Of a DNA stretch of 51,031 nt, positions 1 to 51,031 are shown in pieces. The notes below the pieces were generated by a model, which saw only the letters and a list, made by a program, of their open reading frames with translations, was not told where the DNA came from and did no database searches. This DNA comes from Escherichia phage BEK7. The position numbers were made by a program, and so were the translations under genes. The stretch is taken from sequence record MN158209.1. The stretch is one strand, 5' to 3'. Positions within the stretch are counted from its first letter, which is position 1. Every line of letters begins with the position of its first letter.

Positions 1-522
1 ATGGCTAAAAACGTTGAGCCAGCAGTAAAGGCTTGCAATTTTAAAAAACTATATAATAAGCAATATGGCGATATTGCAAAAATGACAAAGGCGCACAAGT
101 ACACGCCGGAGCAGGTATTTGATCTGGCTGTCCGTTACTTTACGTGGGCCGAGGAAAACCATATACAGGCGGCGGAAACGGCATCCTTTCAGGGTGATGT
201 ATACGAAAGCAAGATTCACAAGCCGCGCGTGTTCACCTTAAATGGATTCCGCTTATTCGCTGGGCTTTCTGCTTCCGTTCTTGAAAAATGGCGACGCGAG
301 CCAGGATTCAGCGATGTTATGGACTTTATCGACGGTGTTGTTTACGAGCAAAAATTCCAGCTTGCAGCAAACAATATTGTTAACGCCGGATTCATTGGTA
401 AAGAGATAGGCATTGAAAAGCCAGCTACCGTTACCATTGAGAATAACACGAGCGCAAGCGTTGACGCTGTAACGGCAGAGGAGGTCAAAGAGGCGGTAAT
501 TGACATTCTGGAGAAGATATAA
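1..522 (+). CDS. putative terminase small subunit
   Basis: 173-aa ORF directly upstream of and overlapping (TAATG) the large terminase ORF; assignment by position only. Confidence 0.5.
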   Translation: MAKNVEPAVKACNFKKLYNKQYGDIAKMTKAHKYTPEQVFDLAVRYFTWAEENHIQAAETASFQGDVYESKIHKPRVFTLNGFRLFAGLSASVLEKWRREPGFSDVMDFIDGVVYEQKFQLAANNIVNAGFIGKEIGIEKPATVTIENNTSASVDAVTAEEVKEAVIDILEKI

Positions 523-2090
523 TGCTGATTTGGGAAGACTTAACAGCGGCGCAGAAACGCGCCATTAAAGAAATGAGCGCTCACTCATTCGAAAAAATGA
601 TCCGCATTTGGTTTAACTTGCTACAGGGGCAAAAGTTTTTAGGTAATTGGCATTTATCATATATATGCCGATACCTTGAAGATGTGATTAGTGGCAAGGA
701 GCAGAACGTGATTTTCAACGTTGCTCCTGGTTCGTCAAAAACGGAAATATTCTCGATCCACATGCCAGTTTACGCAATGCTGAAAAGCAAGAAGGTGCGA
801 AATCTAAACCTTTCGTTTAGTGATGGCCTTGTGCAGCAAAACAGCATTAGAGTAAGGGAGATTATCGGTTCTCCAGAATGGCAAGAGCTATGGCCTTGCA
901 AGATGGCAAAAGCAAGCGCGAAAGATATAGCTGTACTTAATGGAGATGGAAAGGTCTGGTTGCAACTAAATTCGCGATCTATTGGTGGTCAGGTAACTGG
1001 TTTGCGTGGCGGTTACATGGATGATGGTTTTACTGGTATGCTGGTTCTTGACGACCCAGATAAGCCTGATGATCAACTATCAAAAACAAAGCGCGAAGCC
1101 GGACACATGCGCCTAAAGAACACGGTTCGATCGCGTAGAATGAAGGACACCACGCCAATTGTGATGGTTCAGCAACGCCTACACGTCAATGATTCAACAT
1201 GGTTCATGACAAACGGCGGCATGGGCGGCATCAAGTTTAAGGTGGTTAGTATTCCGGCGCTCGTTACTAAGGAATATCGCGAAACGCTTCCTGATTGGTT
1301 AAAGCCTGAGTTTGATCGCGATGTTTTGTCCAGTAAGCCAGTGATGATTGATGGTGTTGCTCATTATTCGTTCTGGCCTGCTAAGGAAAGCGCGGATGAA
1401 TTACTTGCGCTTCGAAATGCTGATCCGTACACGTTCGCTAGTCAGTATCAGCAACAGCCTGTTGCGCTTGGCGGTAACGTGTTTAAAACAGAGTGGTTTC
1501 AGTATTACGGCAGCAGCGAGAAATGCACGCTACCAAAACCGGATCGCTTTGAATATACATTTATCACGGTTGATACCGCACAGAAAACAGGGGAGCTTAA
1601 CGACTACTCCGTGATCTGTTATTGGGGGATGTATAAAGATCGCGTTTACTTCATTGATGGCGTTCGCGGAAAATGGGAAGCACCGGACCTTGAGACGAAT
1701 TTTGTTGCATTCGTGAATCAGTGTTGGAAGCGCAATAAAGAATGCGGAACATTGCGAAGGATTCATGTTGAAGATAAATCGTCTGGCACTGGTTTGATTC
1801 AGAGTGCAGCGAAAAAAATCATGATCAAGATCAATCCCGTTCAGCGTGATAAAGACAAGGTTACTCGTGCAATGGACGCAGCGCCAGTAATGCGCGCAGG
1901 ACGCGTAGCACTTCCAGAATCGCATCCTATGCTGGCTGAGATACTTGCGGAGGTTGCGGCTTTTGCTTATGATGATTCAGCGCCACACGATGATATTGTT
2001 GACACATTGATTGATGCGGTTAACATTGAAATGAACATGGCAGATGATCCGGTTGGAAGAATGTACCGCCTCGCTGGAATCAAGAAATAG
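522..2090 (+). CDS. terminase large subunit
   Basis: 522-aa ORF with P-loop-like GSSKTE near N-terminus and acidic C-terminal half; sits between small terminase and portal; followed by hairpin terminator. Confidence 0.75.
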   Translation: MLIWEDLTAAQKRAIKEMSAHSFEKMIRIWFNLLQGQKFLGNWHLSYICRYLEDVISGKEQNVIFNVAPGSSKTEIFSIHMPVYAMLKSKKVRNLNLSFSDGLVQQNSIRVREIIGSPEWQELWPCKMAKASAKDIAVLNGDGKVWLQLNSRSIGGQVTGLRGGYMDDGFTGMLVLDDPDKPDDQLSKTKREAGHMRLKNTVRSRRMKDTTPIVMVQQRLHVNDSTWFMTNGGMGGIKFKVVSIPALVTKEYRETLPDWLKPEFDRDVLSSKPVMIDGVAHYSFWPAKESADELLALRNADPYTFASQYQQQPVALGGNVFKTEWFQYYGSSEKCTLPKPDRFEYTFITVDTAQKTGELNDYSVICYWGMYKDRVYFIDGVRGKWEAPDLETNFVAFVNQCWKRNKECGTLRRIHVEDKSSGTGLIQSAAKKIMIKINPVQRDKDKVTRAMDAAPVMRAGRVALPESHPMLAEILAEVAAFAYDDSAPHDDIVDTLIDAVNIEMNMADDPVGRMYRLAGIKK

Positions 2091-2117
2091 CACGAATCGA
2101 CAAACCAATATATAATC

Positions 2118-2145
2118 AAAGGCTGGTAAATCCAGCCTTTTTTAT
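2118..2145 (+). terminator. rho-independent terminator
   Basis: GGCTGG-TAAA-CCAGCC then TTTTTT. Confidence 0.6.
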
Positions 2146-2158
2146 TGGAGGAAAGATA

Positions 2159-3439
2159 ATGAGTAAATCACGAATCGTTAAGACTGACGGCTATAACGAG
2201 ATCTTTAAAGGCGAGAATTGCAAATCGCGAGTAGAGCAACCATTCTACATGCAATCAATGCCATACAAGACACTTGCTGACTTTTACGAAAAAGACGGAC
2301 TAGCAAAAAGGATTATTGACGTAGTGCCAGAGGAAATGGTTTCCCCTGGCTTCACTGTTGACGGAGTGGCAGACGAGGCGGCATTCCGTTCTTTGTGGGA
2401 TGAAAAGCGATTGAATGCAAAAATTATTGATGCGCTTTGCTGGTCGCGTTTGTTTGGCGGATCTGCAATCATTGCTCTTGTTCAGGATGGGCGGGCGCTC
2501 AAATCACCTGTAAAGCCTGGGGCCATGCTGGAAGATGTTCGCGTTTACGATCGTTATCAGATTCGCGTTGAGGCGCGCGAAACTAATCCCCGCAAGGTTC
2601 GCTATGGTGAGCCAGTGCTTTACACTGTAACGCCAGGCGGAGACTTGCCGGAATACCAGGTACACTACACGCGAGTTTGCATTATCGACGGTGAGCGGAT
2701 ACCTAACGCAAAGCGACGCAGCAATGATGGCTGGGGTGAGTCAGTTCTGAATAAGCGACTTGTTGAGGCTATTGTTGATTATAACTATTGTGAAACATTG
2801 GCAACGCAATTATTGCGGAGGAAACAGCAGGCTGTATGGAAGGCTAAAGGACTTGCTGACTTGTGCGATGATGAGGAAGGTGTTAGCGCGGCACGCCTGA
2901 GACTTGCGCAGGTTGACGACGATGGCGGTGTTGGAAAAGCAATTGGTATTGATGCTGAGGATGAGGAATATGATGTTCTTAATTCTGACATCAGCGGCGT
3001 TGATTCTTTCTTGGAAAAGAAAATGGATCGCATCGTTTCCCTTTCAGGTATTCATGAAATCATCCTGAAAAACAAAAACGTTGGCGGCGTTAGCGCAAGC
3101 CAAAACACGGCGCTTGAAACATTCTATAAGCTGATTGAACGAAAACGCGTCGAGGATTACAAGCCTATCCTTGAATTTCTATTGCCGTTCATCATTAGTG
3201 AGCAGGAGTGGAGCATTGAGTTTTCACCTTTGAGCGTACCTAGCGATAAAGATCAGGCTGAAATTCTGAATAAGAATATCGACTCAATCAGCAAGGCTAT
3301 TGATGGTCAGTTCCTTGATGTTGAAGAAGCGCGCGACACGTTGCGAGCAATCGCCCCAAGCGTTAAACTAAAGGACACTAATAAAATCAAGCTGCCGGAG
3401 CCATCGGAGCCGGAGCCAGGCACACAGGGGAATGAGTAA
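2159..3439 (+). CDS. portal protein
   Basis: 426-aa ORF after terminase with strong RBS (GGAGGAAAGATAATG) and acidic C-terminus; canonical position. Confidence 0.7.
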   Translation: MSKSRIVKTDGYNEIFKGENCKSRVEQPFYMQSMPYKTLADFYEKDGLAKRIIDVVPEEMVSPGFTVDGVADEAAFRSLWDEKRLNAKIIDALCWSRLFGGSAIIALVQDGRALKSPVKPGAMLEDVRVYDRYQIRVEARETNPRKVRYGEPVLYTVTPGGDLPEYQVHYTRVCIIDGERIPNAKRRSNDGWGESVLNKRLVEAIVDYNYCETLATQLLRRKQQAVWKAKGLADLCDDEEGVSAARLRLAQVDDDGGVGKAIGIDAEDEEYDVLNSDISGVDSFLEKKMDRIVSLSGIHEIILKNKNVGGVSASQNTALETFYKLIERKRVEDYKPILEFLLPFIISEQEWSIEFSPLSVPSDKDQAEILNKNIDSISKAIDGQFLDVEEARDTLRAIAPSVKLKDTNKIKLPEPSEPEPGTQGNE

Positions 3440-4203
3440 TGAAAGTGAATGGCGTCGTTAAACAATGGCGCTTTCCTGAAGCAAGCGAGCGGCAATTTAG
3501 CCGCTCAATTCAGGAGGCAATTAGGGATCTGGTAGTTCTCATGCGCAAGCGTACAAAAGCGATGAAGTTTGACGCAGCAGATAATGAGATTAACAGCGCA
3601 GAAGATGAAATTAACAGCCTGGCAACTGACCTTATAGCTGGCATTATTTCAACTCTTCCTGCAATCGCGTTGACCATCTATAAATTCAATGCGAAGCAGT
3701 TCATAAATGTTGCAAAGTCAACTGGCGGAAATGATAACACGGCGGTAATTGTTTTGATCGCGGTTGGCGCTAACGCTAACGAGGAGTGGTATCAGACGCT
3801 TTACGGGCAATGGCACGGACTTACAGAATCATCGCTAAAGAAGTTGTTCACAAATATTGTGTCTGACTGGTCAACAAACATTCGCAATGCAAACTTTCGC
3901 GGAAGCAATGATAAACAGGTTAATGATCTTGCAGAAAAGAGATTTGCTGTTTATAGCTCCTGGGGTAAAACGAGATCAGAAAACATTATCGGCGCGTGGA
4001 ATAGTCGCCTGATGCGCCAGCGCCTTTATGATGCTAAGGTAACTCATTATTTCTGGCATGGAATGTTGGATGATAGAGAGCGCTTGCAGCATGTGTTATG
4101 GGAAGGTAAAAGAATAGCTCTTGATGCAATTCATGATTTCCCTGGTGAGCCGTGGGGTTGCCGTTGCTGGGCGATTCCAGATTGGAATAGTAAAGGAGAG
4201 TAA
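3439..4203 (+). CDS. head morphogenesis / minor capsid protein
   Basis: 254-aa ORF whose start overlaps the portal stop; position typical of SPP1 gp7-like head morphogenesis proteins. Confidence 0.5.
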   Translation: MKVNGVVKQWRFPEASERQFSRSIQEAIRDLVVLMRKRTKAMKFDAADNEINSAEDEINSLATDLIAGIISTLPAIALTIYKFNAKQFINVAKSTGGNDNTAVIVLIAVGANANEEWYQTLYGQWHGLTESSLKKLFTNIVSDWSTNIRNANFRGSNDKQVNDLAEKRFAVYSSWGKTRSENIIGAWNSRLMRQRLYDAKVTHYFWHGMLDDRERLQHVLWEGKRIALDAIHDFPGEPWGCRCWAIPDWNSKGE

Positions 4204-4206
4204 TTA

Positions 4207-5319
4207 ATGAAGGCAAAACAAAGATTTGATAGCGTCCAGGTTAAGGCGCATTTTGATGATAATGGTTTTTTAGTTGATCGCCCAATTGTGGCGCGAATTG
4301 GCTTGCAGGAGTATCACACACCGTATGGAATCAGACGAGAGTTCCGTCCAGCGTCCGAGGTGTTCAAGGCTGATTCCCTTGCTACTTTCGCAGGTAAGCC
4401 GATCACTATCGGTCACGTCACAGTGACGCCAGATAATGCGGATCAGGTTGTTGTTGGTTCATGCGCTGGCGCTGGTGTTCCAAATGGGATTGGCGTTGAA
4501 GTTCCGTTAAGTATTTACTCAAAGCGAGCAATTGAGAGTGCAAAAAAGAAAGACACGGCGGAAATTTCAGTTGGTTACACATCGGTTGATATTGACAAGC
4601 CAGGCTGGGGTAATAATAAAACTGGTGATTACTTGTTTGAGGAAGACCTCAAGGAAGACTGGAAGCCTGATTCTCCTGATTGGGTTAAATTTGACGCCAT
4701 TCAGACGAATATCCGTGTTAATCACATTGCACTTGTCTTTCGTGGTCGTGCTGGCATTGCCAAATTAAATCTTGATAGTGAGCAGGATTTTCCGTATAGT
4801 GACGAGGTTCTAAATGACAAAGGAGATGAGGAAATGACAGTAAAAATTAAACTTGATGGCGCGGTAGAATTTGATGTTCCAAAGGCCGTTGCTGATCATA
4901 TTGAGGCGTTAAAGGCAGATGCAAAAGCTGCAACCGAAAAAGCTGATGGCCTTGAGGCCGAGCGCGACGCCCTGAAAACTAAAGTCGATGGCATTCCGGT
5001 GCAGATTGCAGAAGCTGTTAAGAAGGCAAAGACTGATGCAGAAGAACACGCCAAGCTGGTTGCAGATGCAACTGAAATTGGCATCAAGTGTGACGGCTTG
5101 GACGATAAAGCGATCAAGGTTGCTTACGTCAAAGAAGTCACTGGCGCTGATATTTCAGAAAAAGCAGATGCATATATTGAAACAGCTTTTGACCTTGCGA
5201 AGCAGTCTGATAAAATGGCGGCGCAGCGTAAATCTGTTAAGGGCGATTCTTTCGAATCTGGCAAGAGTGAAAAAACCGACTCCCTTGATCCGACTGCGCG
5301 TTTGAAAAAACTTAAATAA
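4207..5319 (+). CDS. scaffolding protein (possible prohead protease-scaffold fusion)
   Basis: 370 aa; C-terminal half is Ala/Lys/Glu-rich predicted coiled coil; lies between portal/morphogenesis genes and capsid genes. Confidence 0.5.
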   Translation: MKAKQRFDSVQVKAHFDDNGFLVDRPIVARIGLQEYHTPYGIRREFRPASEVFKADSLATFAGKPITIGHVTVTPDNADQVVVGSCAGAGVPNGIGVEVPLSIYSKRAIESAKKKDTAEISVGYTSVDIDKPGWGNNKTGDYLFEEDLKEDWKPDSPDWVKFDAIQTNIRVNHIALVFRGRAGIAKLNLDSEQDFPYSDEVLNDKGDEEMTVKIKLDGAVEFDVPKAVADHIEALKADAKAATEKADGLEAERDALKTKVDGIPVQIAEAVKKAKTDAEEHAKLVADATEIGIKCDGLDDKAIKVAYVKEVTGADISEKADAYIETAFDLAKQSDKMAAQRKSVKGDSFESGKSEKTDSLDPTARLKKLK

Positions 5320-5331
5320 GGAGAAATAAAC

Positions 5332-5844
5332 ATGGCTACAATTGGAGCAAGTTATTTTGATGTAATGTCTCGCGCGTTACCTGGTCAGGTTTCTGACACT
5401 TCAGCTTATAATATTGATGGCGCTTGTGTTCTTGAGAATGCAGCAGGAAACCAGAACAAAAACATTTTTGTTGGTGTGGCAGTCCAGCATGGCGGCGTTG
5501 ACGCTATGGGCAATAAGCTAATTAAGCCGATGGCGGCAAGCGGCAAGGCTTACGGCGTTGCAATTCGTTCTCACTTTCAGACAACTGCGTCTGACGGTCG
5601 AATGATTTATGAATCTGGCGGCGGAATCAACGTAATGACTGAAGGGCGTGTTTGGATGTTGGCTAAAGACGCCACCGCGCCAGCGTTCGGCACTACAATC
5701 AAACTGTCTGAGGATGGTCAGGTTGATACCGGGTCTGGCACTATCGAAACAAAATGGATCGCGACTGGTGATTTCACCAAGTTTCAAGACTTGAAGCTGG
5801 TAGAGGTTCAGGTGCAAAAAGTTCCGGCATCTTCAGCAGGTTAA
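5332..5844 (+). CDS. capsid-associated protein, paralog A (possible decoration protein)
   Basis: 170 aa; shares GVA(I/V)R...G.VW.L...AP.(F/Y)G...DG...WI.TG pattern with the next ORF; followed by hairpin terminator. Confidence 0.4.
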   Translation: MATIGASYFDVMSRALPGQVSDTSAYNIDGACVLENAAGNQNKNIFVGVAVQHGGVDAMGNKLIKPMAASGKAYGVAIRSHFQTTASDGRMIYESGGGINVMTEGRVWMLAKDATAPAFGTTIKLSEDGQVDTGSGTIETKWIATGDFTKFQDLKLVEVQVQKVPASSAG

Positions 5845-5849
5845 TAAAT

Positions 5850-5876
5850 ATGGCGCTCACTGAGCGCCTTTTTTAT
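5850..5876 (+). terminator. rho-independent terminator
   Basis: GGCGCTCA-CTGAGCGCC then TTTTTT. Confidence 0.6.
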
Positions 5877-5890
5877 ATTTGGAGTTTCTC

Positions 5891-6325
5891 ATGAGTGATT
5901 ATTCAGTCATTGTTGGCGCTGAGTCGCAAGGGTGCATGGTCGATTCTTCAATAATGGTGATTAACGGTTCTTTCGTGTGCGGAGATGAATTTATTGCGCC
6001 AGGTAAGATTGTTCGACTATCACATATAACAAATGGATACAAAATAGCCAGTATTAATGGGGATCTCGTTATTGGCGTGGCAGTAAGGCCGCTGGACTCG
6101 TGCATATATGAGGAGGGTGATCCCGTTAATGTGGTTAGTAGAGGTAGTGTGTGGTGCTTAACTTCTGAGAGAGAAGCGCCAGAATATGGAGATAAAGTAT
6201 TTGTAACGCAAGATGGAGATGCGGCATACAGTGAAGGCGACTTGCTGATTGGTTGGATCTTTACTGGTGAACATGTAAAGGTTGATCATGATTCATATAT
6301 TGTCGGGGTAAGCATTAACGCATAA
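5891..6325 (+). CDS. capsid-associated protein, paralog B
   Basis: Start moved to ATG after GGAG; similar to 5332-5844 product by eye. Confidence 0.4.
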   Translation: MSDYSVIVGAESQGCMVDSSIMVINGSFVCGDEFIAPGKIVRLSHITNGYKIASINGDLVIGVAVRPLDSCIYEEGDPVNVVSRGSVWCLTSEREAPEYGDKVFVTQDGDAAYSEGDLLIGWIFTGEHVKVDHDSYIVGVSINA

Positions 6326-6343
6326 CACAAAATTATGTTGCAC

Positions 6344-6362
6344 GTTTAACAAAAAATGCTAT
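6344..6362 (-). promoter_or_regulatory. conserved element, atypical reversed copy inside structural operon
   Basis: Reverse complement GTTTAACAAAAAATGCTAT on + strand between capsid paralog B and major capsid gene; oriented against local transcription; lacks the usual 22-nt spacing to a -10. Confidence 0.3.
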
Positions 6363-6408
6363 CATTGTGGCGTTACATACTAACGACCTTTATATATGGA
6401 GGAAGAAA

Positions 6409-7383
6409 ATGGAAAAAGAAAAATTTGATCAGCTAGATGCGGATATTGTTTCTAGCTATCTGGCTACTCGCGGCGTTAAAGGTGATGCGTCCGATATGGG
6501 TATTTGGGCCGCTAAAGAACTGCATAAGATTCGCTCTGATGCTTACGAGAAAGAATATCCGGCAGGTTCTGCGCTTCGTGTATTCCCTGTAACTAATGAG
6601 CTTTCTGATACTGATAAGACTTTTGAATATCAGATGTTCGACAAGGTTGGTTACGCAAAAATTATCGCTGATTACACCGACGACCTGCCGACCGTTGACG
6701 CGCTGATGTCCAGCGAATTCGGTAAAGTTTTCCGCTTGGGTAACGCGTTCTTGATCTCAATTGACGAAATCAAGGCTGGTCAGCGTACTGGTAAGAGCCT
6801 TTCCACTCGCAAGGCAAACGCAGCGCAAAACGCCCATGATCAGGAAGTTAACCGCCTGGTGTTTAAGGGTTCAAAGCCGCATAAGATTCTTTCGGTGTTT
6901 GAACACCCTAACCTGACAAAGATTACATCTTCTGGCTGGTTAAGTCATGATGAAAACACTAAGTTCCCTCAAGCGGCATCTGATGAGCTGGAAAAGGCTA
7001 TTGAAACCATTCAGACCATTACCAATGGTCAGCACCGCGCAACCAATATCCTGATTCCGCCGTCTATGCGCAAGGTTCTTTCCGTTCGAATGGAAAACAC
7101 CACTGAAAGTTATCTGGAATACTTCCAGAAACAAAACAGCGGGATCACCATCGATTCAATCGCAGAACTCGAGGATATTGATGGCACTGGAACGAAAGGT
7201 TGCCTGGTATATGAGAAAGACCCGATGAACATGTCGATCGAAATTCCAGAAGCATTTAACATGCTTCCGGCGCAACCAAAAGATCTGCATTTCAAAGTTC
7301 CGTGTACTTCAAAATGTACTGGCCTGACGATTTACCGTCCGTTTACGCTAGTGCTTATTACTGGCTTGAAAAAATCAAGTTAA
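6409..7383 (+). CDS. major capsid protein
   Basis: About 325 aa from ATG after RBS GGAGGAAGAAA; position after scaffold; strong terminator hairpin downstream. Confidence 0.65.
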   Translation: MEKEKFDQLDADIVSSYLATRGVKGDASDMGIWAAKELHKIRSDAYEKEYPAGSALRVFPVTNELSDTDKTFEYQMFDKVGYAKIIADYTDDLPTVDALMSSEFGKVFRLGNAFLISIDEIKAGQRTGKSLSTRKANAAQNAHDQEVNRLVFKGSKPHKILSVFEHPNLTKITSSGWLSHDENTKFPQAASDELEKAIETIQTITNGQHRATNILIPPSMRKVLSVRMENTTESYLEYFQKQNSGITIDSIAELEDIDGTGTKGCLVYEKDPMNMSIEIPEAFNMLPAQPKDLHFKVPCTSKCTGLTIYRPFTLVLITGLKKSS

Positions 7384-7394
7384 TCGTATAGCAT

Positions 7395-7426
7395 TGGGGA
7401 ATCCTTAACTGGATTCCCTTTTTTAT
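7395..7426 (+). terminator. rho-independent terminator after major capsid gene
   Basis: GGGGAATCC-TTAACT-GGATTCCC then TTTTTT. Confidence 0.65.
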
Positions 7427-7439
7427 TGGAGGTTATGAA

Positions 7440-7712
7440 ATGGCTAAAGAAAAAACTGTAACGCTAAAGGTTTCCGGCGTGTGCCTTATCATTGTTGATG
7501 GTGAGCATTATCATCCAGGCAAAGAGTTTGACGTAGAAGAATCAAAATTGAAAACAAGCGCGTTTGAATATCTAATTGCAAAAGGCGATCTGGAGGTTAA
7601 AGACAACTCCGCATTGAACGAAGAAATCAAACAGAGCGCAGCAAGCAAACGTAAAAAAGACCCGCGAGAGGGCAAGAGCAAAGCCGAACTTGAAGACGGC
7701 GGCATCTATTAA
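7440..7712 (+). CDS. hypothetical protein
   Basis: 90-aa ORF between two terminator hairpins, RBS GGAGG upstream. Confidence 0.4.
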
Positions 7713-7713
7713 T

Positions 7714-7742
7714 AAAGAGGGCGCTTATAGCGCCCTCTTTCA
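7714..7742 (+). terminator. hairpin terminator
   Basis: AGAGGGCGC-TTAT-AGCGCCCTCT then TTT. Confidence 0.5.
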
Positions 7743-7759
7743 TATCTGGAGGAAACACA

Positions 7760-8176
7760 ATGGTTGATGAATTTTTCACTGACGCAGAAATCACGCAGCA
7801 AATCGTGAAATTAGCGCCACCGATGAAGCAGATTGATCCAGATTTAATGGTGGCATGGATTGAGCTTGCAAAGGAATTTGTTTGCAAGAAGCGGTTTAAA
7901 GAGTTATATCCTAAAGCGGTTGCTCTTTATACGTTGCACCTTATGACGCTTGATGGAGCCATGAAGCAAGAAGGGGAAAGCGTAGAAAGTTACTCGCGGC
8001 GAGTTGCGTCATTTTCCCTGACTGGTGAATTTAGCCAGACCTTTGATCGAGTGTCAGGCGACTCTGGCGGAAAAGATATTAGACAAACTCCCTGGGGGAA
8101 AATGTACGAAACGCTAAATCGTAAGAAAGGCGGTGGATTTGGTCTTGTGACTGGATTTAGGAGGCGTTGCAAATGA
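7760..8176 (+). CDS. head-tail connector protein (putative)
   Basis: 138-aa ORF with RBS GGAGGAAACACAATG; positional assignment. Confidence 0.4.
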
Positions 8177-8544
8177 ACTATAACGAGATCGCAAGAATGG
8201 CAACTGAAGGAATTAACTTCTTTAGTGATGGCAACGGTGAGTTTAAGTGCATAACGCAGCGTGGAAGCGTTGAAATCATCGGAGGAGAAGAAGTAGAAAA
8301 GCCAGAGATCAGTGTAATGATTAAGGGTTTAATTCGCTCCCCAAAAGTACGCGAGGTTGACGGAGAAACAATACGAGTAACCGATAAGTTGGGAGTTTTT
8401 AACAATAAAGTTGAAATTAAGAACGGGTATCATATTGATGTTGATGGTGAATTATATGCTGTAGTTGAAGCAAGACCAATCAGACAAACCAATGTCACTG
8501 TTGCTTATCGGCCTATTTTGAGAAGGATTTCTGTACATGGCTAA
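8173..8544 (+). CDS. head-tail joining protein (putative)
   Basis: ATG after AGGAGG; positional assignment. Confidence 0.4.
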
Positions 8545-8980
8545 AAACTACACGATAAGGGAATTTCACGGCAACATTGATGCGTGGATAAACGCCGTTG
8601 ATAGTGGATTAAAAGATTGCGTGGAGTTGTTCGCCGAAAAAGTACACACAGATTTGGTTAAGCGTTCTCCGGTTGATACTGGTCGTTATCGTGCAAACTG
8701 GCAGGTAACAGCAAACAAGCCGCCATTGTATGCGCTTAATCAGTACGATAAGCACGGAGACAAAACGATCGCGGAAGGAAAACGTGCCATATACGCAATA
8801 TTACGAGGTGGCGGCGCAGTAAGAGCTATTTATTTTTCCAACATGCTTATTTATGCTAACGCGCTTGAGTACGGTCATTCAAAACAAGCGCCAGCGGGTG
8901 TGCTTGGTATTGTTGCCGTGAAATTGCGTTCATATATGGCTGAAGCAATAAAAGAGTCGAGGGCTAAAAATGCACTATGA
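8537..8980 (+). CDS. neck / tail completion protein (putative)
   Basis: 147-aa ORF overlapping neighbours; positional. Confidence 0.4.
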   Translation: MAKNYTIREFHGNIDAWINAVDSGLKDCVELFAEKVHTDLVKRSPVDTGRYRANWQVTANKPPLYALNQYDKHGDKTIAEGKRAIYAILRGGGAVRAIYFSNMLIYANALEYGHSKQAPAGVLGIVAVKLRSYMAEAIKESRAKNAL

Positions 8981-9479
8981 TGATATATTCACATACAAAG
9001 ATGGACTTATTTACTGGAAGATTCAGATTAAAGATCAGTCAAAATGTAAGTATCCTTGTTCTGTTGGCGACGTAGCTGGAAATGTAAATAATCGCGGATA
9101 CGTTGTTGTTAATATGTTTGGCGGTCAGTTTAGGGTTCATCGCATAGTTTGGGAGATGCACAACGGGCCAATTCCTGACGGCATGGAGATTGACCATATT
9201 AATCACAACACAACTGACAACAGAATTGAGAATCTAAGGATTGTTGATAGATCTGGAAACATGAGAAACAAAACAATCGACAAAAGAAACTCAAGCGGAG
9301 TTACCGGTGTTTACTATCATCGAAAAAACAAGAAATGGTACGCTCAAATAATGCACAACAAAAAGAGGTTGCACTTAGGTTTCTTTGTTAGCTTTGATGA
9401 AGCTGCTAAAGCAAGAAAAGATGCAGAATTAAATTTTGGATACCACAAAAATCACGGAGTTCAACATGAGTCACTATGA
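8970..9479 (+). CDS. HNH homing endonuclease (HNH_3 + AP2-like domain)
   Basis: Motif HRIVWEMHNGPIPDGMEIDHINHNTTDNRIENLRIV plus C-terminal AP2-like segment; inserted within the structural operon. Confidence 0.85.
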   Translation: MHYDDIFTYKDGLIYWKIQIKDQSKCKYPCSVGDVAGNVNNRGYVVVNMFGGQFRVHRIVWEMHNGPIPDGMEIDHINHNTTDNRIENLRIVDRSGNMRNKTIDKRNSSGVTGVYYHRKNKKWYAQIMHNKKRLHLGFFVSFDEAAKARKDAELNFGYHKNHGVQHESL

Positions 9480-9867
9480 ATTAATGCTATCGGCGCGTAA
9501 GGCGCTGGCGACTGAATACGAAAGCAGATTCATGATCGCTTATGAAAACGTAGAGTTTACGCCACCTGGTGACGGTTCGCCGTGGTTGAAGTTTGACTAT
9601 GCCGAAGTTGACACAGAATACTTGTCATTGGATCGCAAATGCGTTTCTTATATCGGAATGATTCAGGTTGGTATTGTGTTTCCACCAGGTTACGGAACTG
9701 ACAGGCCGCGTGTGCTCGCTAAAGAGATTGCGCAATTCTTTTACGATGGTAAAATGTTGGAGCATGGTTATATATATGAGGGTGCAAGAGTTCACAAGCC
9801 GCTCAAGAGTGAAAGCGGCTGGCTTCTCCCAATAAGGTTTTATGTTCGAATTGAAACAAAGGAGTAA
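9466..9867 (+). CDS. tail completion protein (putative)
   Basis: ATG after GGAG; positional. Confidence 0.4.
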   Translation: MSHYELMLSARKALATEYESRFMIAYENVEFTPPGDGSPWLKFDYAEVDTEYLSLDRKCVSYIGMIQVGIVFPPGYGTDRPRVLAKEIAQFFYDGKMLEHGYIYEGARVHKPLKSESGWLLPIRFYVRIETKE

Positions 9868-9872
9868 AAATT

Positions 9873-10535
9873 ATGCATTTACCAAATGGATCGCAAGTTT
9901 TCGTTGAGAGCAATCGCGGCAGCGAAATCCAAGCAACGGCAGTATCAAACGCTAAAGATCCTGTGTTCACCGTTGCATCTGGTGGCACTGCGTACAAGAA
10001 AGGAGATTATGTAATCATCACTGCGTCCTCCTGGGGTAAGCTGATTGATCGTGTTATGCGTGTAAAGGCTAACGGTGAAGAAACAAGCGTAACTCTTGAG
10101 GGTGTTGATACTACAGATCAGAACGTGTTCCCGACTGGCGGAACTGCATCTTTTGCCAAGATTGATGCATGGACTGAGATCCCTTGCGTTCAGGATTTGT
10201 CGCAGGACGGCGGCGAACAGCAATACTATACTTATCAGTGTTTGGCAGACGACCAGGAACAGCAGTTGCCTACCTATAAGAGCGCCATTTCTCTGACCTA
10301 CACTTTTGCGCACGAATACGATAACGCGATCTATCCGTTACTTCGTGCAGCAGACGAATCCGGTGAAGTAAAGGCGCTTCGCATGTATGTACCAAAAGCA
10401 AAAGAAATGCGCCTTTGGGCTGGTGTGCTTTCTTTCAACGAGATCCCACAAACGGCGGTAAACGAAATGGAAACCGTTTCTTTGTCGGTATCCCTGAAAG
10501 GTCGCTTTACTTTCTTGCCGTCTACTCAGGCTTAA
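9873..10535 (+). CDS. major tail protein
   Basis: 220 aa, RBS AAGGAG, directly upstream of the chaperone/tape-measure block; terminator downstream. Confidence 0.6.
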   Translation: MHLPNGSQVFVESNRGSEIQATAVSNAKDPVFTVASGGTAYKKGDYVIITASSWGKLIDRVMRVKANGEETSVTLEGVDTTDQNVFPTGGTASFAKIDAWTEIPCVQDLSQDGGEQQYYTYQCLADDQEQQLPTYKSAISLTYTFAHEYDNAIYPLLRAADESGEVKALRMYVPKAKEMRLWAGVLSFNEIPQTAVNEMETVSLSVSLKGRFTFLPSTQA

Positions 10536-10539
10536 TTTA

Positions 10540-10566
10540 AAGGGGCGCATTGCGTCCCTTTTTTAT
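10540..10566 (+). terminator. rho-independent terminator after major tail gene
   Basis: GC-rich imperfect hairpin GGGGCGCATTGCGTCCC then TTTTTT. Confidence 0.5.
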
Positions 10567-10606
10567 TTGATGTAATATCACCTCAATATTTAACCACTCA
10601 GGAGAA

Positions 10607-10927
10607 ATGACAATGGCTAAAATGAAATTGACTCTTGCCCCGCTTCCAGATTTCAAACTTCCAGTTAAATTTGTATTGCCGGATGGTAACGAGCAAAAAA
10701 TTGTGTTTACCGTTAAGCATAAAAAGGCCAGCGAGATTCAAGAGCTTTACCAGAAAGAAGGTATTAAAGATCCTGAATTCATCATGAATGTTGCCGTGGG
10801 TTGGGATCTGGAAGAAGAATTCAACGAAGAAAACGCGCAACTGTTAGTTGATTATTATCCTGGCGCGGCGCTTGCTCTTATGGGATCTTATTTGAGCGCG
10901 CTGGCAGGGCAACGCGTAAAAAACTAA
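10607..10927 (+). CDS. tail assembly chaperone (G-like)
   Basis: 106-aa ORF directly upstream of tape measure, ending just after slippery A_AAA_AAC. Confidence 0.7.
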   Translation: MTMAKMKLTLAPLPDFKLPVKFVLPDGNEQKIVFTVKHKKASEIQELYQKEGIKDPEFIMNVAVGWDLEEEFNEENAQLLVDYYPGAALALMGSYLSALAGQRVKN

Positions 10928-11238
10928 AACGGGCGGTTTATCTGTATTATCAGAAACCGCCGACAGACGCAGAGCTTGAGGCCGTTGGGCTTACAAGGGC
11001 AGACTATGAAGGAGAAGATCCGCCAGAGGTTATATTTGATGAAAGCATGATGCAATCATGGGATATATTTTGCGCAATGCAAACGCAATGGAGATGTTCT
11101 GGCGGTGGCGCTTACGGATTTGATTACAACGTTCTCCCGATGCTTTTTGAGATTTACAAGGTTGAGGATCGCGAGATGGCGCTAAACGACTTGCGAATCA
11201 TGGAGCAAAAAGCACTTGAAATGATGCATTCAAAATAA
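10607..11238 (+). CDS. tail assembly chaperone -1 frameshift fusion product (GT-like)
   Basis: The -1 frame is open from the slippery heptamer 10918-10924 to the stop at 11236-11238 (verified codon by codon); the second ORF (11047-11238) is in exactly the -1 frame. Confidence 0.6.
10918..10924 (+). other. programmed -1 ribosomal frameshift slippery heptamer A_AAA_AAC
   Basis: X_XXY_YYZ heptamer just before the chaperone stop codon, -1 frame open downstream. Confidence 0.6.
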
Positions 11239-11260
11239 GCGCCTACGGGCGCTTTTTTAT
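11237..11260 (+). terminator. rho-independent terminator between chaperone and tape measure
   Basis: AGCGCC-TACG-GGCGCT then TTTTTT. Confidence 0.6.
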
Positions 11261-11277
11261 TACCAGGAGGATTAATA

Positions 11278-14181
11278 ATGTCAGAACAATACGCAGGATT
11301 GACGCTTGGGGTTGACGTTTCTCAACTCAACAATGCTGTAAAGTCTTTGCAGCAATTCAAGAAGGCAAACGACGAAGCAAAGAAAGGAGTTGAGAGCTTT
11401 GTTAATGAGGAAGAAATTGCAAAGCAAAGAGCAAAGCAATTAGCTGATGAATTGGCGAAACAGAGCCGTGAATTTAAGAGAATTCAGGATACAGTTGATC
11501 CGACAGCGGCAAAAATGCGCAAGCTGTCACAGGCAGCAAGTGATCTTGATAAGCTATGGAAAAAAGGGATTGTACCTGATGAAACATTCTTCCAATTAGG
11601 GAGCATGTTGGAAACTCAGATCAGTAAGCTGGAGCGTAATAAAAAGGCGTTAACGGAAGAAGGCCGTGCAGCACTTGAGGAATCAAAAGCCAAAGAGAAA
11701 GCAGCGTTAGCCGGAAAAACTTTCCTTGCGGATCTGGAATGGCAAGCCTCAGCGCTTGGCAAAACAAAATCCGAATTGCTGGAAATGAAAGCGGCGCAAC
11801 TTGGCGTAAGTGCTCAGGCCGCGCCATTTATTGCACAGCTTAAAGCGCAAGAAAAACAGATGAAGTTAACCGGAATTAGCGCGGGGCAATACAAGCAAGC
11901 TATGGCGCAACTTCCGGCTCAGATCACTGACGTTGTAACGTCGCTGGCTTCCGGTATGCCCGTTTGGTTAGTTGCAATCCAGCAGGGTGGACAGATTAAG
12001 GATTCTTTCGGCGGCGTTGGTAATACGTTTAAAGTGCTGTTGTCGTTTCTGAATCCGGTAAACGTTGGCCTTGCCGCATTAGCCGTTTCAATGGGTGCTA
12101 TTGTTAAAGCTGGTTATGATGCGTATAAATCGCAACGTGACTTGCAAGAGGCGTTGGCTCTGACTGGTGGATATGCTGGCACAAGCGGCTCACAGTTCGA
12201 TAATCTGGAGCAGGACATTAATAACAGCACTGACGCTACGATAGGAAACATACGATCCATCGCAACAGAGCTTGCAAAATCAGGCAAATTCACGATTGAT
12301 CAGATTAAAGCGATCACAAAGACTACCGCTCAGTGGTCAACGGTAACTGGTGAATCAAGCGACAAGATAACCGATTACTTTAATAAGATTGCTGGTGATC
12401 CGGTTAAAGGTCTTGCAGAGCTAAACGAACAATTCAACTTTTTAAGCGAAGGGCAGTTAACTTATATTGCAGACCTTGAGAAAACGAAAGGCAAAACAGA
12501 GGCTGTAACGACGGCAACAAAGTTATTTGCTGATGTTATGGATCAGAGATTAGCTGAACTGGCAGACTCCGCAACGCCATTAGAAAAGATGTGGACGGAC
12601 ATTAAAAAATGGGCGTCAGATGCATGGGGTTGGGTTGGGGATCACACGCTGGCGGCGCTGAACCTGATTATTGACGTTGTAGCCGGAACAGTTGAGCAAG
12701 TTCGTTATTTGCTTAATCAGGGTGATATTCTCATTGGTGAATTTATTGTATCTGCAACAAAGGCTATGCAAAAAATACCTGGTCTTGATGGCGTTGGTGA
12801 TTCAGTAATTGCACAGCAGCAACAGATCATTAATAAATCAAAAGAGCAAAACAAGGAGCTATTAAAATCAATTGCCGAACGTAACGAGAGAGTCAAAAAA
12901 GGCGAGCAAGGTTACATTGACATGATGAAAAATCGTGCGGCGGTTGAACAGCAATATGCGACAAAAACAAAAGATAATATCAGGAAGGAAGCCGAGGAAT
13001 TATCAAAGCGAGATAAAGTTACAAAAGTTAAGGTTTCGGCTGGAGATAAACTTGAAGAACAATATCAGCGTGATATCCTGGCGTTAGAAACTCAATTAAG
13101 AGTTTTGAAAGAGCACAAGACGATCACAGATACCATAAGCCAGCAACGTAAATCTTTATGGGCTGAACAAGCTAAAATTCAGATTTTGCAAGAAGCCTCA
13201 ACAAAGCGGCAACTTACTGATGAAGAAAAAAGCATTTTAGCCAACAAAGATAAGATCTTAGCCATGGCTGAACAAAAAGCTATTTTAGGCGATCAGATTG
13301 TTGCGCAAACGCGCCTTAATCAGTTGCAAGATAGCTCAATCAAGTTTATCCAGCAGCAGAAAGCAGCAACAGAAGCACTAGCAAAAACCAGAGGGTTGAG
13401 CGAGCGTGAATCAGCAAGAGCGGCGGAACGTGCAAAGGTTGAATCTGATTATCTTGCTAATGGAGGGCAGAAAGAAGATCCGCAACTTAAATCCATGATG
13501 GATGCCTTAGACAACCGCTATAAAGAGGAAGATGCTAAACGTGCTGATTGGTTGGCTGGCGCTAAAAATGCATTTGCTGAGTACGGCGAGGAAGCAATGA
13601 ACATGTATGATAATATCGGCAACATTGCGAGCCAGGCGCTAAACGGTCTATCGCAACAAATGGCTGATTTTTTGACTACTGGACAAGCAAACTTCAAAGA
13701 CTTTGCAAAATCGATCATTAGCCTGATTGTTCAGATGATTACGAAGATGGTTATCTTTAATGCCATATCTGGTGCGATGGGCGGTGACACTTGGACGATT
13801 GGAAGCCTTCTTAAAAATGTTGGATTTGCAACTGGTGGGTACACTGGCGACGGAGGGAAGTATGAGCCAGCAGGTGTTGTTCATAAAGGCGAGTTTGTCA
13901 TGACTAAGGAGGCCACGAAGCGGATCGGAGTTGGAAATCTTTACAAAATGATGCGCGGTTATGCAAATGGCGGCGTTGTTGGTGGAGCTTCATACACTGG
14001 AGGCGGAGTTTCATCTGGAGCCACAAATCTTAATATTGGCGGGATCAGCGTTGATATTAACAACGGAAGCGATCCGAAAGGGTTGGAGACTGGCGTAAAA
14101 ATGATTTTCACTGATATGATTAAGCGTTCCTGTACGCAGGGTGGGGAAGTTTACGAATTTGTTATGTCTAAGCGGGGGTGA
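11278..14181 (+). CDS. tail tape measure protein
   Basis: 967 aa, coiled-coil-rich N-terminal two thirds, Gly-rich C-terminus, follows chaperone pair. Confidence 0.85.
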   Translation: MSEQYAGLTLGVDVSQLNNAVKSLQQFKKANDEAKKGVESFVNEEEIAKQRAKQLADELAKQSREFKRIQDTVDPTAAKMRKLSQAASDLDKLWKKGIVPDETFFQLGSMLETQISKLERNKKALTEEGRAALEESKAKEKAALAGKTFLADLEWQASALGKTKSELLEMKAAQLGVSAQAAPFIAQLKAQEKQMKLTGISAGQYKQAMAQLPAQITDVVTSLASGMPVWLVAIQQGGQIKDSFGGVGNTFKVLLSFLNPVNVGLAALAVSMGAIVKAGYDAYKSQRDLQEALALTGGYAGTSGSQFDNLEQDINNSTDATIGNIRSIATELAKSGKFTIDQIKAITKTTAQWSTVTGESSDKITDYFNKIAGDPVKGLAELNEQFNFLSEGQLTYIADLEKTKGKTEAVTTATKLFADVMDQRLAELADSATPLEKMWTDIKKWASDAWGWVGDHTLAALNLIIDVVAGTVEQVRYLLNQGDILIGEFIVSATKAMQKIPGLDGVGDSVIAQQQQIINKSKEQNKELLKSIAERNERVKKGEQGYIDMMKNRAAVEQQYATKTKDNIRKEAEELSKRDKVTKVKVSAGDKLEEQYQRDILALETQLRVLKEHKTITDTISQQRKSLWAEQAKIQILQEASTKRQLTDEEKSILANKDKILAMAEQKAILGDQIVAQTRLNQLQDSSIKFIQQQKAATEALAKTRGLSERESARAAERAKVESDYLANGGQKEDPQLKSMMDALDNRYKEEDAKRADWLAGAKNAFAEYGEEAMNMYDNIGNIASQALNGLSQQMADFLTTGQANFKDFAKSIISLIVQMITKMVIFNAISGAMGGDTWTIGSLLKNVGFATGGYTGDGGKYEPAGVVHKGEFVMTKEATKRIGVGNLYKMMRGYANGGVVGGASYTGGGVSSGATNLNIGGISVDINNGSDPKGLETGVKMIFTDMIKRSCTQGGEVYEFVMSKRG

Positions 14182-14234
14182 TAGTGAAACTTGAGCAATT
14201 CAAATGGTGTACGCAAACGCAAGGAGGCGGCGGC

Positions 14235-14534
14235 ACTATGACCACATCAAATAACGACAGGGAAATATCATTTGGTAATGGTTACACGCAGGTTGCATCA
14301 GGAGGGTTTAACACGGTACGCAGGGAGTTTTCCATTGTCTATGTGGGTAATGATTACCGAGATGTTGTTGACTTCCTGAATGGACACAGGCTGAAGCCGT
14401 TTTTATGGTTTATGCCTGACGGTCAACCTGGTCTATTCAGGGTGAAATCCGGCAGTATTGGATTAACGCCTGTATCAGCAACCGTTCAGGAAGTGAAAGC
14501 AACATTTACTGAGCAATTTACATCAATGCAATAA
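14235..14534 (+). CDS. minor tail protein (lambda M-like)
   Basis: ATG after AAGGAGG; first gene after tape measure. Confidence 0.55.
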   Translation, partial: TMTTSNNDREISFGNGYTQVASGGFNTVRREFSIVYVGNDYRDVVDFLNGHRLKPFLWFMPDGQPGLFRVKSGSIGLTPVSATVQEVKATFTEQFTSMQ

Positions 14535-14536
14535 TT

Positions 14537-14562
14537 CAAGCCGCCTTTGTGCGGCTTTTTTA
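14537..14562 (+). terminator. rho-independent terminator
   Basis: AAGCCGC-CTTTGT-GCGGCTT then TTTTT. Confidence 0.6.
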
Positions 14563-14595
14563 TTGATGATACAATGCACGAAAGGAGGTGCAATT

Positions 14596-15357
14596 ATGGC
14601 TAATGAAACAACAGGTCGCGCAGATCTTGAAAACTGTCTGCAAAGCCTTTACCCTGGCGATATTATCACGCTAATTGAGATTGACGGTACAAAATTCGGT
14701 TCAAACATTTTTCGCATACACAATGAGAACATCTCATACACTGCGGAAGAATTATTGCAGGCGCGAGAAACTGGAGTTCTTCCGCCGAAAGAGATTACAT
14801 TCCGTGGCGAGGTTTACGGCGCGCGACCGTTTGGAATATCTGGAATCAACTTCACAAGCAACGGAAAGGCTGATAAGCCACAATTGATACTATCAAACCT
14901 TGATAGCCAGGTGAGCGCGATGATTCGCAACTTTAACGGCATGATGCAAGCTAAGGTTACAATCTGGATCACGCCAGCAGAATTAATGGGGAAAGATGGC
15001 AGCATTAAAGATGGCGCTTCAAGAAAGCTGGTTTATTACATTGAGCGCCCAAGCCATTACAATAGGATGATGGCAAAATTTGATCTGACATCGCCTTATG
15101 ATATGGATGGAATAATGATTCCTCCGCGAGTAACTCAAAGCGTTTGTTATTGGGCGCAGCGTGGATGGTATCGAAGCGGAAAAGGTTGCGGATATAATGG
15201 ATCGCGAATGTTCGATAAAGACAACAATCCTGTAACCGATCCATCTCAAGACTTTTGCGCCGGAACTGTAACCGCGTGTAAACTTCGTTTTGGTGCAGAC
15301 CAGCAGCTTGATTTTGGCGGCGCACCAGTAGCAAGCCTGTTAAGGAGAAACCAGTGA
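14596..15357 (+). CDS. minor tail protein (lambda L-like)
   Basis: ATG after AAAGGAGG; Cys-containing C-terminus; position. Confidence 0.55.
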   Translation: MANETTGRADLENCLQSLYPGDIITLIEIDGTKFGSNIFRIHNENISYTAEELLQARETGVLPPKEITFRGEVYGARPFGISGINFTSNGKADKPQLILSNLDSQVSAMIRNFNGMMQAKVTIWITPAELMGKDGSIKDGASRKLVYYIERPSHYNRMMAKFDLTSPYDMDGIMIPPRVTQSVCYWAQRGWYRSGKGCGYNGSRMFDKDNNPVTDPSQDFCAGTVTACKLRFGADQQLDFGGAPVASLLRRNQ

Positions 15358-16088
15358 TGATTAGCGCAAAAATAAAACTTGAAATAATGCAGCACGTAAA
15401 AGATGAATACCCGCGCGAGGCGTGCGGGGTTATCACTCAAAAATCACGCGTGCAAAAATACCACCGCGTAACCAACGTGCATGATGATCCTGAAAATCAT
15501 TTTGAGATGAACGCAATTGAATACGTTGAGGCGTGTGAAAGTGGCGAGCTTATTGCTGTTGTGCATAGCCACACTGGAGACGGGGCAAGTACAATTCCAA
15601 GCGCCCATGATACATGCATGTGTGATGAGATGGGTGTTTCATGGGTTATTGTGTCATGGCCAGAAGGTGATATGAGAATCATTGAGCCTGAATCTCGTCC
15701 TCTGATTGGTCGCCCGTGGTCGCTTGGGGCGTATGATTGCTGGGGGCTTATTATGGCATGGCACAAGCAACATGGCGTTATCCTGAATGATTTCAGGAAA
15801 CCGTATGAATGGTGGAAGCCTGAGTACGGGGAAAATCTTTACCAGGAAAATTATCTGAAAGAGGGTTTTGTTGAAACAGGAGAGCCGCCAAAACCTGGTG
15901 ATATGGTGATGATGAGATTGCAATCCGATGTTATCAATCACGCTGGGATTTACTTGGGAGATAACCAACTGCTACACCATACTTATGGAAAGCTATCTAG
16001 AATTGATTTATATTCTGGCTGGTATCAAGAGCATACCGCGATAGTTGTTAGGCATAAGGATCTGAAATATGACTTTAAAGGTAATTAA
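15354..16088 (+). CDS. tail assembly protein, lambda K-like (MPN/JAMM + NlpC/P60)
   Basis: JAMM motif HSHTGDGASTIPSAHD and downstream Cys/His papain-like segment YDCWGL...H. Confidence 0.75.
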   Translation: MMISAKIKLEIMQHVKDEYPREACGVITQKSRVQKYHRVTNVHDDPENHFEMNAIEYVEACESGELIAVVHSHTGDGASTIPSAHDTCMCDEMGVSWVIVSWPEGDMRIIEPESRPLIGRPWSLGAYDCWGLIMAWHKQHGVILNDFRKPYEWWKPEYGENLYQENYLKEGFVETGEPPKPGDMVMMRLQSDVINHAGIYLGDNQLLHHTYGKLSRIDLYSGWYQEHTAIVVRHKDLKYDFKGN

Positions 16089-16665
16089 ATTATCTGGATC
16101 TTTAGGACGAAGATTTGGTGTATTTCATAAGCTGGCTGTTGACTCATACCCTGAAGCAATACGCGCACTATCTTCGCAGGTGGAAGGATTCAAGGACTAC
16201 ATGCAAAGCGAAGTAGGATCGCGAATGCTTTACGCTGTATTTGTTGACGGTAAGAATGTAGGACAGCACGATGAAAAAGCGTGGCAATGCGCAAAGGAAG
16301 TGAGGATTATTCCAATCCCAACAGGTTCAAAGTCTGGCGGGTTGTTTCAGGTTGTTCTTGGCGCGGTCATTATGGCGACTGCATTTTTCACTGGCGGCGC
16401 TTCACTTGCGTTAATGGGTGCTTTTGCATCGTCTGCTTTTATGATGGGTGGAGCAATGGTACTTGGCGGAGTAATGCAAATGATCTCACCGCAGCAAGGA
16501 GGATCAAGATTGTCATCCCAATCAGCAGAAAACAAGCCGTCTTATGCTTTCGGTGGCGCTGTTAACACAACGGCAGCAGGATACCCAATACCATTGCCAT
16601 ATGGTCAAAGGACCGTCGGCGGAGCTATCTGGTCTGCTGGCAGCTATGCAGAGGACAAGGCTTAA
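16069..16665 (+). CDS. tail assembly protein, lambda I-like
   Basis: 198 aa with Gly/Ala-rich hydrophobic C-terminal half, between K-like and J-like genes. Confidence 0.55.
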   Translation: MTLKVIKLSGSLGRRFGVFHKLAVDSYPEAIRALSSQVEGFKDYMQSEVGSRMLYAVFVDGKNVGQHDEKAWQCAKEVRIIPIPTGSKSGGLFQVVLGAVIMATAFFTGGASLALMGAFASSAFMMGGAMVLGGVMQMISPQQGGSRLSSQSAENKPSYAFGGAVNTTAAGYPIPLPYGQRTVGGAIWSAGSYAEDKA

Positions 16666-16672
16666 TATAAAA

Positions 16673-16700
16673 GAGTCGCGCGTTGCGCGGCTTTTTTTTT
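16673..16700 (+). terminator. rho-independent terminator before J-like gene
   Basis: CGCGC-GTT-GCGCG then 9-nt T-run. Confidence 0.6.
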
Positions 16701-16745
16701 GCCCGTATAATTCAACAAATCAAATAGCACAAAAGGTGAAAAATA

Positions 16746-19700
16746 ATGGCTGAAAATATGATAACTGGCAGTAAGGGTGGATCATCAAAACCTTATGTGC
16801 CGAAAGAGATGGAAGATAACCTGATCTCAATCAACAAGATCAAAATCCTTCTTGCCGTTTCCGATGGTGAGTGCGATCCAGATTTTACACTTCGCGATCT
16901 GTATCTTGATAATGTTCCGGTAATTGCAGACGACGGAACTGTTAACTACAAGGGTGTGAGCGCAGAGTTTCGCCCAGGGACACAGACTCAAGATTACATC
17001 CAAGGATTTACTGACACATCAAGCGAAGTGACGCTGGCGCGTGATATTACTACGTCAAATCCTTATGTGATTTCCGTAACAAACAAAACATTATCTGCTA
17101 TCAGAATCAAAATGCTAATGCCAACAGGCATTAAGCAAGAGGATAACGGCGATCTTGTCGGCGTTAAGGTTACTTATGCTGTTGATATGGCTGTTGACGG
17201 AGACTCTTACAAAGAAGTATTGCGAGACACTATCGAAGGTAAAACACGTTCAGGTTACGACAGAAGCCGAAGGATTGACCTTCCGGCATTTAATGATCGC
17301 GTATTGCTTAGGGTTAGAAGGGTTACGGCAGACAGCACATCTTCTCGTGTTACTGATTTGATTAAGCTACAAAGTTACGCTGAGGTTATTGATGCAAAAT
17401 TCCGTTATCCTCTGACTGGTCTTGTATACGTTGAATTTGACAGCGAATTGTTCCCAAACCAGATCCCTAACATTTCAATCAAGAAGAAATGGAAGCTGAT
17501 TAATGTTCCTAGCAATTACGATCCGGTAATGCGAGAGTATCACGGTTCATGGGATGGTACGTTCAAGAAAGCGTGGTCGAACAATCCGGCGTGGGTACTT
17601 TATGACATTATCACAAACCAGCGATACGGATTAGATCAGCGAGAGCTTGGTGTACAGGTTGATAAATGGAGTCTTTACGAAGCGGCGCAATACTGCGATC
17701 AGAAAGTTCCTGACGGGAAAGGCGGTACAGAGCCGCGTTATCTATGCGACGTTGTGATTCAAAGCCAGATTGAGGCTTATCAGCTTATTCGTGATATTTG
17801 CTCAATCTTCAGAGGCATGAGCTTTTGGAATGGAGAGAGCTTGTCAATCGTCATTGATAAGCCGCGCGATCCGTCGTACATCTTCACAAATGACAATGTT
17901 GTTGATGGTGATTTTCAGTACACAACAGCAAGTGAAAAGAGCATGTACACGCAGTGCAACGTGACGTTCGATGACGAACAAAACATGTATCAACAGGACG
18001 TAGAGGGTGTATTCGACACAGAGGCCGCATTGCGTTTTGGATACAATCCTACAAGCATAACCGCGATCGGATGTACACGCAGGAGCGAGGCTAATCGGCG
18101 CGGTAGATGGATACTAAAAACCAACTTGCGCAGCACTACGGTAAACTTTGCTACTGGACTGGAAGGCATGATCCCATCAATAGGTGATGTGATTGCTATT
18201 GCTGACAACTTTCACAGCAGCAACCTTAAGTTAAACCTATCAGGGCGCGTGATGGAAGTTTCCGGCTTGCAGGTGTTCGTTCCGTTTAAGATTGACGCGC
18301 GACCAGGTGATTTCATTATCATCAACAAGCCGGACGGAAAGCCAGTTAAGCGCACAATCTCAAAAGTAAGCGTCGACGGAAAAACCATTGAACTAAACAT
18401 TGGGTTTGGGTTTGAAGTTAAACCGGATACAGTTTTTGCAATCGACCGCACTGATATTGCATTGCAGCAATACGTTGTAACGAGTATCGGAAAAGGTGAT
18501 GATGATGATGAATTTACATACTCCATCACGGCTGTTGAATATGACCCGAACAAATACGACGAGATTGATTATGGAGTAAACATTGACGACAGGCCAACGT
18601 CAATTGTCCAGCCTGACACAATGGCAGCACCGGAAAACGTGCAAATATCCTCATACTCGCGAATTGTCCAGGGTGCAAGCGTTGAAACAATGGTTGTGTC
18701 GTGGGATAAAGTACCTTACGCATCGCTGTATGAAATGCAATGGCGAAAAGGTGATGGCAACTGGCTGAATACACCACAGACCGCAAACAAAGAAATTGAG
18801 GTTGAAGGTATTTATTCAGGAAACTACCAGGTAAGGGTTAGATCTGTTTCTGCTTCAGGTTCTACTTCTCCGTGGTCCAGAATTGTGACAGCATCACTGA
18901 CTGGTAAGGTAGGAGAGCCAGGCGCGCCAGTTAACTTAACCGCATCCGACAATGAAGTGTTTGGCATTCGTGTTAAGTGGGGGATGCCAGAAGGGAGCGG
19001 AGACACGGCATACATTGAGCTTCATCAGTCGCCGGATGGAACGGCTGAAAACTCAAGCCTGCTAACGCTGATCCCGTATCCACAATATGAATACTGGCAC
19101 GGTACGCTTCCGGCTGGTCATGTTGTATGGTATCGGATCAGGAGCGTAGACAAGATCGGCAACGTTTCCGGTTGGACTGATTTTGTTAGAGGTATGGCTT
19201 CGGATGATGTTGATTCTGTTATGGGTGATCTTCTTGATAAGATTTTTGATACTGAAGCAGGCCAGGATATTAAAGAGAACGCCATTGATAGTGCAAACAA
19301 GATAAAGGACCAGGCGCAATCAATAATCCAGAATGCTATTGCAAATGATGCAAATCTTAAGTGGACAAGGGTACAAAACGGAAAGCGCAAGGCTGAATAT
19401 GGTCACGCTCTTGAGCTTATCGCCAACGAAACGGAGGCGCGAGTAACTCAAATCGAAGAGTTAAAGGCTTCAATTGATGACGATATAGTTTCAAGTATCA
19501 AAACCGTTCAGGAAGCGATTGCCAACGAATCAGAGACGCGAGCTACTCAAGTTCAGCAGCTTGATTCTAAATTTACGAAGGAAATAGACGGCGTAAAACG
19601 AGATACGGCTGCAAGTATTGGTGAGGTAAGGCAAACAATTGCCAATGAATCAGAAGCGCGCGCCCAGGCAGTTCAGCAGCTTGACGCTAAGTTTACGAAA

Positions 19701-20324
19701 GAGATAAACGACCTTGACGAAGTTATCAAGACCGAAGTCGAGGCTAACATCTCAGAAGTGAAACAGGCGATCGCCAATGAGACAGAGGCAAGGGTTCAGG
19801 CCGACCAGTCTTTAACAGCTAAATTCGGAGACGTTGAATCAGCACTAGCAGAAAAACTTGATTCGTGGGCTAACGTTGATTCTGTTGGCGCTAAGTACGC
19901 TATGAAATTGGGCCTTACTTACAAGGGGCAGAAGTACAGCGCAGGAATGATCATGCAGTTGTCGCAATCTTCTCAAGGCCTGATCTCGCAAATCCTGTTC
20001 GATGCTAACAGGTTCGCGATCATGACTAGCTCTACTGGCGGTACGTTTACATTGCCGTTTGTAGTAGAAAATAACCAGGTGTTTATCAACAGTTTGTTGG
20101 TGAAAAACGGGTCCATTACTAACGCAATGATTGGTAACGTGATTCAGTCAAATAACTTTGTTCAGAATCAGCAAGGATGGAGGCTTGATAAAAATGGTAA
20201 CTTTGAGAACTACGGAACTAGAGCGGGAGAAGGAGCTACAAAATTCACTAACGAAGGCTTAAAGGTGAAAGATGCAAATGGACGATTGAGAGTTGAGATA
20301 GGGAGAATAACCGGAAGTTGGTAA
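16746..20324 (+). CDS. tail tip / host specificity protein (lambda J-like central fibre)
   Basis: 1192 aa, last gene of tail operon; C-terminal tandem approx 40-aa IANE(S/T)EAR repeats. Confidence 0.85.
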   Translation: MAENMITGSKGGSSKPYVPKEMEDNLISINKIKILLAVSDGECDPDFTLRDLYLDNVPVIADDGTVNYKGVSAEFRPGTQTQDYIQGFTDTSSEVTLARDITTSNPYVISVTNKTLSAIRIKMLMPTGIKQEDNGDLVGVKVTYAVDMAVDGDSYKEVLRDTIEGKTRSGYDRSRRIDLPAFNDRVLLRVRRVTADSTSSRVTDLIKLQSYAEVIDAKFRYPLTGLVYVEFDSELFPNQIPNISIKKKWKLINVPSNYDPVMREYHGSWDGTFKKAWSNNPAWVLYDIITNQRYGLDQRELGVQVDKWSLYEAAQYCDQKVPDGKGGTEPRYLCDVVIQSQIEAYQLIRDICSIFRGMSFWNGESLSIVIDKPRDPSYIFTNDNVVDGDFQYTTASEKSMYTQCNVTFDDEQNMYQQDVEGVFDTEAALRFGYNPTSITAIGCTRRSEANRRGRWILKTNLRSTTVNFATGLEGMIPSIGDVIAIADNFHSSNLKLNLSGRVMEVSGLQVFVPFKIDARPGDFIIINKPDGKPVKRTISKVSVDGKTIELNIGFGFEVKPDTVFAIDRTDIALQQYVVTSIGKGDDDDEFTYSITAVEYDPNKYDEIDYGVNIDDRPTSIVQPDTMAAPENVQISSYSRIVQGASVETMVVSWDKVPYASLYEMQWRKGDGNWLNTPQTANKEIEVEGIYSGNYQVRVRSVSASGSTSPWSRIVTASLTGKVGEPGAPVNLTASDNEVFGIRVKWGMPEGSGDTAYIELHQSPDGTAENSSLLTLIPYPQYEYWHGTLPAGHVVWYRIRSVDKIGNVSGWTDFVRGMASDDVDSVMGDLLDKIFDTEAGQDIKENAIDSANKIKDQAQSIIQNAIANDANLKWTRVQNGKRKAEYGHALELIANETEARVTQIEELKASIDDDIVSSIKTVQEAIANESETRATQVQQLDSKFTKEIDGVKRDTAASIGEVRQTIANESEARAQAVQQLDAKFTKEINDLDEVIKTEVEANISEVKQAIANETEARVQADQSLTAKFGDVESALAEKLDSWANVDSVGAKYAMKLGLTYKGQKYSAGMIMQLSQSSQGLISQILFDANRFAIMTSSTGGTFTLPFVVENNQVFINSLLVKNGSITNAMIGNVIQSNNFVQNQQGWRLDKNGNFENYGTRAGEGATKFTNEGLKVKDANGRLRVEIGRITGSW
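19420..19830 (+). repeat. intragenic tandem repeats (approx 120 bp units) in J-like gene
   Basis: Near-identical units ATTGCCAA(C/T)GAATCAGA...GTTCAGCAGCTTGA..CTAA.TTTACGAA visible at about 19510 and 19630, further diverged copies flanking. Confidence 0.7.
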
Positions 20325-20352
20325 AAAAAAGGGGGCATAGCCCCCTTTAATT
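20322..20352. terminator. bidirectional terminator between convergent J-like and Cor-cassette genes
   Basis: A8-GGGGGC-ATAG-CCCCC-TTT; A-run and T-run flank the stem. Confidence 0.65.
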
Positions 20353-20967
20353 TTAATCATAGTGTGATGAATTTATAACCAAAACAGATGAAGCCGTGTA
20401 AATACCAACAGGACCAGAAGTTTGTGCAACCTGCCTAGATAAAGAATATACCCCGTTGCCATACGCGGCAGCTTGAGACTCAAATATCATGAATCCACCT
20501 AAAGACGGATTACTCACAGAGTTTAAAGCTGTTAGTGACGGCATGATGGCGCAAGGGTATCCCAAGTTAACGTCAAAAGTGATCCCGCTTACAGATACAA
20601 GTTTTGCATCTAAAGGCTTCATCTTTCCATGATAAACCATCTCACCATTAGCATTATAAAAAGCTATTCCGTGGCTACCAGGAGGAGTAACCATATTGCT
20701 AAAAGCATAAACAAATACCTCACCTTGATTGTCGGACTTTTCTATCTTTATTGCGTGCTTCCCACCATTATTAAATTGAGTAAATGCTATGTATGATTTT
20801 GATGTTAACCTTACAAAAAAGAAGCACGGTCTATTTATTGGTATAGAAGTATTAAAAACGGTTCCTGTTTTTGCTGATATTTTACCTTTATCTATAAGGT
20901 TAACAGGAGTGAAATCTGGACTTAACCACAATGATCCGTCTGGTTTTTTTATGCTCATCCCGTACAT
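20353..20967 (-). CDS. hypothetical protein (Cor-cassette gene 3)
   Basis: ATG after GGGGG RBS; convergent with J; no motif recognised. Confidence 0.45.
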   Translation of the reverse strand: MYGMSIKKPDGSLWLSPDFTPVNLIDKGKISAKTGTVFNTSIPINRPCFFFVRLTSKSYIAFTQFNNGGKHAIKIEKSDNQGEVFVYAFSNMVTPPGSHGIAFYNANGEMVYHGKMKPLDAKLVSVSGITFDVNLGYPCAIMPSLTALNSVSNPSLGGFMIFESQAAAYGNGVYSLSRQVAQTSGPVGIYTASSVLVINSSHYD

Positions 20968-20969
20968 TA

Positions 20970-21248
20970 TTACCCCCAAAAAGTATATATATATCTTGAG
21001 TCAGATCCAGAAAGTCCGCTCCATGTAACGGTATCACCACTTACACCTAAACTTGGAGCGCCAGGATCTCCTCCGCGCCACGAATTCATTCCAACATATA
21101 TTGCTTTCAACGACTTACCTGGAGGCCTGTTTGAGTAGGTCTTACTGCCAGATGATTGAGTAAATTTATCCAAGAAAAAAACTGGAGTTAAAAGGCCAGT
21201 AACATTTCTACCTTGCTCATCATATATTGCATACCCATATTCAGCCAT
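20970..21248 (-). CDS. hypothetical protein (Cor-cassette gene 2)
   Basis: 92-aa ORF tightly packed between lipoprotein gene and next ORF. Confidence 0.4.
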   Translation of the reverse strand: MAEYGYAIYDEQGRNVTGLLTPVFFLDKFTQSSGSKTYSNRPPGKSLKAIYVGMNSWRGGDPGAPSLGVSGDTVTWSGLSGSDSRYIYTFWG

Positions 21249-21516
21249 TTTTGCACCTCAAATCAATGAATTTTCTTTCATCTTGCCAACGGTTGATAAA
21301 TTTAACTTCTTTATTGTCAACGCTCAACCTGTATTGCTTTTGGCTGAATCTGTTTTCGCGGACCGCATTAATTTTAACTTCATGGAATCCGTTAACAGGG
21401 AATGTTTTAACGTTAAATTTTGCCGTGCAATCGATCTCCTTGAAGTTGCCAGTAGGCGAAGAAGAACATCCGGTCAGGGCGGCTACGGTGGCGATAACTG
21501 CGATTAATTTTTTCAT
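21241..21516 (-). CDS. outer-membrane lipoprotein, Cor-like superinfection exclusion candidate
   Basis: Signal peptide with lipobox LTGC (MKKLIAVIATVAALTGCSSS), about 90 aa, next to tail fibre/tip genes as cor is in T1/phi80-type phages; RBS AGGAG. Confidence 0.55.
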   Translation of the reverse strand: MKKLIAVIATVAALTGCSSSPTGNFKEIDCTAKFNVKTFPVNGFHEVKINAVRENRFSQKQYRLSVDNKEVKFINRWQDERKFIDLRCKNG

Positions 21517-21571
21517 CTTCAATACTCCTTAGTTGTTGTTGGCTGTAACTATACACGATCCGGCAAGCCGA

Positions 21572-21591
21572 GTTTAGCAAAAAGTGCTATT
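21572..21591 (-). promoter_or_regulatory. conserved element upstream of Cor-like lipoprotein gene
   Basis: Minus-strand ATAGCACTTTTTGCTAAAC; TATAGT 21 nt downstream; about 60 nt before ATG at 21516. Confidence 0.45.
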
Positions 21592-21660
21592 TGTTATTTT
21601 TTGTTTTCCGGTGTTATCGGATTTAAGGCGGCGTAAATTTAGCGCAAATCTTAGCCAACA

Positions 21661-21850
21661 TAAGAACAATAAATAATCAATAAAATAGATATATACATAT
21701 AAAATCAATAGTTTATTTATTTATGTATGTATATTTGTTTTTTCTTGTTATCTGTGTTTCTTGTGGTTTTGGTTGTTTGTGGTGATTTTTCTTTCTGAGT
21801 ATCTGTATGTGCCATCATTCATGTGTATGTATATAATCCGGCGTATCTGA
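21661..21850. repeat. AT-rich divergent control region, copy A
   Basis: Low-complexity AT-rich tract with TGTATGTATAT, ATAAAATCAATA, TGTTATCTGT, GGTGATTTT blocks shared with 42950-43145. Confidence 0.6.
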
Positions 21851-21959
21851 TAGAACAAGGGAACAAGAAAAATAACACATATTAATCATTAACTTACGCG
21901 TCAAATTTGTTTTATTGCCATCTGAGAACGTTTAGAAAACAGAAAAAACAAAACAACTA

Positions 21960-21987
21960 TTGACTAAATCAACCAAATGGCTACAAT
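21960..21987 (+). promoter_or_regulatory. sigma70-like promoter (TTGACT-16-TACAAT)
   Basis: -35 TTGACT at 21960-21965, 16-nt spacer, -10 TACAAT at 21982-21987, about 30 nt before ATG 22018. Confidence 0.55.
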
Positions 21988-22017
21988 GCACACACAAAGC
22001 AACGAGGAGCATTAAAG

Positions 22018-23076
22018 ATGAGTGATTTTAACGCCTATACTAGCGAAGAAATGAGCAATGAGCTTTATCATGATCCTAACGCGTGGACGGCTGAATACGT
22101 CAGCGGTTCCAGCCTGGCTGAGATTTACAGCACTTGCCCGGCGTACTGGAAGTACAAGCCTCGCCAGGAAACCAAAGCACTTGTTTTCGGTACGCAGTCG
22201 CATACCAATTTTGAAAGCAAGGAGCTTTTCGAAAAAACCTATCGCCGTGCGCCAGCACCAGAAGACTTTAAGGATCTGATAACCAGCCAAACGGCGCTTG
22301 CTGCAAAGCTAAAATCATTTGGCCTGAAAGGTACAACAGGAAAGACTTACCCTGAACTTATAAAAATGTTGGTTGACTGCGGAGAAGACCTTAACGTCAT
22401 GTGGTTAATCGACATGATCGCAGAAAGTCAGGCGAGGGCCGATGGGGTTCAGTTAATCGAAGCTAAAGATTACGATGCTTGCGTGGCAATGCGACAGGTT
22501 CTGGAATCAATACCGGAACATAACGCATGCATGAATAGCAAGACAGCACAACGTGAATTATCGTTGTTCGGTGAAATTAACGGCGTAAAAGTCAAAGTGC
22601 GATGCGATCACGTTGACGTAACAAAGAACGTCACCGCAACGCTGATTGATGGTTACGATGAAAAAGGTCAGCCGATTTGCCGCGATATTATTTATCCAGA
22701 GGCCATTGTGATCACAGACTACAAAACTACAATGAGCGCGAATCCGGCTGAGTTTATGCGCCTGGCTTACAATCACGGCTATTATCTTAAAATGGCGTTG
22801 CAATGTGATTTATTCAGGAAAGCGTATCCAGAAGAAAAGCGACCTATAGTTGTGCGCCTGTTAGCGCAAGAGAAGAAAGAGCCTTATTTGCCGTTGGCTT
22901 TCCGCATGAACAACGAGCAATTGAAGATTGGGCGCATTCAGTACATGAGCGTGATTAACCAGTTTGCCATGTGCCAGCATCATGACGTTTGGCCTTCGTA
23001 TTCAAACGGTGAGCCGGAGGTTTGCCTTGATACTCCTGATTGGGTGCGACGCCAGTTTAAGCAATATCTTATTTAA
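22018..23076 (+). CDS. putative recombination exonuclease (PD-(D/E)XK-like)
   Basis: 352 aa, first gene of exo-SSAP-SSB arrangement; ITDYKTT resembles a D-x-K nuclease core; assignment tentative. Confidence 0.45.
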   Translation: MSDFNAYTSEEMSNELYHDPNAWTAEYVSGSSLAEIYSTCPAYWKYKPRQETKALVFGTQSHTNFESKELFEKTYRRAPAPEDFKDLITSQTALAAKLKSFGLKGTTGKTYPELIKMLVDCGEDLNVMWLIDMIAESQARADGVQLIEAKDYDACVAMRQVLESIPEHNACMNSKTAQRELSLFGEINGVKVKVRCDHVDVTKNVTATLIDGYDEKGQPICRDIIYPEAIVITDYKTTMSANPAEFMRLAYNHGYYLKMALQCDLFRKAYPEEKRPIVVRLLAQEKKEPYLPLAFRMNNEQLKIGRIQYMSVINQFAMCQHHDVWPSYSNGEPEVCLDTPDWVRRQFKQYLI

Positions 23077-23157
23077 ACAGCACAAATAGCTAAACAAATG
23101 AAAAATGCGGTGTTATAATTCACCGCATAAGTTAACAACAAGCGTAAGGAAATAAAC

Positions 23158-23436
23158 ATGGAAAACAAACAAGTTTCAGAGGTAGCAGTTCATATCAATA
23201 ATTTTGCAACTGGCATGGCTATGTTGCTTCGTGACTTTGTAGCGCCCCTTGACCCAACGGCAGGCGCAGAAGAAATGGAGTACATCAGAAAAGTAATGGA
23301 TGCAGTCGATAACGTCGTACTCATTGCAACAATGAGCGAAGACAACGAGGAAGCAATCAAGGCGGTAAAAGAAAGTTCTGATCGCATGATGGAAAATCTG
23401 ATTAAATTACACACCAAAGAAGAAACAAAACATTAA
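23158..23436 (+). CDS. hypothetical acidic protein
   Basis: 92 aa, Glu/Asp-rich; flanked by small hairpins. Confidence 0.4.
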   Translation: MENKQVSEVAVHINNFATGMAMLLRDFVAPLDPTAGAEEMEYIRKVMDAVDNVVLIATMSEDNEEAIKAVKESSDRMMENLIKLHTKEETKH

Positions 23437-23481
23437 CAGCAATAAGGCGGCGAAAGCCGCCATGAATTACGGGGATTAATC

Positions 23482-24138
23482 ATGAAACTATCAGAGCAAT
23501 TCGACAAGGTTTTACCAGCACTGCATAAGGCGCGTAGTTTGTTTGTAAAGGTAAAGAAGGATAAGCAAAACACTCACCTTAAAAACCGTTACGCAACACT
23601 TGATGCCGTACTTGATGCAATCACCCCAGCACTGAACGATAACGCGCTAATGTTGATGCAGGATATGATCGAAAGCGAACAACCTAACCGCATCAAAGTT
23701 GAGACAACAGTTCTTCATGTTTCCGGTCAGTGGGTGAAATTTTACGCAGAGCTACCAATAGTTAAAAACGATCCTCAAGGTGTCGGATCTGCATTCACAT
23801 ACGCGCGTCGTTATGCAGCAGCAGCAGCATTTGGCTTAAGCCAGGCAGACGATGACGCTCAGATTGCCGTTAAATCTGCAAACGACTGGAAGCGTGACAT
23901 TGAGAAATGCGAAAGCGTAAACGAATTACAAGAAGTGCTAAAATCAGCATGGAAGGCAAGCGATCCGGCAAGCAAGCAGGTAATTAAAGAGCATTACGAA
24001 AAGCGCAAGGCAGAACTTGAGATCGGAAAAGCACGAGGATTTAATCCAGCGCAACCAAAACAAAATCTTGCCGCTCAAGACGTTGACACAAAAAACGACG
24101 AGCAAGTAAAATCACAAAGAATAACTGACTTTGAATAA
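23482..24138 (+). CDS. Erf-like single-strand annealing protein
   Basis: 218 aa between exonuclease and SSB; segment [14 protein letters not shown] and overall size consistent with ERF family. Confidence 0.55.
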
Positions 24139-24143
24139 TTGAC

Positions 24144-24168
24144 ATGGGGCGCTTGCGCCCCTTTCTTG
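24144..24168 (+). terminator. hairpin terminator-like element
   Basis: GGGGCGC-TTG-CGCCCC followed by TTTCTT. Confidence 0.45.
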
Positions 24169-24182
24169 CAGGAGAATAAATA

Positions 24183-24635
24183 ATGCATATTATTACTGGT
24201 GAGATCCGAAAAGAGCCGCGAGTAAAGCAAATGCCTAACGGCAGCACACTTTATGTGGTTGAACTTTCAGAGCGATACAAAGATAAAGATGGAAACTGGC
24301 AATATACAAACTACAGTTTCTTTTTTAATGCTAAAACAGAAGGTCTTAAGGGTTGGTATGATGAGGCATTCCAGGTTGGCAAGGTTATTTCTGTATCTTG
24401 CGACACGCTGCGCATTGAAACGCGTGAATATAACGGAAATCTGTATTCAAGTTTAATGCCAGGAGGATTTGCAAATCTTATCTTCAGTCAGCGCGGGGAA
24501 AGCCAGCAACAATATCAGCAGCGAACTCAAGGAGGATGGGGGCAGCAACAACAACAGAATCAACAGCAACAACCGCAACAGCCAAGACAAAGCAATCAGC
24601 CTCCTATGGACTTTGATTCTGACATCCCATTTTAA
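24183..24635 (+). CDS. ssb: single-stranded DNA-binding protein
   Basis: OB-fold-sized N-terminus, Gly/Gln-rich linker, C-terminal acidic tail ending DFDSDIPF. Confidence 0.85.
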   Translation: MHIITGEIRKEPRVKQMPNGSTLYVVELSERYKDKDGNWQYTNYSFFFNAKTEGLKGWYDEAFQVGKVISVSCDTLRIETREYNGNLYSSLMPGGFANLIFSQRGESQQQYQQRTQGGWGQQQQQNQQQQPQQPRQSNQPPMDFDSDIPF

Positions 24636-24678
24636 CACCCCATTTTAACATATAAGATACAAAGATATAACAAAAGAC

Positions 24679-24963
24679 ATGGTTGACGCCGCAAGGCGTC
24701 ACCTATCCTACGATGCAGAATCAGGAATTTTTACATGGATTCTTCCCACGTCGCAGAGCGTAGAGAAAGGTTCACAGGCCGGATCGCTTAGGAATGGATA
24801 CATAGGTATAAACATCCATGGCGAGCGATTTCAGGCGCACAGGCTTGCTGTTGCCTTCATTGAAGGCTATTTGATAGGCGATGTTGAAATTGACTACATA
24901 GACAGCAATTCTCTTTGCGAGTTCAGTTTGATGCGCATTCAACTTTCCGGTAGTCATTATTGA
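24679..24963 (+). pseudogene. degraded HNH homing endonuclease remnant
   Basis: HRLAVAFIEGYLIGDVEIDYIDSN resembles the HNH_3 core but His of DH is replaced and the ORF truncates after 94 aa. Confidence 0.45.
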
Positions 24964-25175
24964 CAACATGCAGCTCATGCTACCTATTCCGTTAAAATCA
25001 GTCATTGCAGATTTCATTATTGATATTGGAGAATAACCATCATCAGCTATTGTGTGCGCTCTCTCTGACAGGTCTTTAACTACCTGATCAATTCATTCAC
25101 TTTTCGTCATTTTCTTTTCCTTCAGGAATAGATATAAAACATTTGTAAGTGATATGTAAGAAACTGGCATAAAGA

Positions 25176-25207
25176 CGAAAAAAGGCGCAGCCGTAGCCGC
25201 GCCTTTC
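25176..25207 (-). terminator. rho-independent terminator (minus strand)
   Basis: Stem AGGCGC...GCGCCT with A-run on + strand (T-run on minus) just downstream of tail fibre stop. Confidence 0.6.
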
Positions 25208-25219
25208 GGTTAAATTTTG

Positions 25220-27238
25220 TTAATCCTCAAGCGTTGATTGCTTGTTAATTAACACTGAAACTACAGCTTTTAGTTCCTCAATCTCTTTTTGTAGTCTGGA
25301 TATCTTTTCCTTATTTTCATTATCACGTTTTGTTAAAGCCTGGATGGCCGCCAGACCATCAAGCAACATCGGAGTCGTGTCAAGATGCAACTTATCTCCG
25401 ACTTTTGTCGTGTATTCGCGGTCAATCAACCTGACTTGCTGAGCAATGACACCTCGTCTTGTGCTTCGTTCAGGGGAATCGCTCAGATAACGGAATAGTT
25501 TAAATTCCATTCTGTTAATATTATCCAATGCACCGTCAACGTTAAGATTGCCTTTAATATCCTTCAGGCTCTCATCAGATATGGCAGCGGTTGTTATTTT
25601 CAACCAGTCCTTCCAGCTATTACTCTCCAGGCATCTACCGTAAAAACCATTGTCTCTTGCCGCTATCTGCATTGCGTAGGAATTACTGTATCCAACGTGT
25701 ATCCCTGCGTACACCACATTATTAGCTGGTGAATTAACTTGCCCGGACATAAACAAACTACGGTTAACAATACTATTACCATCATTCCAATTCATGCTTG
25801 TGGCGGTCGTAATTCCACTCGGAGACCAAAAGCGACCAGCACGATCAAATGTAAAGAAATGAGTTGCATCACCTGATTTTGTAGCCCTATTGATAATGTT
25901 CACAACTCCATTAGCATCAACCCTAAATTCACCTTGTCCCTTATGCGTATTGGCTGAATCATAGTACCTTGTGGTAAAGGTTGCACCCTGAGTGTTTTCT
26001 ATACCATCAGCAAACACGCCGTTCGTACCATACGCCTTAACCTGACTAAACTGAACTTTGTCGTTAACGCCAAGGCCAATTGAAGCTCTAAATCCAGGGC
26101 TATTGTTTGGTCGGTCATATGCAGCCCACTCTGTCCATGGGCTTGGATTGCCTGCAAGATATTTTCTTATATAAAATCTGTTGCTGTTATTGTATGGGTA
26201 GTAAATCTGAGTACAACCATCAATGCCGCTTGCGCCGTTTCTTAACACCACAAGTGTTCCCGCGGAACTCTCTGGGTATCCACGCCCAGGTGTAGCGGCA
26301 GCGTTTCCAGATTGATAATACACACCGCTTTTTGCGCCAGTCAGCGTATTTAGATCTGTTTCTCCAAGAGCGGTCCTTGATTCACGGAACGTTTCAAGAT
26401 TACCCCTTGCACCTTCTGCACTTGTTGCACCAGTACCACCCCGCCCAACAGCAAGAGGCTTCGCTTCACCAGTAGTTGACTGAACACCCCAATTGCCATT
26501 ATTGGCAACAAACATGCTTAACTTTCCATCAGGTGATGCAATCTGATTGAACTTGCCAGCATCTGTACTTGTAGTACAGAAAACTCCTTGCACTCCAAGA
26601 TTTGTCTTTGCTGTATTAACATCGGTTAGATCGGAAAGGTTTGCATCTTTGCGTAAAAGGTTTTCAGCATTCAGGCTTTTAGCAAATTCCTCCGCCTCAT
26701 TGCGAGCAGTAACAGCGCCAGCCTTTGCAGTTTCAGCAGCACTCTTTGCAGACTGAGCATCGGTCATGTGTTGCTTTGCTGAGTCTCTTGCTGACACAGT
26801 TTCATTCTTAAGTTGTTCAGTTGCAGCGCGATCGGCTGATGTATTTTCTGCTGCATCCTTAATCTGATTTACCAGATCTTGTAACGCCTTCAGGTCAAAA
26901 TCTTTGAAAAACTCTATAGCTTCCTCAATGATTGTTTCTTTACTCTGATAGTATCGCAGCGTTTCAGCTACATCTTGAGCAAGTCCATCAACGGTTATTG
27001 AGTCATGAATCAAGATCGCGTAATTTGAGCGAGCAACTACCGCTCCACCAGTTGTAATTGCACGAATGCTTGTATCGTTTATAACTTCAGTTATTACAGC
27101 GATTTGTAACGGCTGAGTTAAGAATACAATGGTCGCGCCAGGGCGAATGAGTGTTAGTTGCTCTCGCCATTTTGTGTCGTATCCAGTTATATAGCCTTGA
27201 GCGTCCATTGACGCCTGTCCTGTTCTGTAAATTGCCAT
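25220..27238 (-). CDS. tail fibre protein with C-terminal intramolecular chaperone (S74-like) domain
   Basis: ATG after GGAG; Ala/Thr-rich coiled N-terminal region; C-terminus has [12 protein letters not shown]...[15 protein letters not shown] resembling the autoproteolytic chaperone domain of endosialidase/L-shaped fibres. Confidence 0.75.
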
Positions 27239-27295
27239 GCGCTTTCTCCAATGTTGCATGTTAATGTCAATGCAGATAATAGCATTTGCTAAGGC

Positions 27296-27320
27296 CAAAA
27301 AAAACCCCGCAATGCGGGGT
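27296..27320 (-). terminator. rho-independent terminator (minus strand)
   Basis: CCCCGC-AAT-GCGGGG with 8-nt A-run on + strand, between primase and tail fibre. Confidence 0.6.
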
Positions 27321-27337
27321 AAAAGTAGCAGTGACAT

Positions 27338-28270
27338 TTAGAGAAGAAATTCAGGTTTATAAACCTTCCTCTCTATCCCTTGCCTGTAATTATCATTAAT
27401 CGGCATCATAATTTCAAGTCCTCTTTCCTCTGCAGCAATGATCGCGTCACGATCTGTGCTCTTGCAGACAACTCGCATTCTTCTGTTGCCTTTATACCTG
27501 TAAGCTACAATCTCAATGTTAGTTGCATCAAAGCAGGCCCAAACCTCCTGACCAGTTGCAAGGTGAATATGTTGCGCATCAATCCAGTCAACGCAAAGAT
27601 AGATAGTCTTATCTGTACTTCCGGTTCTAACAATCGACCCTCTCGTGTAGTCCTTTGCTAGAAAAGACTGATTACCTTCTTCATCAATGAAAAGCACATT
27701 GCACATTTCATCATCAATTTCATCTGAATGTACCAGGTAACATGGTAACGCGTGAATGTATCGACCATCTTTAACGCCGCATTCATAATAACCATCTTCA
27801 GAAGGATATATCCCTTCATAGGTGCTTAACGGCGTGCGATCAAGTTTTAGTGTTTTTGACATAACGCGCTCGCAGCATTCATGGCTTGCCTGTTTCCCAA
27901 ACGAATAACCAGAATCACGAGATACTCGCTTATTTGCCTTGATTCTATAGTCCTGCGGAACTTTTCCAAGAAAGCGACCCAAAATATTGATCACTTCGCT
28001 GTAAGGTTCTCCGGTTAGCTTCATGATCCAACCAATTCCAGTATCGTTCCCGCACACGTTGCAGATAGCGCCTCCGTCGCCTTTTTTATCTCCAAGTTTA
28101 TCAGTCCATCTAAAGCGATCCTTTCCGCCGCAGTGGGGGCAAGATTGATGCTTGCCGTTAAAAACTTCATTTGGAAGACCGCAAATACTTTGTAGCGCCT
28201 CACGCCATAATCCCTGCATATATGGGAGAATATCTTCCTTTTGATAAACCATAAAGTTTTCGTTGTTCAT
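27338..28270 (-). CDS. DNA primase (zinc-ribbon type)
   Basis: ATG after GAGGTG; zinc-binding CPHCGGKDRFRW...CNVCG motif typical of primase zinc ribbons. Confidence 0.65.
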   Translation of the reverse strand: MNNENFMVYQKEDILPYMQGLWREALQSICGLPNEVFNGKHQSCPHCGGKDRFRWTDKLGDKKGDGGAICNVCGNDTGIGWIMKLTGEPYSEVINILGRFLGKVPQDYRIKANKRVSRDSGYSFGKQASHECCERVMSKTLKLDRTPLSTYEGIYPSEDGYYECGVKDGRYIHALPCYLVHSDEIDDEMCNVLFIDEEGNQSFLAKDYTRGSIVRTGSTDKTIYLCVDWIDAQHIHLATGQEVWACFDATNIEIVAYRYKGNRRMRVVCKSTDRDAIIAAEERGLEIMMPINDNYRQGIERKVYKPEFLL

Positions 28271-28325
28271 ATGCACCTCAAACAAAAAAGCCTGACAGAT
28301 GATAACATCATGCCAGGCATTGTTT

Positions 28326-28799
28326 TTAGCAATTAGTGCTTTCAGGTTTATACAGGAATCCGCCAGGCTCATAATCTGACATTCTTACCACTCGCAACAT
28401 TTCACGCTTATCACATCTCTTTGTGAGCGGTTTGCCATTGGAATCAAATCGCAGGTCTGGACGACAGAATGATGCGCGATAGCCTTGACATCCATATTTT
28501 TTGTAATCGTTATGCACCTTTTGAGCGCCAGCAGCTGAAATCATACCGCGAACACGCCACTGATTTACAGTTTGCTGGCTAACGTTAAGACGTTTTGCCA
28601 TTGCTGATACACTTCCGTAATACTCAATAAGGATGTCAAGTCGCGCTTTTAGTCCGGCGCGCACTTCATCTTTTAAAACATAGTATCCTGTAGGGCGCTT
28701 GCGTTTCTTCTTATCCTTGCCTCGTCTGGTTCCGTTATTGCCATTAATTGTGCGCTTGTCAATCTTGCCAGTTGATACCGCGATTCGCTGTTCTTTCAT
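28326..28799 (-). CDS. HTH DNA-binding protein (putative transcriptional regulator)
   Basis: Lys/Arg-rich N-terminus and helix-turn-helix-like SVSAMAKRLNVSQQTVNQWRVRG; divergent from helicase gene. Confidence 0.5.
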   Translation of the reverse strand: MKEQRIAVSTGKIDKRTINGNNGTRRGKDKKKRKRPTGYYVLKDEVRAGLKARLDILIEYYGSVSAMAKRLNVSQQTVNQWRVRGMISAAGAQKVHNDYKKYGCQGYRASFCRPDLRFDSNGKPLTKRCDKREMLRVVRMSDYEPGGFLYKPESTNC

Positions 28800-28811
28800 T
28801 ATTCATTCTCC

Positions 28812-28831
28812 AATAGCATTTTTTGTTAAAC
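28812..28831 (+). promoter_or_regulatory. conserved 21-nt promoter-like element (copy)
   Basis: AATAGCATTTTTTGTTAAAC; TATTAT 21 nt downstream; about 55-75 nt before helicase start. Confidence 0.5.
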
Positions 28832-28888
28832 GATGATTTAATGATTGTGTATTATACACGCCAAATGGCATTACTCAAAGGTTTTAGA

Positions 28889-30916
28889 ATGATTCCAAAC
28901 ATTGAAAAGCAAATATCAGCACTTGGTGAAGCGGTAATTAAATCCATTCAGGAGCGATTCACTGTTGGCGATATTGTGCCTTACCCTTACCAGTGCGTTG
29001 CATACGCTGAGATCGCAAAGCGTATGAAAAATTATGAGCATCCATTCTTTGTTAAAGCGTCGGTATCGTCTGGCAAAACATTGATGTTTGCAATGGTTGC
29101 TCACCAGTGCCGGAAAATGTGCTTAAAAATGATGGTTCTTGCTCGCCAGGCTGAGATTGTGGATCAAGATTCTGAAGAGATAACAAATCTTGGCGTGCCG
29201 AACTCCATCTATTGTGCAGGACTGAAGACAAAAAGCGCATACTTTCCGATCGTTGTTGGTTCTGAGGGAACTGTAGTTAATGGACTGTTTAAAGCGCTTG
29301 GCGACTATGTTCCGCACGTTATCGGGATTGACGAGTGTCACCAGGTGGATTGGGAAGACCTTGCCGACGCCATAGAGAAAGACGAGTCATTTTTACAAAT
29401 GACGACAAAGAAAGGCGAAAAAGTACAAAATCCAGATTATGACGTAGCGAGCGATAACGAATGCGAAGAATTCCTGATTGGTGAGGATGGCTTGCCAATG
29501 GAGGGAACAGGCCGCACACAATACACTGTCATTATCATGGAAATGATGCGACGTTGCAGGAAAGCATATGGTCATGAACTGCGCATCTTTGGTATGACTG
29601 GATCGGAGTTTCGCGGCGTAGTTCCAATACTGGTAGAAGATAAAAAACAAAAAGGATTCTGGCGCGAACAGGTTACTAATATTGATACCAACTACCTTAT
29701 CAAGTTTGGCTCGGTTGTGCCTACCAATTTTGGCGACGTTGGCGATCTAGGTTATGACCTTTCAGAGTTTGAGGCATCCAGTGAGGACGGCGTTGAAGAC
29801 TTTGACCAGAAAACTCTGCGCAAGATGGAGGAGAAGATCCATAATGATGCAACCATGACGCAAAAAATCATGTCACGCGTGCATGAGATCTGCAAAGACC
29901 GCAACGGCGTGCTGGTAACTTGCGCAGGTGAGCGTCACTGTAAAGAGGCCGCTGCCGCACTTCCGACAGGCACGACATACAGAATCATCACTGGCAAGAC
30001 GGGAGAGAAACAGCGTAAGGAGTGGTTAAGGGAAGCATTCGAGGGAAAGGTAAAATACATTTTCCAGGTTCAGGCGCTAACAACTGGCGTTAACCAGCCG
30101 TTATGGGATACTTCCGTCATTCTGCGTAAAATCAGATCACTAACGTTGCTGATTCAGCTTTTAGGGCGCGGTATGCGACTGCTTAAGAAATGGCATATTG
30201 AGCAAGGATTCACGAAAAACGATCACCTTGTTCTTGATTTCGCCGGAACGATGGACGAGCTAGGGGATTTATATTTCGATCCTATACTTGAGCAAGCGCA
30301 ATTCCAGAAGCGATTCACCAACGGGAAAGATCCGAAAACTTGCCCGATATGCAAGACGCTGAATAGCTACTACGCGCGCCGTTGTATGCACGTAGACGAA
30401 AGCGGAAAACGGTGTGAGCACTTCTGGACGTATCGCGAATGCACAGACCAGGTAGATCCGAGAACGAAAAAGATTATTCATCGCGGTTGCGGAACAAAAA
30501 ACGACGTAGTGGCGAGAGTATGCCGTTGTTGCGATATTTCTCTTGTCGATCCTAACGAGAAGTTAAGCGGCAAGCACTACACGAAAAACGATTACATGAG
30601 TGTTAAATCGTTCCGTGTTGACATGACAAAAAACCAGAAAGGTATCGTTTTTTGCTATGAGCTTGATTATCATGGGGAAACATTCAAGGCATACGAAAGA
30701 TTTTTCCCTGAGTCAGAAAGCAACATTTGCCGGACGATATGGAGAAAAATAGCATTGCAGCACATACCGGATCGCAAGATTGCTGGTATGGTGGCGAGCT
30801 ATAGAAATGCGCGTAAAATTATGGCATACGCCCATCACATCATGCCGCCAGTACGCGTGACGCATCGCAAGACGGCGAAAGGAGAGGACAACATTGCTAA
30901 ACGGGAGTTTGCTTAA
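28889..30916 (+). CDS. SF2 DNA helicase (DExH box)
   Basis: Walker A VSSGKT, DECH box (IGIDECHQV), C-terminal Cys-rich zinc-finger-like region; start could also be 28868. Confidence 0.75.
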   Translation: MIPNIEKQISALGEAVIKSIQERFTVGDIVPYPYQCVAYAEIAKRMKNYEHPFFVKASVSSGKTLMFAMVAHQCRKMCLKMMVLARQAEIVDQDSEEITNLGVPNSIYCAGLKTKSAYFPIVVGSEGTVVNGLFKALGDYVPHVIGIDECHQVDWEDLADAIEKDESFLQMTTKKGEKVQNPDYDVASDNECEEFLIGEDGLPMEGTGRTQYTVIIMEMMRRCRKAYGHELRIFGMTGSEFRGVVPILVEDKKQKGFWREQVTNIDTNYLIKFGSVVPTNFGDVGDLGYDLSEFEASSEDGVEDFDQKTLRKMEEKIHNDATMTQKIMSRVHEICKDRNGVLVTCAGERHCKEAAAALPTGTTYRIITGKTGEKQRKEWLREAFEGKVKYIFQVQALTTGVNQPLWDTSVILRKIRSLTLLIQLLGRGMRLLKKWHIEQGFTKNDHLVLDFAGTMDELGDLYFDPILEQAQFQKRFTNGKDPKTCPICKTLNSYYARRCMHVDESGKRCEHFWTYRECTDQVDPRTKKIIHRGCGTKNDVVARVCRCCDISLVDPNEKLSGKHYTKNDYMSVKSFRVDMTKNQKGIVFCYELDYHGETFKAYERFFPESESNICRTIWRKIALQHIPDRKIAGMVASYRNARKIMAYAHHIMPPVRVTHRKTAKGEDNIAKREFA

Positions 30917-31386
30917 TGAATTGGCATGATATTTTTTCATATGATAATGGTCGCCTTTTTTGGGCGACCAAAAGAGCAAACTGCATAAAAGTAGGTGACG
31001 AGGCAGGATTTTTACATCACCAAGGATACAGATTTGTTTGCATAAACGGGAAACAATTTGCAATCCATAGAATAGTATGGGAGATGCACTACGGAAAAAT
31101 ACCATATGGATATGAAATAGATCATATTAACGGCATAAGAGATGATAACCGCATAGAAAACTTGCGTCTGGTTATGAGAATCGACAACATGAAAAACAAA
31201 GCTACGTATAGGAATAACAAAAGCGGATTTGCTGGTGTTTCATGGGATAAAAGTAAGTCTAGATGGGTGGCAAAAATTGCAAACAAAAAACTAGGTGACT
31301 TCAAAAGCATAATTGATGCCGTGAATGCAAGAATAGTTGCAGAAGTTAGCTCAGGATTTCACAAAAATCACGGGAGGAAGCAGTGA
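30916..31386 (+). CDS. HNH homing endonuclease
   Basis: HRIVWEMHYGKIPYGYEIDHINGIRDDNRIENLRLV plus AP2-like C-terminus. Confidence 0.85.
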   Translation: MNWHDIFSYDNGRLFWATKRANCIKVGDEAGFLHHQGYRFVCINGKQFAIHRIVWEMHYGKIPYGYEIDHINGIRDDNRIENLRLVMRIDNMKNKATYRNNKSGFAGVSWDKSKSRWVAKIANKKLGDFKSIIDAVNARIVAEVSSGFHKNHGRKQ

Positions 31387-31799
31387 TAACTGATAAAGGC
31401 GATTATCTTGAGTTTTACGAAAGGGATCCAACCGACACGAGAAGGGAAGTTAATCACCAGATAGATAGTTTTCAGTGGTTGACTTATGCTCATCCTTATT
31501 TGCTGGCGTGGCATACGGTAAACGAGAATGAGAAGTCTAAAGCAACGGCGATGATTGATCAGCAGTCCGGTTTGGTTAAGGGAGTAAGCGATTTTATCAT
31601 CCTGATTGGTACAAAAGGCCGCTACCCGTTTGCGGCTATTGAGATGAAGCGCGTCAATAAGTCCGGAAAGGGAAAGGCTTCACCAGTCAGCAATGAGCAA
31701 AAAGCCTTCTTGCGACGTGTGCGTGAGATTGGCGGATTCGCCGCTGTAACATACGGATATAAGCAATTCATGATCGCTGTAGAATACATGATGAAATAG
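31383..31799 (+). CDS. VRR-NUC domain nuclease
   Basis: GVSDFIILIGTKGRYPFAAIEMKRVN...EQKAFL pattern (D...E.K) characteristic of VRR-NUC. Confidence 0.7.
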   Translation: MITDKGDYLEFYERDPTDTRREVNHQIDSFQWLTYAHPYLLAWHTVNENEKSKATAMIDQQSGLVKGVSDFIILIGTKGRYPFAAIEMKRVNKSGKGKASPVSNEQKAFLRRVREIGGFAAVTYGYKQFMIAVEYMMK

Positions 31800-31815
31800 C
31801 ACTTTTTGTTAAAAC
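31795..31815 (+). promoter_or_regulatory. conserved 21-nt promoter-like element (copy)
   Basis: AATAGCACTTTTTGTTAAAAC; TAG at 31797-31799 is the stop of the VRR-NUC ORF; CATAAT 22 nt downstream. Confidence 0.5.
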
Positions 31816-31873
31816 AGGCGCGAAGGATTTCGCCATAATAACAACAGTTCAACAAGCAACAGGTAATTAAGAA

Positions 31874-32575
31874 ATGAGCAAAGAAACTGAAGTGACATTT
31901 GAACAAATAGAACGCGAAACATTCATTGGCAATGCTCTTGCTACTGGTGGTCATTACCAGGCTGTTAAACCAAATCAATATTTCAAAGTGACTGGCAACC
32001 GCTATAACGGCAGCAATACGCCGGACGTTGTGCGCGATATGTGGAGCACGCCTCAAGAGATTGTGGAGTGGATGGAATCAGAATTTGGTGAATACGATCT
32101 CGACGCGGCAGCAAGCCAGGAAAACGCAGTTTGCGAGAAGTTCTATAGCAAGGAAACAAACTGCTTAAAGCGTTTGTGGGGTAGTAATAAGCATATATGG
32201 CTGAATCCACCGTACAGCAATATTACTCCATTTGTTAAGAAAGCGATTGAGCAAATGGAGTACAATAACCAGATCGACATTCTGTTACCTTGCGACACAT
32301 CAACAGGATGGTTTTATGAAGCGCAACAGCGAGCAGCGGAAATCATCTGGATCACTGGCGAAGTTTACCAGGAGGACGGAACAGAATATTCCCGCACCGG
32401 ACGACTGGCGTTTACCTCGGCTCTTACAGGTAAACCAGTGCAGGGAAACAACAAAGGAAGCGTTATTTTCATCATGCGCGAACTTAAAGAAGGTGAGCAG
32501 CAGAAAACGCGATACGTTAAGATCAGCGATATTTGTCCTTCTGTAACCGAACGTCGCGCACGGAAACGGAGCTAA
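31874..32575 (+). CDS. dam: DNA N6-adenine methyltransferase (phage Dam-like)
   Basis: Catalytic NPPY motif (HIWLNPPYSN); 233 aa. Confidence 0.8.
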   Translation: MSKETEVTFEQIERETFIGNALATGGHYQAVKPNQYFKVTGNRYNGSNTPDVVRDMWSTPQEIVEWMESEFGEYDLDAAASQENAVCEKFYSKETNCLKRLWGSNKHIWLNPPYSNITPFVKKAIEQMEYNNQIDILLPCDTSTGWFYEAQQRAAEIIWITGEVYQEDGTEYSRTGRLAFTSALTGKPVQGNNKGSVIFIMRELKEGEQQKTRYVKISDICPSVTERRARKRS

Positions 32576-32579
32576 AACC

Positions 32580-32837
32580 ATGCAGAAAGAAAGAAGAGTT
32601 TTACTTAATGAAGATGGCGAATTTCTTTTGTATCGCGCTATGGTATGCGATGCACTTGATAAAAACCCTAACGTGAAAAAGATGATTGATTGCGATCCGT
32701 GGGAATTTTCAAGCGCATTAGATATGAGCTTTGAGGAGACAAAAAAACTCCCACTTGAAAAATGGCACGAACAAATCAGAAATGACATGCAAGAATTTGT
32801 CGATTCGTGGAATTTTCAGAACGGAATGATCCACTAA
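32580..32837 (+). CDS. hypothetical protein
   Basis: 85-aa ORF; stop TAA immediately followed by the element's TAG. Confidence 0.4.
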   Translation: MQKERRVLLNEDGEFLLYRAMVCDALDKNPNVKKMIDCDPWEFSSALDMSFEETKKLPLEKWHEQIRNDMQEFVDSWNFQNGMIH

Positions 32838-32856
32838 TAGCACTTTTTGTTAAAAC
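32836..32856 (+). promoter_or_regulatory. conserved 21-nt promoter-like element (copy)
   Basis: AATAGCACTTTTTGTTAAAAC followed by hairpin GCCCGGC...CGGGC and ATAATT. Confidence 0.5.
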
Positions 32857-32912
32857 GCCCGGCCTTGTGTCGGGCATAATTATTTCAACGAAACAAACAT
32901 GAGGAAATAAAA

Positions 32913-33092
32913 ATGGTAGTATACAGCAAGAAAGCATTTGACCAGGCGCAAAAAACCGCACGCGAGGCGGTAAAAGGTGGAACGAAAAACAATATGCAGC
33001 TTTATTGGGGCGCTGCAATGATTCTACTTCGCGTTGCATATGGTCACTACCCATTAGAATTTGCGGAGGCATATTATCATCATGAGAGTTGA
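32913..33092 (+). CDS. hypothetical small protein (59 aa, below ORF-track cutoff)
   Basis: ATG after GAGGAAATAAAA, about 75 nt downstream of an element copy; stop overlaps next start. Confidence 0.3.
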   Translation: MVVYSKKAFDQAQKTAREAVKGGTKNNMQLYWGAAMILLRVAYGHYPLEFAEAYYHHES

Positions 33093-33327
33093 GCAAGGGC
33101 GTGAAGCAGTCTGGCAACATATAAACGAAATGGGGATGGCTGAGGACATAAAGAAGATCGCGCAATATTTTGATATTGCCGACATCAGCGTAATCGGCGG
33201 CGGCAAAATGACTTTCCTCAAGGAAAAGCCGCGTAAGATGGTACGCGTTCCAGCCATACCAACAAAAATTGACTACAAGGCAGAGATGGCAAAAGTTCGC
33301 GAGCCTAAAAAATATTACAAGAAATGA
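33082..33327 (+). CDS. hypothetical protein
   Basis: ORF in track, start moved to internal ATG overlapping previous stop. Confidence 0.35.
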   Translation: MRVEQGREAVWQHINEMGMAEDIKKIAQYFDIADISVIGGGKMTFLKEKPRKMVRVPAIPTKIDYKAEMAKVREPKKYYKK

Positions 33328-33426
33328 GGGTTATTATCATGTGGCGCTTGTTATATCTTCCGCTACCCGCTATCATTGCGACCGCTATCATGTATAGTAT
33401 CGTAATGCACCAATAGGAGAAACATC

Positions 33427-34545
33427 ATGAGTCAAAGCAAGATAACCGACGAGCAATTCACGCATGAGCGATTAAAGGGTAAGAGCTATCGACAGATTGC
33501 TGAGGAATACGGCCTGAATGTTCGCAGCGTCGAGCGCCGAGCGGCACGACTGGCAAAGCAGGGAAAAATAACCACTGTAGGAACGCCTGGTTTTGGTGTT
33601 CACGGCGAATCGGTCATGACCGACAAAGAAGGTAACGTGATCCTCAAATGGACAAAGACCAGTAAGGACAAAGAGCAACTGGAAGCGTTGATGCGCGCAG
33701 CTATGGACGCTTTTACCGAAGAATTACCTCGTGTAGATCCGACACCAGAAGAAACAATAAAATACAGAGAAAGCCTTGCCCTTTACCCCGTTTTTGATAT
33801 GCACCTGGGAGCTATGGCGCACAAGCACGAATGCGGCGAGAATTGGGATACATCAACGGCAGAGAAGGTAATGAATGACTTTTTCGATTATGCTGTGGCC
33901 TGCGCCCCGTTCAGCGAGAAAGCAGTGCTGCTGATTGGCGGCGACATGCTTCACAGTGACGGCCTGGAAGCGGTAACTCCTGCAAGCGGTCACGTATTGG
34001 ATCAAGATAGCCGATACGCAAAATTAGTTTACGTTGCAATTCGTGCCGTCCGTCGAGCCATTGAGTTGATGCTCAAAAAACACAAAGAAGTCGAGATCCA
34101 GATAATTGAGGGCAACCATGACCAAAGCGGCATGATCTGGTTACGTGCAGCTATGGCGGCGGCATATGAAAAAGAGCCTCGCGTTTACGTTGATGTATCG
34201 CCGCGAGTGGTTCACCATACGCAGTACGGAAAAACATTCCTTGCATATCATCACGGTCACACCGTCCGAAAGCCGGAAACATTGCTAATGATGTGCGCAG
34301 CAGACTGGCGGGAGGACTTTGGAAACTCAAAAACTATGTATGCGCACGTAGGGCATTTTCATCATCAGACTGTAACAGAAACATCGCTAGGCATTGTTGA
34401 AGTACATAGCACGATGGCAGCTAAAGACGCATACGCCGCGCGAGGCGGTTGGCGTTCCCGTCGCCGTGCTGCGGTTATCATTTACGACAAAGAACACGGC
34501 GAAATCGGACGCTTTATGTTTTATCCTGAAATGGCAGATAAATAA
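33427..34545 (+). CDS. calcineurin-like metallophosphoesterase with N-terminal HTH domain
   Basis: Phosphoesterase motifs DMH, GGDMLHSDG, EGNHD and His-rich HVGHFHH; N-terminal HTH-like YRQIAEEYGLNVRSVERR. Confidence 0.6.
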   Translation: MSQSKITDEQFTHERLKGKSYRQIAEEYGLNVRSVERRAARLAKQGKITTVGTPGFGVHGESVMTDKEGNVILKWTKTSKDKEQLEALMRAAMDAFTEELPRVDPTPEETIKYRESLALYPVFDMHLGAMAHKHECGENWDTSTAEKVMNDFFDYAVACAPFSEKAVLLIGGDMLHSDGLEAVTPASGHVLDQDSRYAKLVYVAIRAVRRAIELMLKKHKEVEIQIIEGNHDQSGMIWLRAAMAAAYEKEPRVYVDVSPRVVHHTQYGKTFLAYHHGHTVRKPETLLMMCAADWREDFGNSKTMYAHVGHFHHQTVTETSLGIVEVHSTMAAKDAYAARGGWRSRRRAAVIIYDKEHGEIGRFMFYPEMADK

Positions 34546-34546
34546 A

Positions 34547-34717
34547 ATGAAAGTACGTTGCACCAGAAACACATCTAAGCAATTGCCCTACACCGTCGGC
34601 CTGATTTACACGTCGGTAGCAATCCCTGGCGGGATGTATGAGATCCGCGACGGACAAGGTAGCGCGATTATCGCACCACTACACGGCTATTATCTGACTT
34701 TTTCGCCAGTAGAATGA
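34547..34717 (+). CDS. hypothetical small protein
   Basis: 57-aa ORF starting at ATG overlapping previous stop (TAAAATG). Confidence 0.3.
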   Translation: MKVRCTRNTSKQLPYTVGLIYTSVAIPGGMYEIRDGQGSAIIAPLHGYYLTFSPVE

Positions 34718-34740
34718 CCATATAAAACATTAACTTATAA

Positions 34741-34772
34741 GGAGGCTTGATTTTTAAGTCTCCTTTTTTTAT
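34741..34772 (+). terminator. rho-independent terminator
   Basis: GGAGGCT-loop-AGTCTCC followed by 7-nt T-run. Confidence 0.6.
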
Positions 34773-34840
34773 TTATTTTTTCAGCACAATGTTTAAAATA
34801 CAATCATCACTATTGACATTTGAATAAAGAGGATCTAAAT

Positions 34841-35056
34841 ATGAAAGATTTTTTGAACGCTGCAACGTCCGGCACGGGCGGCGCATCAATCACTGGAGCA
34901 GTAACAGGACAAACGGCAATTGCAATTGCCAGCTTCGTATTGATGGCTATTTTCGGCGTATGGGGCGCTTATCTGCGGTGGCGTGATAGTAAAGCCTTCC
35001 AGAAGGCGCTTGATAGTGGTGACTTTAAAAAAGCAATTGAAATCAGGGGTAAATGA
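34841..35056 (+). CDS. holin (pinholin candidate)
   Basis: 71 aa with one clear hydrophobic TMD and charged C-terminus; RBS AAGAGGA; directly upstream of and overlapping the endolysin gene. Confidence 0.6.
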
Positions 35057-35544
35057 TGAGCGCAAGAAAAAGCATCGTGTCCGTCGCTATCGGTGCTGCG
35101 CTTGCTCTTACTTCTCCACTCCTTGAAGAAATTGAGGGGATCAGATACACGCCATATAAAGATATTGCCGGAGTCTGGACGGCATGCGCCGGAATCACCG
35201 GAAAAGATGTGATTATCGGTAAGACCTACACAAAGCGAGAATGCGATGCGCTACTGGCAAAACATATCAAGGTGGCAAAGGATGAAGTAGACAAGCGCGT
35301 GAAGGTTGAAATCCCAGCCACGATGCGAGCGGCGATGTATAGTTTCACTTTTAACGCTGGCGTTGGTGCATTCCGCAATTCGACAATGCTCAAACTGATT
35401 AATCAGGGCAGATTGCCGGAAGCGTGCCAGCAGTTATGGCGGTGGGATAAATTCACGAATCCTAAAACCGGAAAGAAAGAACTCTCGAAAGGTTTACGCA
35501 ACCGCCGCGCGGTGGAATTTAAATATTGCATTAAGGATCTGTAA
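35053..35544 (+). CDS. SAR endolysin (phage lysozyme family)
   Basis: N-terminal weakly hydrophobic Gly/Ala/Ser-rich segment ([18 protein letters not shown]) followed by lysozyme catalytic region [23 protein letters not shown]. Confidence 0.75.
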
Positions 35545-35546
35545 TT

Positions 35547-35945
35547 ATGCGAAAGTTATCAATAATCGCGATCGCTGTTATTTTGTCTGGATGTTCAAGC
35601 GTTACGCCACTGACCGGATTAATCGGCAGTAAACCGGAAATCACAGCACAGGCAGGAGCTGAGAACGTAAAGCAGACCGTTGGCGTTACCGCAAAGCAGG
35701 ACACCAGTACAAAACAGGAAACCACAATAAAGGAATCTGCGGTTGATAAGGTGGACACTTCAAGCAAGAAGGATTTCACTACGTCAACCATTCAGGCTAA
35801 CACCATCAAGGCTGATAAAATCCAGGTCGTGCAGGGTGAGCAAAGGAAATGGTACGATCCTATAATCTATTGCGCTGCGATTTTCAGTGGTCTTTTGACT
35901 ATGCTTTACTTTTCCTACCGCAAAGGCAACAAAAAGGAGGCTTAA
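35547..35945 (+). CDS. unimolecular spanin (u-spanin)
   Basis: N-terminal lipoprotein signal with lipobox LSGC plus C-terminal TMD (IIYCAAIFSGLLTMLYF); architecture as described for T1 gp11. Confidence 0.7.
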   Translation: MRKLSIIAIAVILSGCSSVTPLTGLIGSKPEITAQAGAENVKQTVGVTAKQDTSTKQETTIKESAVDKVDTSSKKDFTTSTIQANTIKADKIQVVQGEQRKWYDPIIYCAAIFSGLLTMLYFSYRKGNKKEA

Positions 35946-35956
35946 CGCCTCCTTTG

Positions 35957-36199
35957 TTATTCAATACGCTTTACAGTAACCAATAAAACGCCGTCATCAT
36001 CACACAAATTATGCTCTGATATGTTAAACGCTCGCATGTCAGAATGAATTAGCGTTAACATTGCGTGCATGAAGTCGCCATGTGAGATTTGAGAAGTAGC
36101 GCAAAACTTAAGAATTTCATCTATCAGTTTACTTTCCATGATTTTCATGATAACCAAGTTTAGCCTCTGCTTGTTCTCTTGCCATAATTGCATCATCAA
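35957..36199 (-). CDS. hypothetical protein
   Basis: 80-aa ORF, last gene of leftward cluster. Confidence 0.35.
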   Translation of the reverse strand: MMMQLWQENKQRLNLVIMKIMESKLIDEILKFCATSQISHGDFMHAMLTLIHSDMRAFNISEHNLCDDDGVLLVTVKRIE

Positions 36200-36214
36200 T
36201 GCTTGAAAATAATC

Positions 36215-36601
36215 CTAAATGAATACTCTTACCTTTATCATATATGGTTGCATGCCATTTCTTTCTTTCTTCCTCCAGCACACTCCAACCCTACCAGATT
36301 TATTTCTTTTTAGTAGAGATACGTTTTTGCTGTTCTCTAATCTTGATGCAAGCCTTAAATTTTCAATCCTGTTATCCAACCTATTGTGCCATATATGATC
36401 TATCTCCATTCCTTCTGGTATTTTTCCATTGTGCATTTCCCATATTATTCTATGAGCCAAAAGCAATACACCATTATACCTTATTCTTACATAGCCATTT
36501 TTATCTACACATCCAGCAACGATTCCTGGCTTTGCTTTTCCCCTTCTGTTTCTCCATCTCAATATTCCATTGTCATATATAAATATTTTATTCCAATCCA
36601 T
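36215..36601 (-). CDS. HNH homing endonuclease
   Basis: HRIIWEMHNGKIPEGMEIDHIWHNRLDNRIENLRLA. Confidence 0.85.
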   Translation of the reverse strand: MDWNKIFIYDNGILRWRNRRGKAKPGIVAGCVDKNGYVRIRYNGVLLLAHRIIWEMHNGKIPEGMEIDHIWHNRLDNRIENLRLASRLENSKNVSLLKRNKSGRVGVCWRKKERNGMQPYMIKVRVFI

Positions 36602-36986
36602 ATCTTTTCCTTAGAGCTTCTATTTGTTGTCTATTAGCATTTGGCGTAAACAATTCTTCATCACTCATTTCTCCGATCCGTAAAACATCTCTTACCCATT
36701 CGTTTTGCATACCTTCCAGGCTGTAAAGTTCAAACGAGAAAGGGCGATTTGCTGATCCTTTCTTACACCAGAACTTTCCACAAACTCCATCAAGATAACC
36801 AGCAGTCATCATTCTTGCGCAAAACTCTTTTGAAACGGCAGTCGCAAACATTCTCGGCGTAAATCCTGCGGCCCTTGCGAGCCGCTCACATTCTCTGTGC
36901 TGAAAGATAAATTTTGCTATATGTTGACGCGTAAACCATTCGAATGACTCACACCAGCGATAAATATCAAGTAGAAACACGATCAC
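36588..36986 (-). CDS. hypothetical protein
   Basis: 132-aa ORF (true start probably internal ATG). Confidence 0.35.
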   Translation of the reverse strand: MIVFLLDIYRWCESFEWFTRQHIAKFIFQHRECERLARAAGFTPRMFATAVSKEFCARMMTAGYLDGVCGKFWCKKGSANRPFSFELYSLEGMQNEWVRDVLRIGEMSDEELFTPNANRQQIEALRKRYGLE

Positions 36987-38566
36987 CCCAGCAATGTTGG
37001 ATTTACGAAAACAACGCCATTAATCACACAAATATAATTTCTTTCCTCAAGCATCGGAAGCAGTTGCGTTTCCATGCGCTTCATTACGCCAGCCTGACCA
37101 ACAAAAGGCTTAACTTTTCGTGCTGCCTCATATATGGCGCGCACATTCAAGATTCCCTTATTAGCCTTGCCGTGTCGAGTGATGATCTCGATTAGTTTAC
37201 CCATTTCAGCATCATCACCAGCATAGCCAGAAGCGTTTGCGGCGCTAATGTATGTTTTGCTCAACTCGCTAAACATCAGCAATGCTTCCTGAACGGTTTC
37301 AACCTCAATCTCTTTAGACTTCTGAGGGTATCCACCAGGATTAAACCAATTGCGGATAGTGTGCAAAACCGAAGCAATCCTGATCACCTGCTTATCCATT
37401 TTGCCAAGCGCACCTCGCAGCATTGTATGCGAATACTTTCCGCCATCAGCAAGATGCGGTTCCATCTCCTGACGAGCCATGTTAAGCACTCGCATTGCTG
37501 ATTTGCTGATCTTAAGCTGGATGTTTGATTCGCTCATTATGTTATGGATCAGCTTGAAATATTGGCTTTTCAGTTCCCCATCAACAGGTTCATAAGTAGA
37601 GTCACCGTTATCATCAACAAACTTTCTACGGCCTAAAAATGATTCCTCACGCACAAGCAAATAACGCTCACTTACACCGATACCTCGCGATCCTGCATCC
37701 ATGATGGCATTGATTGTTTCATCCTGGGCAATTACCGCCATACATCCAAGAGCTTTAAAACTCATATTGTTGTCAGCGTTTGCGCGAGCTATAGAAACAT
37801 GACCGTGATCCCATGCTTTCAGCACAAGTTCGCTGTTTGTTTTGCGTTCGCTATTGGCATATGTCAGACCTAAAAGGCTGTTAATACTCGTTGCCTCGTC
37901 TGAAATTACAGCAAAGTTACCCTGGCGATTGTTGATTCTTGCAAGTCCTTCCGGCGTGGTATCGGACACAGGGAAAACAATGTCACACATCTTTTCAAGT
38001 TTTTCTTCAAGATCTTCTTTCTCCTGGTATAGCGATTCCATGTCAGCGCCAGATCGCTCGCTTTTCATCTCTTTTGCAAGACCTGCCAACTTTGCCTGAA
38101 TCTTTTTTCGTTCCTTCTTTCGCTGATCATTAATTCTTTCTACTTCAGCAACCATAGGAGCAAGCGCCAGGCTGTTAACGGCAGATTTACCAGTTGAAGG
38201 AGGCTGGCTTGTGACAACATAAAGAGCGGTCGGCTGATCCGTTCCGTGATACTCAACAGTGAAGCGTCCAAGCATTGCAGCAGACACACATCCGATAAAA
38301 TGCATATATGCCGATGATTCAGGGAACTGAACTGATCGAGCAATGTTGCGCGCCAACTTACCAACAACATCAACATCATTGCCAAGAGAAATTATAGGGT
38401 AGCGATCGTTTCCGTTATTAACATCATTAACCCCACCCCAAAAGCTGGACGATTGACGGTATCCGTTAGCCTGAATGGACACGCGCACCGGAGACAATCC
38501 TTGCGCATCAGCTAATTCTATAATTTGTTTTGGTGTTAGTTTATTGGTTTCAAACGAAAAATTCAT
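36983..38566 (-). CDS. P-loop NTPase protein (possible replication protein)
   Basis: ATG after GGAG; Walker A-like SQPPSTGKS; about 527 aa; no other motif recognised. Confidence 0.45.
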   Translation of the reverse strand: MNFSFETNKLTPKQIIELADAQGLSPVRVSIQANGYRQSSSFWGGVNDVNNGNDRYPIISLGNDVDVVGKLARNIARSVQFPESSAYMHFIGCVSAAMLGRFTVEYHGTDQPTALYVVTSQPPSTGKSAVNSLALAPMVAEVERINDQRKKERKKIQAKLAGLAKEMKSERSGADMESLYQEKEDLEEKLEKMCDIVFPVSDTTPEGLARINNRQGNFAVISDEATSINSLLGLTYANSERKTNSELVLKAWDHGHVSIARANADNNMSFKALGCMAVIAQDETINAIMDAGSRGIGVSERYLLVREESFLGRRKFVDDNGDSTYEPVDGELKSQYFKLIHNIMSESNIQLKISKSAMRVLNMARQEMEPHLADGGKYSHTMLRGALGKMDKQVIRIASVLHTIRNWFNPGGYPQKSKEIEVETVQEALLMFSELSKTYISAANASGYAGDDAEMGKLIEIITRHGKANKGILNVRAIYEAARKVKPFVGQAGVMKRMETQLLPMLEERNYICVINGVVFVNPTLLG

Positions 38567-38619
38567 TGGTGATAACTCCTTTTTGATGCGGCAATAATAC
38601 CGCACCAATGCTACCCGCA

Positions 38620-38638
38620 TTTAACAAAAAATGCTATT
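38620..38638 (-). promoter_or_regulatory. conserved 21-nt promoter-like element (copy)
   Basis: Minus-strand AATAGCATTTTTTGTTAAA; its TAG is the stop of ORF 38634-38897; TATTAT 22 nt downstream. Confidence 0.5.
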
Positions 38639-38897
38639 TGATCCGCTCTATGCTAACTAAGATTTTTTCTGGTTCCTTTGCACTATGGAAATGCGCGGTT
38701 ACAGAATCAACAAAATCAAAGTAAAGTGATTTGTGATATGAGAATCCAATCAGCCAACCTACCGCCGTTTTTTTGATGGGCCTGACTATATCGCCAGGCT
38801 TGAAGGTTTTTGTTGCTGAATAAGTCACCTTATAGCGATATTCAGTCTTGATCATGAGACTTCTCTTTTCCGTGGTTTTCGTGGAAACCATGCTCAA
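38634..38897 (-). CDS. hypothetical protein
   Basis: 87-aa ORF. Confidence 0.35.
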   Translation of the reverse strand: MSMVSTKTTEKRSLMIKTEYRYKVTYSATKTFKPGDIVRPIKKTAVGWLIGFSYHKSLYFDFVDSVTAHFHSAKEPEKILVSIERIK

Positions 38898-39360
38898 TCA
38901 ACAACCTATCTATTGCTGATATAGCCGACTCAATACATGTGTGCCATCCACCATAAATCAATCTACCATCAACCTTTACATTAACCTTGTACTTCCCCCT
39001 ATTTTCGTACCAGATAATTCCTATATGACCGATTGTATTGTTAGATCGCATGGATAAATTTCGTCCGTTTATCGACCTTGTAACCAATCTCAAGTTTTCT
39101 ATCCTGTTATCAGTTCTGTCATGGTTTATGTGATCAATTTCCATTCCTTGAGGAATATCTCCGTTGTGCATAATCCAAACAACCCTGTGAGCATAAATTT
39201 GTACACCTTCTACAGTTAGCTTTACATACCCTTTGCTGTTTACGGTTCCAGCCTCAAGACTGCGTTTTCTACCCTTTCTCCACTCCTTCCAGTAAAGAAT
39301 ACCGTCGTCGTATCTTAGTTGGCTTAGAAGTATTTCGCTTGAAATTTTGCAGTTGCACAT
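38842..39360 (-). CDS. HNH homing endonuclease
   Basis: HRVVWIMHNGDIPQGMEIDHINHDRTDNRIENLRLV. Confidence 0.85.
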   Translation of the reverse strand: MCNCKISSEILLSQLRYDDGILYWKEWRKGRKRSLEAGTVNSKGYVKLTVEGVQIYAHRVVWIMHNGDIPQGMEIDHINHDRTDNRIENLRLVTRSINGRNLSMRSNNTIGHIGIIWYENRGKYKVNVKVDGRLIYGGWHTCIESAISAIDRLLIEHGFHENHGKEKSHDQD

Positions 39361-39707
39361 TCAAAACCATCCTCGCAGCGATATAGAGTAAAGCGATCAC
39401 CTTGTTCATCGTAAACATACCCAGCAACAGCGCCAAGCACTCTACCACTTTCCACTTGATACCTCTTTCCTTGCTTGAAAGTTTTCTTAACGCTAAGAGA
39501 ATGGTCAACGAAAGTGCAAAGTATTGTTTTTGTCTTGATATGACGATAGTCAGACTCAACAGCGTTTTGCCACTTGCTACCCTTTGTAATGCTCTTTACC
39601 TGGAATTGTTCCAACTCGATCACATCATCGCTACCAGCAATTTTTTCGTATACAGCTTTATAACGACCGTTCATCAAAACGTTGGTTTTATTGCAGATAA
39701 CTTTCAT
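39324..39707 (-). CDS. hypothetical protein
   Basis: 127-aa ORF about 70 nt downstream of an element copy. Confidence 0.4.
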   Translation of the reverse strand: MKVICNKTNVLMNGRYKAVYEKIAGSDDVIELEQFQVKSITKGSKWQNAVESDYRHIKTKTILCTFVDHSLSVKKTFKQGKRYQVESGRVLGAVAGYVYDEQGDRFTLYRCEDGFECATAKFQAKYF

Positions 39708-39762
39708 CGTTTATTTCTCCTTTCGTTTCGGTGAAGTGATTATGCCAGGTTTTTACACCTGG

Positions 39763-39783
39763 CTTTTAACAAAAAGTGCTATT
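39763..39783 (-). promoter_or_regulatory. conserved 21-nt promoter-like element (copy)
   Basis: Minus-strand AATAGCACTTTTTGTTAAAAG; TAG is the stop of ORF 39779-40465; hairpin CCAGGT...ACCTGG then CATAAT. Confidence 0.5.
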
Positions 39784-40465
39784 TTGAGTTTGCCTCAAAT
39801 ACGGCGCGAGCAAATCCTCGCGGAGTGAGTGAGCGTAGTTGCTTTGTTCTGGCAGACTTACCGCCTAAAAACTTCCAACCCCAAAAGAACATTACGCCCT
39901 CATCATTGCATAACGGCTTGCGTTCGGGTTCTGTAAATCCGTTGCCGCACCAGATAGCAGTCCTTTTTGTGTATCCATCCTTTAGCGGCATCTTGGGGTG
40001 AAAAGATCCATCGGATTCGTCCAGGTAGTTACCAAAATCGCGCGGATTGAAATAAAAATCAGGCTTGCGCCATAGCGTTGATAGTCGGCCTACAGGATTC
40101 TCAGCCATCCAGGGAACACCGAAATGATTCCCGACAGTTTCAACCATGATTGCATTTTTGAGCGCGACCTGAATATCATCATCGCTTCGCAAGTGCTTAC
40201 TTCCTGATTGGGCAAACATGGTGCAGTCTGGAAATCCAAATACAATATCTGGTTTTGGAATATCCATCTTACTGATTCTTTCAATGAAATTTTCATCAAT
40301 CCACATATTCACATAATGAAGATTTTCATGCTTCATCTTGATGAAATATTCTCCGTGGTTGCCTTCGTCAGCGTTGAAGCAATAGCATTGATAGCCAGCC
40401 TTCGCATATTCCAGCAACATAATTCCAGATCCATCAAACATTGAGTAAGCGATTTTTTGTTTCAT
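39779..40465 (-). CDS. C5-cytosine methyltransferase-like protein (compact, no obvious target-recognition domain)
   Basis: AdoMet motif I-like YSMFDGSG, PC-like FGFPDCTMFAQSG, ENV-like AENPVG; only 228 aa. Confidence 0.45.
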   Translation of the reverse strand: MKQKIAYSMFDGSGIMLLEYAKAGYQCYCFNADEGNHGEYFIKMKHENLHYVNMWIDENFIERISKMDIPKPDIVFGFPDCTMFAQSGSKHLRSDDDIQVALKNAIMVETVGNHFGVPWMAENPVGRLSTLWRKPDFYFNPRDFGNYLDESDGSFHPKMPLKDGYTKRTAIWCGNGFTEPERKPLCNDEGVMFFWGWKFLGGKSARTKQLRSLTPRGFARAVFEANSK

Positions 40466-40474
40466 CTTTCAGCC

Positions 40475-40699
40475 TCAAAACGGAAAGCATATGGGGCAGT
40501 TCGGATCAAAATTGCAACCACAATCATTAACAATCATAGTTGGATCTGCAAATGCAGCGCCGCATTCATGATCCATATCCATTTCACCCAACGCATCATC
40601 AAGCGTCCTGATCTTATATGCAACTTCAAGCGCCGCCTCTTTATTTAGTCCGGCATCTTCTGCCATTTGAAGGCGTTCAAAAAAACCGTCCTGACTCAT
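40475..40699 (-). CDS. hypothetical Cys-rich small protein
   Basis: 74 aa with HECG...CGC...CPIC cluster. Confidence 0.4.
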   Translation of the reverse strand: MSQDGFFERLQMAEDAGLNKEAALEVAYKIRTLDDALGEMDMDHECGAAFADPTMIVNDCGCNFDPNCPICFPF

Positions 40700-40809
40700 T
40701 TCATAAACTCCTTAATAACAGCAAGAATAATTACAAGACCAGCAGTAAAAACAAGAAAACCGACAAGGCCAATCATAACACCAAATAAAATATCAAGCGC
40801 CTTAATCAT
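40696..40809 (-). CDS. hypothetical 37-aa membrane peptide (below ORF-track cutoff)
   Basis: Translation MIKALDILFGVMIGLVGFLVFTAGLVIILAVIKEFMK from reverse strand; stop overlaps next start (ATGA). Confidence 0.3.
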   Translation of the reverse strand: MIKALDILFGVMIGLVGFLVFTAGLVIILAVIKEFMK

Positions 40810-40819
40810 TTATTCACCA

Positions 40820-40850
40820 TTGATAAAACGGGAGGCAGCAACCTCCCATT
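40820..40850 (-). terminator. hairpin terminator-like element (minus strand)
   Basis: GGGAGGC-AGCAA-CCTCCC followed on minus strand by GTTTTAT. Confidence 0.4.
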
Positions 40851-40856
40851 AATTAA

Positions 40857-41123
40857 TCAGACAGCCTTCCAGCTTTCAATGAACATGCTGTTCTCTTCAA
40901 GAAGTTTAATCAATTCTTCGCGAGTATATTTGCGAATTTTACTACCAGGATGCGAGCCAACAACAAACACACCTTTACCGCTTGTGATTGTTAACTGGTT
41001 GATTCCACAAGATTGATCAATTTTCACAGCGACGCGGTGATGTGCATCAACAGTGTGCATGATGTTAGTTACTTTAGCTTTCATTGCGCGATCCTCATTA
41101 TATTTGGTTTGGTAACTATACAA
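40857..41123 (-). CDS. hypothetical protein
   Basis: ORF in track. Confidence 0.35.
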   Translation of the reverse strand: MYSYQTKYNEDRAMKAKVTNIMHTVDAHHRVAVKIDQSCGINQLTITSGKGVFVVGSHPGSKIRKYTREELIKLLEENSMFIESWKAV

Positions 41124-41258
41124 GGTTTAAGAAATATTGTTTAGCAATTCGTGATATCAGTTGAAATGGCTATGGCGTTTTGCTCGCTTTCCGTCTCCGC
41201 CATAATGATCATTAGAAACAGCAATCATCCAGGAATTATGGAATATTATTAGCTTCAT

Positions 41259-41537
41259 CTAATTAATACCAACCAAGTTAAAACTTACATTTTTTGTTGA
41301 GAATACATACGCCTCAACAGCGCCGCCAAATACGCGAATTTTCCCATGTCCGTACTGCGTATTCATATTGCGCCAAACCGTTATATTAGAACAGAACGCG
41401 CTACCAGTCTTAATGAGATTATCCATTTCTCTTCTTAGATCACGATAATCAAGCCAGAATCTATAAGCGCGTTGTTTAATTCGCGCCGACTTGATTATCT
41501 CGATTGCGCTATTGAAATCATTCTTTTCATATGCCAT
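41259..41537 (-). CDS. hypothetical protein
   Basis: ORF in track. Confidence 0.35.
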   Translation of the reverse strand: MAYEKNDFNSAIEIIKSARIKQRAYRFWLDYRDLRREMDNLIKTGSAFCSNITVWRNMNTQYGHGKIRVFGGAVEAYVFSTKNVSFNLVGIN

Positions 41538-41734
41538 TAGATGATCTCCATATAGGTTTCAAAGCCAGTCAACTTGAACAAGCCGTTTTCACATTTTCGC
41601 ACGTTCCAAGTCAGCCCTGAGTGGTACGCCTCCATATCATCAAGATCAATGGTGATTTCAACGCCTTTCTTAAATAATCCTTTTTCGTGAGATTTGTCGC
41701 GCTTAACCACTTTAACATCAACCTGTGTTTCCAT
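41537..41734 (-). CDS. hypothetical protein
   Basis: Start moved to ATG (METQVDV); about 68 nt downstream of an element copy. Confidence 0.35.
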   Translation of the reverse strand: METQVDVKVVKRDKSHEKGLFKKGVEITIDLDDMEAYHSGLTWNVRKCENGLFKLTGFETYMEII

Positions 41735-41791
41735 TTTCAAATCCTCGCATTCGTTGTCGATGCGCTTAATATACCAATCAGAGGCGCATCG

Positions 41792-41812
41792 GTTTTAACA
41801 AAAAGTGCTATT
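41792..41812 (-). promoter_or_regulatory. conserved 21-nt promoter-like element (copy)
   Basis: Minus-strand AATAGCACTTTTTGTTAAAAC; TATATT lies in the loop of hairpin GATGCGC...GCGCATC. Confidence 0.5.
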
Positions 41813-42171
41813 TAGTCCAGGAATTCGATTTCACGTTCTCCAGTTAGCGGATCTACAAGCCAGAATCCGAGCGGCTCGCCGTAAACACCGCCATAGAATC
41901 CAAGCGCCGACAGATCTTCACCTTTAACGAATGCCAGGTTTCCGCAACGACTTACGTGAGACACGTTAACGATAACCGGAAAGGTGCGATCCTTAAACGC
42001 AGGCCGCAGGGCGTAACACCCGTTATTGAGCAAACGTGCTTTGCGCTTAACTGGAATAGGTGCATTGATTCGCGCCATCTCTATTTCTCCATTGTTGTTA
42101 ACCATGTTTAACGGCATCCAGAACATCACAGGATTCGTTAATAAATTTTGCCATGCGCTTATCATCACCAA
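41812..42171 (-). CDS. hypothetical protein
   Basis: ORF in track. Confidence 0.35.
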   Translation of the reverse strand: MVMISAWQNLLTNPVMFWMPLNMVNNNGEIEMARINAPIPVKRKARLLNNGCYALRPAFKDRTFPVIVNVSHVSRCGNLAFVKGEDLSALGFYGGVYGEPLGFWLVDPLTGEREIEFLD

Positions 42172-42337
42172 CAGGGATTAGCGCGTTAAACTCGAGTTTG
42201 CTACTGAATACCGTAACTTTATGAAACGATGCGAACGGCATCGACGGGAACTCCACTGTTTGCGTCAAGATCCGCAACCCCATCTTTTTGGCCCTTACCT
42301 GGGCCTCTGCAAGTTCAAAATCCATCTCATTAATCAT
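42098..42337 (-). CDS. hypothetical protein
   Basis: ORF in track. Confidence 0.3.
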   Translation of the reverse strand: MINEMDFELAEAQVRAKKMGLRILTQTVEFPSMPFASFHKVTVFSSKLEFNALIPVGDDKRMAKFINESCDVLDAVKHG

Positions 42338-42606
42338 TTCTTGATCTCCTCAGCAATAAACTTCAATACCTGGCGCAAAAACACTTCGTTGTTGATGGTC
42401 GCTGGCAATTCTTCTTTCACTTCTTGCGGCAGATATATATTGCCGTGCCAGGTCAAGCAATCGTAGTTGATACGATAAGAGCAAAGCCATTCGCAATCGT
42501 TATCTGCTTCCCAAATGCAAAGCTGCATTACGTCGCCAAAATCCTCAACAGTCAGATCCAGACCGTGACGCTTAGCGAAGTTGAAAGTGGTTTTGCTGAT
42601 GTTCAT
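42334..42606 (-). CDS. hypothetical protein (first gene of leftward cluster)
   Basis: 90-aa ORF, RBS GGAGAT, about 65 nt downstream of an element copy. Confidence 0.4.
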   Translation of the reverse strand: MNISKTTFNFAKRHGLDLTVEDFGDVMQLCIWEADNDCEWLCSYRINYDCLTWHGNIYLPQEVKEELPATINNEVFLRQVLKFIAEEIKK

Positions 42607-42664
42607 TGCTATCTCCTGAGCGTTTCGTTTCGATGTGTGTAATGTACCCGATCAGGCGGATTCA

Positions 42665-42685
42665 GTTTTAACAAAAAGTGCTATT
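42665..42685 (-). promoter_or_regulatory. conserved 21-nt promoter-like element (copy)
   Basis: Minus-strand AATAGCACTTTTTGTTAAAAC; TACATT 22 nt downstream. Confidence 0.5.
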
Positions 42686-42949
42686 TGCCGACTGGTTATT
42701 ATTCCATCTATTCCATTAATCAGGAATAACAGGAATAACTCATTCGCGATCACCTGGATTGTGAGACTTTGAGTTTGATCAATTTTAATCAGTTGATTAA
42801 CTTTTTGTGCGGAGGGGATAGAGAAACACGGTCCTCTCGCATCCTTTCCGGCAATCCTGGCGAGCAATTCTGTTTCTTTCGTTCCCGTTGTTATGCCAAA
42901 TAGCCCTCCGCAACTGGCGATAACAGAAATCGCGTTGACATAACAAAAA

Positions 42950-43145
42950 AAACAAATATAAATATATATATATACCCATAAAATCAATAAGTTAGTTATA
43001 TATATAATTATAACTGTTATCTGTTGTTATCCTTGTTTCATGGGTATATTGGTAGGTGGTATTGTTTTTGTGAATATGTATGTGTGATTGTATGTTTTTT
43101 AATCAATGGTGATATGTGGTGATTTTGTATGTATATATGTATGGG
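42950..43145. repeat. AT-rich divergent control region, copy B
   Basis: Shares ATAAAATCAATA, TGTTATCTGT, GGTGATTTT, GTATGTATAT blocks with 21661-21850. Confidence 0.6.
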
Positions 43146-43276
43146 GGAGTGGCAATCCTCCGTCAACCAGCTAAACAAGCCAATATTTTCAAGTTAAAAC
43201 AATGACTTAAGCTGTGTCATTTGTTATCAGGCAACAGCATTTTGATAAAAAATGCAGCCAAAACAGAGAAAACATA

Positions 43277-43305
43277 TTGACACCACCAGGCTGCATGGTC
43301 ATAAT
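43277..43305 (+). promoter_or_regulatory. sigma70-like promoter (TTGACA-17-CATAAT)
   Basis: -35 TTGACA 43277-43282, 17-nt spacer, -10 CATAAT 43300-43305, about 40 nt before ATG 43345. Confidence 0.6.
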
Positions 43306-43344
43306 GCGCCACATCTAAACGCAACCAATACGGGAGAAAATTCA

Positions 43345-43863
43345 ATGATTAACGACGATCTTGAAATGATTGACGAAAGCGAAGACGAAGCGCCACGCAT
43401 GACGCGCAAGGAGTTCTGTAACATGCTGCGCGAGGTTGCGCAGAAGATTGGCAGCGGTGAACGTGACGAAGTGTCAATGCCGATCCTGTATATACACGCC
43501 AACGTCGAGGATGGTCACGAAATTACAGCATCATACATGCGCGGAATTATGAATCGTGTGCCGGAAATCAAAAAGCGCGGAGTGACAAGCATTAAGCGCA
43601 AAACTGGTAGTGGTGGATGCTGCTATGTGTTCTCACTTGCAGAGAAAGAGAGCAAACCTCGCGTGCTGACTGGCGATGAAATTAACGCCATTGTAAGCGA
43701 GAGAACTGCTAAGGCTGTTAATAAAGCGCTTAAGCACCTGGCTAGCGTGATGCCTCGCGTGTCAGATCTTGAAGGTGATAAGCTGGCTGGGGCGCTCATT
43801 ATGGGTGAGCGATTCCATGAAATTATTGATGGCATGATTAAGAAGGTTGGCGACGATGAATAA
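43345..43863 (+). CDS. hypothetical protein (acidic N-terminus)
   Basis: ATG after GGGAGA; first gene of rightward cluster. Confidence 0.45.
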   Translation: MINDDLEMIDESEDEAPRMTRKEFCNMLREVAQKIGSGERDEVSMPILYIHANVEDGHEITASYMRGIMNRVPEIKKRGVTSIKRKTGSGGCCYVFSLAEKESKPRVLTGDEINAIVSERTAKAVNKALKHLASVMPRVSDLEGDKLAGALIMGERFHEIIDGMIKKVGDDE

Positions 43864-44104
43864 GATTGATATTGATAAAGCCGCAAAACAAGTTGTTAGT
43901 GCGCTTGGTGGCAAGAAGTACACGAAAGAGGATGTGGAAAAAATACTGGACACGGCTAGGGACTTGATGATTCACGATGCCGTGCTTTCTTCTGGAGAGT
44001 GGCAAAAAACGTATCCGGCATCTTCCGAGGATATGATGAAAGCTATCAGAATCCTAGTAAATCACAGGGATAGCTTTAGCGTTACTTTCACTGACCGGAA
44101 ATAG
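43847..44104 (+). CDS. hypothetical protein
   Basis: 85-aa ORF; stop TAG is inside the next element copy. Confidence 0.4.
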   Translation: MATMNKIDIDKAAKQVVSALGGKKYTKEDVEKILDTARDLMIHDAVLSSGEWQKTYPASSEDMMKAIRILVNHRDSFSVTFTDRK

Positions 44105-44120
44105 CACTTTTTGTTAAAAC
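44100..44120 (+). promoter_or_regulatory. conserved 21-nt promoter-like element (copy)
   Basis: AATAGCACTTTTTGTTAAAAC; CATAAT 22 nt downstream. Confidence 0.5.
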
Positions 44121-44198
44121 TCGAAAACGATAACCAGGCATAATAAATCACATAGGGCGGCACGGCGTCGACCACAAAACCAATCAGGAGAAAGCACC

Positions 44199-45089
44199 AT
44201 GTTAAAACTTGCTGACATTAAATTCCCGATCACCTTCGAATCTCGCTACATTGGTCATTTCATGTTTACCGACGAGAAGACATGCACTAAGTTTAACGAA
44301 GACGGAAGTACAAACGCTTCAACAATGGAGATTGAACACTTCATTGAAGCGCACAATAAACACTACAACTCACTCAGAGACTACGGTTACGCAATGCCAG
44401 GCTACACTTGTTTGCACTACAAACCATATGAAGGCCAGGTGTTACCAGTGCGCTCGCCGGAACGCGAAGAGATTCATACGGTAGATATGAAAACCTGCGA
44501 CTACAAAAAATTGTGGTGCTTAAACGTGGATAACATTAAGTATCCGATCGTATTCCGCACTGTTGATTATTCAACGATTCGCTATACGTCACCAGACAAC
44601 GGCGTTTATAGTGATGGCCTGAAATCAGGTTTTAAAGTTGATTTTTTTGTTGATGGTCATAACAAATTAAATCCGCACAACGAAAAAGATAAGGTGTACT
44701 ACGTGGAAGATATTACAAAACACTTGTTTGGGGAAACACCATTCGGCGGCGGGAAGACGTCAATTCAAAAAATCATTGGCGAGGAGATCCACAAGGAAGC
44801 CGCTGAAATGAAAGCGCCTGGAAGCTGGCGTATTGATAAGAGCGAAATTGCCTATCAAGAAATAGTAACGCAGGGAGCAATTGAAGACATGCCAGTTGCC
44901 GCCACGTTAAAAGGGGTTCAGCTTGATGACGGCACCTGGTATGAATTAACGGCTAAGCCAAAGACGATCGAAATTCATGATGACGTTGTTATCCTCCTTC
45001 TTCACTACTGCGGAGCTAAAAACCGGACTGTTGCAGGTGAGATCAGCATCAAGCGCGGAACTATGGTTAAGTGGAAGGTCAAAGTATGA
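44199..45089 (+). CDS. hypothetical protein
   Basis: 296-aa ORF with RBS AGGAG; no motif recognised. Confidence 0.45.
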   Translation: MLKLADIKFPITFESRYIGHFMFTDEKTCTKFNEDGSTNASTMEIEHFIEAHNKHYNSLRDYGYAMPGYTCLHYKPYEGQVLPVRSPEREEIHTVDMKTCDYKKLWCLNVDNIKYPIVFRTVDYSTIRYTSPDNGVYSDGLKSGFKVDFFVDGHNKLNPHNEKDKVYYVEDITKHLFGETPFGGGKTSIQKIIGEEIHKEAAEMKAPGSWRIDKSEIAYQEIVTQGAIEDMPVAATLKGVQLDDGTWYELTAKPKTIEIHDDVVILLLHYCGAKNRTVAGEISIKRGTMVKWKVKV

Positions 45090-45148
45090 GTAATTGGCAC
45101 AACGAGCATGTAATGCAGTTTTACCGCCAGCGCATCAAGAAAATGCTC

Positions 45149-45169
45149 AATAGCACGAATTGTTAAAAC
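45149..45169 (+). promoter_or_regulatory. conserved element, GAA-variant copy
   Basis: AATAGCACGAATTGTTAAAAC followed by hairpin GGGCCA-TGTATAA-TGGCCC with TATAAT in the loop. Confidence 0.5.
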
Positions 45170-45221
45170 TCAAATGTGGGGCCATGTATAATGGCCCTAC
45201 TTTCAACGAAGGAGACAAAAG

Positions 45222-45452
45222 ATGTACATTAGCAAGAAGATGAAGTGCATTTCCGTTAACCATGGTCGATCTGGCATGTTCAAGCCAGGCGAAATCTATA
45301 TGGCGCAAAAGTTGAAATCATCAACCGGATCTTTTTACGTGAGAAATAGTAAAGGACATCTCATGTTCCTGAACGGTGGCGAAGGTACTAAGGTTATGGC
45401 ACACGCTATGGTAATTGCTGAATTTGAGGAGGTGAAGGATGGAGACAAATAA
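45222..45452 (+). CDS. hypothetical protein
   Basis: 76-aa ORF, RBS AAGGAG. Confidence 0.4.
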   Translation: MYISKKMKCISVNHGRSGMFKPGEIYMAQKLKSSTGSFYVRNSKGHLMFLNGGEGTKVMAHAMVIAEFEEVKDGDK

Positions 45453-45660
45453 GCGCGTTAAACACAAGTTTATTGATAATCATGGCGATGCGCTTGAGGT
45501 ATATAAGTTTGGCGATCGAGTGTTTATTGATGGAACGTTTGAAGGTGGGCTAAGGCCAGATTTTAGGTCGACACTCACCATTGACAAGGTGCGCAAGCTG
45601 GCGGATAAGTTAAATGATCTTGCAGATGAAATCGAATACAAGCAAATTCATTTTAATTGA
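45439..45660 (+). CDS. hypothetical protein
   Basis: 73-aa ORF, RBS GGAGG. Confidence 0.4.
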   Translation: METNKRVKHKFIDNHGDALEVYKFGDRVFIDGTFEGGLRPDFRSTLTIDKVRKLADKLNDLADEIEYKQIHFN

Positions 45661-45671
45661 TAGGTTTGATA

Positions 45672-46214
45672 ATGAAAAAATACGAATTTGAACTTTGGGG
45701 CAGCAAATACCATTTTTCCACGAGCAAGCCGATTGTTATCGTTGACCTGGACGGAACGTTATCAGACGGAACGCATCGCTTGCACCTGCTTCCGACAGAA
45801 GATTTGCACCTTACAGAAAGCTGGTCTGAGTTCAATAAGGCGGCTGTTGGCGATTCGCCGATTAAGAGCACGGTTGCAGTGGTTAACGGTTTGTGGATGT
45901 CGGGATTTGCCATCGTTATCCTGACCGGACGTAGCGATGAAGTGATGGAGGACACCTGCAAATGGCTTAACGAAAACAGCATCAAGTACGATGCGTTAAT
46001 CATGCGCCGCAAGGAAGACAACCGCAAAGACACAATCATCAAAGAAGAAGTCTTGCGCGCTATCGGACTGGAAAACATTGTGTGCGCTTTTGATGATTCG
46101 CCGAACGTGGTTAAGCACTTCCGAAGCCTGGGAATCACAACCTATCAGGTCACGGAATACGACAAGCCACATAATCATATCCAATCGCATGGCGTGGAGG
46201 AGTTGCAGAAATGA
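45672..46214 (+). CDS. HAD-family phosphatase (polynucleotide 3'-phosphatase / nucleotidase-like)
   Basis: HAD motif I IVIVDLDGTLSDG, motif II ILTGRS, motif IV FDDSP. Confidence 0.6.
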   Translation: MKKYEFELWGSKYHFSTSKPIVIVDLDGTLSDGTHRLHLLPTEDLHLTESWSEFNKAAVGDSPIKSTVAVVNGLWMSGFAIVILTGRSDEVMEDTCKWLNENSIKYDALIMRRKEDNRKDTIIKEEVLRAIGLENIVCAFDDSPNVVKHFRSLGITTYQVTEYDKPHNHIQSHGVEELQK

Positions 46215-46420
46215 TCCTGAATGTAGCATATGCTAACCCTCGCGGCCGCAATATATTCGGCTTTAAGGTTGGCGCGATGGTCAACGCCAGGATAAACGAA
46301 AAAGGCGTATTAGTTGTCAAGTCTCCTAAAACTGGCGTGGATATGCACATCAAGGAGAACGGCGGAAGATTGTTTATCAGGTCAATGTCTGGTCAAACGC
46401 TCGCAACGTTCACCAAATAG
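46211..46420 (+). CDS. hypothetical protein
   Basis: 69-aa ORF; stop TAG inside the next element copy. Confidence 0.35.
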   Translation: MILNVAYANPRGRNIFGFKVGAMVNARINEKGVLVVKSPKTGVDMHIKENGGRLFIRSMSGQTLATFTK

Positions 46421-46437
46421 CACGAATTGCAAAAAAC
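46416..46437 (+). promoter_or_regulatory. conserved element, GAA-variant copy
   Basis: AATAGCACGAATTGCAAAAAAC then hairpin GGGCTT...AAGCCC containing TATAGT. Confidence 0.45.
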
Positions 46438-46492
46438 AGATCATCGGGCTTGCTGTATAGTAAGCCCATCAACAACAAACGAGGATTAAATC

Positions 46493-46756
46493 ATGGCTAA
46501 CAAGATCGAGTTTTTTAAAGCTGTAGACATTATCGACGGCACGCCTAGCTTCTTTGCTATACATTCTATTGACGGAAAGGACATTGGTTACAATGTTATC
46601 CGTCGTGATGGAATCTCAAAACTTAGTAACCTGGTAGGCCATATTGTGTCAAACGGGAAATGCACATGGCCCGATTCGCCACGAGATCCACGCCGCCGCG
46701 ACATGGTAGAGCCTGTTCTGCTTTACACTCTGGTAATTGAAGGGGAAAACAAATGA
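46493..46756 (+). CDS. hypothetical protein
   Basis: 87-aa ORF, RBS GAGGA. Confidence 0.4.
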   Translation: MANKIEFFKAVDIIDGTPSFFAIHSIDGKDIGYNVIRRDGISKLSNLVGHIVSNGKCTWPDSPRDPRRRDMVEPVLLYTLVIEGENK

Positions 46757-46938
46757 TCTATGCACTTGTATTTTTAGTTATTTTCTTTTATATTTCAGGA
46801 TTATTCATCTTCCGCGCATTGGTTAAAGTGTGTGATTGCACTGATAAAGATCAGCCTCTTGTTCTGGTGTTCTGGTTTGTGTGGTTTTGGGTGGCGCTTT
46901 ACCAGATTGTACTGGATGAAAGCGGCTTTAAGTGGTGA
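46753..46938 (+). CDS. hypothetical small membrane protein
   Basis: 61 aa with two hydrophobic segments. Confidence 0.35.
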   Translation: MIYALVFLVIFFYISGLFIFRALVKVCDCTDKDQPLVLVFWFVWFWVALYQIVLDESGFKW

Positions 46939-47132
46939 TTCTTGCTATAGCGCATTCATGCAGTGCGCTATATTGAGATAACAACAGGAGATTATGAAGA
47001 TGCGAAGCGTCGAAAAAATCGTATCCAAGAAGAAGCGATACAGCTACTACGAGCACCAAGAGATGAATCAACGCTATCGCAATAAGCGCAAGCGACCAGG
47101 CAAACATTCAAGCAGATATGGAGACAACTAAT

Positions 47133-47723
47133 ATGAAGCGCGACATTATCATCCTTAACGGACCGCCAGGGGTTGGAAAAGATACGCTTGCGGCATACTT
47201 AACGGGCCATCGTTACGCAGCCGTTGAAGCGTCGTTTAAACAGCCTATGTTTGATATTGCGTTTTCCATGCTTGGTGTTTACCGATATGACGAGTTCATT
47301 GATCTGTATAATGACCGCGAGCAGAAAGAAAAGCCTCAAGCAATCTTGCAAGGCAAGTCGCCTCGCCAGTTCATGATCTGGATTAGCGAAGAAGTTATGA
47401 AGCCAGCTTTTGGCGAGCAATATTTCGGAAATCGCATGGTTGAGCAAGTACACGAGATGTACGGAGATTTAGCTGTTGTAATTAGTGATGGCGGATTCCC
47501 TGAAGAAATCAAGCCGCTAGTTAAGGCAGGCCATGAAGTTCACATTTGCAGACTGCATCGCGAAGGCTTCACGTTTGATGGCGATTCACGAAACTATATT
47601 GACCTGAACGGATACCATCACCGAGTAAAACATTACGACTTCACAATGATTGATGGCGATCCAGAAAAGACTATTGACGAGATCATCAAAACGGTCCAGT
47701 GGAAACACATTAAGATCAAATAG
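47133..47723 (+). CDS. P-loop nucleotide / polynucleotide kinase-like protein
   Basis: Walker A ILNGPPGVGKDT (GKDT variant as in phage dNMP kinases); 196 aa. Confidence 0.55.
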   Translation: MKRDIIILNGPPGVGKDTLAAYLTGHRYAAVEASFKQPMFDIAFSMLGVYRYDEFIDLYNDREQKEKPQAILQGKSPRQFMIWISEEVMKPAFGEQYFGNRMVEQVHEMYGDLAVVISDGGFPEEIKPLVKAGHEVHICRLHREGFTFDGDSRNYIDLNGYHHRVKHYDFTMIDGDPEKTIDEIIKTVQWKHIKIK

Positions 47724-47740
47724 CACGAATTGCTAAAAGC
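47719..47740 (+). promoter_or_regulatory. conserved element, GAA-variant copy
   Basis: AATAGCACGAATTGCTAAAAGC; TAG is the kinase stop; TATAAT 22 nt downstream. Confidence 0.45.
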
Positions 47741-47793
47741 GGGGCGCAATGCCTCGCTATAATGCAAACACTAATCAACGAGAGGAAATCATC

Positions 47794-48195
47794 ATGGTAG
47801 AGTTAAACGACATTCGCGTTGGAACAAAATTTCGCGTAACCTGGGCAGATGAATATTGCGGCGTTAGCAGGGGTCAGGTTGTTACGGTGGATAGTATTTA
47901 TCGCGGGTGTAGCAAAGACTTTCGCCGACCACGCATCAAGAATGGCTATATCATAACTCGCCGTTTTGGCTTTGAGCATTATTACGTAGTGGCGACTCAA
48001 GGAGTTTTGATTGAGCTTCAGCGAATCAGCGATCATCGCGGCTGTCATGTCAAAACAACGAAGATACCATCTCAGCGATCGCGATACGATGCGCGCAGGA
48101 TGCGCAGGATTGCACGAAACGCGATCAAGTTCAAAAAGCATGGTGGTAACTTTTACCGAATGTACAAAGGGATTGCGCGAAATGCTGGAAAATAA
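47794..48195 (+). CDS. hypothetical basic protein
   Basis: ATG after GAGAGGA; Arg/Lys-rich C-terminus. Confidence 0.4.
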   Translation: MVELNDIRVGTKFRVTWADEYCGVSRGQVVTVDSIYRGCSKDFRRPRIKNGYIITRRFGFEHYYVVATQGVLIELQRISDHRGCHVKTTKIPSQRSRYDARRMRRIARNAIKFKKHGGNFYRMYKGIARNAGK

Positions 48196-48291
48196 CAAAT
48201 CAACCAATCCAAAGCCGACATTTGATTTTCATGAAATCATGACTGTGTTATTCTTGATTCTCTTAGTTGTTTATTCAGTGAGGGCAGCAAT

Positions 48292-48555
48292 ATGGTTTTT
48301 AATGCACTAAAACGAATCTTTAAACCTGAATACCGGATTGTTTCTTGCACAGAATGCAAGATTTATTACCTGCAACTCCGCCGCGTTATTAGTGGCGATT
48401 GGGAATATCTGACGAATGATGCTTTCGGCTTTTGGGCTATGAAGTTCAATAGCTACAGCGAAGCGCGTGAATACGCTAAAAAGTTGCACAAGTTCCGACC
48501 TTACAAGCTGCGTTTGCTGGTTGTCAAAAAATGCGATGTGTTGGATCACGAATGA
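48292..48555 (+). CDS. hypothetical protein
   Basis: 87-aa ORF. Confidence 0.35.
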   Translation: MVFNALKRIFKPEYRIVSCTECKIYYLQLRRVISGDWEYLTNDAFGFWAMKFNSYSEAREYAKKLHKFRPYKLRLLVVKKCDVLDHE

Positions 48556-48771
48556 AAAGAGTAATTGTCATTTTTATTGCCATTATCGCTGGTTCTCACT
48601 TGGCCTATGAGTATAGCGGCATTGTTGAGTCAATAGGCGGAATGATTATATTCCTGGCTGGCGCATATTACGGCTACGGCGATGGATTTTAAAATGGCAA
48701 GCGTTACATCCTGACTGGTAAGAAATAATGTTTAACCGCGCCGCTTCTGTGGCGCTAAAAGGAGGAAACAA

Positions 48772-49059
48772 ATGGCTAAAAGCAATCGTAAGATGTTGAT
48801 TAACGCATTCGAAAAGGCAGCGCTTGAGCGTGGTTGGAATGACTCATTTCACACAGCAAACTGTATCCGACGTTACGGATTCAAGAATTGCCGCTCATGG
48901 GCGCGTCAAATGGCTTCATGGTATGATCTTGATGCGCATTACCTTGATATGGATTGCGCCCTTGTTGAAATGATTGAGCAGGCCGCACTAGAGGATCGAC
49001 CATTAACGCAATCTGATTTTGACGATTTTGTGCGCGATGAAATCTATTACATGAGCTAA
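48772..49059 (+). CDS. hypothetical protein
   Basis: 95-aa ORF with RBS AAGGAGG; TAA stop followed in frame by the element's TAG. Confidence 0.4.
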   Translation: MAKSNRKMLINAFEKAALERGWNDSFHTANCIRRYGFKNCRSWARQMASWYDLDAHYLDMDCALVEMIEQAALEDRPLTQSDFDDFVRDEIYYMS

Positions 49060-49078
49060 TAGCACTTTTTGTTAAAAC
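49058..49078 (+). promoter_or_regulatory. conserved 21-nt promoter-like element (copy)
   Basis: AATAGCACTTTTTGTTAAAAC; imperfect hairpin then TAAAGT; about 75 nt before GTG start 49135. Confidence 0.45.
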
Positions 49079-49134
49079 TTCCGCGAGGGCATTTGTTAAA
49101 GTGTCCTCATTGAAGCGAAACAGAGGAAATAAAA

Positions 49135-49347
49135 GTGAAAATTCGAATTACCAGGGTTGACATTGATCGCAACGACGGAAGCATTGCCCTTGAGCAATGC
49201 GGATTCAAAGTTGGTGACATTGTAGAGGTTGATGGATTCTTTCGAGATGGTTCTTACTGCGTGTTAGCAATCCGCAACACAGAAGAAATTCGAATCGGTG
49301 ATAACATCGGTGTAAATCATGACGAATGCGAGGTAGTAGAGGAATGA
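49135..49347 (+). CDS. hypothetical protein
   Basis: 70-aa ORF, GTG start after AGAGGAAAT. Confidence 0.35.
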   Translation: MKIRITRVDIDRNDGSIALEQCGFKVGDIVEVDGFFRDGSYCVLAIRNTEEIRIGDNIGVNHDECEVVEE

Positions 49348-49652
49348 TCACGATTAACCTTTCAGAAGAGCAAGCAAAGAAACTCCTGCATGCTGTAGGT
49401 TCTCGTGCGCTTTGCGGATCAACTGATGAAATTATGATTGATCATGAGGTTGCAAGAGAGCTTTTTACTCAGCTTGAGCAAAAATTCTCACCACGTCCGA
49501 CTGACGCGGCAGAAACTGCAAAATGGCTTGCTGAGAATGGATACACGGCTTTAAAAGTTCATAACTGGAAGCGAAAGAATGAAAGCATGGAGTCGGCATT
49601 TGCAAATTACGCCAAATCAGTTGCAAAGCAGGTAATGGAGAAATATAAATGA
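49326..49652 (+). CDS. hypothetical protein
   Basis: 108-aa ORF overlapping neighbours. Confidence 0.35.
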   Translation: MRGSRGMITINLSEEQAKKLLHAVGSRALCGSTDEIMIDHEVARELFTQLEQKFSPRPTDAAETAKWLAENGYTALKVHNWKRKNESMESAFANYAKSVAKQVMEKYK

Positions 49653-49963
49653 TTTACATTCACTACTACCAGATCGGGACAAACGAGAACAAGAAAGAGC
49701 ATCGTTTCATTCATGATGATTTTGACAAGGCAAAGGCCCAGCAACAGGTTTTAGGCGGTGTCATTCAGGCTTTTGATCCAGTGGAAGACATAGAGCACCG
49801 AGAGCATTTGAAAGAGATTGTTATTGATGAAATTTCATCACTAATCGACGACATGACAAATCACGGGCCTGGTTCTCCGTGGGAAGAAGCCGGATCGACG
49901 GAGTGGGATTGCGCTAAAGTTGCAACGCTTAACAACTTTCGTGAGTTGCTCGACGATTTTTAA
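49649..49963 (+). CDS. hypothetical protein
   Basis: 104-aa ORF. Confidence 0.35.
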   Translation: MIYIHYYQIGTNENKKEHRFIHDDFDKAKAQQQVLGGVIQAFDPVEDIEHREHLKEIVIDEISSLIDDMTNHGPGSPWEEAGSTEWDCAKVATLNNFRELLDDF

Positions 49964-50161
49964 TTAAAATTGAATGCCTCATACAGCGAACAGGACGCAT
50001 TTTGACGAGGTATTTTTTAGGTAAGGTGATTCAATGGATAACTACATAAAACCGTCGCAGTGGTGCGCACAGAAGCAAGAGGAAGCATTAGAACGAGGCG
50101 ACACTGAAACGGCAATGCACTATTTCGAAATGTACAACTTGTGGAAGGGTAGAGGTCTGTA

Positions 50162-50392
50162 ATGTTTGGAATGAACGAGGCACAATTCAACGCTGCAAAA
50201 CGCCAGGCTAAGAAGTGCGGCGAGGCAATGAAAGCGGATGTTGAAAAGCGCGGAAAGTATGTTGATGAAGTTATGAAGGGCATTATTGCCGAACATTATC
50301 AGCCAGTTGCGCCAATGCTGACAATTACCCAATTCATCTGGTTGTGTGGTTATCTTCGTGGGCGATGGGGAAACGCATTTGACCGAGAATGA
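50162..50392 (+). CDS. hypothetical protein
   Basis: 76-aa ORF; a 42-aa ORF (about 50034-50162) precedes it with ATGA overlap. Confidence 0.35.
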   Translation: MFGMNEAQFNAAKRQAKKCGEAMKADVEKRGKYVDEVMKGIIAEHYQPVAPMLTITQFIWLCGYLRGRWGNAFDRE

Positions 50393-50536
50393 TTGACAAC
50401 AATTTCCTGATTGGTTAGCATATCAATCGTTTACATAAGAGCAGCTAAGGCTGAACGGGTGGCGCGGTTGCCACGCAACAACGGCGATATGCAGGTTTTT
50501 ACCGTAAGACGTATCGCCTTTTTATGAGGATAAAGA

Positions 50537-50719
50537 ATGAAGTGGAAAGTTATCCTTACCATACGAAAAATGGGAAGGAGCTGCGCGACATGTAAACAAG
50601 AATTTGAAACAATTGTTACGGCATGTAGCTCCGATATGGCAGTAAGACTGGCAAAAGATTACTCCGGAGCCAATCAAGAAACGCACCAGTTTTCAGTTAA
50701 TTTAGTGAGGAAAATATAA
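50537..50719 (+). CDS. hypothetical protein
   Basis: 60-aa ORF. Confidence 0.3.
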   Translation: MKWKVILTIRKMGRSCATCKQEFETIVTACSSDMAVRLAKDYSGANQETHQFSVNLVRKI

Positions 50720-50952
50720 TGTTAAACTTAATTTCTGCTTTTATTATTGGTTTTGTTTTTGCTGTAATTATTTTGTTTGTCGCATCGGAAAAAATTTGCA
50801 AATTTCTTGCTAAGAACGGTAAGTTTGCAAGCGCAACATGGAATAACAAGATGCAGCGATGGGATGTGCGCGGTCACTATCTGACGATTGGTAGCAAAAT
50901 CCATCAGCACATGAAGAATCAAGAAGATGAAAAAGTAAAATACAAGTATTGA
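50719..50952 (+). CDS. hypothetical membrane protein
   Basis: 77 aa with N-terminal TMD; followed by strong terminator. Confidence 0.35.
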   Translation: MLNLISAFIIGFVFAVIILFVASEKICKFLAKNGKFASATWNNKMQRWDVRGHYLTIGSKIHQHMKNQEDEKVKYKY

Positions 50953-50957
50953 CCAAC

Positions 50958-50983
50958 TACCCGCCATTTGGCGGGTTTTTTAT
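50958..50983 (+). terminator. rho-independent terminator at right end
   Basis: CCCGCC-ATTT-GGCGGG then TTTTTT. Confidence 0.6.
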
Positions 50984-51031
50984 TGCCTGCAATTTGTCTA
51001 TAATGAGGCTTTGTTATAAGGAGGGCGCATT

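Follow-up and report, generated by a model that had tools for sequence, protein, structure and literature searches.

The closest characterised relative of the gene described here is the Dcm of phage K42/KarlJaspers (bas06_0055, 236 aa), which has been identified as the trigger of retron Ec86 (Eco1) and is mutated in phages that escape this retron (bioRxiv 10.1101/2023.08.16.553469, published as Wang et al., Cell Rep 2024, 43:114857). According to the preprint, retron msDNA exposed to K42 Dcm carried 5-methylcytosine (5mC) by LC-MS, matching a 5mC standard, whose level on msDNA was low when the cells lacked the phage enzyme; a C82A/E128A/K175A/K176A mutant was inactive, the Lys-Lys pair (K175/K176) was treated as substrate-binding by superposition, and over-expression of the enzyme was toxic (bioRxiv 10.1101/2023.08.16.553469). 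CCWGG was taken to be its target on account of the name ‘Dcm’, with msDNA CC mutants as the sole support (bioRxiv 10.1101/2023.08.16.553469). Other relatives are annotated as ‘DNA cytosine methyltransferase’ in Klebsiella weberviruses (family PHROG 757) and occur in many Escherichia, Salmonella and Enterobacter phages, with a syntenic position upstream of a helicase gene in common. DNA of one webervirus, KP36, was fully resistant to EcoRII at 155 CCWGG sites, a result confounded by host Dcm (PMC3620542), and among the Drexlerviridae of the BASEL collection no simple link was seen between methyltransferase genes and resistance to restriction (PMC8594841). Our search of the literature returned no usable base-resolution methylome of a Drexlerviridae phage.

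The gene analysed here comes from the T1-like coliphage BEK1-23 (window: the whole stretch of DNA analysed, 51,031 nucleotides). A first-pass annotation of the window had read it as a minimal C5-cytosine methyltransferase, and this reading held in the light of its family (PHROG 757), its near-invariant catalytic residues and the characterised KarlJaspers/K42 allele. The product is confirmed as a genuine cytosine DNA methyltransferase of unusually small size. It belongs, as a member rather than a variant, to a large phage family that had been recognised before. Most likely it is an active, solitary (orphan), AdoMet-dependent DNA cytosine-C5 methyltransferase, although we infer activity for the BEK1-23 allele from its relatives: 5mC formation and retron triggering were shown by others, on the 46% identical K42 allele.

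The 228-aa product called previously is encoded by a minus-strand open reading frame with an ATG start codon and a GAGG Shine-Dalgarno sequence, both read from the sequence (Table 1). As had also been noted, it belongs to the leftward cluster of small genes; this block is located in the non-structural portion of the T1-like coliphage genome. Within the 9 kb surrounding it, the deposited annotation shows HNH homing endonucleases, a helicase and small hypothetical genes, most neighbours being entered as ‘hypothetical protein’. A 74-aa open reading frame upstream ends 9 nt before the methyltransferase start, so that co-transcription with the small upstream genes is probable. Homologues were detected by tblastn in 1,493 phage records, many of them annotated as DNA (cytosine) methyltransferase, versus 564 records for canonical enzymes similar to Dcm. 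The dN/dS ratio relative to the 94% identical allele of A16a was 0.075, and the gene is under purifying selection. Because of these homologues and this ratio, we judge the reading frame to be a real gene and not a chance one. No restriction enzyme partner was found in the annotation of the phage, nor beside a Serratia prophage copy of the family, which sits in the replication (nin-like) region.

Table 1. Positions of the compact methyltransferase gene, its motifs and associated features in the BEK1-23 window
Feature	Position	Strand	Basis or remark
Compact C5-cytosine DNA methyltransferase CDS	39779..40465	-	228 aa; GenBank QGH77171.1, deposited name ‘hypothetical protein’
Shine-Dalgarno GAGG	40473..40476	-	8 nt before methyltransferase ATG; read from sequence
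Motif I, F10-D-G-S-G14, AdoMet-binding FxGxG	40424..40438	-	HMMER to M.HaeIII; hhalign to canonical profile; conservation counts
Motif IV, F78-P-D-C81-T82, predicted catalytic Cys81	40220..40234	-	Aligned with PPC of M.HaeIII
Motif VI, E122-N-P124, ENV equivalent	40094..40102	-	Glu in all 117 close and all 110 distant members; counterpart of E128 in K42 Dcm
Motif VIII-like segment, Y165-T-K167-R168-T169-A-I-W172-C-G, last core beta-strand	39944..39973	-	Model strand 169–174; conservation
Short variable region, aa 177–209, about 34 aa	39839..39937	-	Loop and two short helices in model
Motif IX, L210-R-S-L-T-P-R-G-F-A-R-A-V-F223	39797..39838	-	hhalign; followed by only five residues, E-A-N226-S-K
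Repeated promoter-like element copy, AAATAGCAC-N5-TGTTAAAA ... CATAAT	39739..39786	-	Adjoins methyltransferase, not part of it; before next gene (39324–39707)
Second phage methyltransferase, Dam-like N6-adenine	31874..32572	+	tblastn with KarlJaspers Dam, 94% identity over 233 aa

Profile searches and structure prediction, which the first-pass annotation had put forward as checks, both pointed to a methyltransferase. The protein matched the PHROG 757 ‘DNA methyltransferase’ profile over its full length (aa 1–227, E = 5.4e-79), and HMMER aligned aa 8–100 to motifs I–IV of M.HaeIII (E = 0.0012). The family profile matches 1,865 representatives of clusters formed at 50% identity, of which the best 150 are nearly all 200–260 aa long; lengths of 215–245 aa were also recorded for relatives. 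The AlphaFold model (pLDDT 89.7, pTM 0.88) has the catalytic-domain fold of C5 methyltransferases. Aligned with E. coli Dcm by itself, the family gave no significant result, and a canonical profile of nine sequences (E. coli Dcm plus eight phage enzymes) was needed; hhalign against this profile gave E = 2.8e-4 at a probability of 41%, with motifs I, IV, VI and IX aligned. A dCMP methylase of the thymidylate-synthase type was rejected, since both the fold and the motifs match a Rossmann-type AdoMet enzyme.

Features counting against an active enzyme are a Pfam PF00145 score of 13.8 bits, below the gathering threshold of 22 bits, the lack of any match in NCBIfam or, for a profile of 27 close relatives searched against PDB sequences, at E ≤ 1, the replacement of Pro by Asp in motif IV and the apparent absence of motif X. 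Ten diverse family members scored at most 16.3 bits against PF00145 or gave no match.

The FDGSG of the AdoMet-binding motif I reported previously (YSMFDGSG) is indeed present at aa 10–14, and was aligned to FSGAGG of M.HaeIII by HMMER and to the canonical profile by hhalign. Motif IV lies within the segment FGFPDCTMFAQSG (aa 76–88), where F-P-D-C pairs with G-P-P-C of M.HaeIII in the HMMER alignment, so that Asp stands in place of the canonical Pro and Thr in place of Gln; the PC-like segment noticed in the first pass therefore exists, but the shift in reading implied by ‘P-D-C rather than P-C-Q’ was wrong. Cys81 is conserved in all 117 close relatives and in all but one of the 110 distant representatives (226/227 overall). 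The preceding residue 80 varies freely across the family (Pro, Asp, Ser, Glu or Val): in the close clade (n = 117) it is Asp in 85, Ser in 19 and Pro in 11, and Pro-Cys is kept in 86 of the 110 distant representatives. The ENV-like motif (AENPVG) was likewise recovered, at aa 121–126, with E122-N-P placed after strand 119–124 of the model and Glu found in all 227 members. In canonical C5 enzymes, the Glu of ENV acts as proton donor to cytosine N3.

Further towards the C-terminus, a motif VIII-like Y-x-K-x-T-x-x-W falls on model strand 169–174, for which hhalign gave no residue-level register against QxRxR; its residues Y165, K167, T169 and W172 occur in 116–117 of the 117 close relatives and in all 110 distant representatives and, together with C81, E122, N123 and P124, make up the near-invariant positions in both sets. 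Motif IX (RxLTxRExARLQGF) is present, lRSLTPRGFAR (R211–R220) aligning with canonical RRLTPRECAR at high posterior in hhalign; the corresponding motif IX/X reference in M.HhaI is KTRKLHPRECARVMGYPD...FGNSVV. Motif X (GNxV), which in canonical enzymes such as M.HhaI helps to form the AdoMet pocket, was not found: the protein runs for only five residues beyond motif IX, and aa 220 is the last position aligned with the canonical profile. The terminal helix of the model spans residues 216–226, and it is a matter of speculation whether the conserved terminal Asn226 could be a remnant of motif X. At the end of strand 2 the protein has Asn, where canonical enzymes have an acidic residue.

At 228 aa the protein is, as estimated earlier, about 100 aa shorter than typical C5 methyltransferases (M.HhaI 327 aa, M.HaeIII 324–331 aa, eight canonical phage enzymes 303–359 aa). 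The target-recognition region had been described as missing or minimal, and the interval between motifs VIII and IX indeed amounts to about 34 aa, whereas it is about 95 aa long in M.HhaI and reaches about 115 aa in Dcm. A target-recognition domain was not found between these motifs in either the model or the alignment, only a loop and two short helices (aa 177–209), which together with the loop at aa 146–163 would be the only candidate target-recognition segments.

The compact enzyme has the fold and motif order of M.HhaI and M.HaeIII (PF00145, EC 2.1.1.37), with motifs I, IV, VI and IX recognisable, and differs from them in having Asp-Cys for Pro-Cys, E-N-P for E-N-V and no motif X. Sequence identity to the catalytic domain of mammalian DNMT3A/DNMT3B is 12–16%; the DNMT3 domain measures about 285 aa, keeps motif X and functions as a dimer or tetramer together with regulatory domains. 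E. coli Dcm/M.EcoRII (472 aa; in MG1655 its gene and the one for the Vsr repair endonuclease overlap) is not an orthologue (hmmsearch E = 0.016 over 43 residues; hhalign probability < 1% against Dcm alone). Its target CCWGG is nevertheless possibly that of the compact enzyme too, which would fit the EcoRII resistance of KP36, whose gp74 orthologue is 60% identical to the BEK1-23 protein, and the assumption made in the K42 literature.

Within the genus Hanrivervirus, the BEK1-23 gene and that of KarlJaspers, annotated there as ‘Dcm-like C5 cytosine methyltransferase’, occupy the same genomic slot: the proteins are 46% identical, while the flanks show about 95% DNA identity right up to the borders of the open reading frames. 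Fulano1 has the same flanks and carries the other allele of the pair. Compact architecture, motif IX, the strand-2 Asn and the absence of motif X are common to both enzymes, and residues C82, E128, K175 and K176 of K42 Dcm correspond to C81, E122, K167 and R168 of BEK1-23 in a pairwise alignment. K42 Dcm, however, has the canonical Pro-Pro-Cys where BEK1-23 has Pro-Asp-Cys, and the two diverge in the catalytic loop and in both candidate recognition loops, identity being lowest at aa 88–116 (21%), 177–205 (34%) and 146–163 (39%).

By homology with M.HhaI and DNMT3-type enzymes, the target cytosine would be flipped out of the duplex, Cys81 would attack C6 of the flipped base and Glu122 of E-N-P would protonate N3. 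Lys167, Arg168 and Thr169 may hold the flipped base or a phosphate, and the methyl group would be donated by AdoMet bound at F10-x-G-x-G14. Lacking a separate recognition domain, the enzyme would have to read DNA with the flexible catalytic loop (aa 88–100) and the short loops at aa 146–163 and 177–209. Replicating phage DNA would be methylated in this way, complementing the phage Dam, and would probably escape host restriction that is sensitive to cytosine methylation. A cost is known for the KarlJaspers/K42 allele of the same locus, which provokes abortive infection by methylating the msDNA of retron Ec86 (Eco1).

Whether an active BEK1-23 enzyme recognises the same target as its KarlJaspers/K42 counterpart is a separate question, and a differing target, maybe very short or relaxed, is a serious possibility, if somewhat less likely than not. 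In that case a swap of the gene cassette would change both the restriction enzymes evaded and the triggering of retron Ec86. A differing target is favoured by the low identity of the alleles between nearly identical flanks, by the Fulano1 arrangement and by the concentration of divergence in the catalytic loop and the possible DNA-reading loops; nor does the enzyme have a recognition domain that would demand a long target. The assumed CCWGG specificity of K42 Dcm is also at issue, as MG1655 is dcm+ and yet little 5mC was seen on msDNA without the phage enzyme; the toxicity of over-expressed K42 Dcm points the same way. On the other hand, motif IX and the Trp, Gly, Ser, Thr and Lys residues of aa 195–208 are highly conserved in the close clade, which argues for a common DNA-binding mode, and the EcoRII resistance of KP36 fits CCWGG methylation. 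Site statistics were of no help here: six-base palindromes are strongly avoided in BEK1-23, unlike CCWGG, GATC and GCGC, and the observed/expected ratio of CCWGG was about 1.0 in BEK1-23, KarlJaspers and KP36, which carry the gene, and likewise in the examined regions of T1, where the gene is missing. As CCWGG is equally unavoided with and without the gene, such statistics are uninformative on specificity, and target inference from site avoidance was dropped.

The first-pass annotation had also listed an inactive decoy. Such a protein would be methyltransferase-like but catalytically dead, comparable to DNMT3L, and would serve as a decoy or DNA-binding factor, for example by shielding sites or sequestering a host factor. 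The Asp in place of Pro, the strand-2 Asn, the missing motif X and the sub-threshold Pfam score would all suit such a protein, but we regard it as very unlikely, because the catalytic Cys and Glu are invariant or nearly so and dN/dS is low. Conservation of Cys81, Glu122-Asn-Pro, Lys167 and Thr169 across 227 members would be needless in a non-catalytic protein, the Cys is kept while residue 80 varies freely, and the active K42 enzyme has the strand-2 Asn and lacks motif X as well. Just as improbable, in our view, is a substrate other than double-stranded phage DNA (RNA or tRNA, single-stranded or hairpin DNA) or the transfer of a group other than methyl, for example carboxymethyl from Cx-SAM. 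The sole demonstrated substrate of the family is admittedly a retron msDNA stem-loop, but the target there lies within the base-paired stem; and DNMT2, which acts on RNA/tRNA, gave weaker matches than the DNA methyltransferases did. Without motif X the cofactor pocket could be more open, but no product for cofactor synthesis appears in the annotation of the 9-kb stretch, where most neighbours are labelled hypothetical, and the ‘cytosine-modifying enzyme’ proposed earlier is disfavoured because the K42 product was 5mC by LC-MS.

A bolder view, which we consider rather doubtful, would see in the compact family a distinct C5 lineage that has lost both recognition domain and motif X and is still efficient and sequence-selective, perhaps through DNMT3A-like dimerisation or reading by the catalytic loop; the two divergent Hanrivervirus alleles, swapped as a precise cassette, would then have different targets and be exchanged under a trade-off between restriction evasion and sensing by retron Ec86.

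Returning to the reading as an active C5 methyltransferase, the finding is correct but largely ordinary, since the family is known and one relative experimentally makes 5-methylcytosine. Its use lies in moving the BEK1-23 entry from ‘hypothetical protein’ to cytosine methyltransferase and in drawing attention to a phage family that is very common and yet escapes Pfam and NCBIfam. Enzymes of this type presumably serve against restriction and are also documented to trigger retron Ec86, so that the allele carried by a therapeutic or model T1-like phage may forecast its sensitivity to Ec86. For enzymology, a C5 methyltransferase of ~ 230 aa that does without recognition domain and motif X would be of use as a minimal scaffold.

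The window contains nine copies of a repeated promoter-like element, each oriented like the local genes. A generic scan for sigma-70 promoters and terminators did not pick up this element and defined no transcription unit. The methyltransferase gene had been placed immediately downstream of one copy; that copy, at 39760–39784, instead overlaps its stop codon, which puts it at the gene's 3′ end with respect to transcription, where it looks like a promoter of the next gene rather than an upstream feature of the methyltransferase.

The window (51,031 bp) shows full identity to the complete genome of BEK1-23 (MN158211.1), a T1-like Escherichia phage of the genus Hanrivervirus (Drexlerviridae, Tempevirinae). 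The gene under study opens with an ATG preceded by a GAGG Shine-Dalgarno sequence (read from the sequence), and a 74-aa upstream ORF stops 9 nt before its start. Homologues were found by tblastn in 1,493 phage genome records, and comparison with a 94%-identical allele gave 32.5 synonymous and 11.5 non-synonymous differences (dN/dS = 0.075); the ORF is therefore not a chance one. All three motifs quoted in the first-pass annotation, which had proposed a compact C5-cytosine methyltransferase, were located in the 228-aa product (the BEK1-23 protein): FDGSG at aa 10–14, FGFPDCTMFAQSG at aa 76–88 and AENPVG at aa 121–126. The proposal is supported by membership of the phage protein family PHROG 757, by the fold, by the catalytic residues and by published experiments with phage K42. 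On this evidence the BEK1-23 protein belongs to a known family of compact C5 DNA methyltransferases from phages, already characterised in part, of which it is a new member that had carried no such label.

Residues 8–100 aligned to motifs I–IV of M.HaeIII in HMMER (E = 0.0012). The catalytic segment, described at first pass as P-D-C rather than P-C-Q, is indeed a variant, but that wording does not stand, as F-P-D-C pairs with G-P-P-C of M.HaeIII, with Asp in place of the Pro of Pro-Cys and Thr in place of the next Gln. Pfam PF00145 (the canonical family) scored 13.8 bits versus a cut-off of 22 and covered aa 8–93 only, and an NCBIfam search with the protein produced no match. The phage-specific PHROG library returned a full-length match to PHROG 757 ‘DNA methyltransferase’ (E = 5.4e-79). 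Ten diverse family members also fell under the Pfam threshold or had no match, and on these profile scores the compact family is effectively outside Pfam’s model.

The reported shortness was borne out by comparison with M.HhaI (327 aa), M.HaeIII (324–331 aa) and eight canonical phage C5 methyltransferases (303–359 aa). Among 5.8 billion proteins 817 matches were found, the best 120 of which were nearly all 210–248 aa long (five exceptions, 148–329 aa); the few of these 120 with a source name were labelled hypothetical protein or DNA cytosine methyltransferase/methylase. The family profile retrieved 1,865 of 1.84 billion cluster representatives at E ≤ 0.001 (772 at E ≤ 1e-10), and almost all of the best 150 were 200–260 aa. 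Shortness thus reflects no truncation but a stable trait of this large family.

Structure prediction and fold comparison, suggested at first pass as a check, matched the protein to cytosine methyltransferases. The AlphaFold2 model (27-sequence alignment) was confident (pLDDT 89.7, pTM 0.88), its sole poorly defined stretch being aa 88–100, right behind the catalytic Cys, where the mobile active-site loop of canonical enzymes sits. Foldseek against PDB placed DNMT3A/3B on top (E = 4e-7), followed by M.HaeIII, the prophage CP-933R methyltransferase, DNMT1 and MET1. In a viral structure library the close matches bearing a UniProt name were cytosine DNA methylases, and the top match (TM 0.91) was a nameless record. 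Further viral cytosine methyltransferases of ~200–250 aa were seen in Tetraselmis virus 1, Lactococcus phage P087 and Halobacterium phage phiH. The compact fold also occurred as a domain of two very large uncultured-phage proteins in BFVD, A0A6J5SE15 (1397 aa) and A0A6J5NPY6 (1126 aa), at 23–28% identity and TM 0.64–0.66; one of them is labelled helicase/UvrB N-terminal.

Features of the compact methyltransferase, its surroundings and the repeated element (nt, or aa of the BEK1-23 protein)
Feature	Position	Strand	Remarks
Compact methyltransferase CDS	39779–40465	−	QGH77171.1, deposited as ‘hypothetical protein’
Dam-like N6-adenine methyltransferase	31874–32572	+	94% identity to KarlJaspers Dam
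HNH/AP2-type ‘homing endonuclease’ gene	38842–39360	−	two genes downstream of methyltransferase, overlaps its neighbours
Element copies	38615–38639, 39760–39784, 41789–41813, 42662–42686	−	AAATAGCAC-N5-TGTTAAAA
Element copies	44100–44121, 45149–45170, 46414–46435, 47717–47738, 49058–49079	+	AAATAGCAC-N5-TGTTAAAA
KP36 gp74	47552–48244 of Klebsiella phage KP36	−	60%-identical, syntenic orthologue
Strand 1	aa 5–9		motif I (model + conservation)
Strand 2	aa 26–31		motif II (model + conservation)
Strand 3	aa 49–53		no motif (model)
Strand 4	aa 74–77		motif IV, F-P-D-C81-T (model + conservation)
Long helix	aa 95–115		no motif (model)
Strand 5	aa 119–124		motif VI, E122-N-P (model + conservation)
Strand 6	aa 137–139		no motif (model)
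Strand 7	aa 169–174		Y165-T-K-R-T-A-I-W, motif VIII-like (model + conservation)

The strand order, from model and conservation, is the usual one for the fold, and strand 7 is followed by just 54 residues, modelled as a loop and three short helices. A 45-sequence compact-family profile was compared by hhalign with a canonical profile of E. coli Dcm and eight phage enzymes (E = 2.8e-4, probability 41%), query 1–220 falling on template 1–326 with an ambiguous register of motif VIII against QxRxR. R211-S-L-T-P-R-G-F-A-R220 was placed with high posterior on canonical motif IX (RRLTPRECAR in Dcm, RKLHPRECAR in M.HhaI). Only ~34 aa separate the motif VIII-like strand from motif IX, versus ~95 aa in M.HhaI and ~115 aa in Dcm, so the recognition region is missing or minimal, as had been proposed. 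The chain ends five residues past the motif IX helix, leaving no space for motif X, which M.HhaI and Dcm possess (FGNSVV); this predicted loss is a further departure from canonical enzymes, beyond the recognition region. Judged by sequence, the family is no orthologue of Dcm.

Among the candidates raised at first pass was an inactive decoy, a dead methyltransferase-like protein, and the unusual Asp80 might be taken in its favour. Conservation was assessed across 117 close relatives plus a wider set of 110 sequences, each representing a cluster at 50% identity. Residue 80 was variable (Asp, Ser or Pro in the close clade; Pro in 86/110 wider-family representatives), so Asp80 is a clade peculiarity and not a sign of decay. 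Every one of the 227 members had Glu122, and 226 had Cys81; Asn123, Pro124, Tyr165, Lys167, Thr169 and Trp172 were invariant or nearly so, and motif IX was mostly conserved. This near-invariance of active-site residues, with the dN/dS of 0.075, argues against a dead decoy.

Activity of the compact methyltransferase is further addressed by work on a relative. In the same-genus phage KarlJaspers (BASEL Bas06) this very slot is filled by a 711-bp gene whose annotation reads ‘Dcm-like C5 cytosine methyltransferase’; its product shares 46% identity with the BEK1-23 protein. In the K42 strain of KarlJaspers (preprint 10.1101/2023.08.16.553469; published as Wang et al., Cell Rep 2024, 43:114857), all four mutants escaping retron Ec86 carried lesions within dcm or a short way upstream of it, dcm expression was toxic only in Ec86-carrying cells, and 34/35 Ec86-sensitive phages encoded such a gene. 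LC-MS detected 5mC on retron msDNA with the wild-type enzyme and not with C82A/E128A/K175A/K176A, and defence was abolished when CC of CCTGG in the msDNA stem was changed. By pairwise alignment the mutated residues correspond to C81/E122/K167/R168 of the BEK1-23 protein.

CCWGG was assigned to the K42 enzyme on the strength of its name and of the msDNA mutants. Those experiments were done in MG1655, a strain with its own Dcm (dcm is present in its genome), yet little 5mC was seen on msDNA of cells lacking the phage enzyme (10.1101/2023.08.16.553469), so the phage enzyme is not simply redundant with host Dcm. The same preprint reports the K42 enzyme to be toxic on its own. Given these two observations, the assumed specificity may be incomplete or wrong. 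Site-avoidance statistics across the whole window were uninformative on the target; the six-base palindromes GGCGCC (0 vs 17 expected), AAGCTT (0 vs 14), RCCGGY (1 vs 21.5) and GGATCC (1 vs 13) were strongly avoided, CCSGG and GGWCC depleted, and GATC, CCWGG, GCGC, GCWGC and TGCA at expected frequency. The BASEL study saw no simple relation of these genes to restriction resistance. A second, weaker experimental line on activity besides K42, confounded by host Dcm, comes from KP36, whose DNA has 155 CCWGG sites and full EcoRII resistance (PMC3620542); its authors saw no phage cytosine methyltransferase and credited host Dcm (2013), an explanation that may be worth revisiting.

BEK1-23 and KarlJaspers share ~95% DNA identity on one side as far as the ribosome-binding site and on the other from about the last 60 nt of the ORF onwards, versus only ~55% (46% at protein level) in the gene body (window 39300–41000 against KarlJaspers 4500–6250 and Fulano1). 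The KarlJaspers-type allele recurs in Fulano1, bounded by the same flanks, and A16a has the BEK1-23 type; on these alignments the ORF is swapped as a precise cassette, with both alleles circulating within Hanrivervirus. Protein identity was lowest in the catalytic loop (21%) and in two loops that are candidates for reading DNA (34% and 39%), a pattern compatible with, though no proof of, a difference in specificity. The missing motif X and recognition domain, the Asp-Cys variant and the allele swap do not amount to a new kind of system; these points and the target sequence deserve bench attention.

No restriction enzyme was found near the gene in the deposited annotation of its surroundings. 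Since a Dam-like enzyme is also present, BEK1-23 has two solitary DNA methyltransferases. A Serratia homologue likewise stands alone, in the replication region of a lambdoid prophage. T1 has Dam (ST20), and its stretches 1–12000 and 38000–48836 held no compact methyltransferase homologue, so the gene is accessory within the family. The ‘homing endonuclease’ gene is missing at the same position in KarlJaspers, which suggests insertion of a mobile intron-less homing element. Some 40 UNVERIFIED ‘Campylobacter jejuni phage’ records (MG065636.1 and about 39 others) were 90–94% identical to BEK1-23; NCBI classes them as Hanrivervirus, and the host label looks doubtful.

Each of the nine element copies, followed ~18 nt on by a TATAAT-like hexamer, lies between genes in the direction of the local genes, in two divergent early arms. 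A generic sigma-70 scan detected none of the nine. With their conserved upstream box, they resemble a class of promoters specific to the phage. The copy placed upstream of the methyltransferase gene at first pass in fact overlaps its stop codon, at the 3′ end in the direction of transcription, and would serve the next gene (39324–39707).

Follow-up and report, generated by a model that had tools for sequence, protein, structure and literature searches.

A Pnkp-type phosphatase gene and a gp1-type kinase gene linked in a T1-like Escherichia phage: a candidate nucleotide-supply module

Two genes in the genome of Escherichia phage BEK7, one for a HAD-family phosphatase and the other for a P-loop kinase, raise the question of whether they work together and on what. 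An earlier note, made from the letters of the sequence, had read them as a split polynucleotide kinase/phosphatase pair, with counter-defence tRNA healing or nucleotide salvage as its possible role. Here we ask to which families the two proteins belong, how often their genes travel together in other phages, and which pathway best accounts for both.

The window (the whole stretch of DNA that was analysed, 51,031 bases) is the complete genome of a T1-like siphovirus (Drexlerviridae, Tempevirinae, Hanrivervirus). The deposited annotation used for comparison is that of MN158211.1 (Escherichia phage BEK1-23), which has 100% identity with the window; the window is rotated with respect to it, and a window position equals the record position plus 42,915. 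The earlier note placed two + strand ORFs with the motifs DLDGTL and GPPGVGKDT about 1 kb apart; coordinates and deposited coding sequences agree with it, and the gap is 918 bp. The family matches and homolog numbers given below show both to be conserved genes and not ORFs that arose by chance. The features needed below are listed by window position.

33427..34545, + strand: PHROG-704 'DNA repair exonuclease' (phrog_704, E 7.5e-148), not linked to the HAD-kinase pair in the window genome
45163..48361, + strand: weak candidate for a single transcription unit over the HAD and kinase genes, from a consensus scan
45672..46214, + strand: HAD phosphatase gene, 180 aa (2757-3299 of MN158211.1)
45744..45761, + strand: HAD motif I, DLDGTL, HAD residues 25-30, with the nucleophile Asp25 and with Asp27
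46211..47131, + strand: four small ORFs between the HAD and kinase genes (69, 87, 61 and ~43 aa), with PHROG matches of unknown function only
47133..47723, + strand: gp1-type (d)NMP kinase homolog, 196 aa (4218-4808 of MN158211.1)
47160..47186, + strand: P-loop GPPGVGKDT, kinase residues 10-18

The candidate transcription unit is bounded by a promoter-like site (45163-45192) and a terminator-like hairpin (48343-48361), and the consensus scan finds no terminator-like site on the + strand between the HAD and kinase genes. Since promoter and terminator sites are fewer than expected from shuffled sequence, the scan is compatible with co-transcription but does not establish an operon.

Family membership of the phosphatase and the kinase

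The HAD protein matches the Pfam model PF25109 (HAD_PNKP) with 80.2 bits against a cut-off of 27.6 (E 2.2e-22), over profile positions 3-140 of 143. It also matches phrog_415 (E 4e-66), and 640 database sequences are homologous to it at E <= 1e-3. A phmmer search of the PDB returns Pnkp1 (4xrp, 2.5e-9) and T4 Pnk (1ltq, 2.4e-5), and the best Foldseek matches of its AlphaFold model are 4xru (3e-8) and 5uj0 (4e-7); the pLDDT of this model is 75, and prediction is poor in the cap region and at the C-terminal tail. The closest solved relative is Pnkp1 from Capnocytophaga gingivalis (4XRP/4XRU), at ~30% identity, and the C-terminal HAD domain of the T4 kinase/phosphatase (PseT, 1LTQ/5UJ0) is the best or second-best match in both sequence and fold. 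The motif DLDGTL is invariant in the family alignment and pairs with D165-V-D167-G-T of T4; the window protein and PseT share the DxDGT signature as well as a homologous fold.

The correspondence extends to catalysis. Residues that we take to be essential to the T4 3'-phosphatase from mutagenesis by the Shuman laboratory (D165, D167, R176, R213, D254, K258, D277 and D278) were mapped by alignment to T4-type PseT, and all have equivalents in the window protein (D25, D27, R36, R87, D120, K124, D141 and D142, in the same order). These equivalents are kept in 16-17 of the 17 family members, as is T29, which was likewise aligned to its T4 position. From the Pfam, PHROG, PDB and fold matches, together with the conserved T4 essential residues, the HAD protein is predicted to be a stand-alone 3'-phosphatase of the Pnkp type. 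A 5'-nucleotidase was considered and rejected, since the protein matches NT5C far less well than HAD_PNKP. Its deposited name, '3'-phosphatase, 5'-polynucleotide kinase', claims too much and misleads because the kinase domain is absent.

The differences from the solved relatives concern what surrounds the domain. Unlike T4 Pnk, the window protein stands alone (180 aa) without a kinase domain; its cap insert (HRLHLLPTEDLHLTESW) is longer, its C-terminal tail (residues ~162-175) is conserved, and its genome has no partner RNA ligase. Pnkp1 is a kinase-phosphatase fusion that works within the Pnkp1-Rnl-Hen1 RNA repair complex, whose partners are absent in the window phage.

The kinase is deposited as a 'hypothetical protein' (JK_59P), and its relatives carry the names 'ATP-binding protein' or 'dNMP kinase'. 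Among the PHROGs its match is phrog_139 'dNMP kinase' (3.8e-50), and its family comprises 3,101 representatives (50% identity) at E <= 1e-3. The kinase passes the threshold of none of the curated Pfam and NCBIfam kinase models: AAA_18 scores 19.8 bits against a required 29.4, and the NCBIfam models stay far under their cut-offs. PDB sequence searches with the kinase recover the P-loop only. A profile built from 66 family sequences has an alignment of 175 columns with T4 gp1 (probability 90.6%, E 1.3e-6), whereas against PseT the same profile aligns over just 23 columns, all in the P-loop. The kinase matches gp1 (1DEK) in fold and, over the full length, in profile, at ~17-24% identity, and homology to the Pnk kinase domain was not found past the P-loop. 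The named neighbours of the kinase among viral predicted structures are mostly labelled dNMP kinase.

Individual residues tell a similar story, with exceptions. The P-loop has the GKDT form of T4 gp1, as opposed to the GKS/T of Pnk; G15, K16 and D17 are invariant (66/66) and T18 is found in 61/66, and they pair with G13-K14-D15-T16 of gp1. The list of substrate contacts in 1DEK was taken from a published analysis (PMC10653934). Contacts R68, R132, M135, W152, D175, E181 and R197 of gp1 correspond to kinase residues R62, R78, M/L81, F98, D119, E125 and R143, which are kept in 56-66 of the 66 sequences; for the equivalents of R68, R132, M135 (M or L), D175 and E181 the count is 63-66. Two of the four gp1 ligands of the dNMP phosphate are not conserved in the family: at the position of R177 the family has Gly121, and at that of K37 it has Phe40, four residues after an invariant Lys36. 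An insert of ~36 residues in gp1 is also missing. Given these two replacements and the missing insert, the acceptor site may differ from that of gp1.

Kinases that act on 5'-OH ends combine a GxxxxGK(S/T) P-loop with a conserved Asp, the general base, after strand 2. The window kinase has no conserved Asp after strand 2; S34-F35-K36 is conserved there, and D41, close by, varies among family members. As judged from its sequence and profile matches, the kinase is predicted to be a divergent nucleotide kinase of the gp1 type and not a Pnk-type 5'-OH kinase. The earlier note had proposed comparison with T4 Pnk, dNMP kinases and 5'-nucleotidases, and that comparison divides its pair: the phosphatase does match that of Pnk, while the kinase matches gp1 instead. 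The interpretation in the earlier note is partly supported.

Another gp1-like protein, PP_1964 of Pseudomonas putida, belongs to the same 1DEK-like superfamily, whose members are carried by phages and genomic islands. It is longer than the window kinase and retains the R177 equivalent. Genetic evidence indicates that PP_1964 functions as a thymidylate kinase, which provides a precedent for kinases of this kind acting on dNMPs (PMC10653934).

With the two families in hand, the tRNA-healing reading can be weighed. It holds that the pair is a split version of T4 Pnk and mends tRNAs cut by anticodon nucleases (PrrC, RloC and similar), and the phosphatase would suit this, since it shares homology with the phosphatase domains of PseT and Pnkp1, which are active in RNA repair. 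The kinase, however, is not of the Pnk type, and the genome encodes no RNA or DNA ligase. On this last point the earlier note, which had recognized no ligase nearby, can be extended to the whole genome: searches with ligase seeds against all window ORFs give nothing at E <= 10, and KxDG matches are confined to structural, primase and other unrelated ORFs. Nor does the pair lie beside an RNA ligase in any of the loci examined from other phages, where the ligases present carry DNA-ligase domains only. To our knowledge, E. coli has no Rnl-type ligase that could seal healed 3'-OH/5'-P RNA ends, which also counts against tRNA healing. With the wrong kinase family and no ligase to finish the repair, we consider this role very improbable.

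One upstream ORF deserves a separate remark. The 296-aa ORF at 44199-45089 was considered as a ligase and rejected; it encodes an internally duplicated protein, to which no function was assigned.

Linkage of the phosphatase and kinase genes in other phages

The kinase family is present in 1,460 deposited phage genomes and the HAD family in 3,179 phage records. Among 80 IMG/VR loci with a kinase relative, 70 have a HAD gene upstream of it on its own strand, and wherever both are present the order is HAD then kinase, at a spacing of 0 to ~2.7 kb. Close relatives (at least 45% identity) are over-represented among these loci; shared ancestry therefore accounts for part of the figure of 70/80, and independent support has to come from different phage families and from gene fusions. 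Both are available. The stop codon of the HAD gene overlaps the start codon of the kinase gene in Webervirus (Drexlerviridae) and in Aeromonas phage Tola (Autographiviridae). Fusions of the two into a single polypeptide, phosphatase first, occur in two deeply divergent lineages and fall into three protein clusters: P0255 and P0387 are 74% identical to each other, and P0269 stands at 37%. The fused genes are intact on contigs from independent samples, and their HAD domain clearly belongs to the same subfamily as the HAD protein of the window.

The pairing of the two genes is far beyond chance. Fusion in two divergent lineages, constant order and strand, and codon overlap in unrelated phage families argue for selection on the linkage, and the fusions, read as Rosetta-stone proteins, suggest that the two window proteins act in one pathway.

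The rival to be considered here is that the enzymes are independent, with the HAD protein mending 3'-phosphate ends of DNA or RNA on its own, the kinase serving as a housekeeping dNMP kinase, and the two being neighbours through membership of a replication module. Several observations would fit: four ORFs separate the genes in the window genome, the HAD family is the much wider of the two, and the kinase occurs without a HAD gene in Chaseviridae, Kuravirus, rV5-like phages and some podoviruses. The four intervening ORFs are missing where the HAD and kinase genes abut, and so are probably outside the module. Against independence stand the single-polypeptide fusions in two divergent lineages, and the order and strand kept in 70/80 loci along with the codon overlaps. 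On balance we think it unlikely that the two enzymes are unconnected.

A metallophosphoesterase partner and the ligase neighbours

A third gene recurs beside the pair. A PHROG-704 gene or, in podovirus-like contigs, a gene for a weakly Metallophos-like protein directly precedes the HAD and kinase genes or follows the fused gene. The arrangement PHROG-704, HAD, kinase is found in 21 loci; in others, the fused HAD-kinase gene precedes PHROG-704, or a metallophosphoesterase gene is followed by the HAD gene (in some cases), the kinase and a ligase. The PHROG-704 protein consists of an N-terminal HTH followed by a divergent metallophosphoesterase of the calcineurin/Mre11 type. Pfam detects the HTH alone; the motifs DMH, GGD, GNHD, HGH and GHFHH align with those of the Metallophos-like podovirus proteins. 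Profile and single-sequence searches find no solved relative of the PHROG-704 metallophosphoesterase, which may be either a nuclease like Mre11/SbcD or a phosphatase.

In the podovirus-like contigs the genes for the metallophosphoesterase, the phosphatase (where present), the kinase and an ATP-dependent DNA ligase are contiguous, with overlapping codons. This suggests another possible pathway, DNA end-healing, in which the HAD protein would strip 3'-phosphates while the gp1-like kinase, as a non-canonical polynucleotide kinase, would phosphorylate 5'-OH DNA ends. The breaks would come from host nucleases or damage, and sealing would fall to the podovirus's own DNA ligase or, for the window phage, to host LigA. 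The phosphatase is indeed of the end-healing Pnkp type. Mammalian PNKP has its phosphatase before its kinase, an order that the fused phage proteins share, and the domain set of the podovirus cluster recalls that of Clostridium thermocellum Pnkp. The kinases of both these enzymes, however, are of the Pnk/Clp1 type and act on 5'-OH ends, whereas the phage kinase is of the gp1 type.

The remaining evidence on end-healing is mostly adverse. The kinase aligns with gp1 over its full length and with Pnk in the P-loop only, it conserves several of the gp1 residues that hold the acceptor phosphate and base, and it has no conserved Asp after strand 2 to serve as general base. Its family is also fused to DHFR and placed beside genes of deoxynucleotide metabolism, as described below. 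Moreover, the ligase holds the same position in loci without a HAD gene, and thus its adjacency may be inherited gene order. We therefore regard DNA end-healing as a minority interpretation with rather low probability.

A bolder proposal takes the metallophosphoesterase, the Pnkp-type phosphatase and the gp1-like kinase as a dedicated three-enzyme phage module, the last two sometimes in one polypeptide. In one version the kinase would represent a new class of polynucleotide 5'-kinase, in a non-canonical end-healing route that feeds DNA ligase and mends DNA broken by host defence nucleases; in the second version, the three would carry out the degradation of host DNA in T1-like phages and its recycling into dNTPs. 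We offer this as speculation, and in either form it is doubtful.

Nucleotide supply as the preferred reading

The kinase family has telling neighbours outside the pair. One member is fused to DHFR, on six contigs from several samples; the fusion gene lies beside that for thymidylate synthase (ThyA), in divergent orientation, and its product retains the invariant residues of the kinase family. The kinase gene sits between those for DNA ligase and dUTPase in Chaseviridae, and in an rV5-like phage thyX and nrdAB are near it. The DHFR fusion and the dUTPase, ThyX and Nrd contexts all point to deoxynucleotide metabolism.

T1-like phages, which have neither a polymerase nor a ribonucleotide reductase, are reported to break down the host chromosome and reuse its nucleotides, and the authors of the TLS study noted that the enzymes were still to be identified (PMC11447400). 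In the window genome, the deposited annotation and PHROG and Pfam scans of the large ORFs reveal no gene for a DNA polymerase, a ribonucleotide reductase or a ligase. A role in nucleotide supply suits the phage because T1-like phages are reported to reuse host nucleotides, and this one has neither its own polymerase nor its own ribonucleotide reductase.

We thus favour a coupled nucleotide-supply module, with a probability of about 0.55; its substrates, the order of its reactions and the link to reuse of host DNA are what we infer from the families and contexts above. The HAD protein would be a Mg-dependent phosphatase that takes 3'-phosphates off the ends of DNA or oligonucleotides, or off deoxynucleoside 3'-mono- or 3',5'-bisphosphates, and the gp1-type P-loop kinase would convert 5'-dNMPs to dNDPs. 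In this way the phosphatase would unblock or clean the breakdown products of host DNA, and the kinase would drive the resulting dNMPs toward dNTPs. The PHROG-704 metallophosphoesterase possibly acts upstream of both.

Some observations pull against nucleotide supply. The R177 and K37 ligands are changed in the kinase, the ~36-residue insert is absent and no curated kinase model is reached. Why a 5'-dNMP kinase should be paired with a 3'-phosphatase is not obvious, unless breakdown yields products with 3'-phosphates. In podovirus-like contigs, the position of the module directly before an ATP-dependent DNA ligase would also suit end-healing and sealing.

The pair might instead counter host defence, with a different phosphorylated small molecule as its target, for instance a nucleotide that is toxic or serves as a signal. 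The kinase does conserve the gp1 residues that contact the nucleobase, which speaks against such a substrate, as do genomic contexts of replication and nucleotide metabolism and a PADLOC run with zero matches for the HAD protein, the kinase and the PHROG-704 protein. We give an anti-defence role of this kind very little credence.

If the module does handle the breakdown products of host DNA, it would be a concrete candidate for the recycling of the host chromosome in T1-like phages; were DNA ends its substrate, the kinase would count as a polynucleotide kinase of a new type. The linkage of phosphatase and kinase, their occasional fusion and the usual metallophosphoesterase neighbour make up a compact module present in more than a thousand phage genomes.

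Neither protein represents a new family, and annotations of the gene pair exist already for T1-like phages. Papers on these phages suggest a role in nucleotide supply at the level of annotation (PMC11447400, PMC13164509, PMC6714547); literature searches on T1-like phages found such annotation-level statements only, and no experimental work on either gene. In that literature we did not find reports of the phosphatase mislabelling, the gp1-type identity of the kinase, the coupling by fusion and synteny, or the recurrent metallophosphoesterase partner. For the window genome itself the result is mainly corrective, in that the supposed kinase/phosphatase is a phosphatase only, the 'hypothetical protein' is a predicted gp1-type kinase, and T4-like RNA repair is not the function to which they point. 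Orthologs with the same arrangement in T1-like phages (TLS Gp09/Gp14, T1p62, KanT1, and CDS18/CDS16 of Sfin-1) are annotated 'polynucleotide kinase' and 'dNMP kinase': these labels are annotation only, and the former is wrong for a protein that has just the phosphatase.

C-terminal tail of the phosphatase

The HAD protein, a stand-alone Pnkp-type 3'-phosphatase, has a short C-terminal stretch that stands out for its conservation in the family:

46155-46196, + strand: C-terminal tail TEYDKPH..LQSHGV of the HAD protein (residues ~162-175)

The tail is nearly invariant across the HAD family, and it is predicted to be disordered in the structure model of the HAD protein (pLDDT 35-46). Proteins in which the HAD and kinase domains are fused retain a similar stretch in the linker, and for this reason we consider that the tail may be a docking peptide. 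Many close homologs of the HAD protein are extended by ~57 aa at the C-terminus, contain a short Cys-rich segment such as IECEGEHCFSVVDGKCLRCG, or show both features; these include the homologs P0123, P0132 and P0153 (236-237 aa), as well as P0121, P0147, P0176 and P0235. The BEK1-23 protein has neither the extension nor the Cys-rich segment.

Variants of the kinase family

Fusion to a different partner is seen in P0373, a DHFR-kinase protein of 372 aa from metagenomic contigs (loci L094-L096). Its gene adjoins, in divergent orientation, a gene for thymidylate synthase; the arrangement occurs in six contigs from several samples and looks like a compact dTMP-pathway cassette. Some other members of the kinase family are far longer (locus L089 of Kuravirus CHD5UKE1 and the BFVD matches A0A2P1MX24, A0A6J5RPH7 and A0A7S6HV70). 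The long members include a 297-aa protein extended at its N-terminus, one that bears the name nucleoside 2-deoxyribosyltransferase, and a protein of 518 aa in which a DOD homing endonuclease either interrupts the sequence or is fused to it.

Other genes of the genome

33427-34545, + strand: PHROG-704 'DNA repair exonuclease', N-terminal HTH followed by a metallophosphoesterase motif set
44199-45089, + strand: 296-aa ORF a short way upstream of the HAD-kinase pair

The motif set of the PHROG-704 protein is of the calcineurin/Mre11 type, divergent, and was not detected by Pfam. In other phages this protein is the recurrent neighbour of the HAD-kinase pair. It is a possible candidate for the enzyme with which T1-like phages degrade host DNA. 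Two stretches of the 296-aa ORF match the phrog_7116 profile (173 positions), which suggests an internal duplication; no ligase motif was found in this ORF. The deposited annotation also places at least five HNH/homing endonuclease genes across the 51-kb genome, some of them between replication genes.

Names in deposited records

In GenBank, the phosphatase-only HAD protein (45672-46214) and its relatives are widely labelled 'polynucleotide kinase' or '3'-phosphatase, 5'-polynucleotide kinase', an error that has spread through records of Drexlerviridae and other phages. Host names may be affected too: ~20-39 records named as Campylobacter phages (for example, 'Campylobacter phage A134', MG065663.1) are T1-like or rV5-like coliphage genomes, with 80-92% identity to the BEK1-23 window, and are probably contaminants or assigned to the wrong host.
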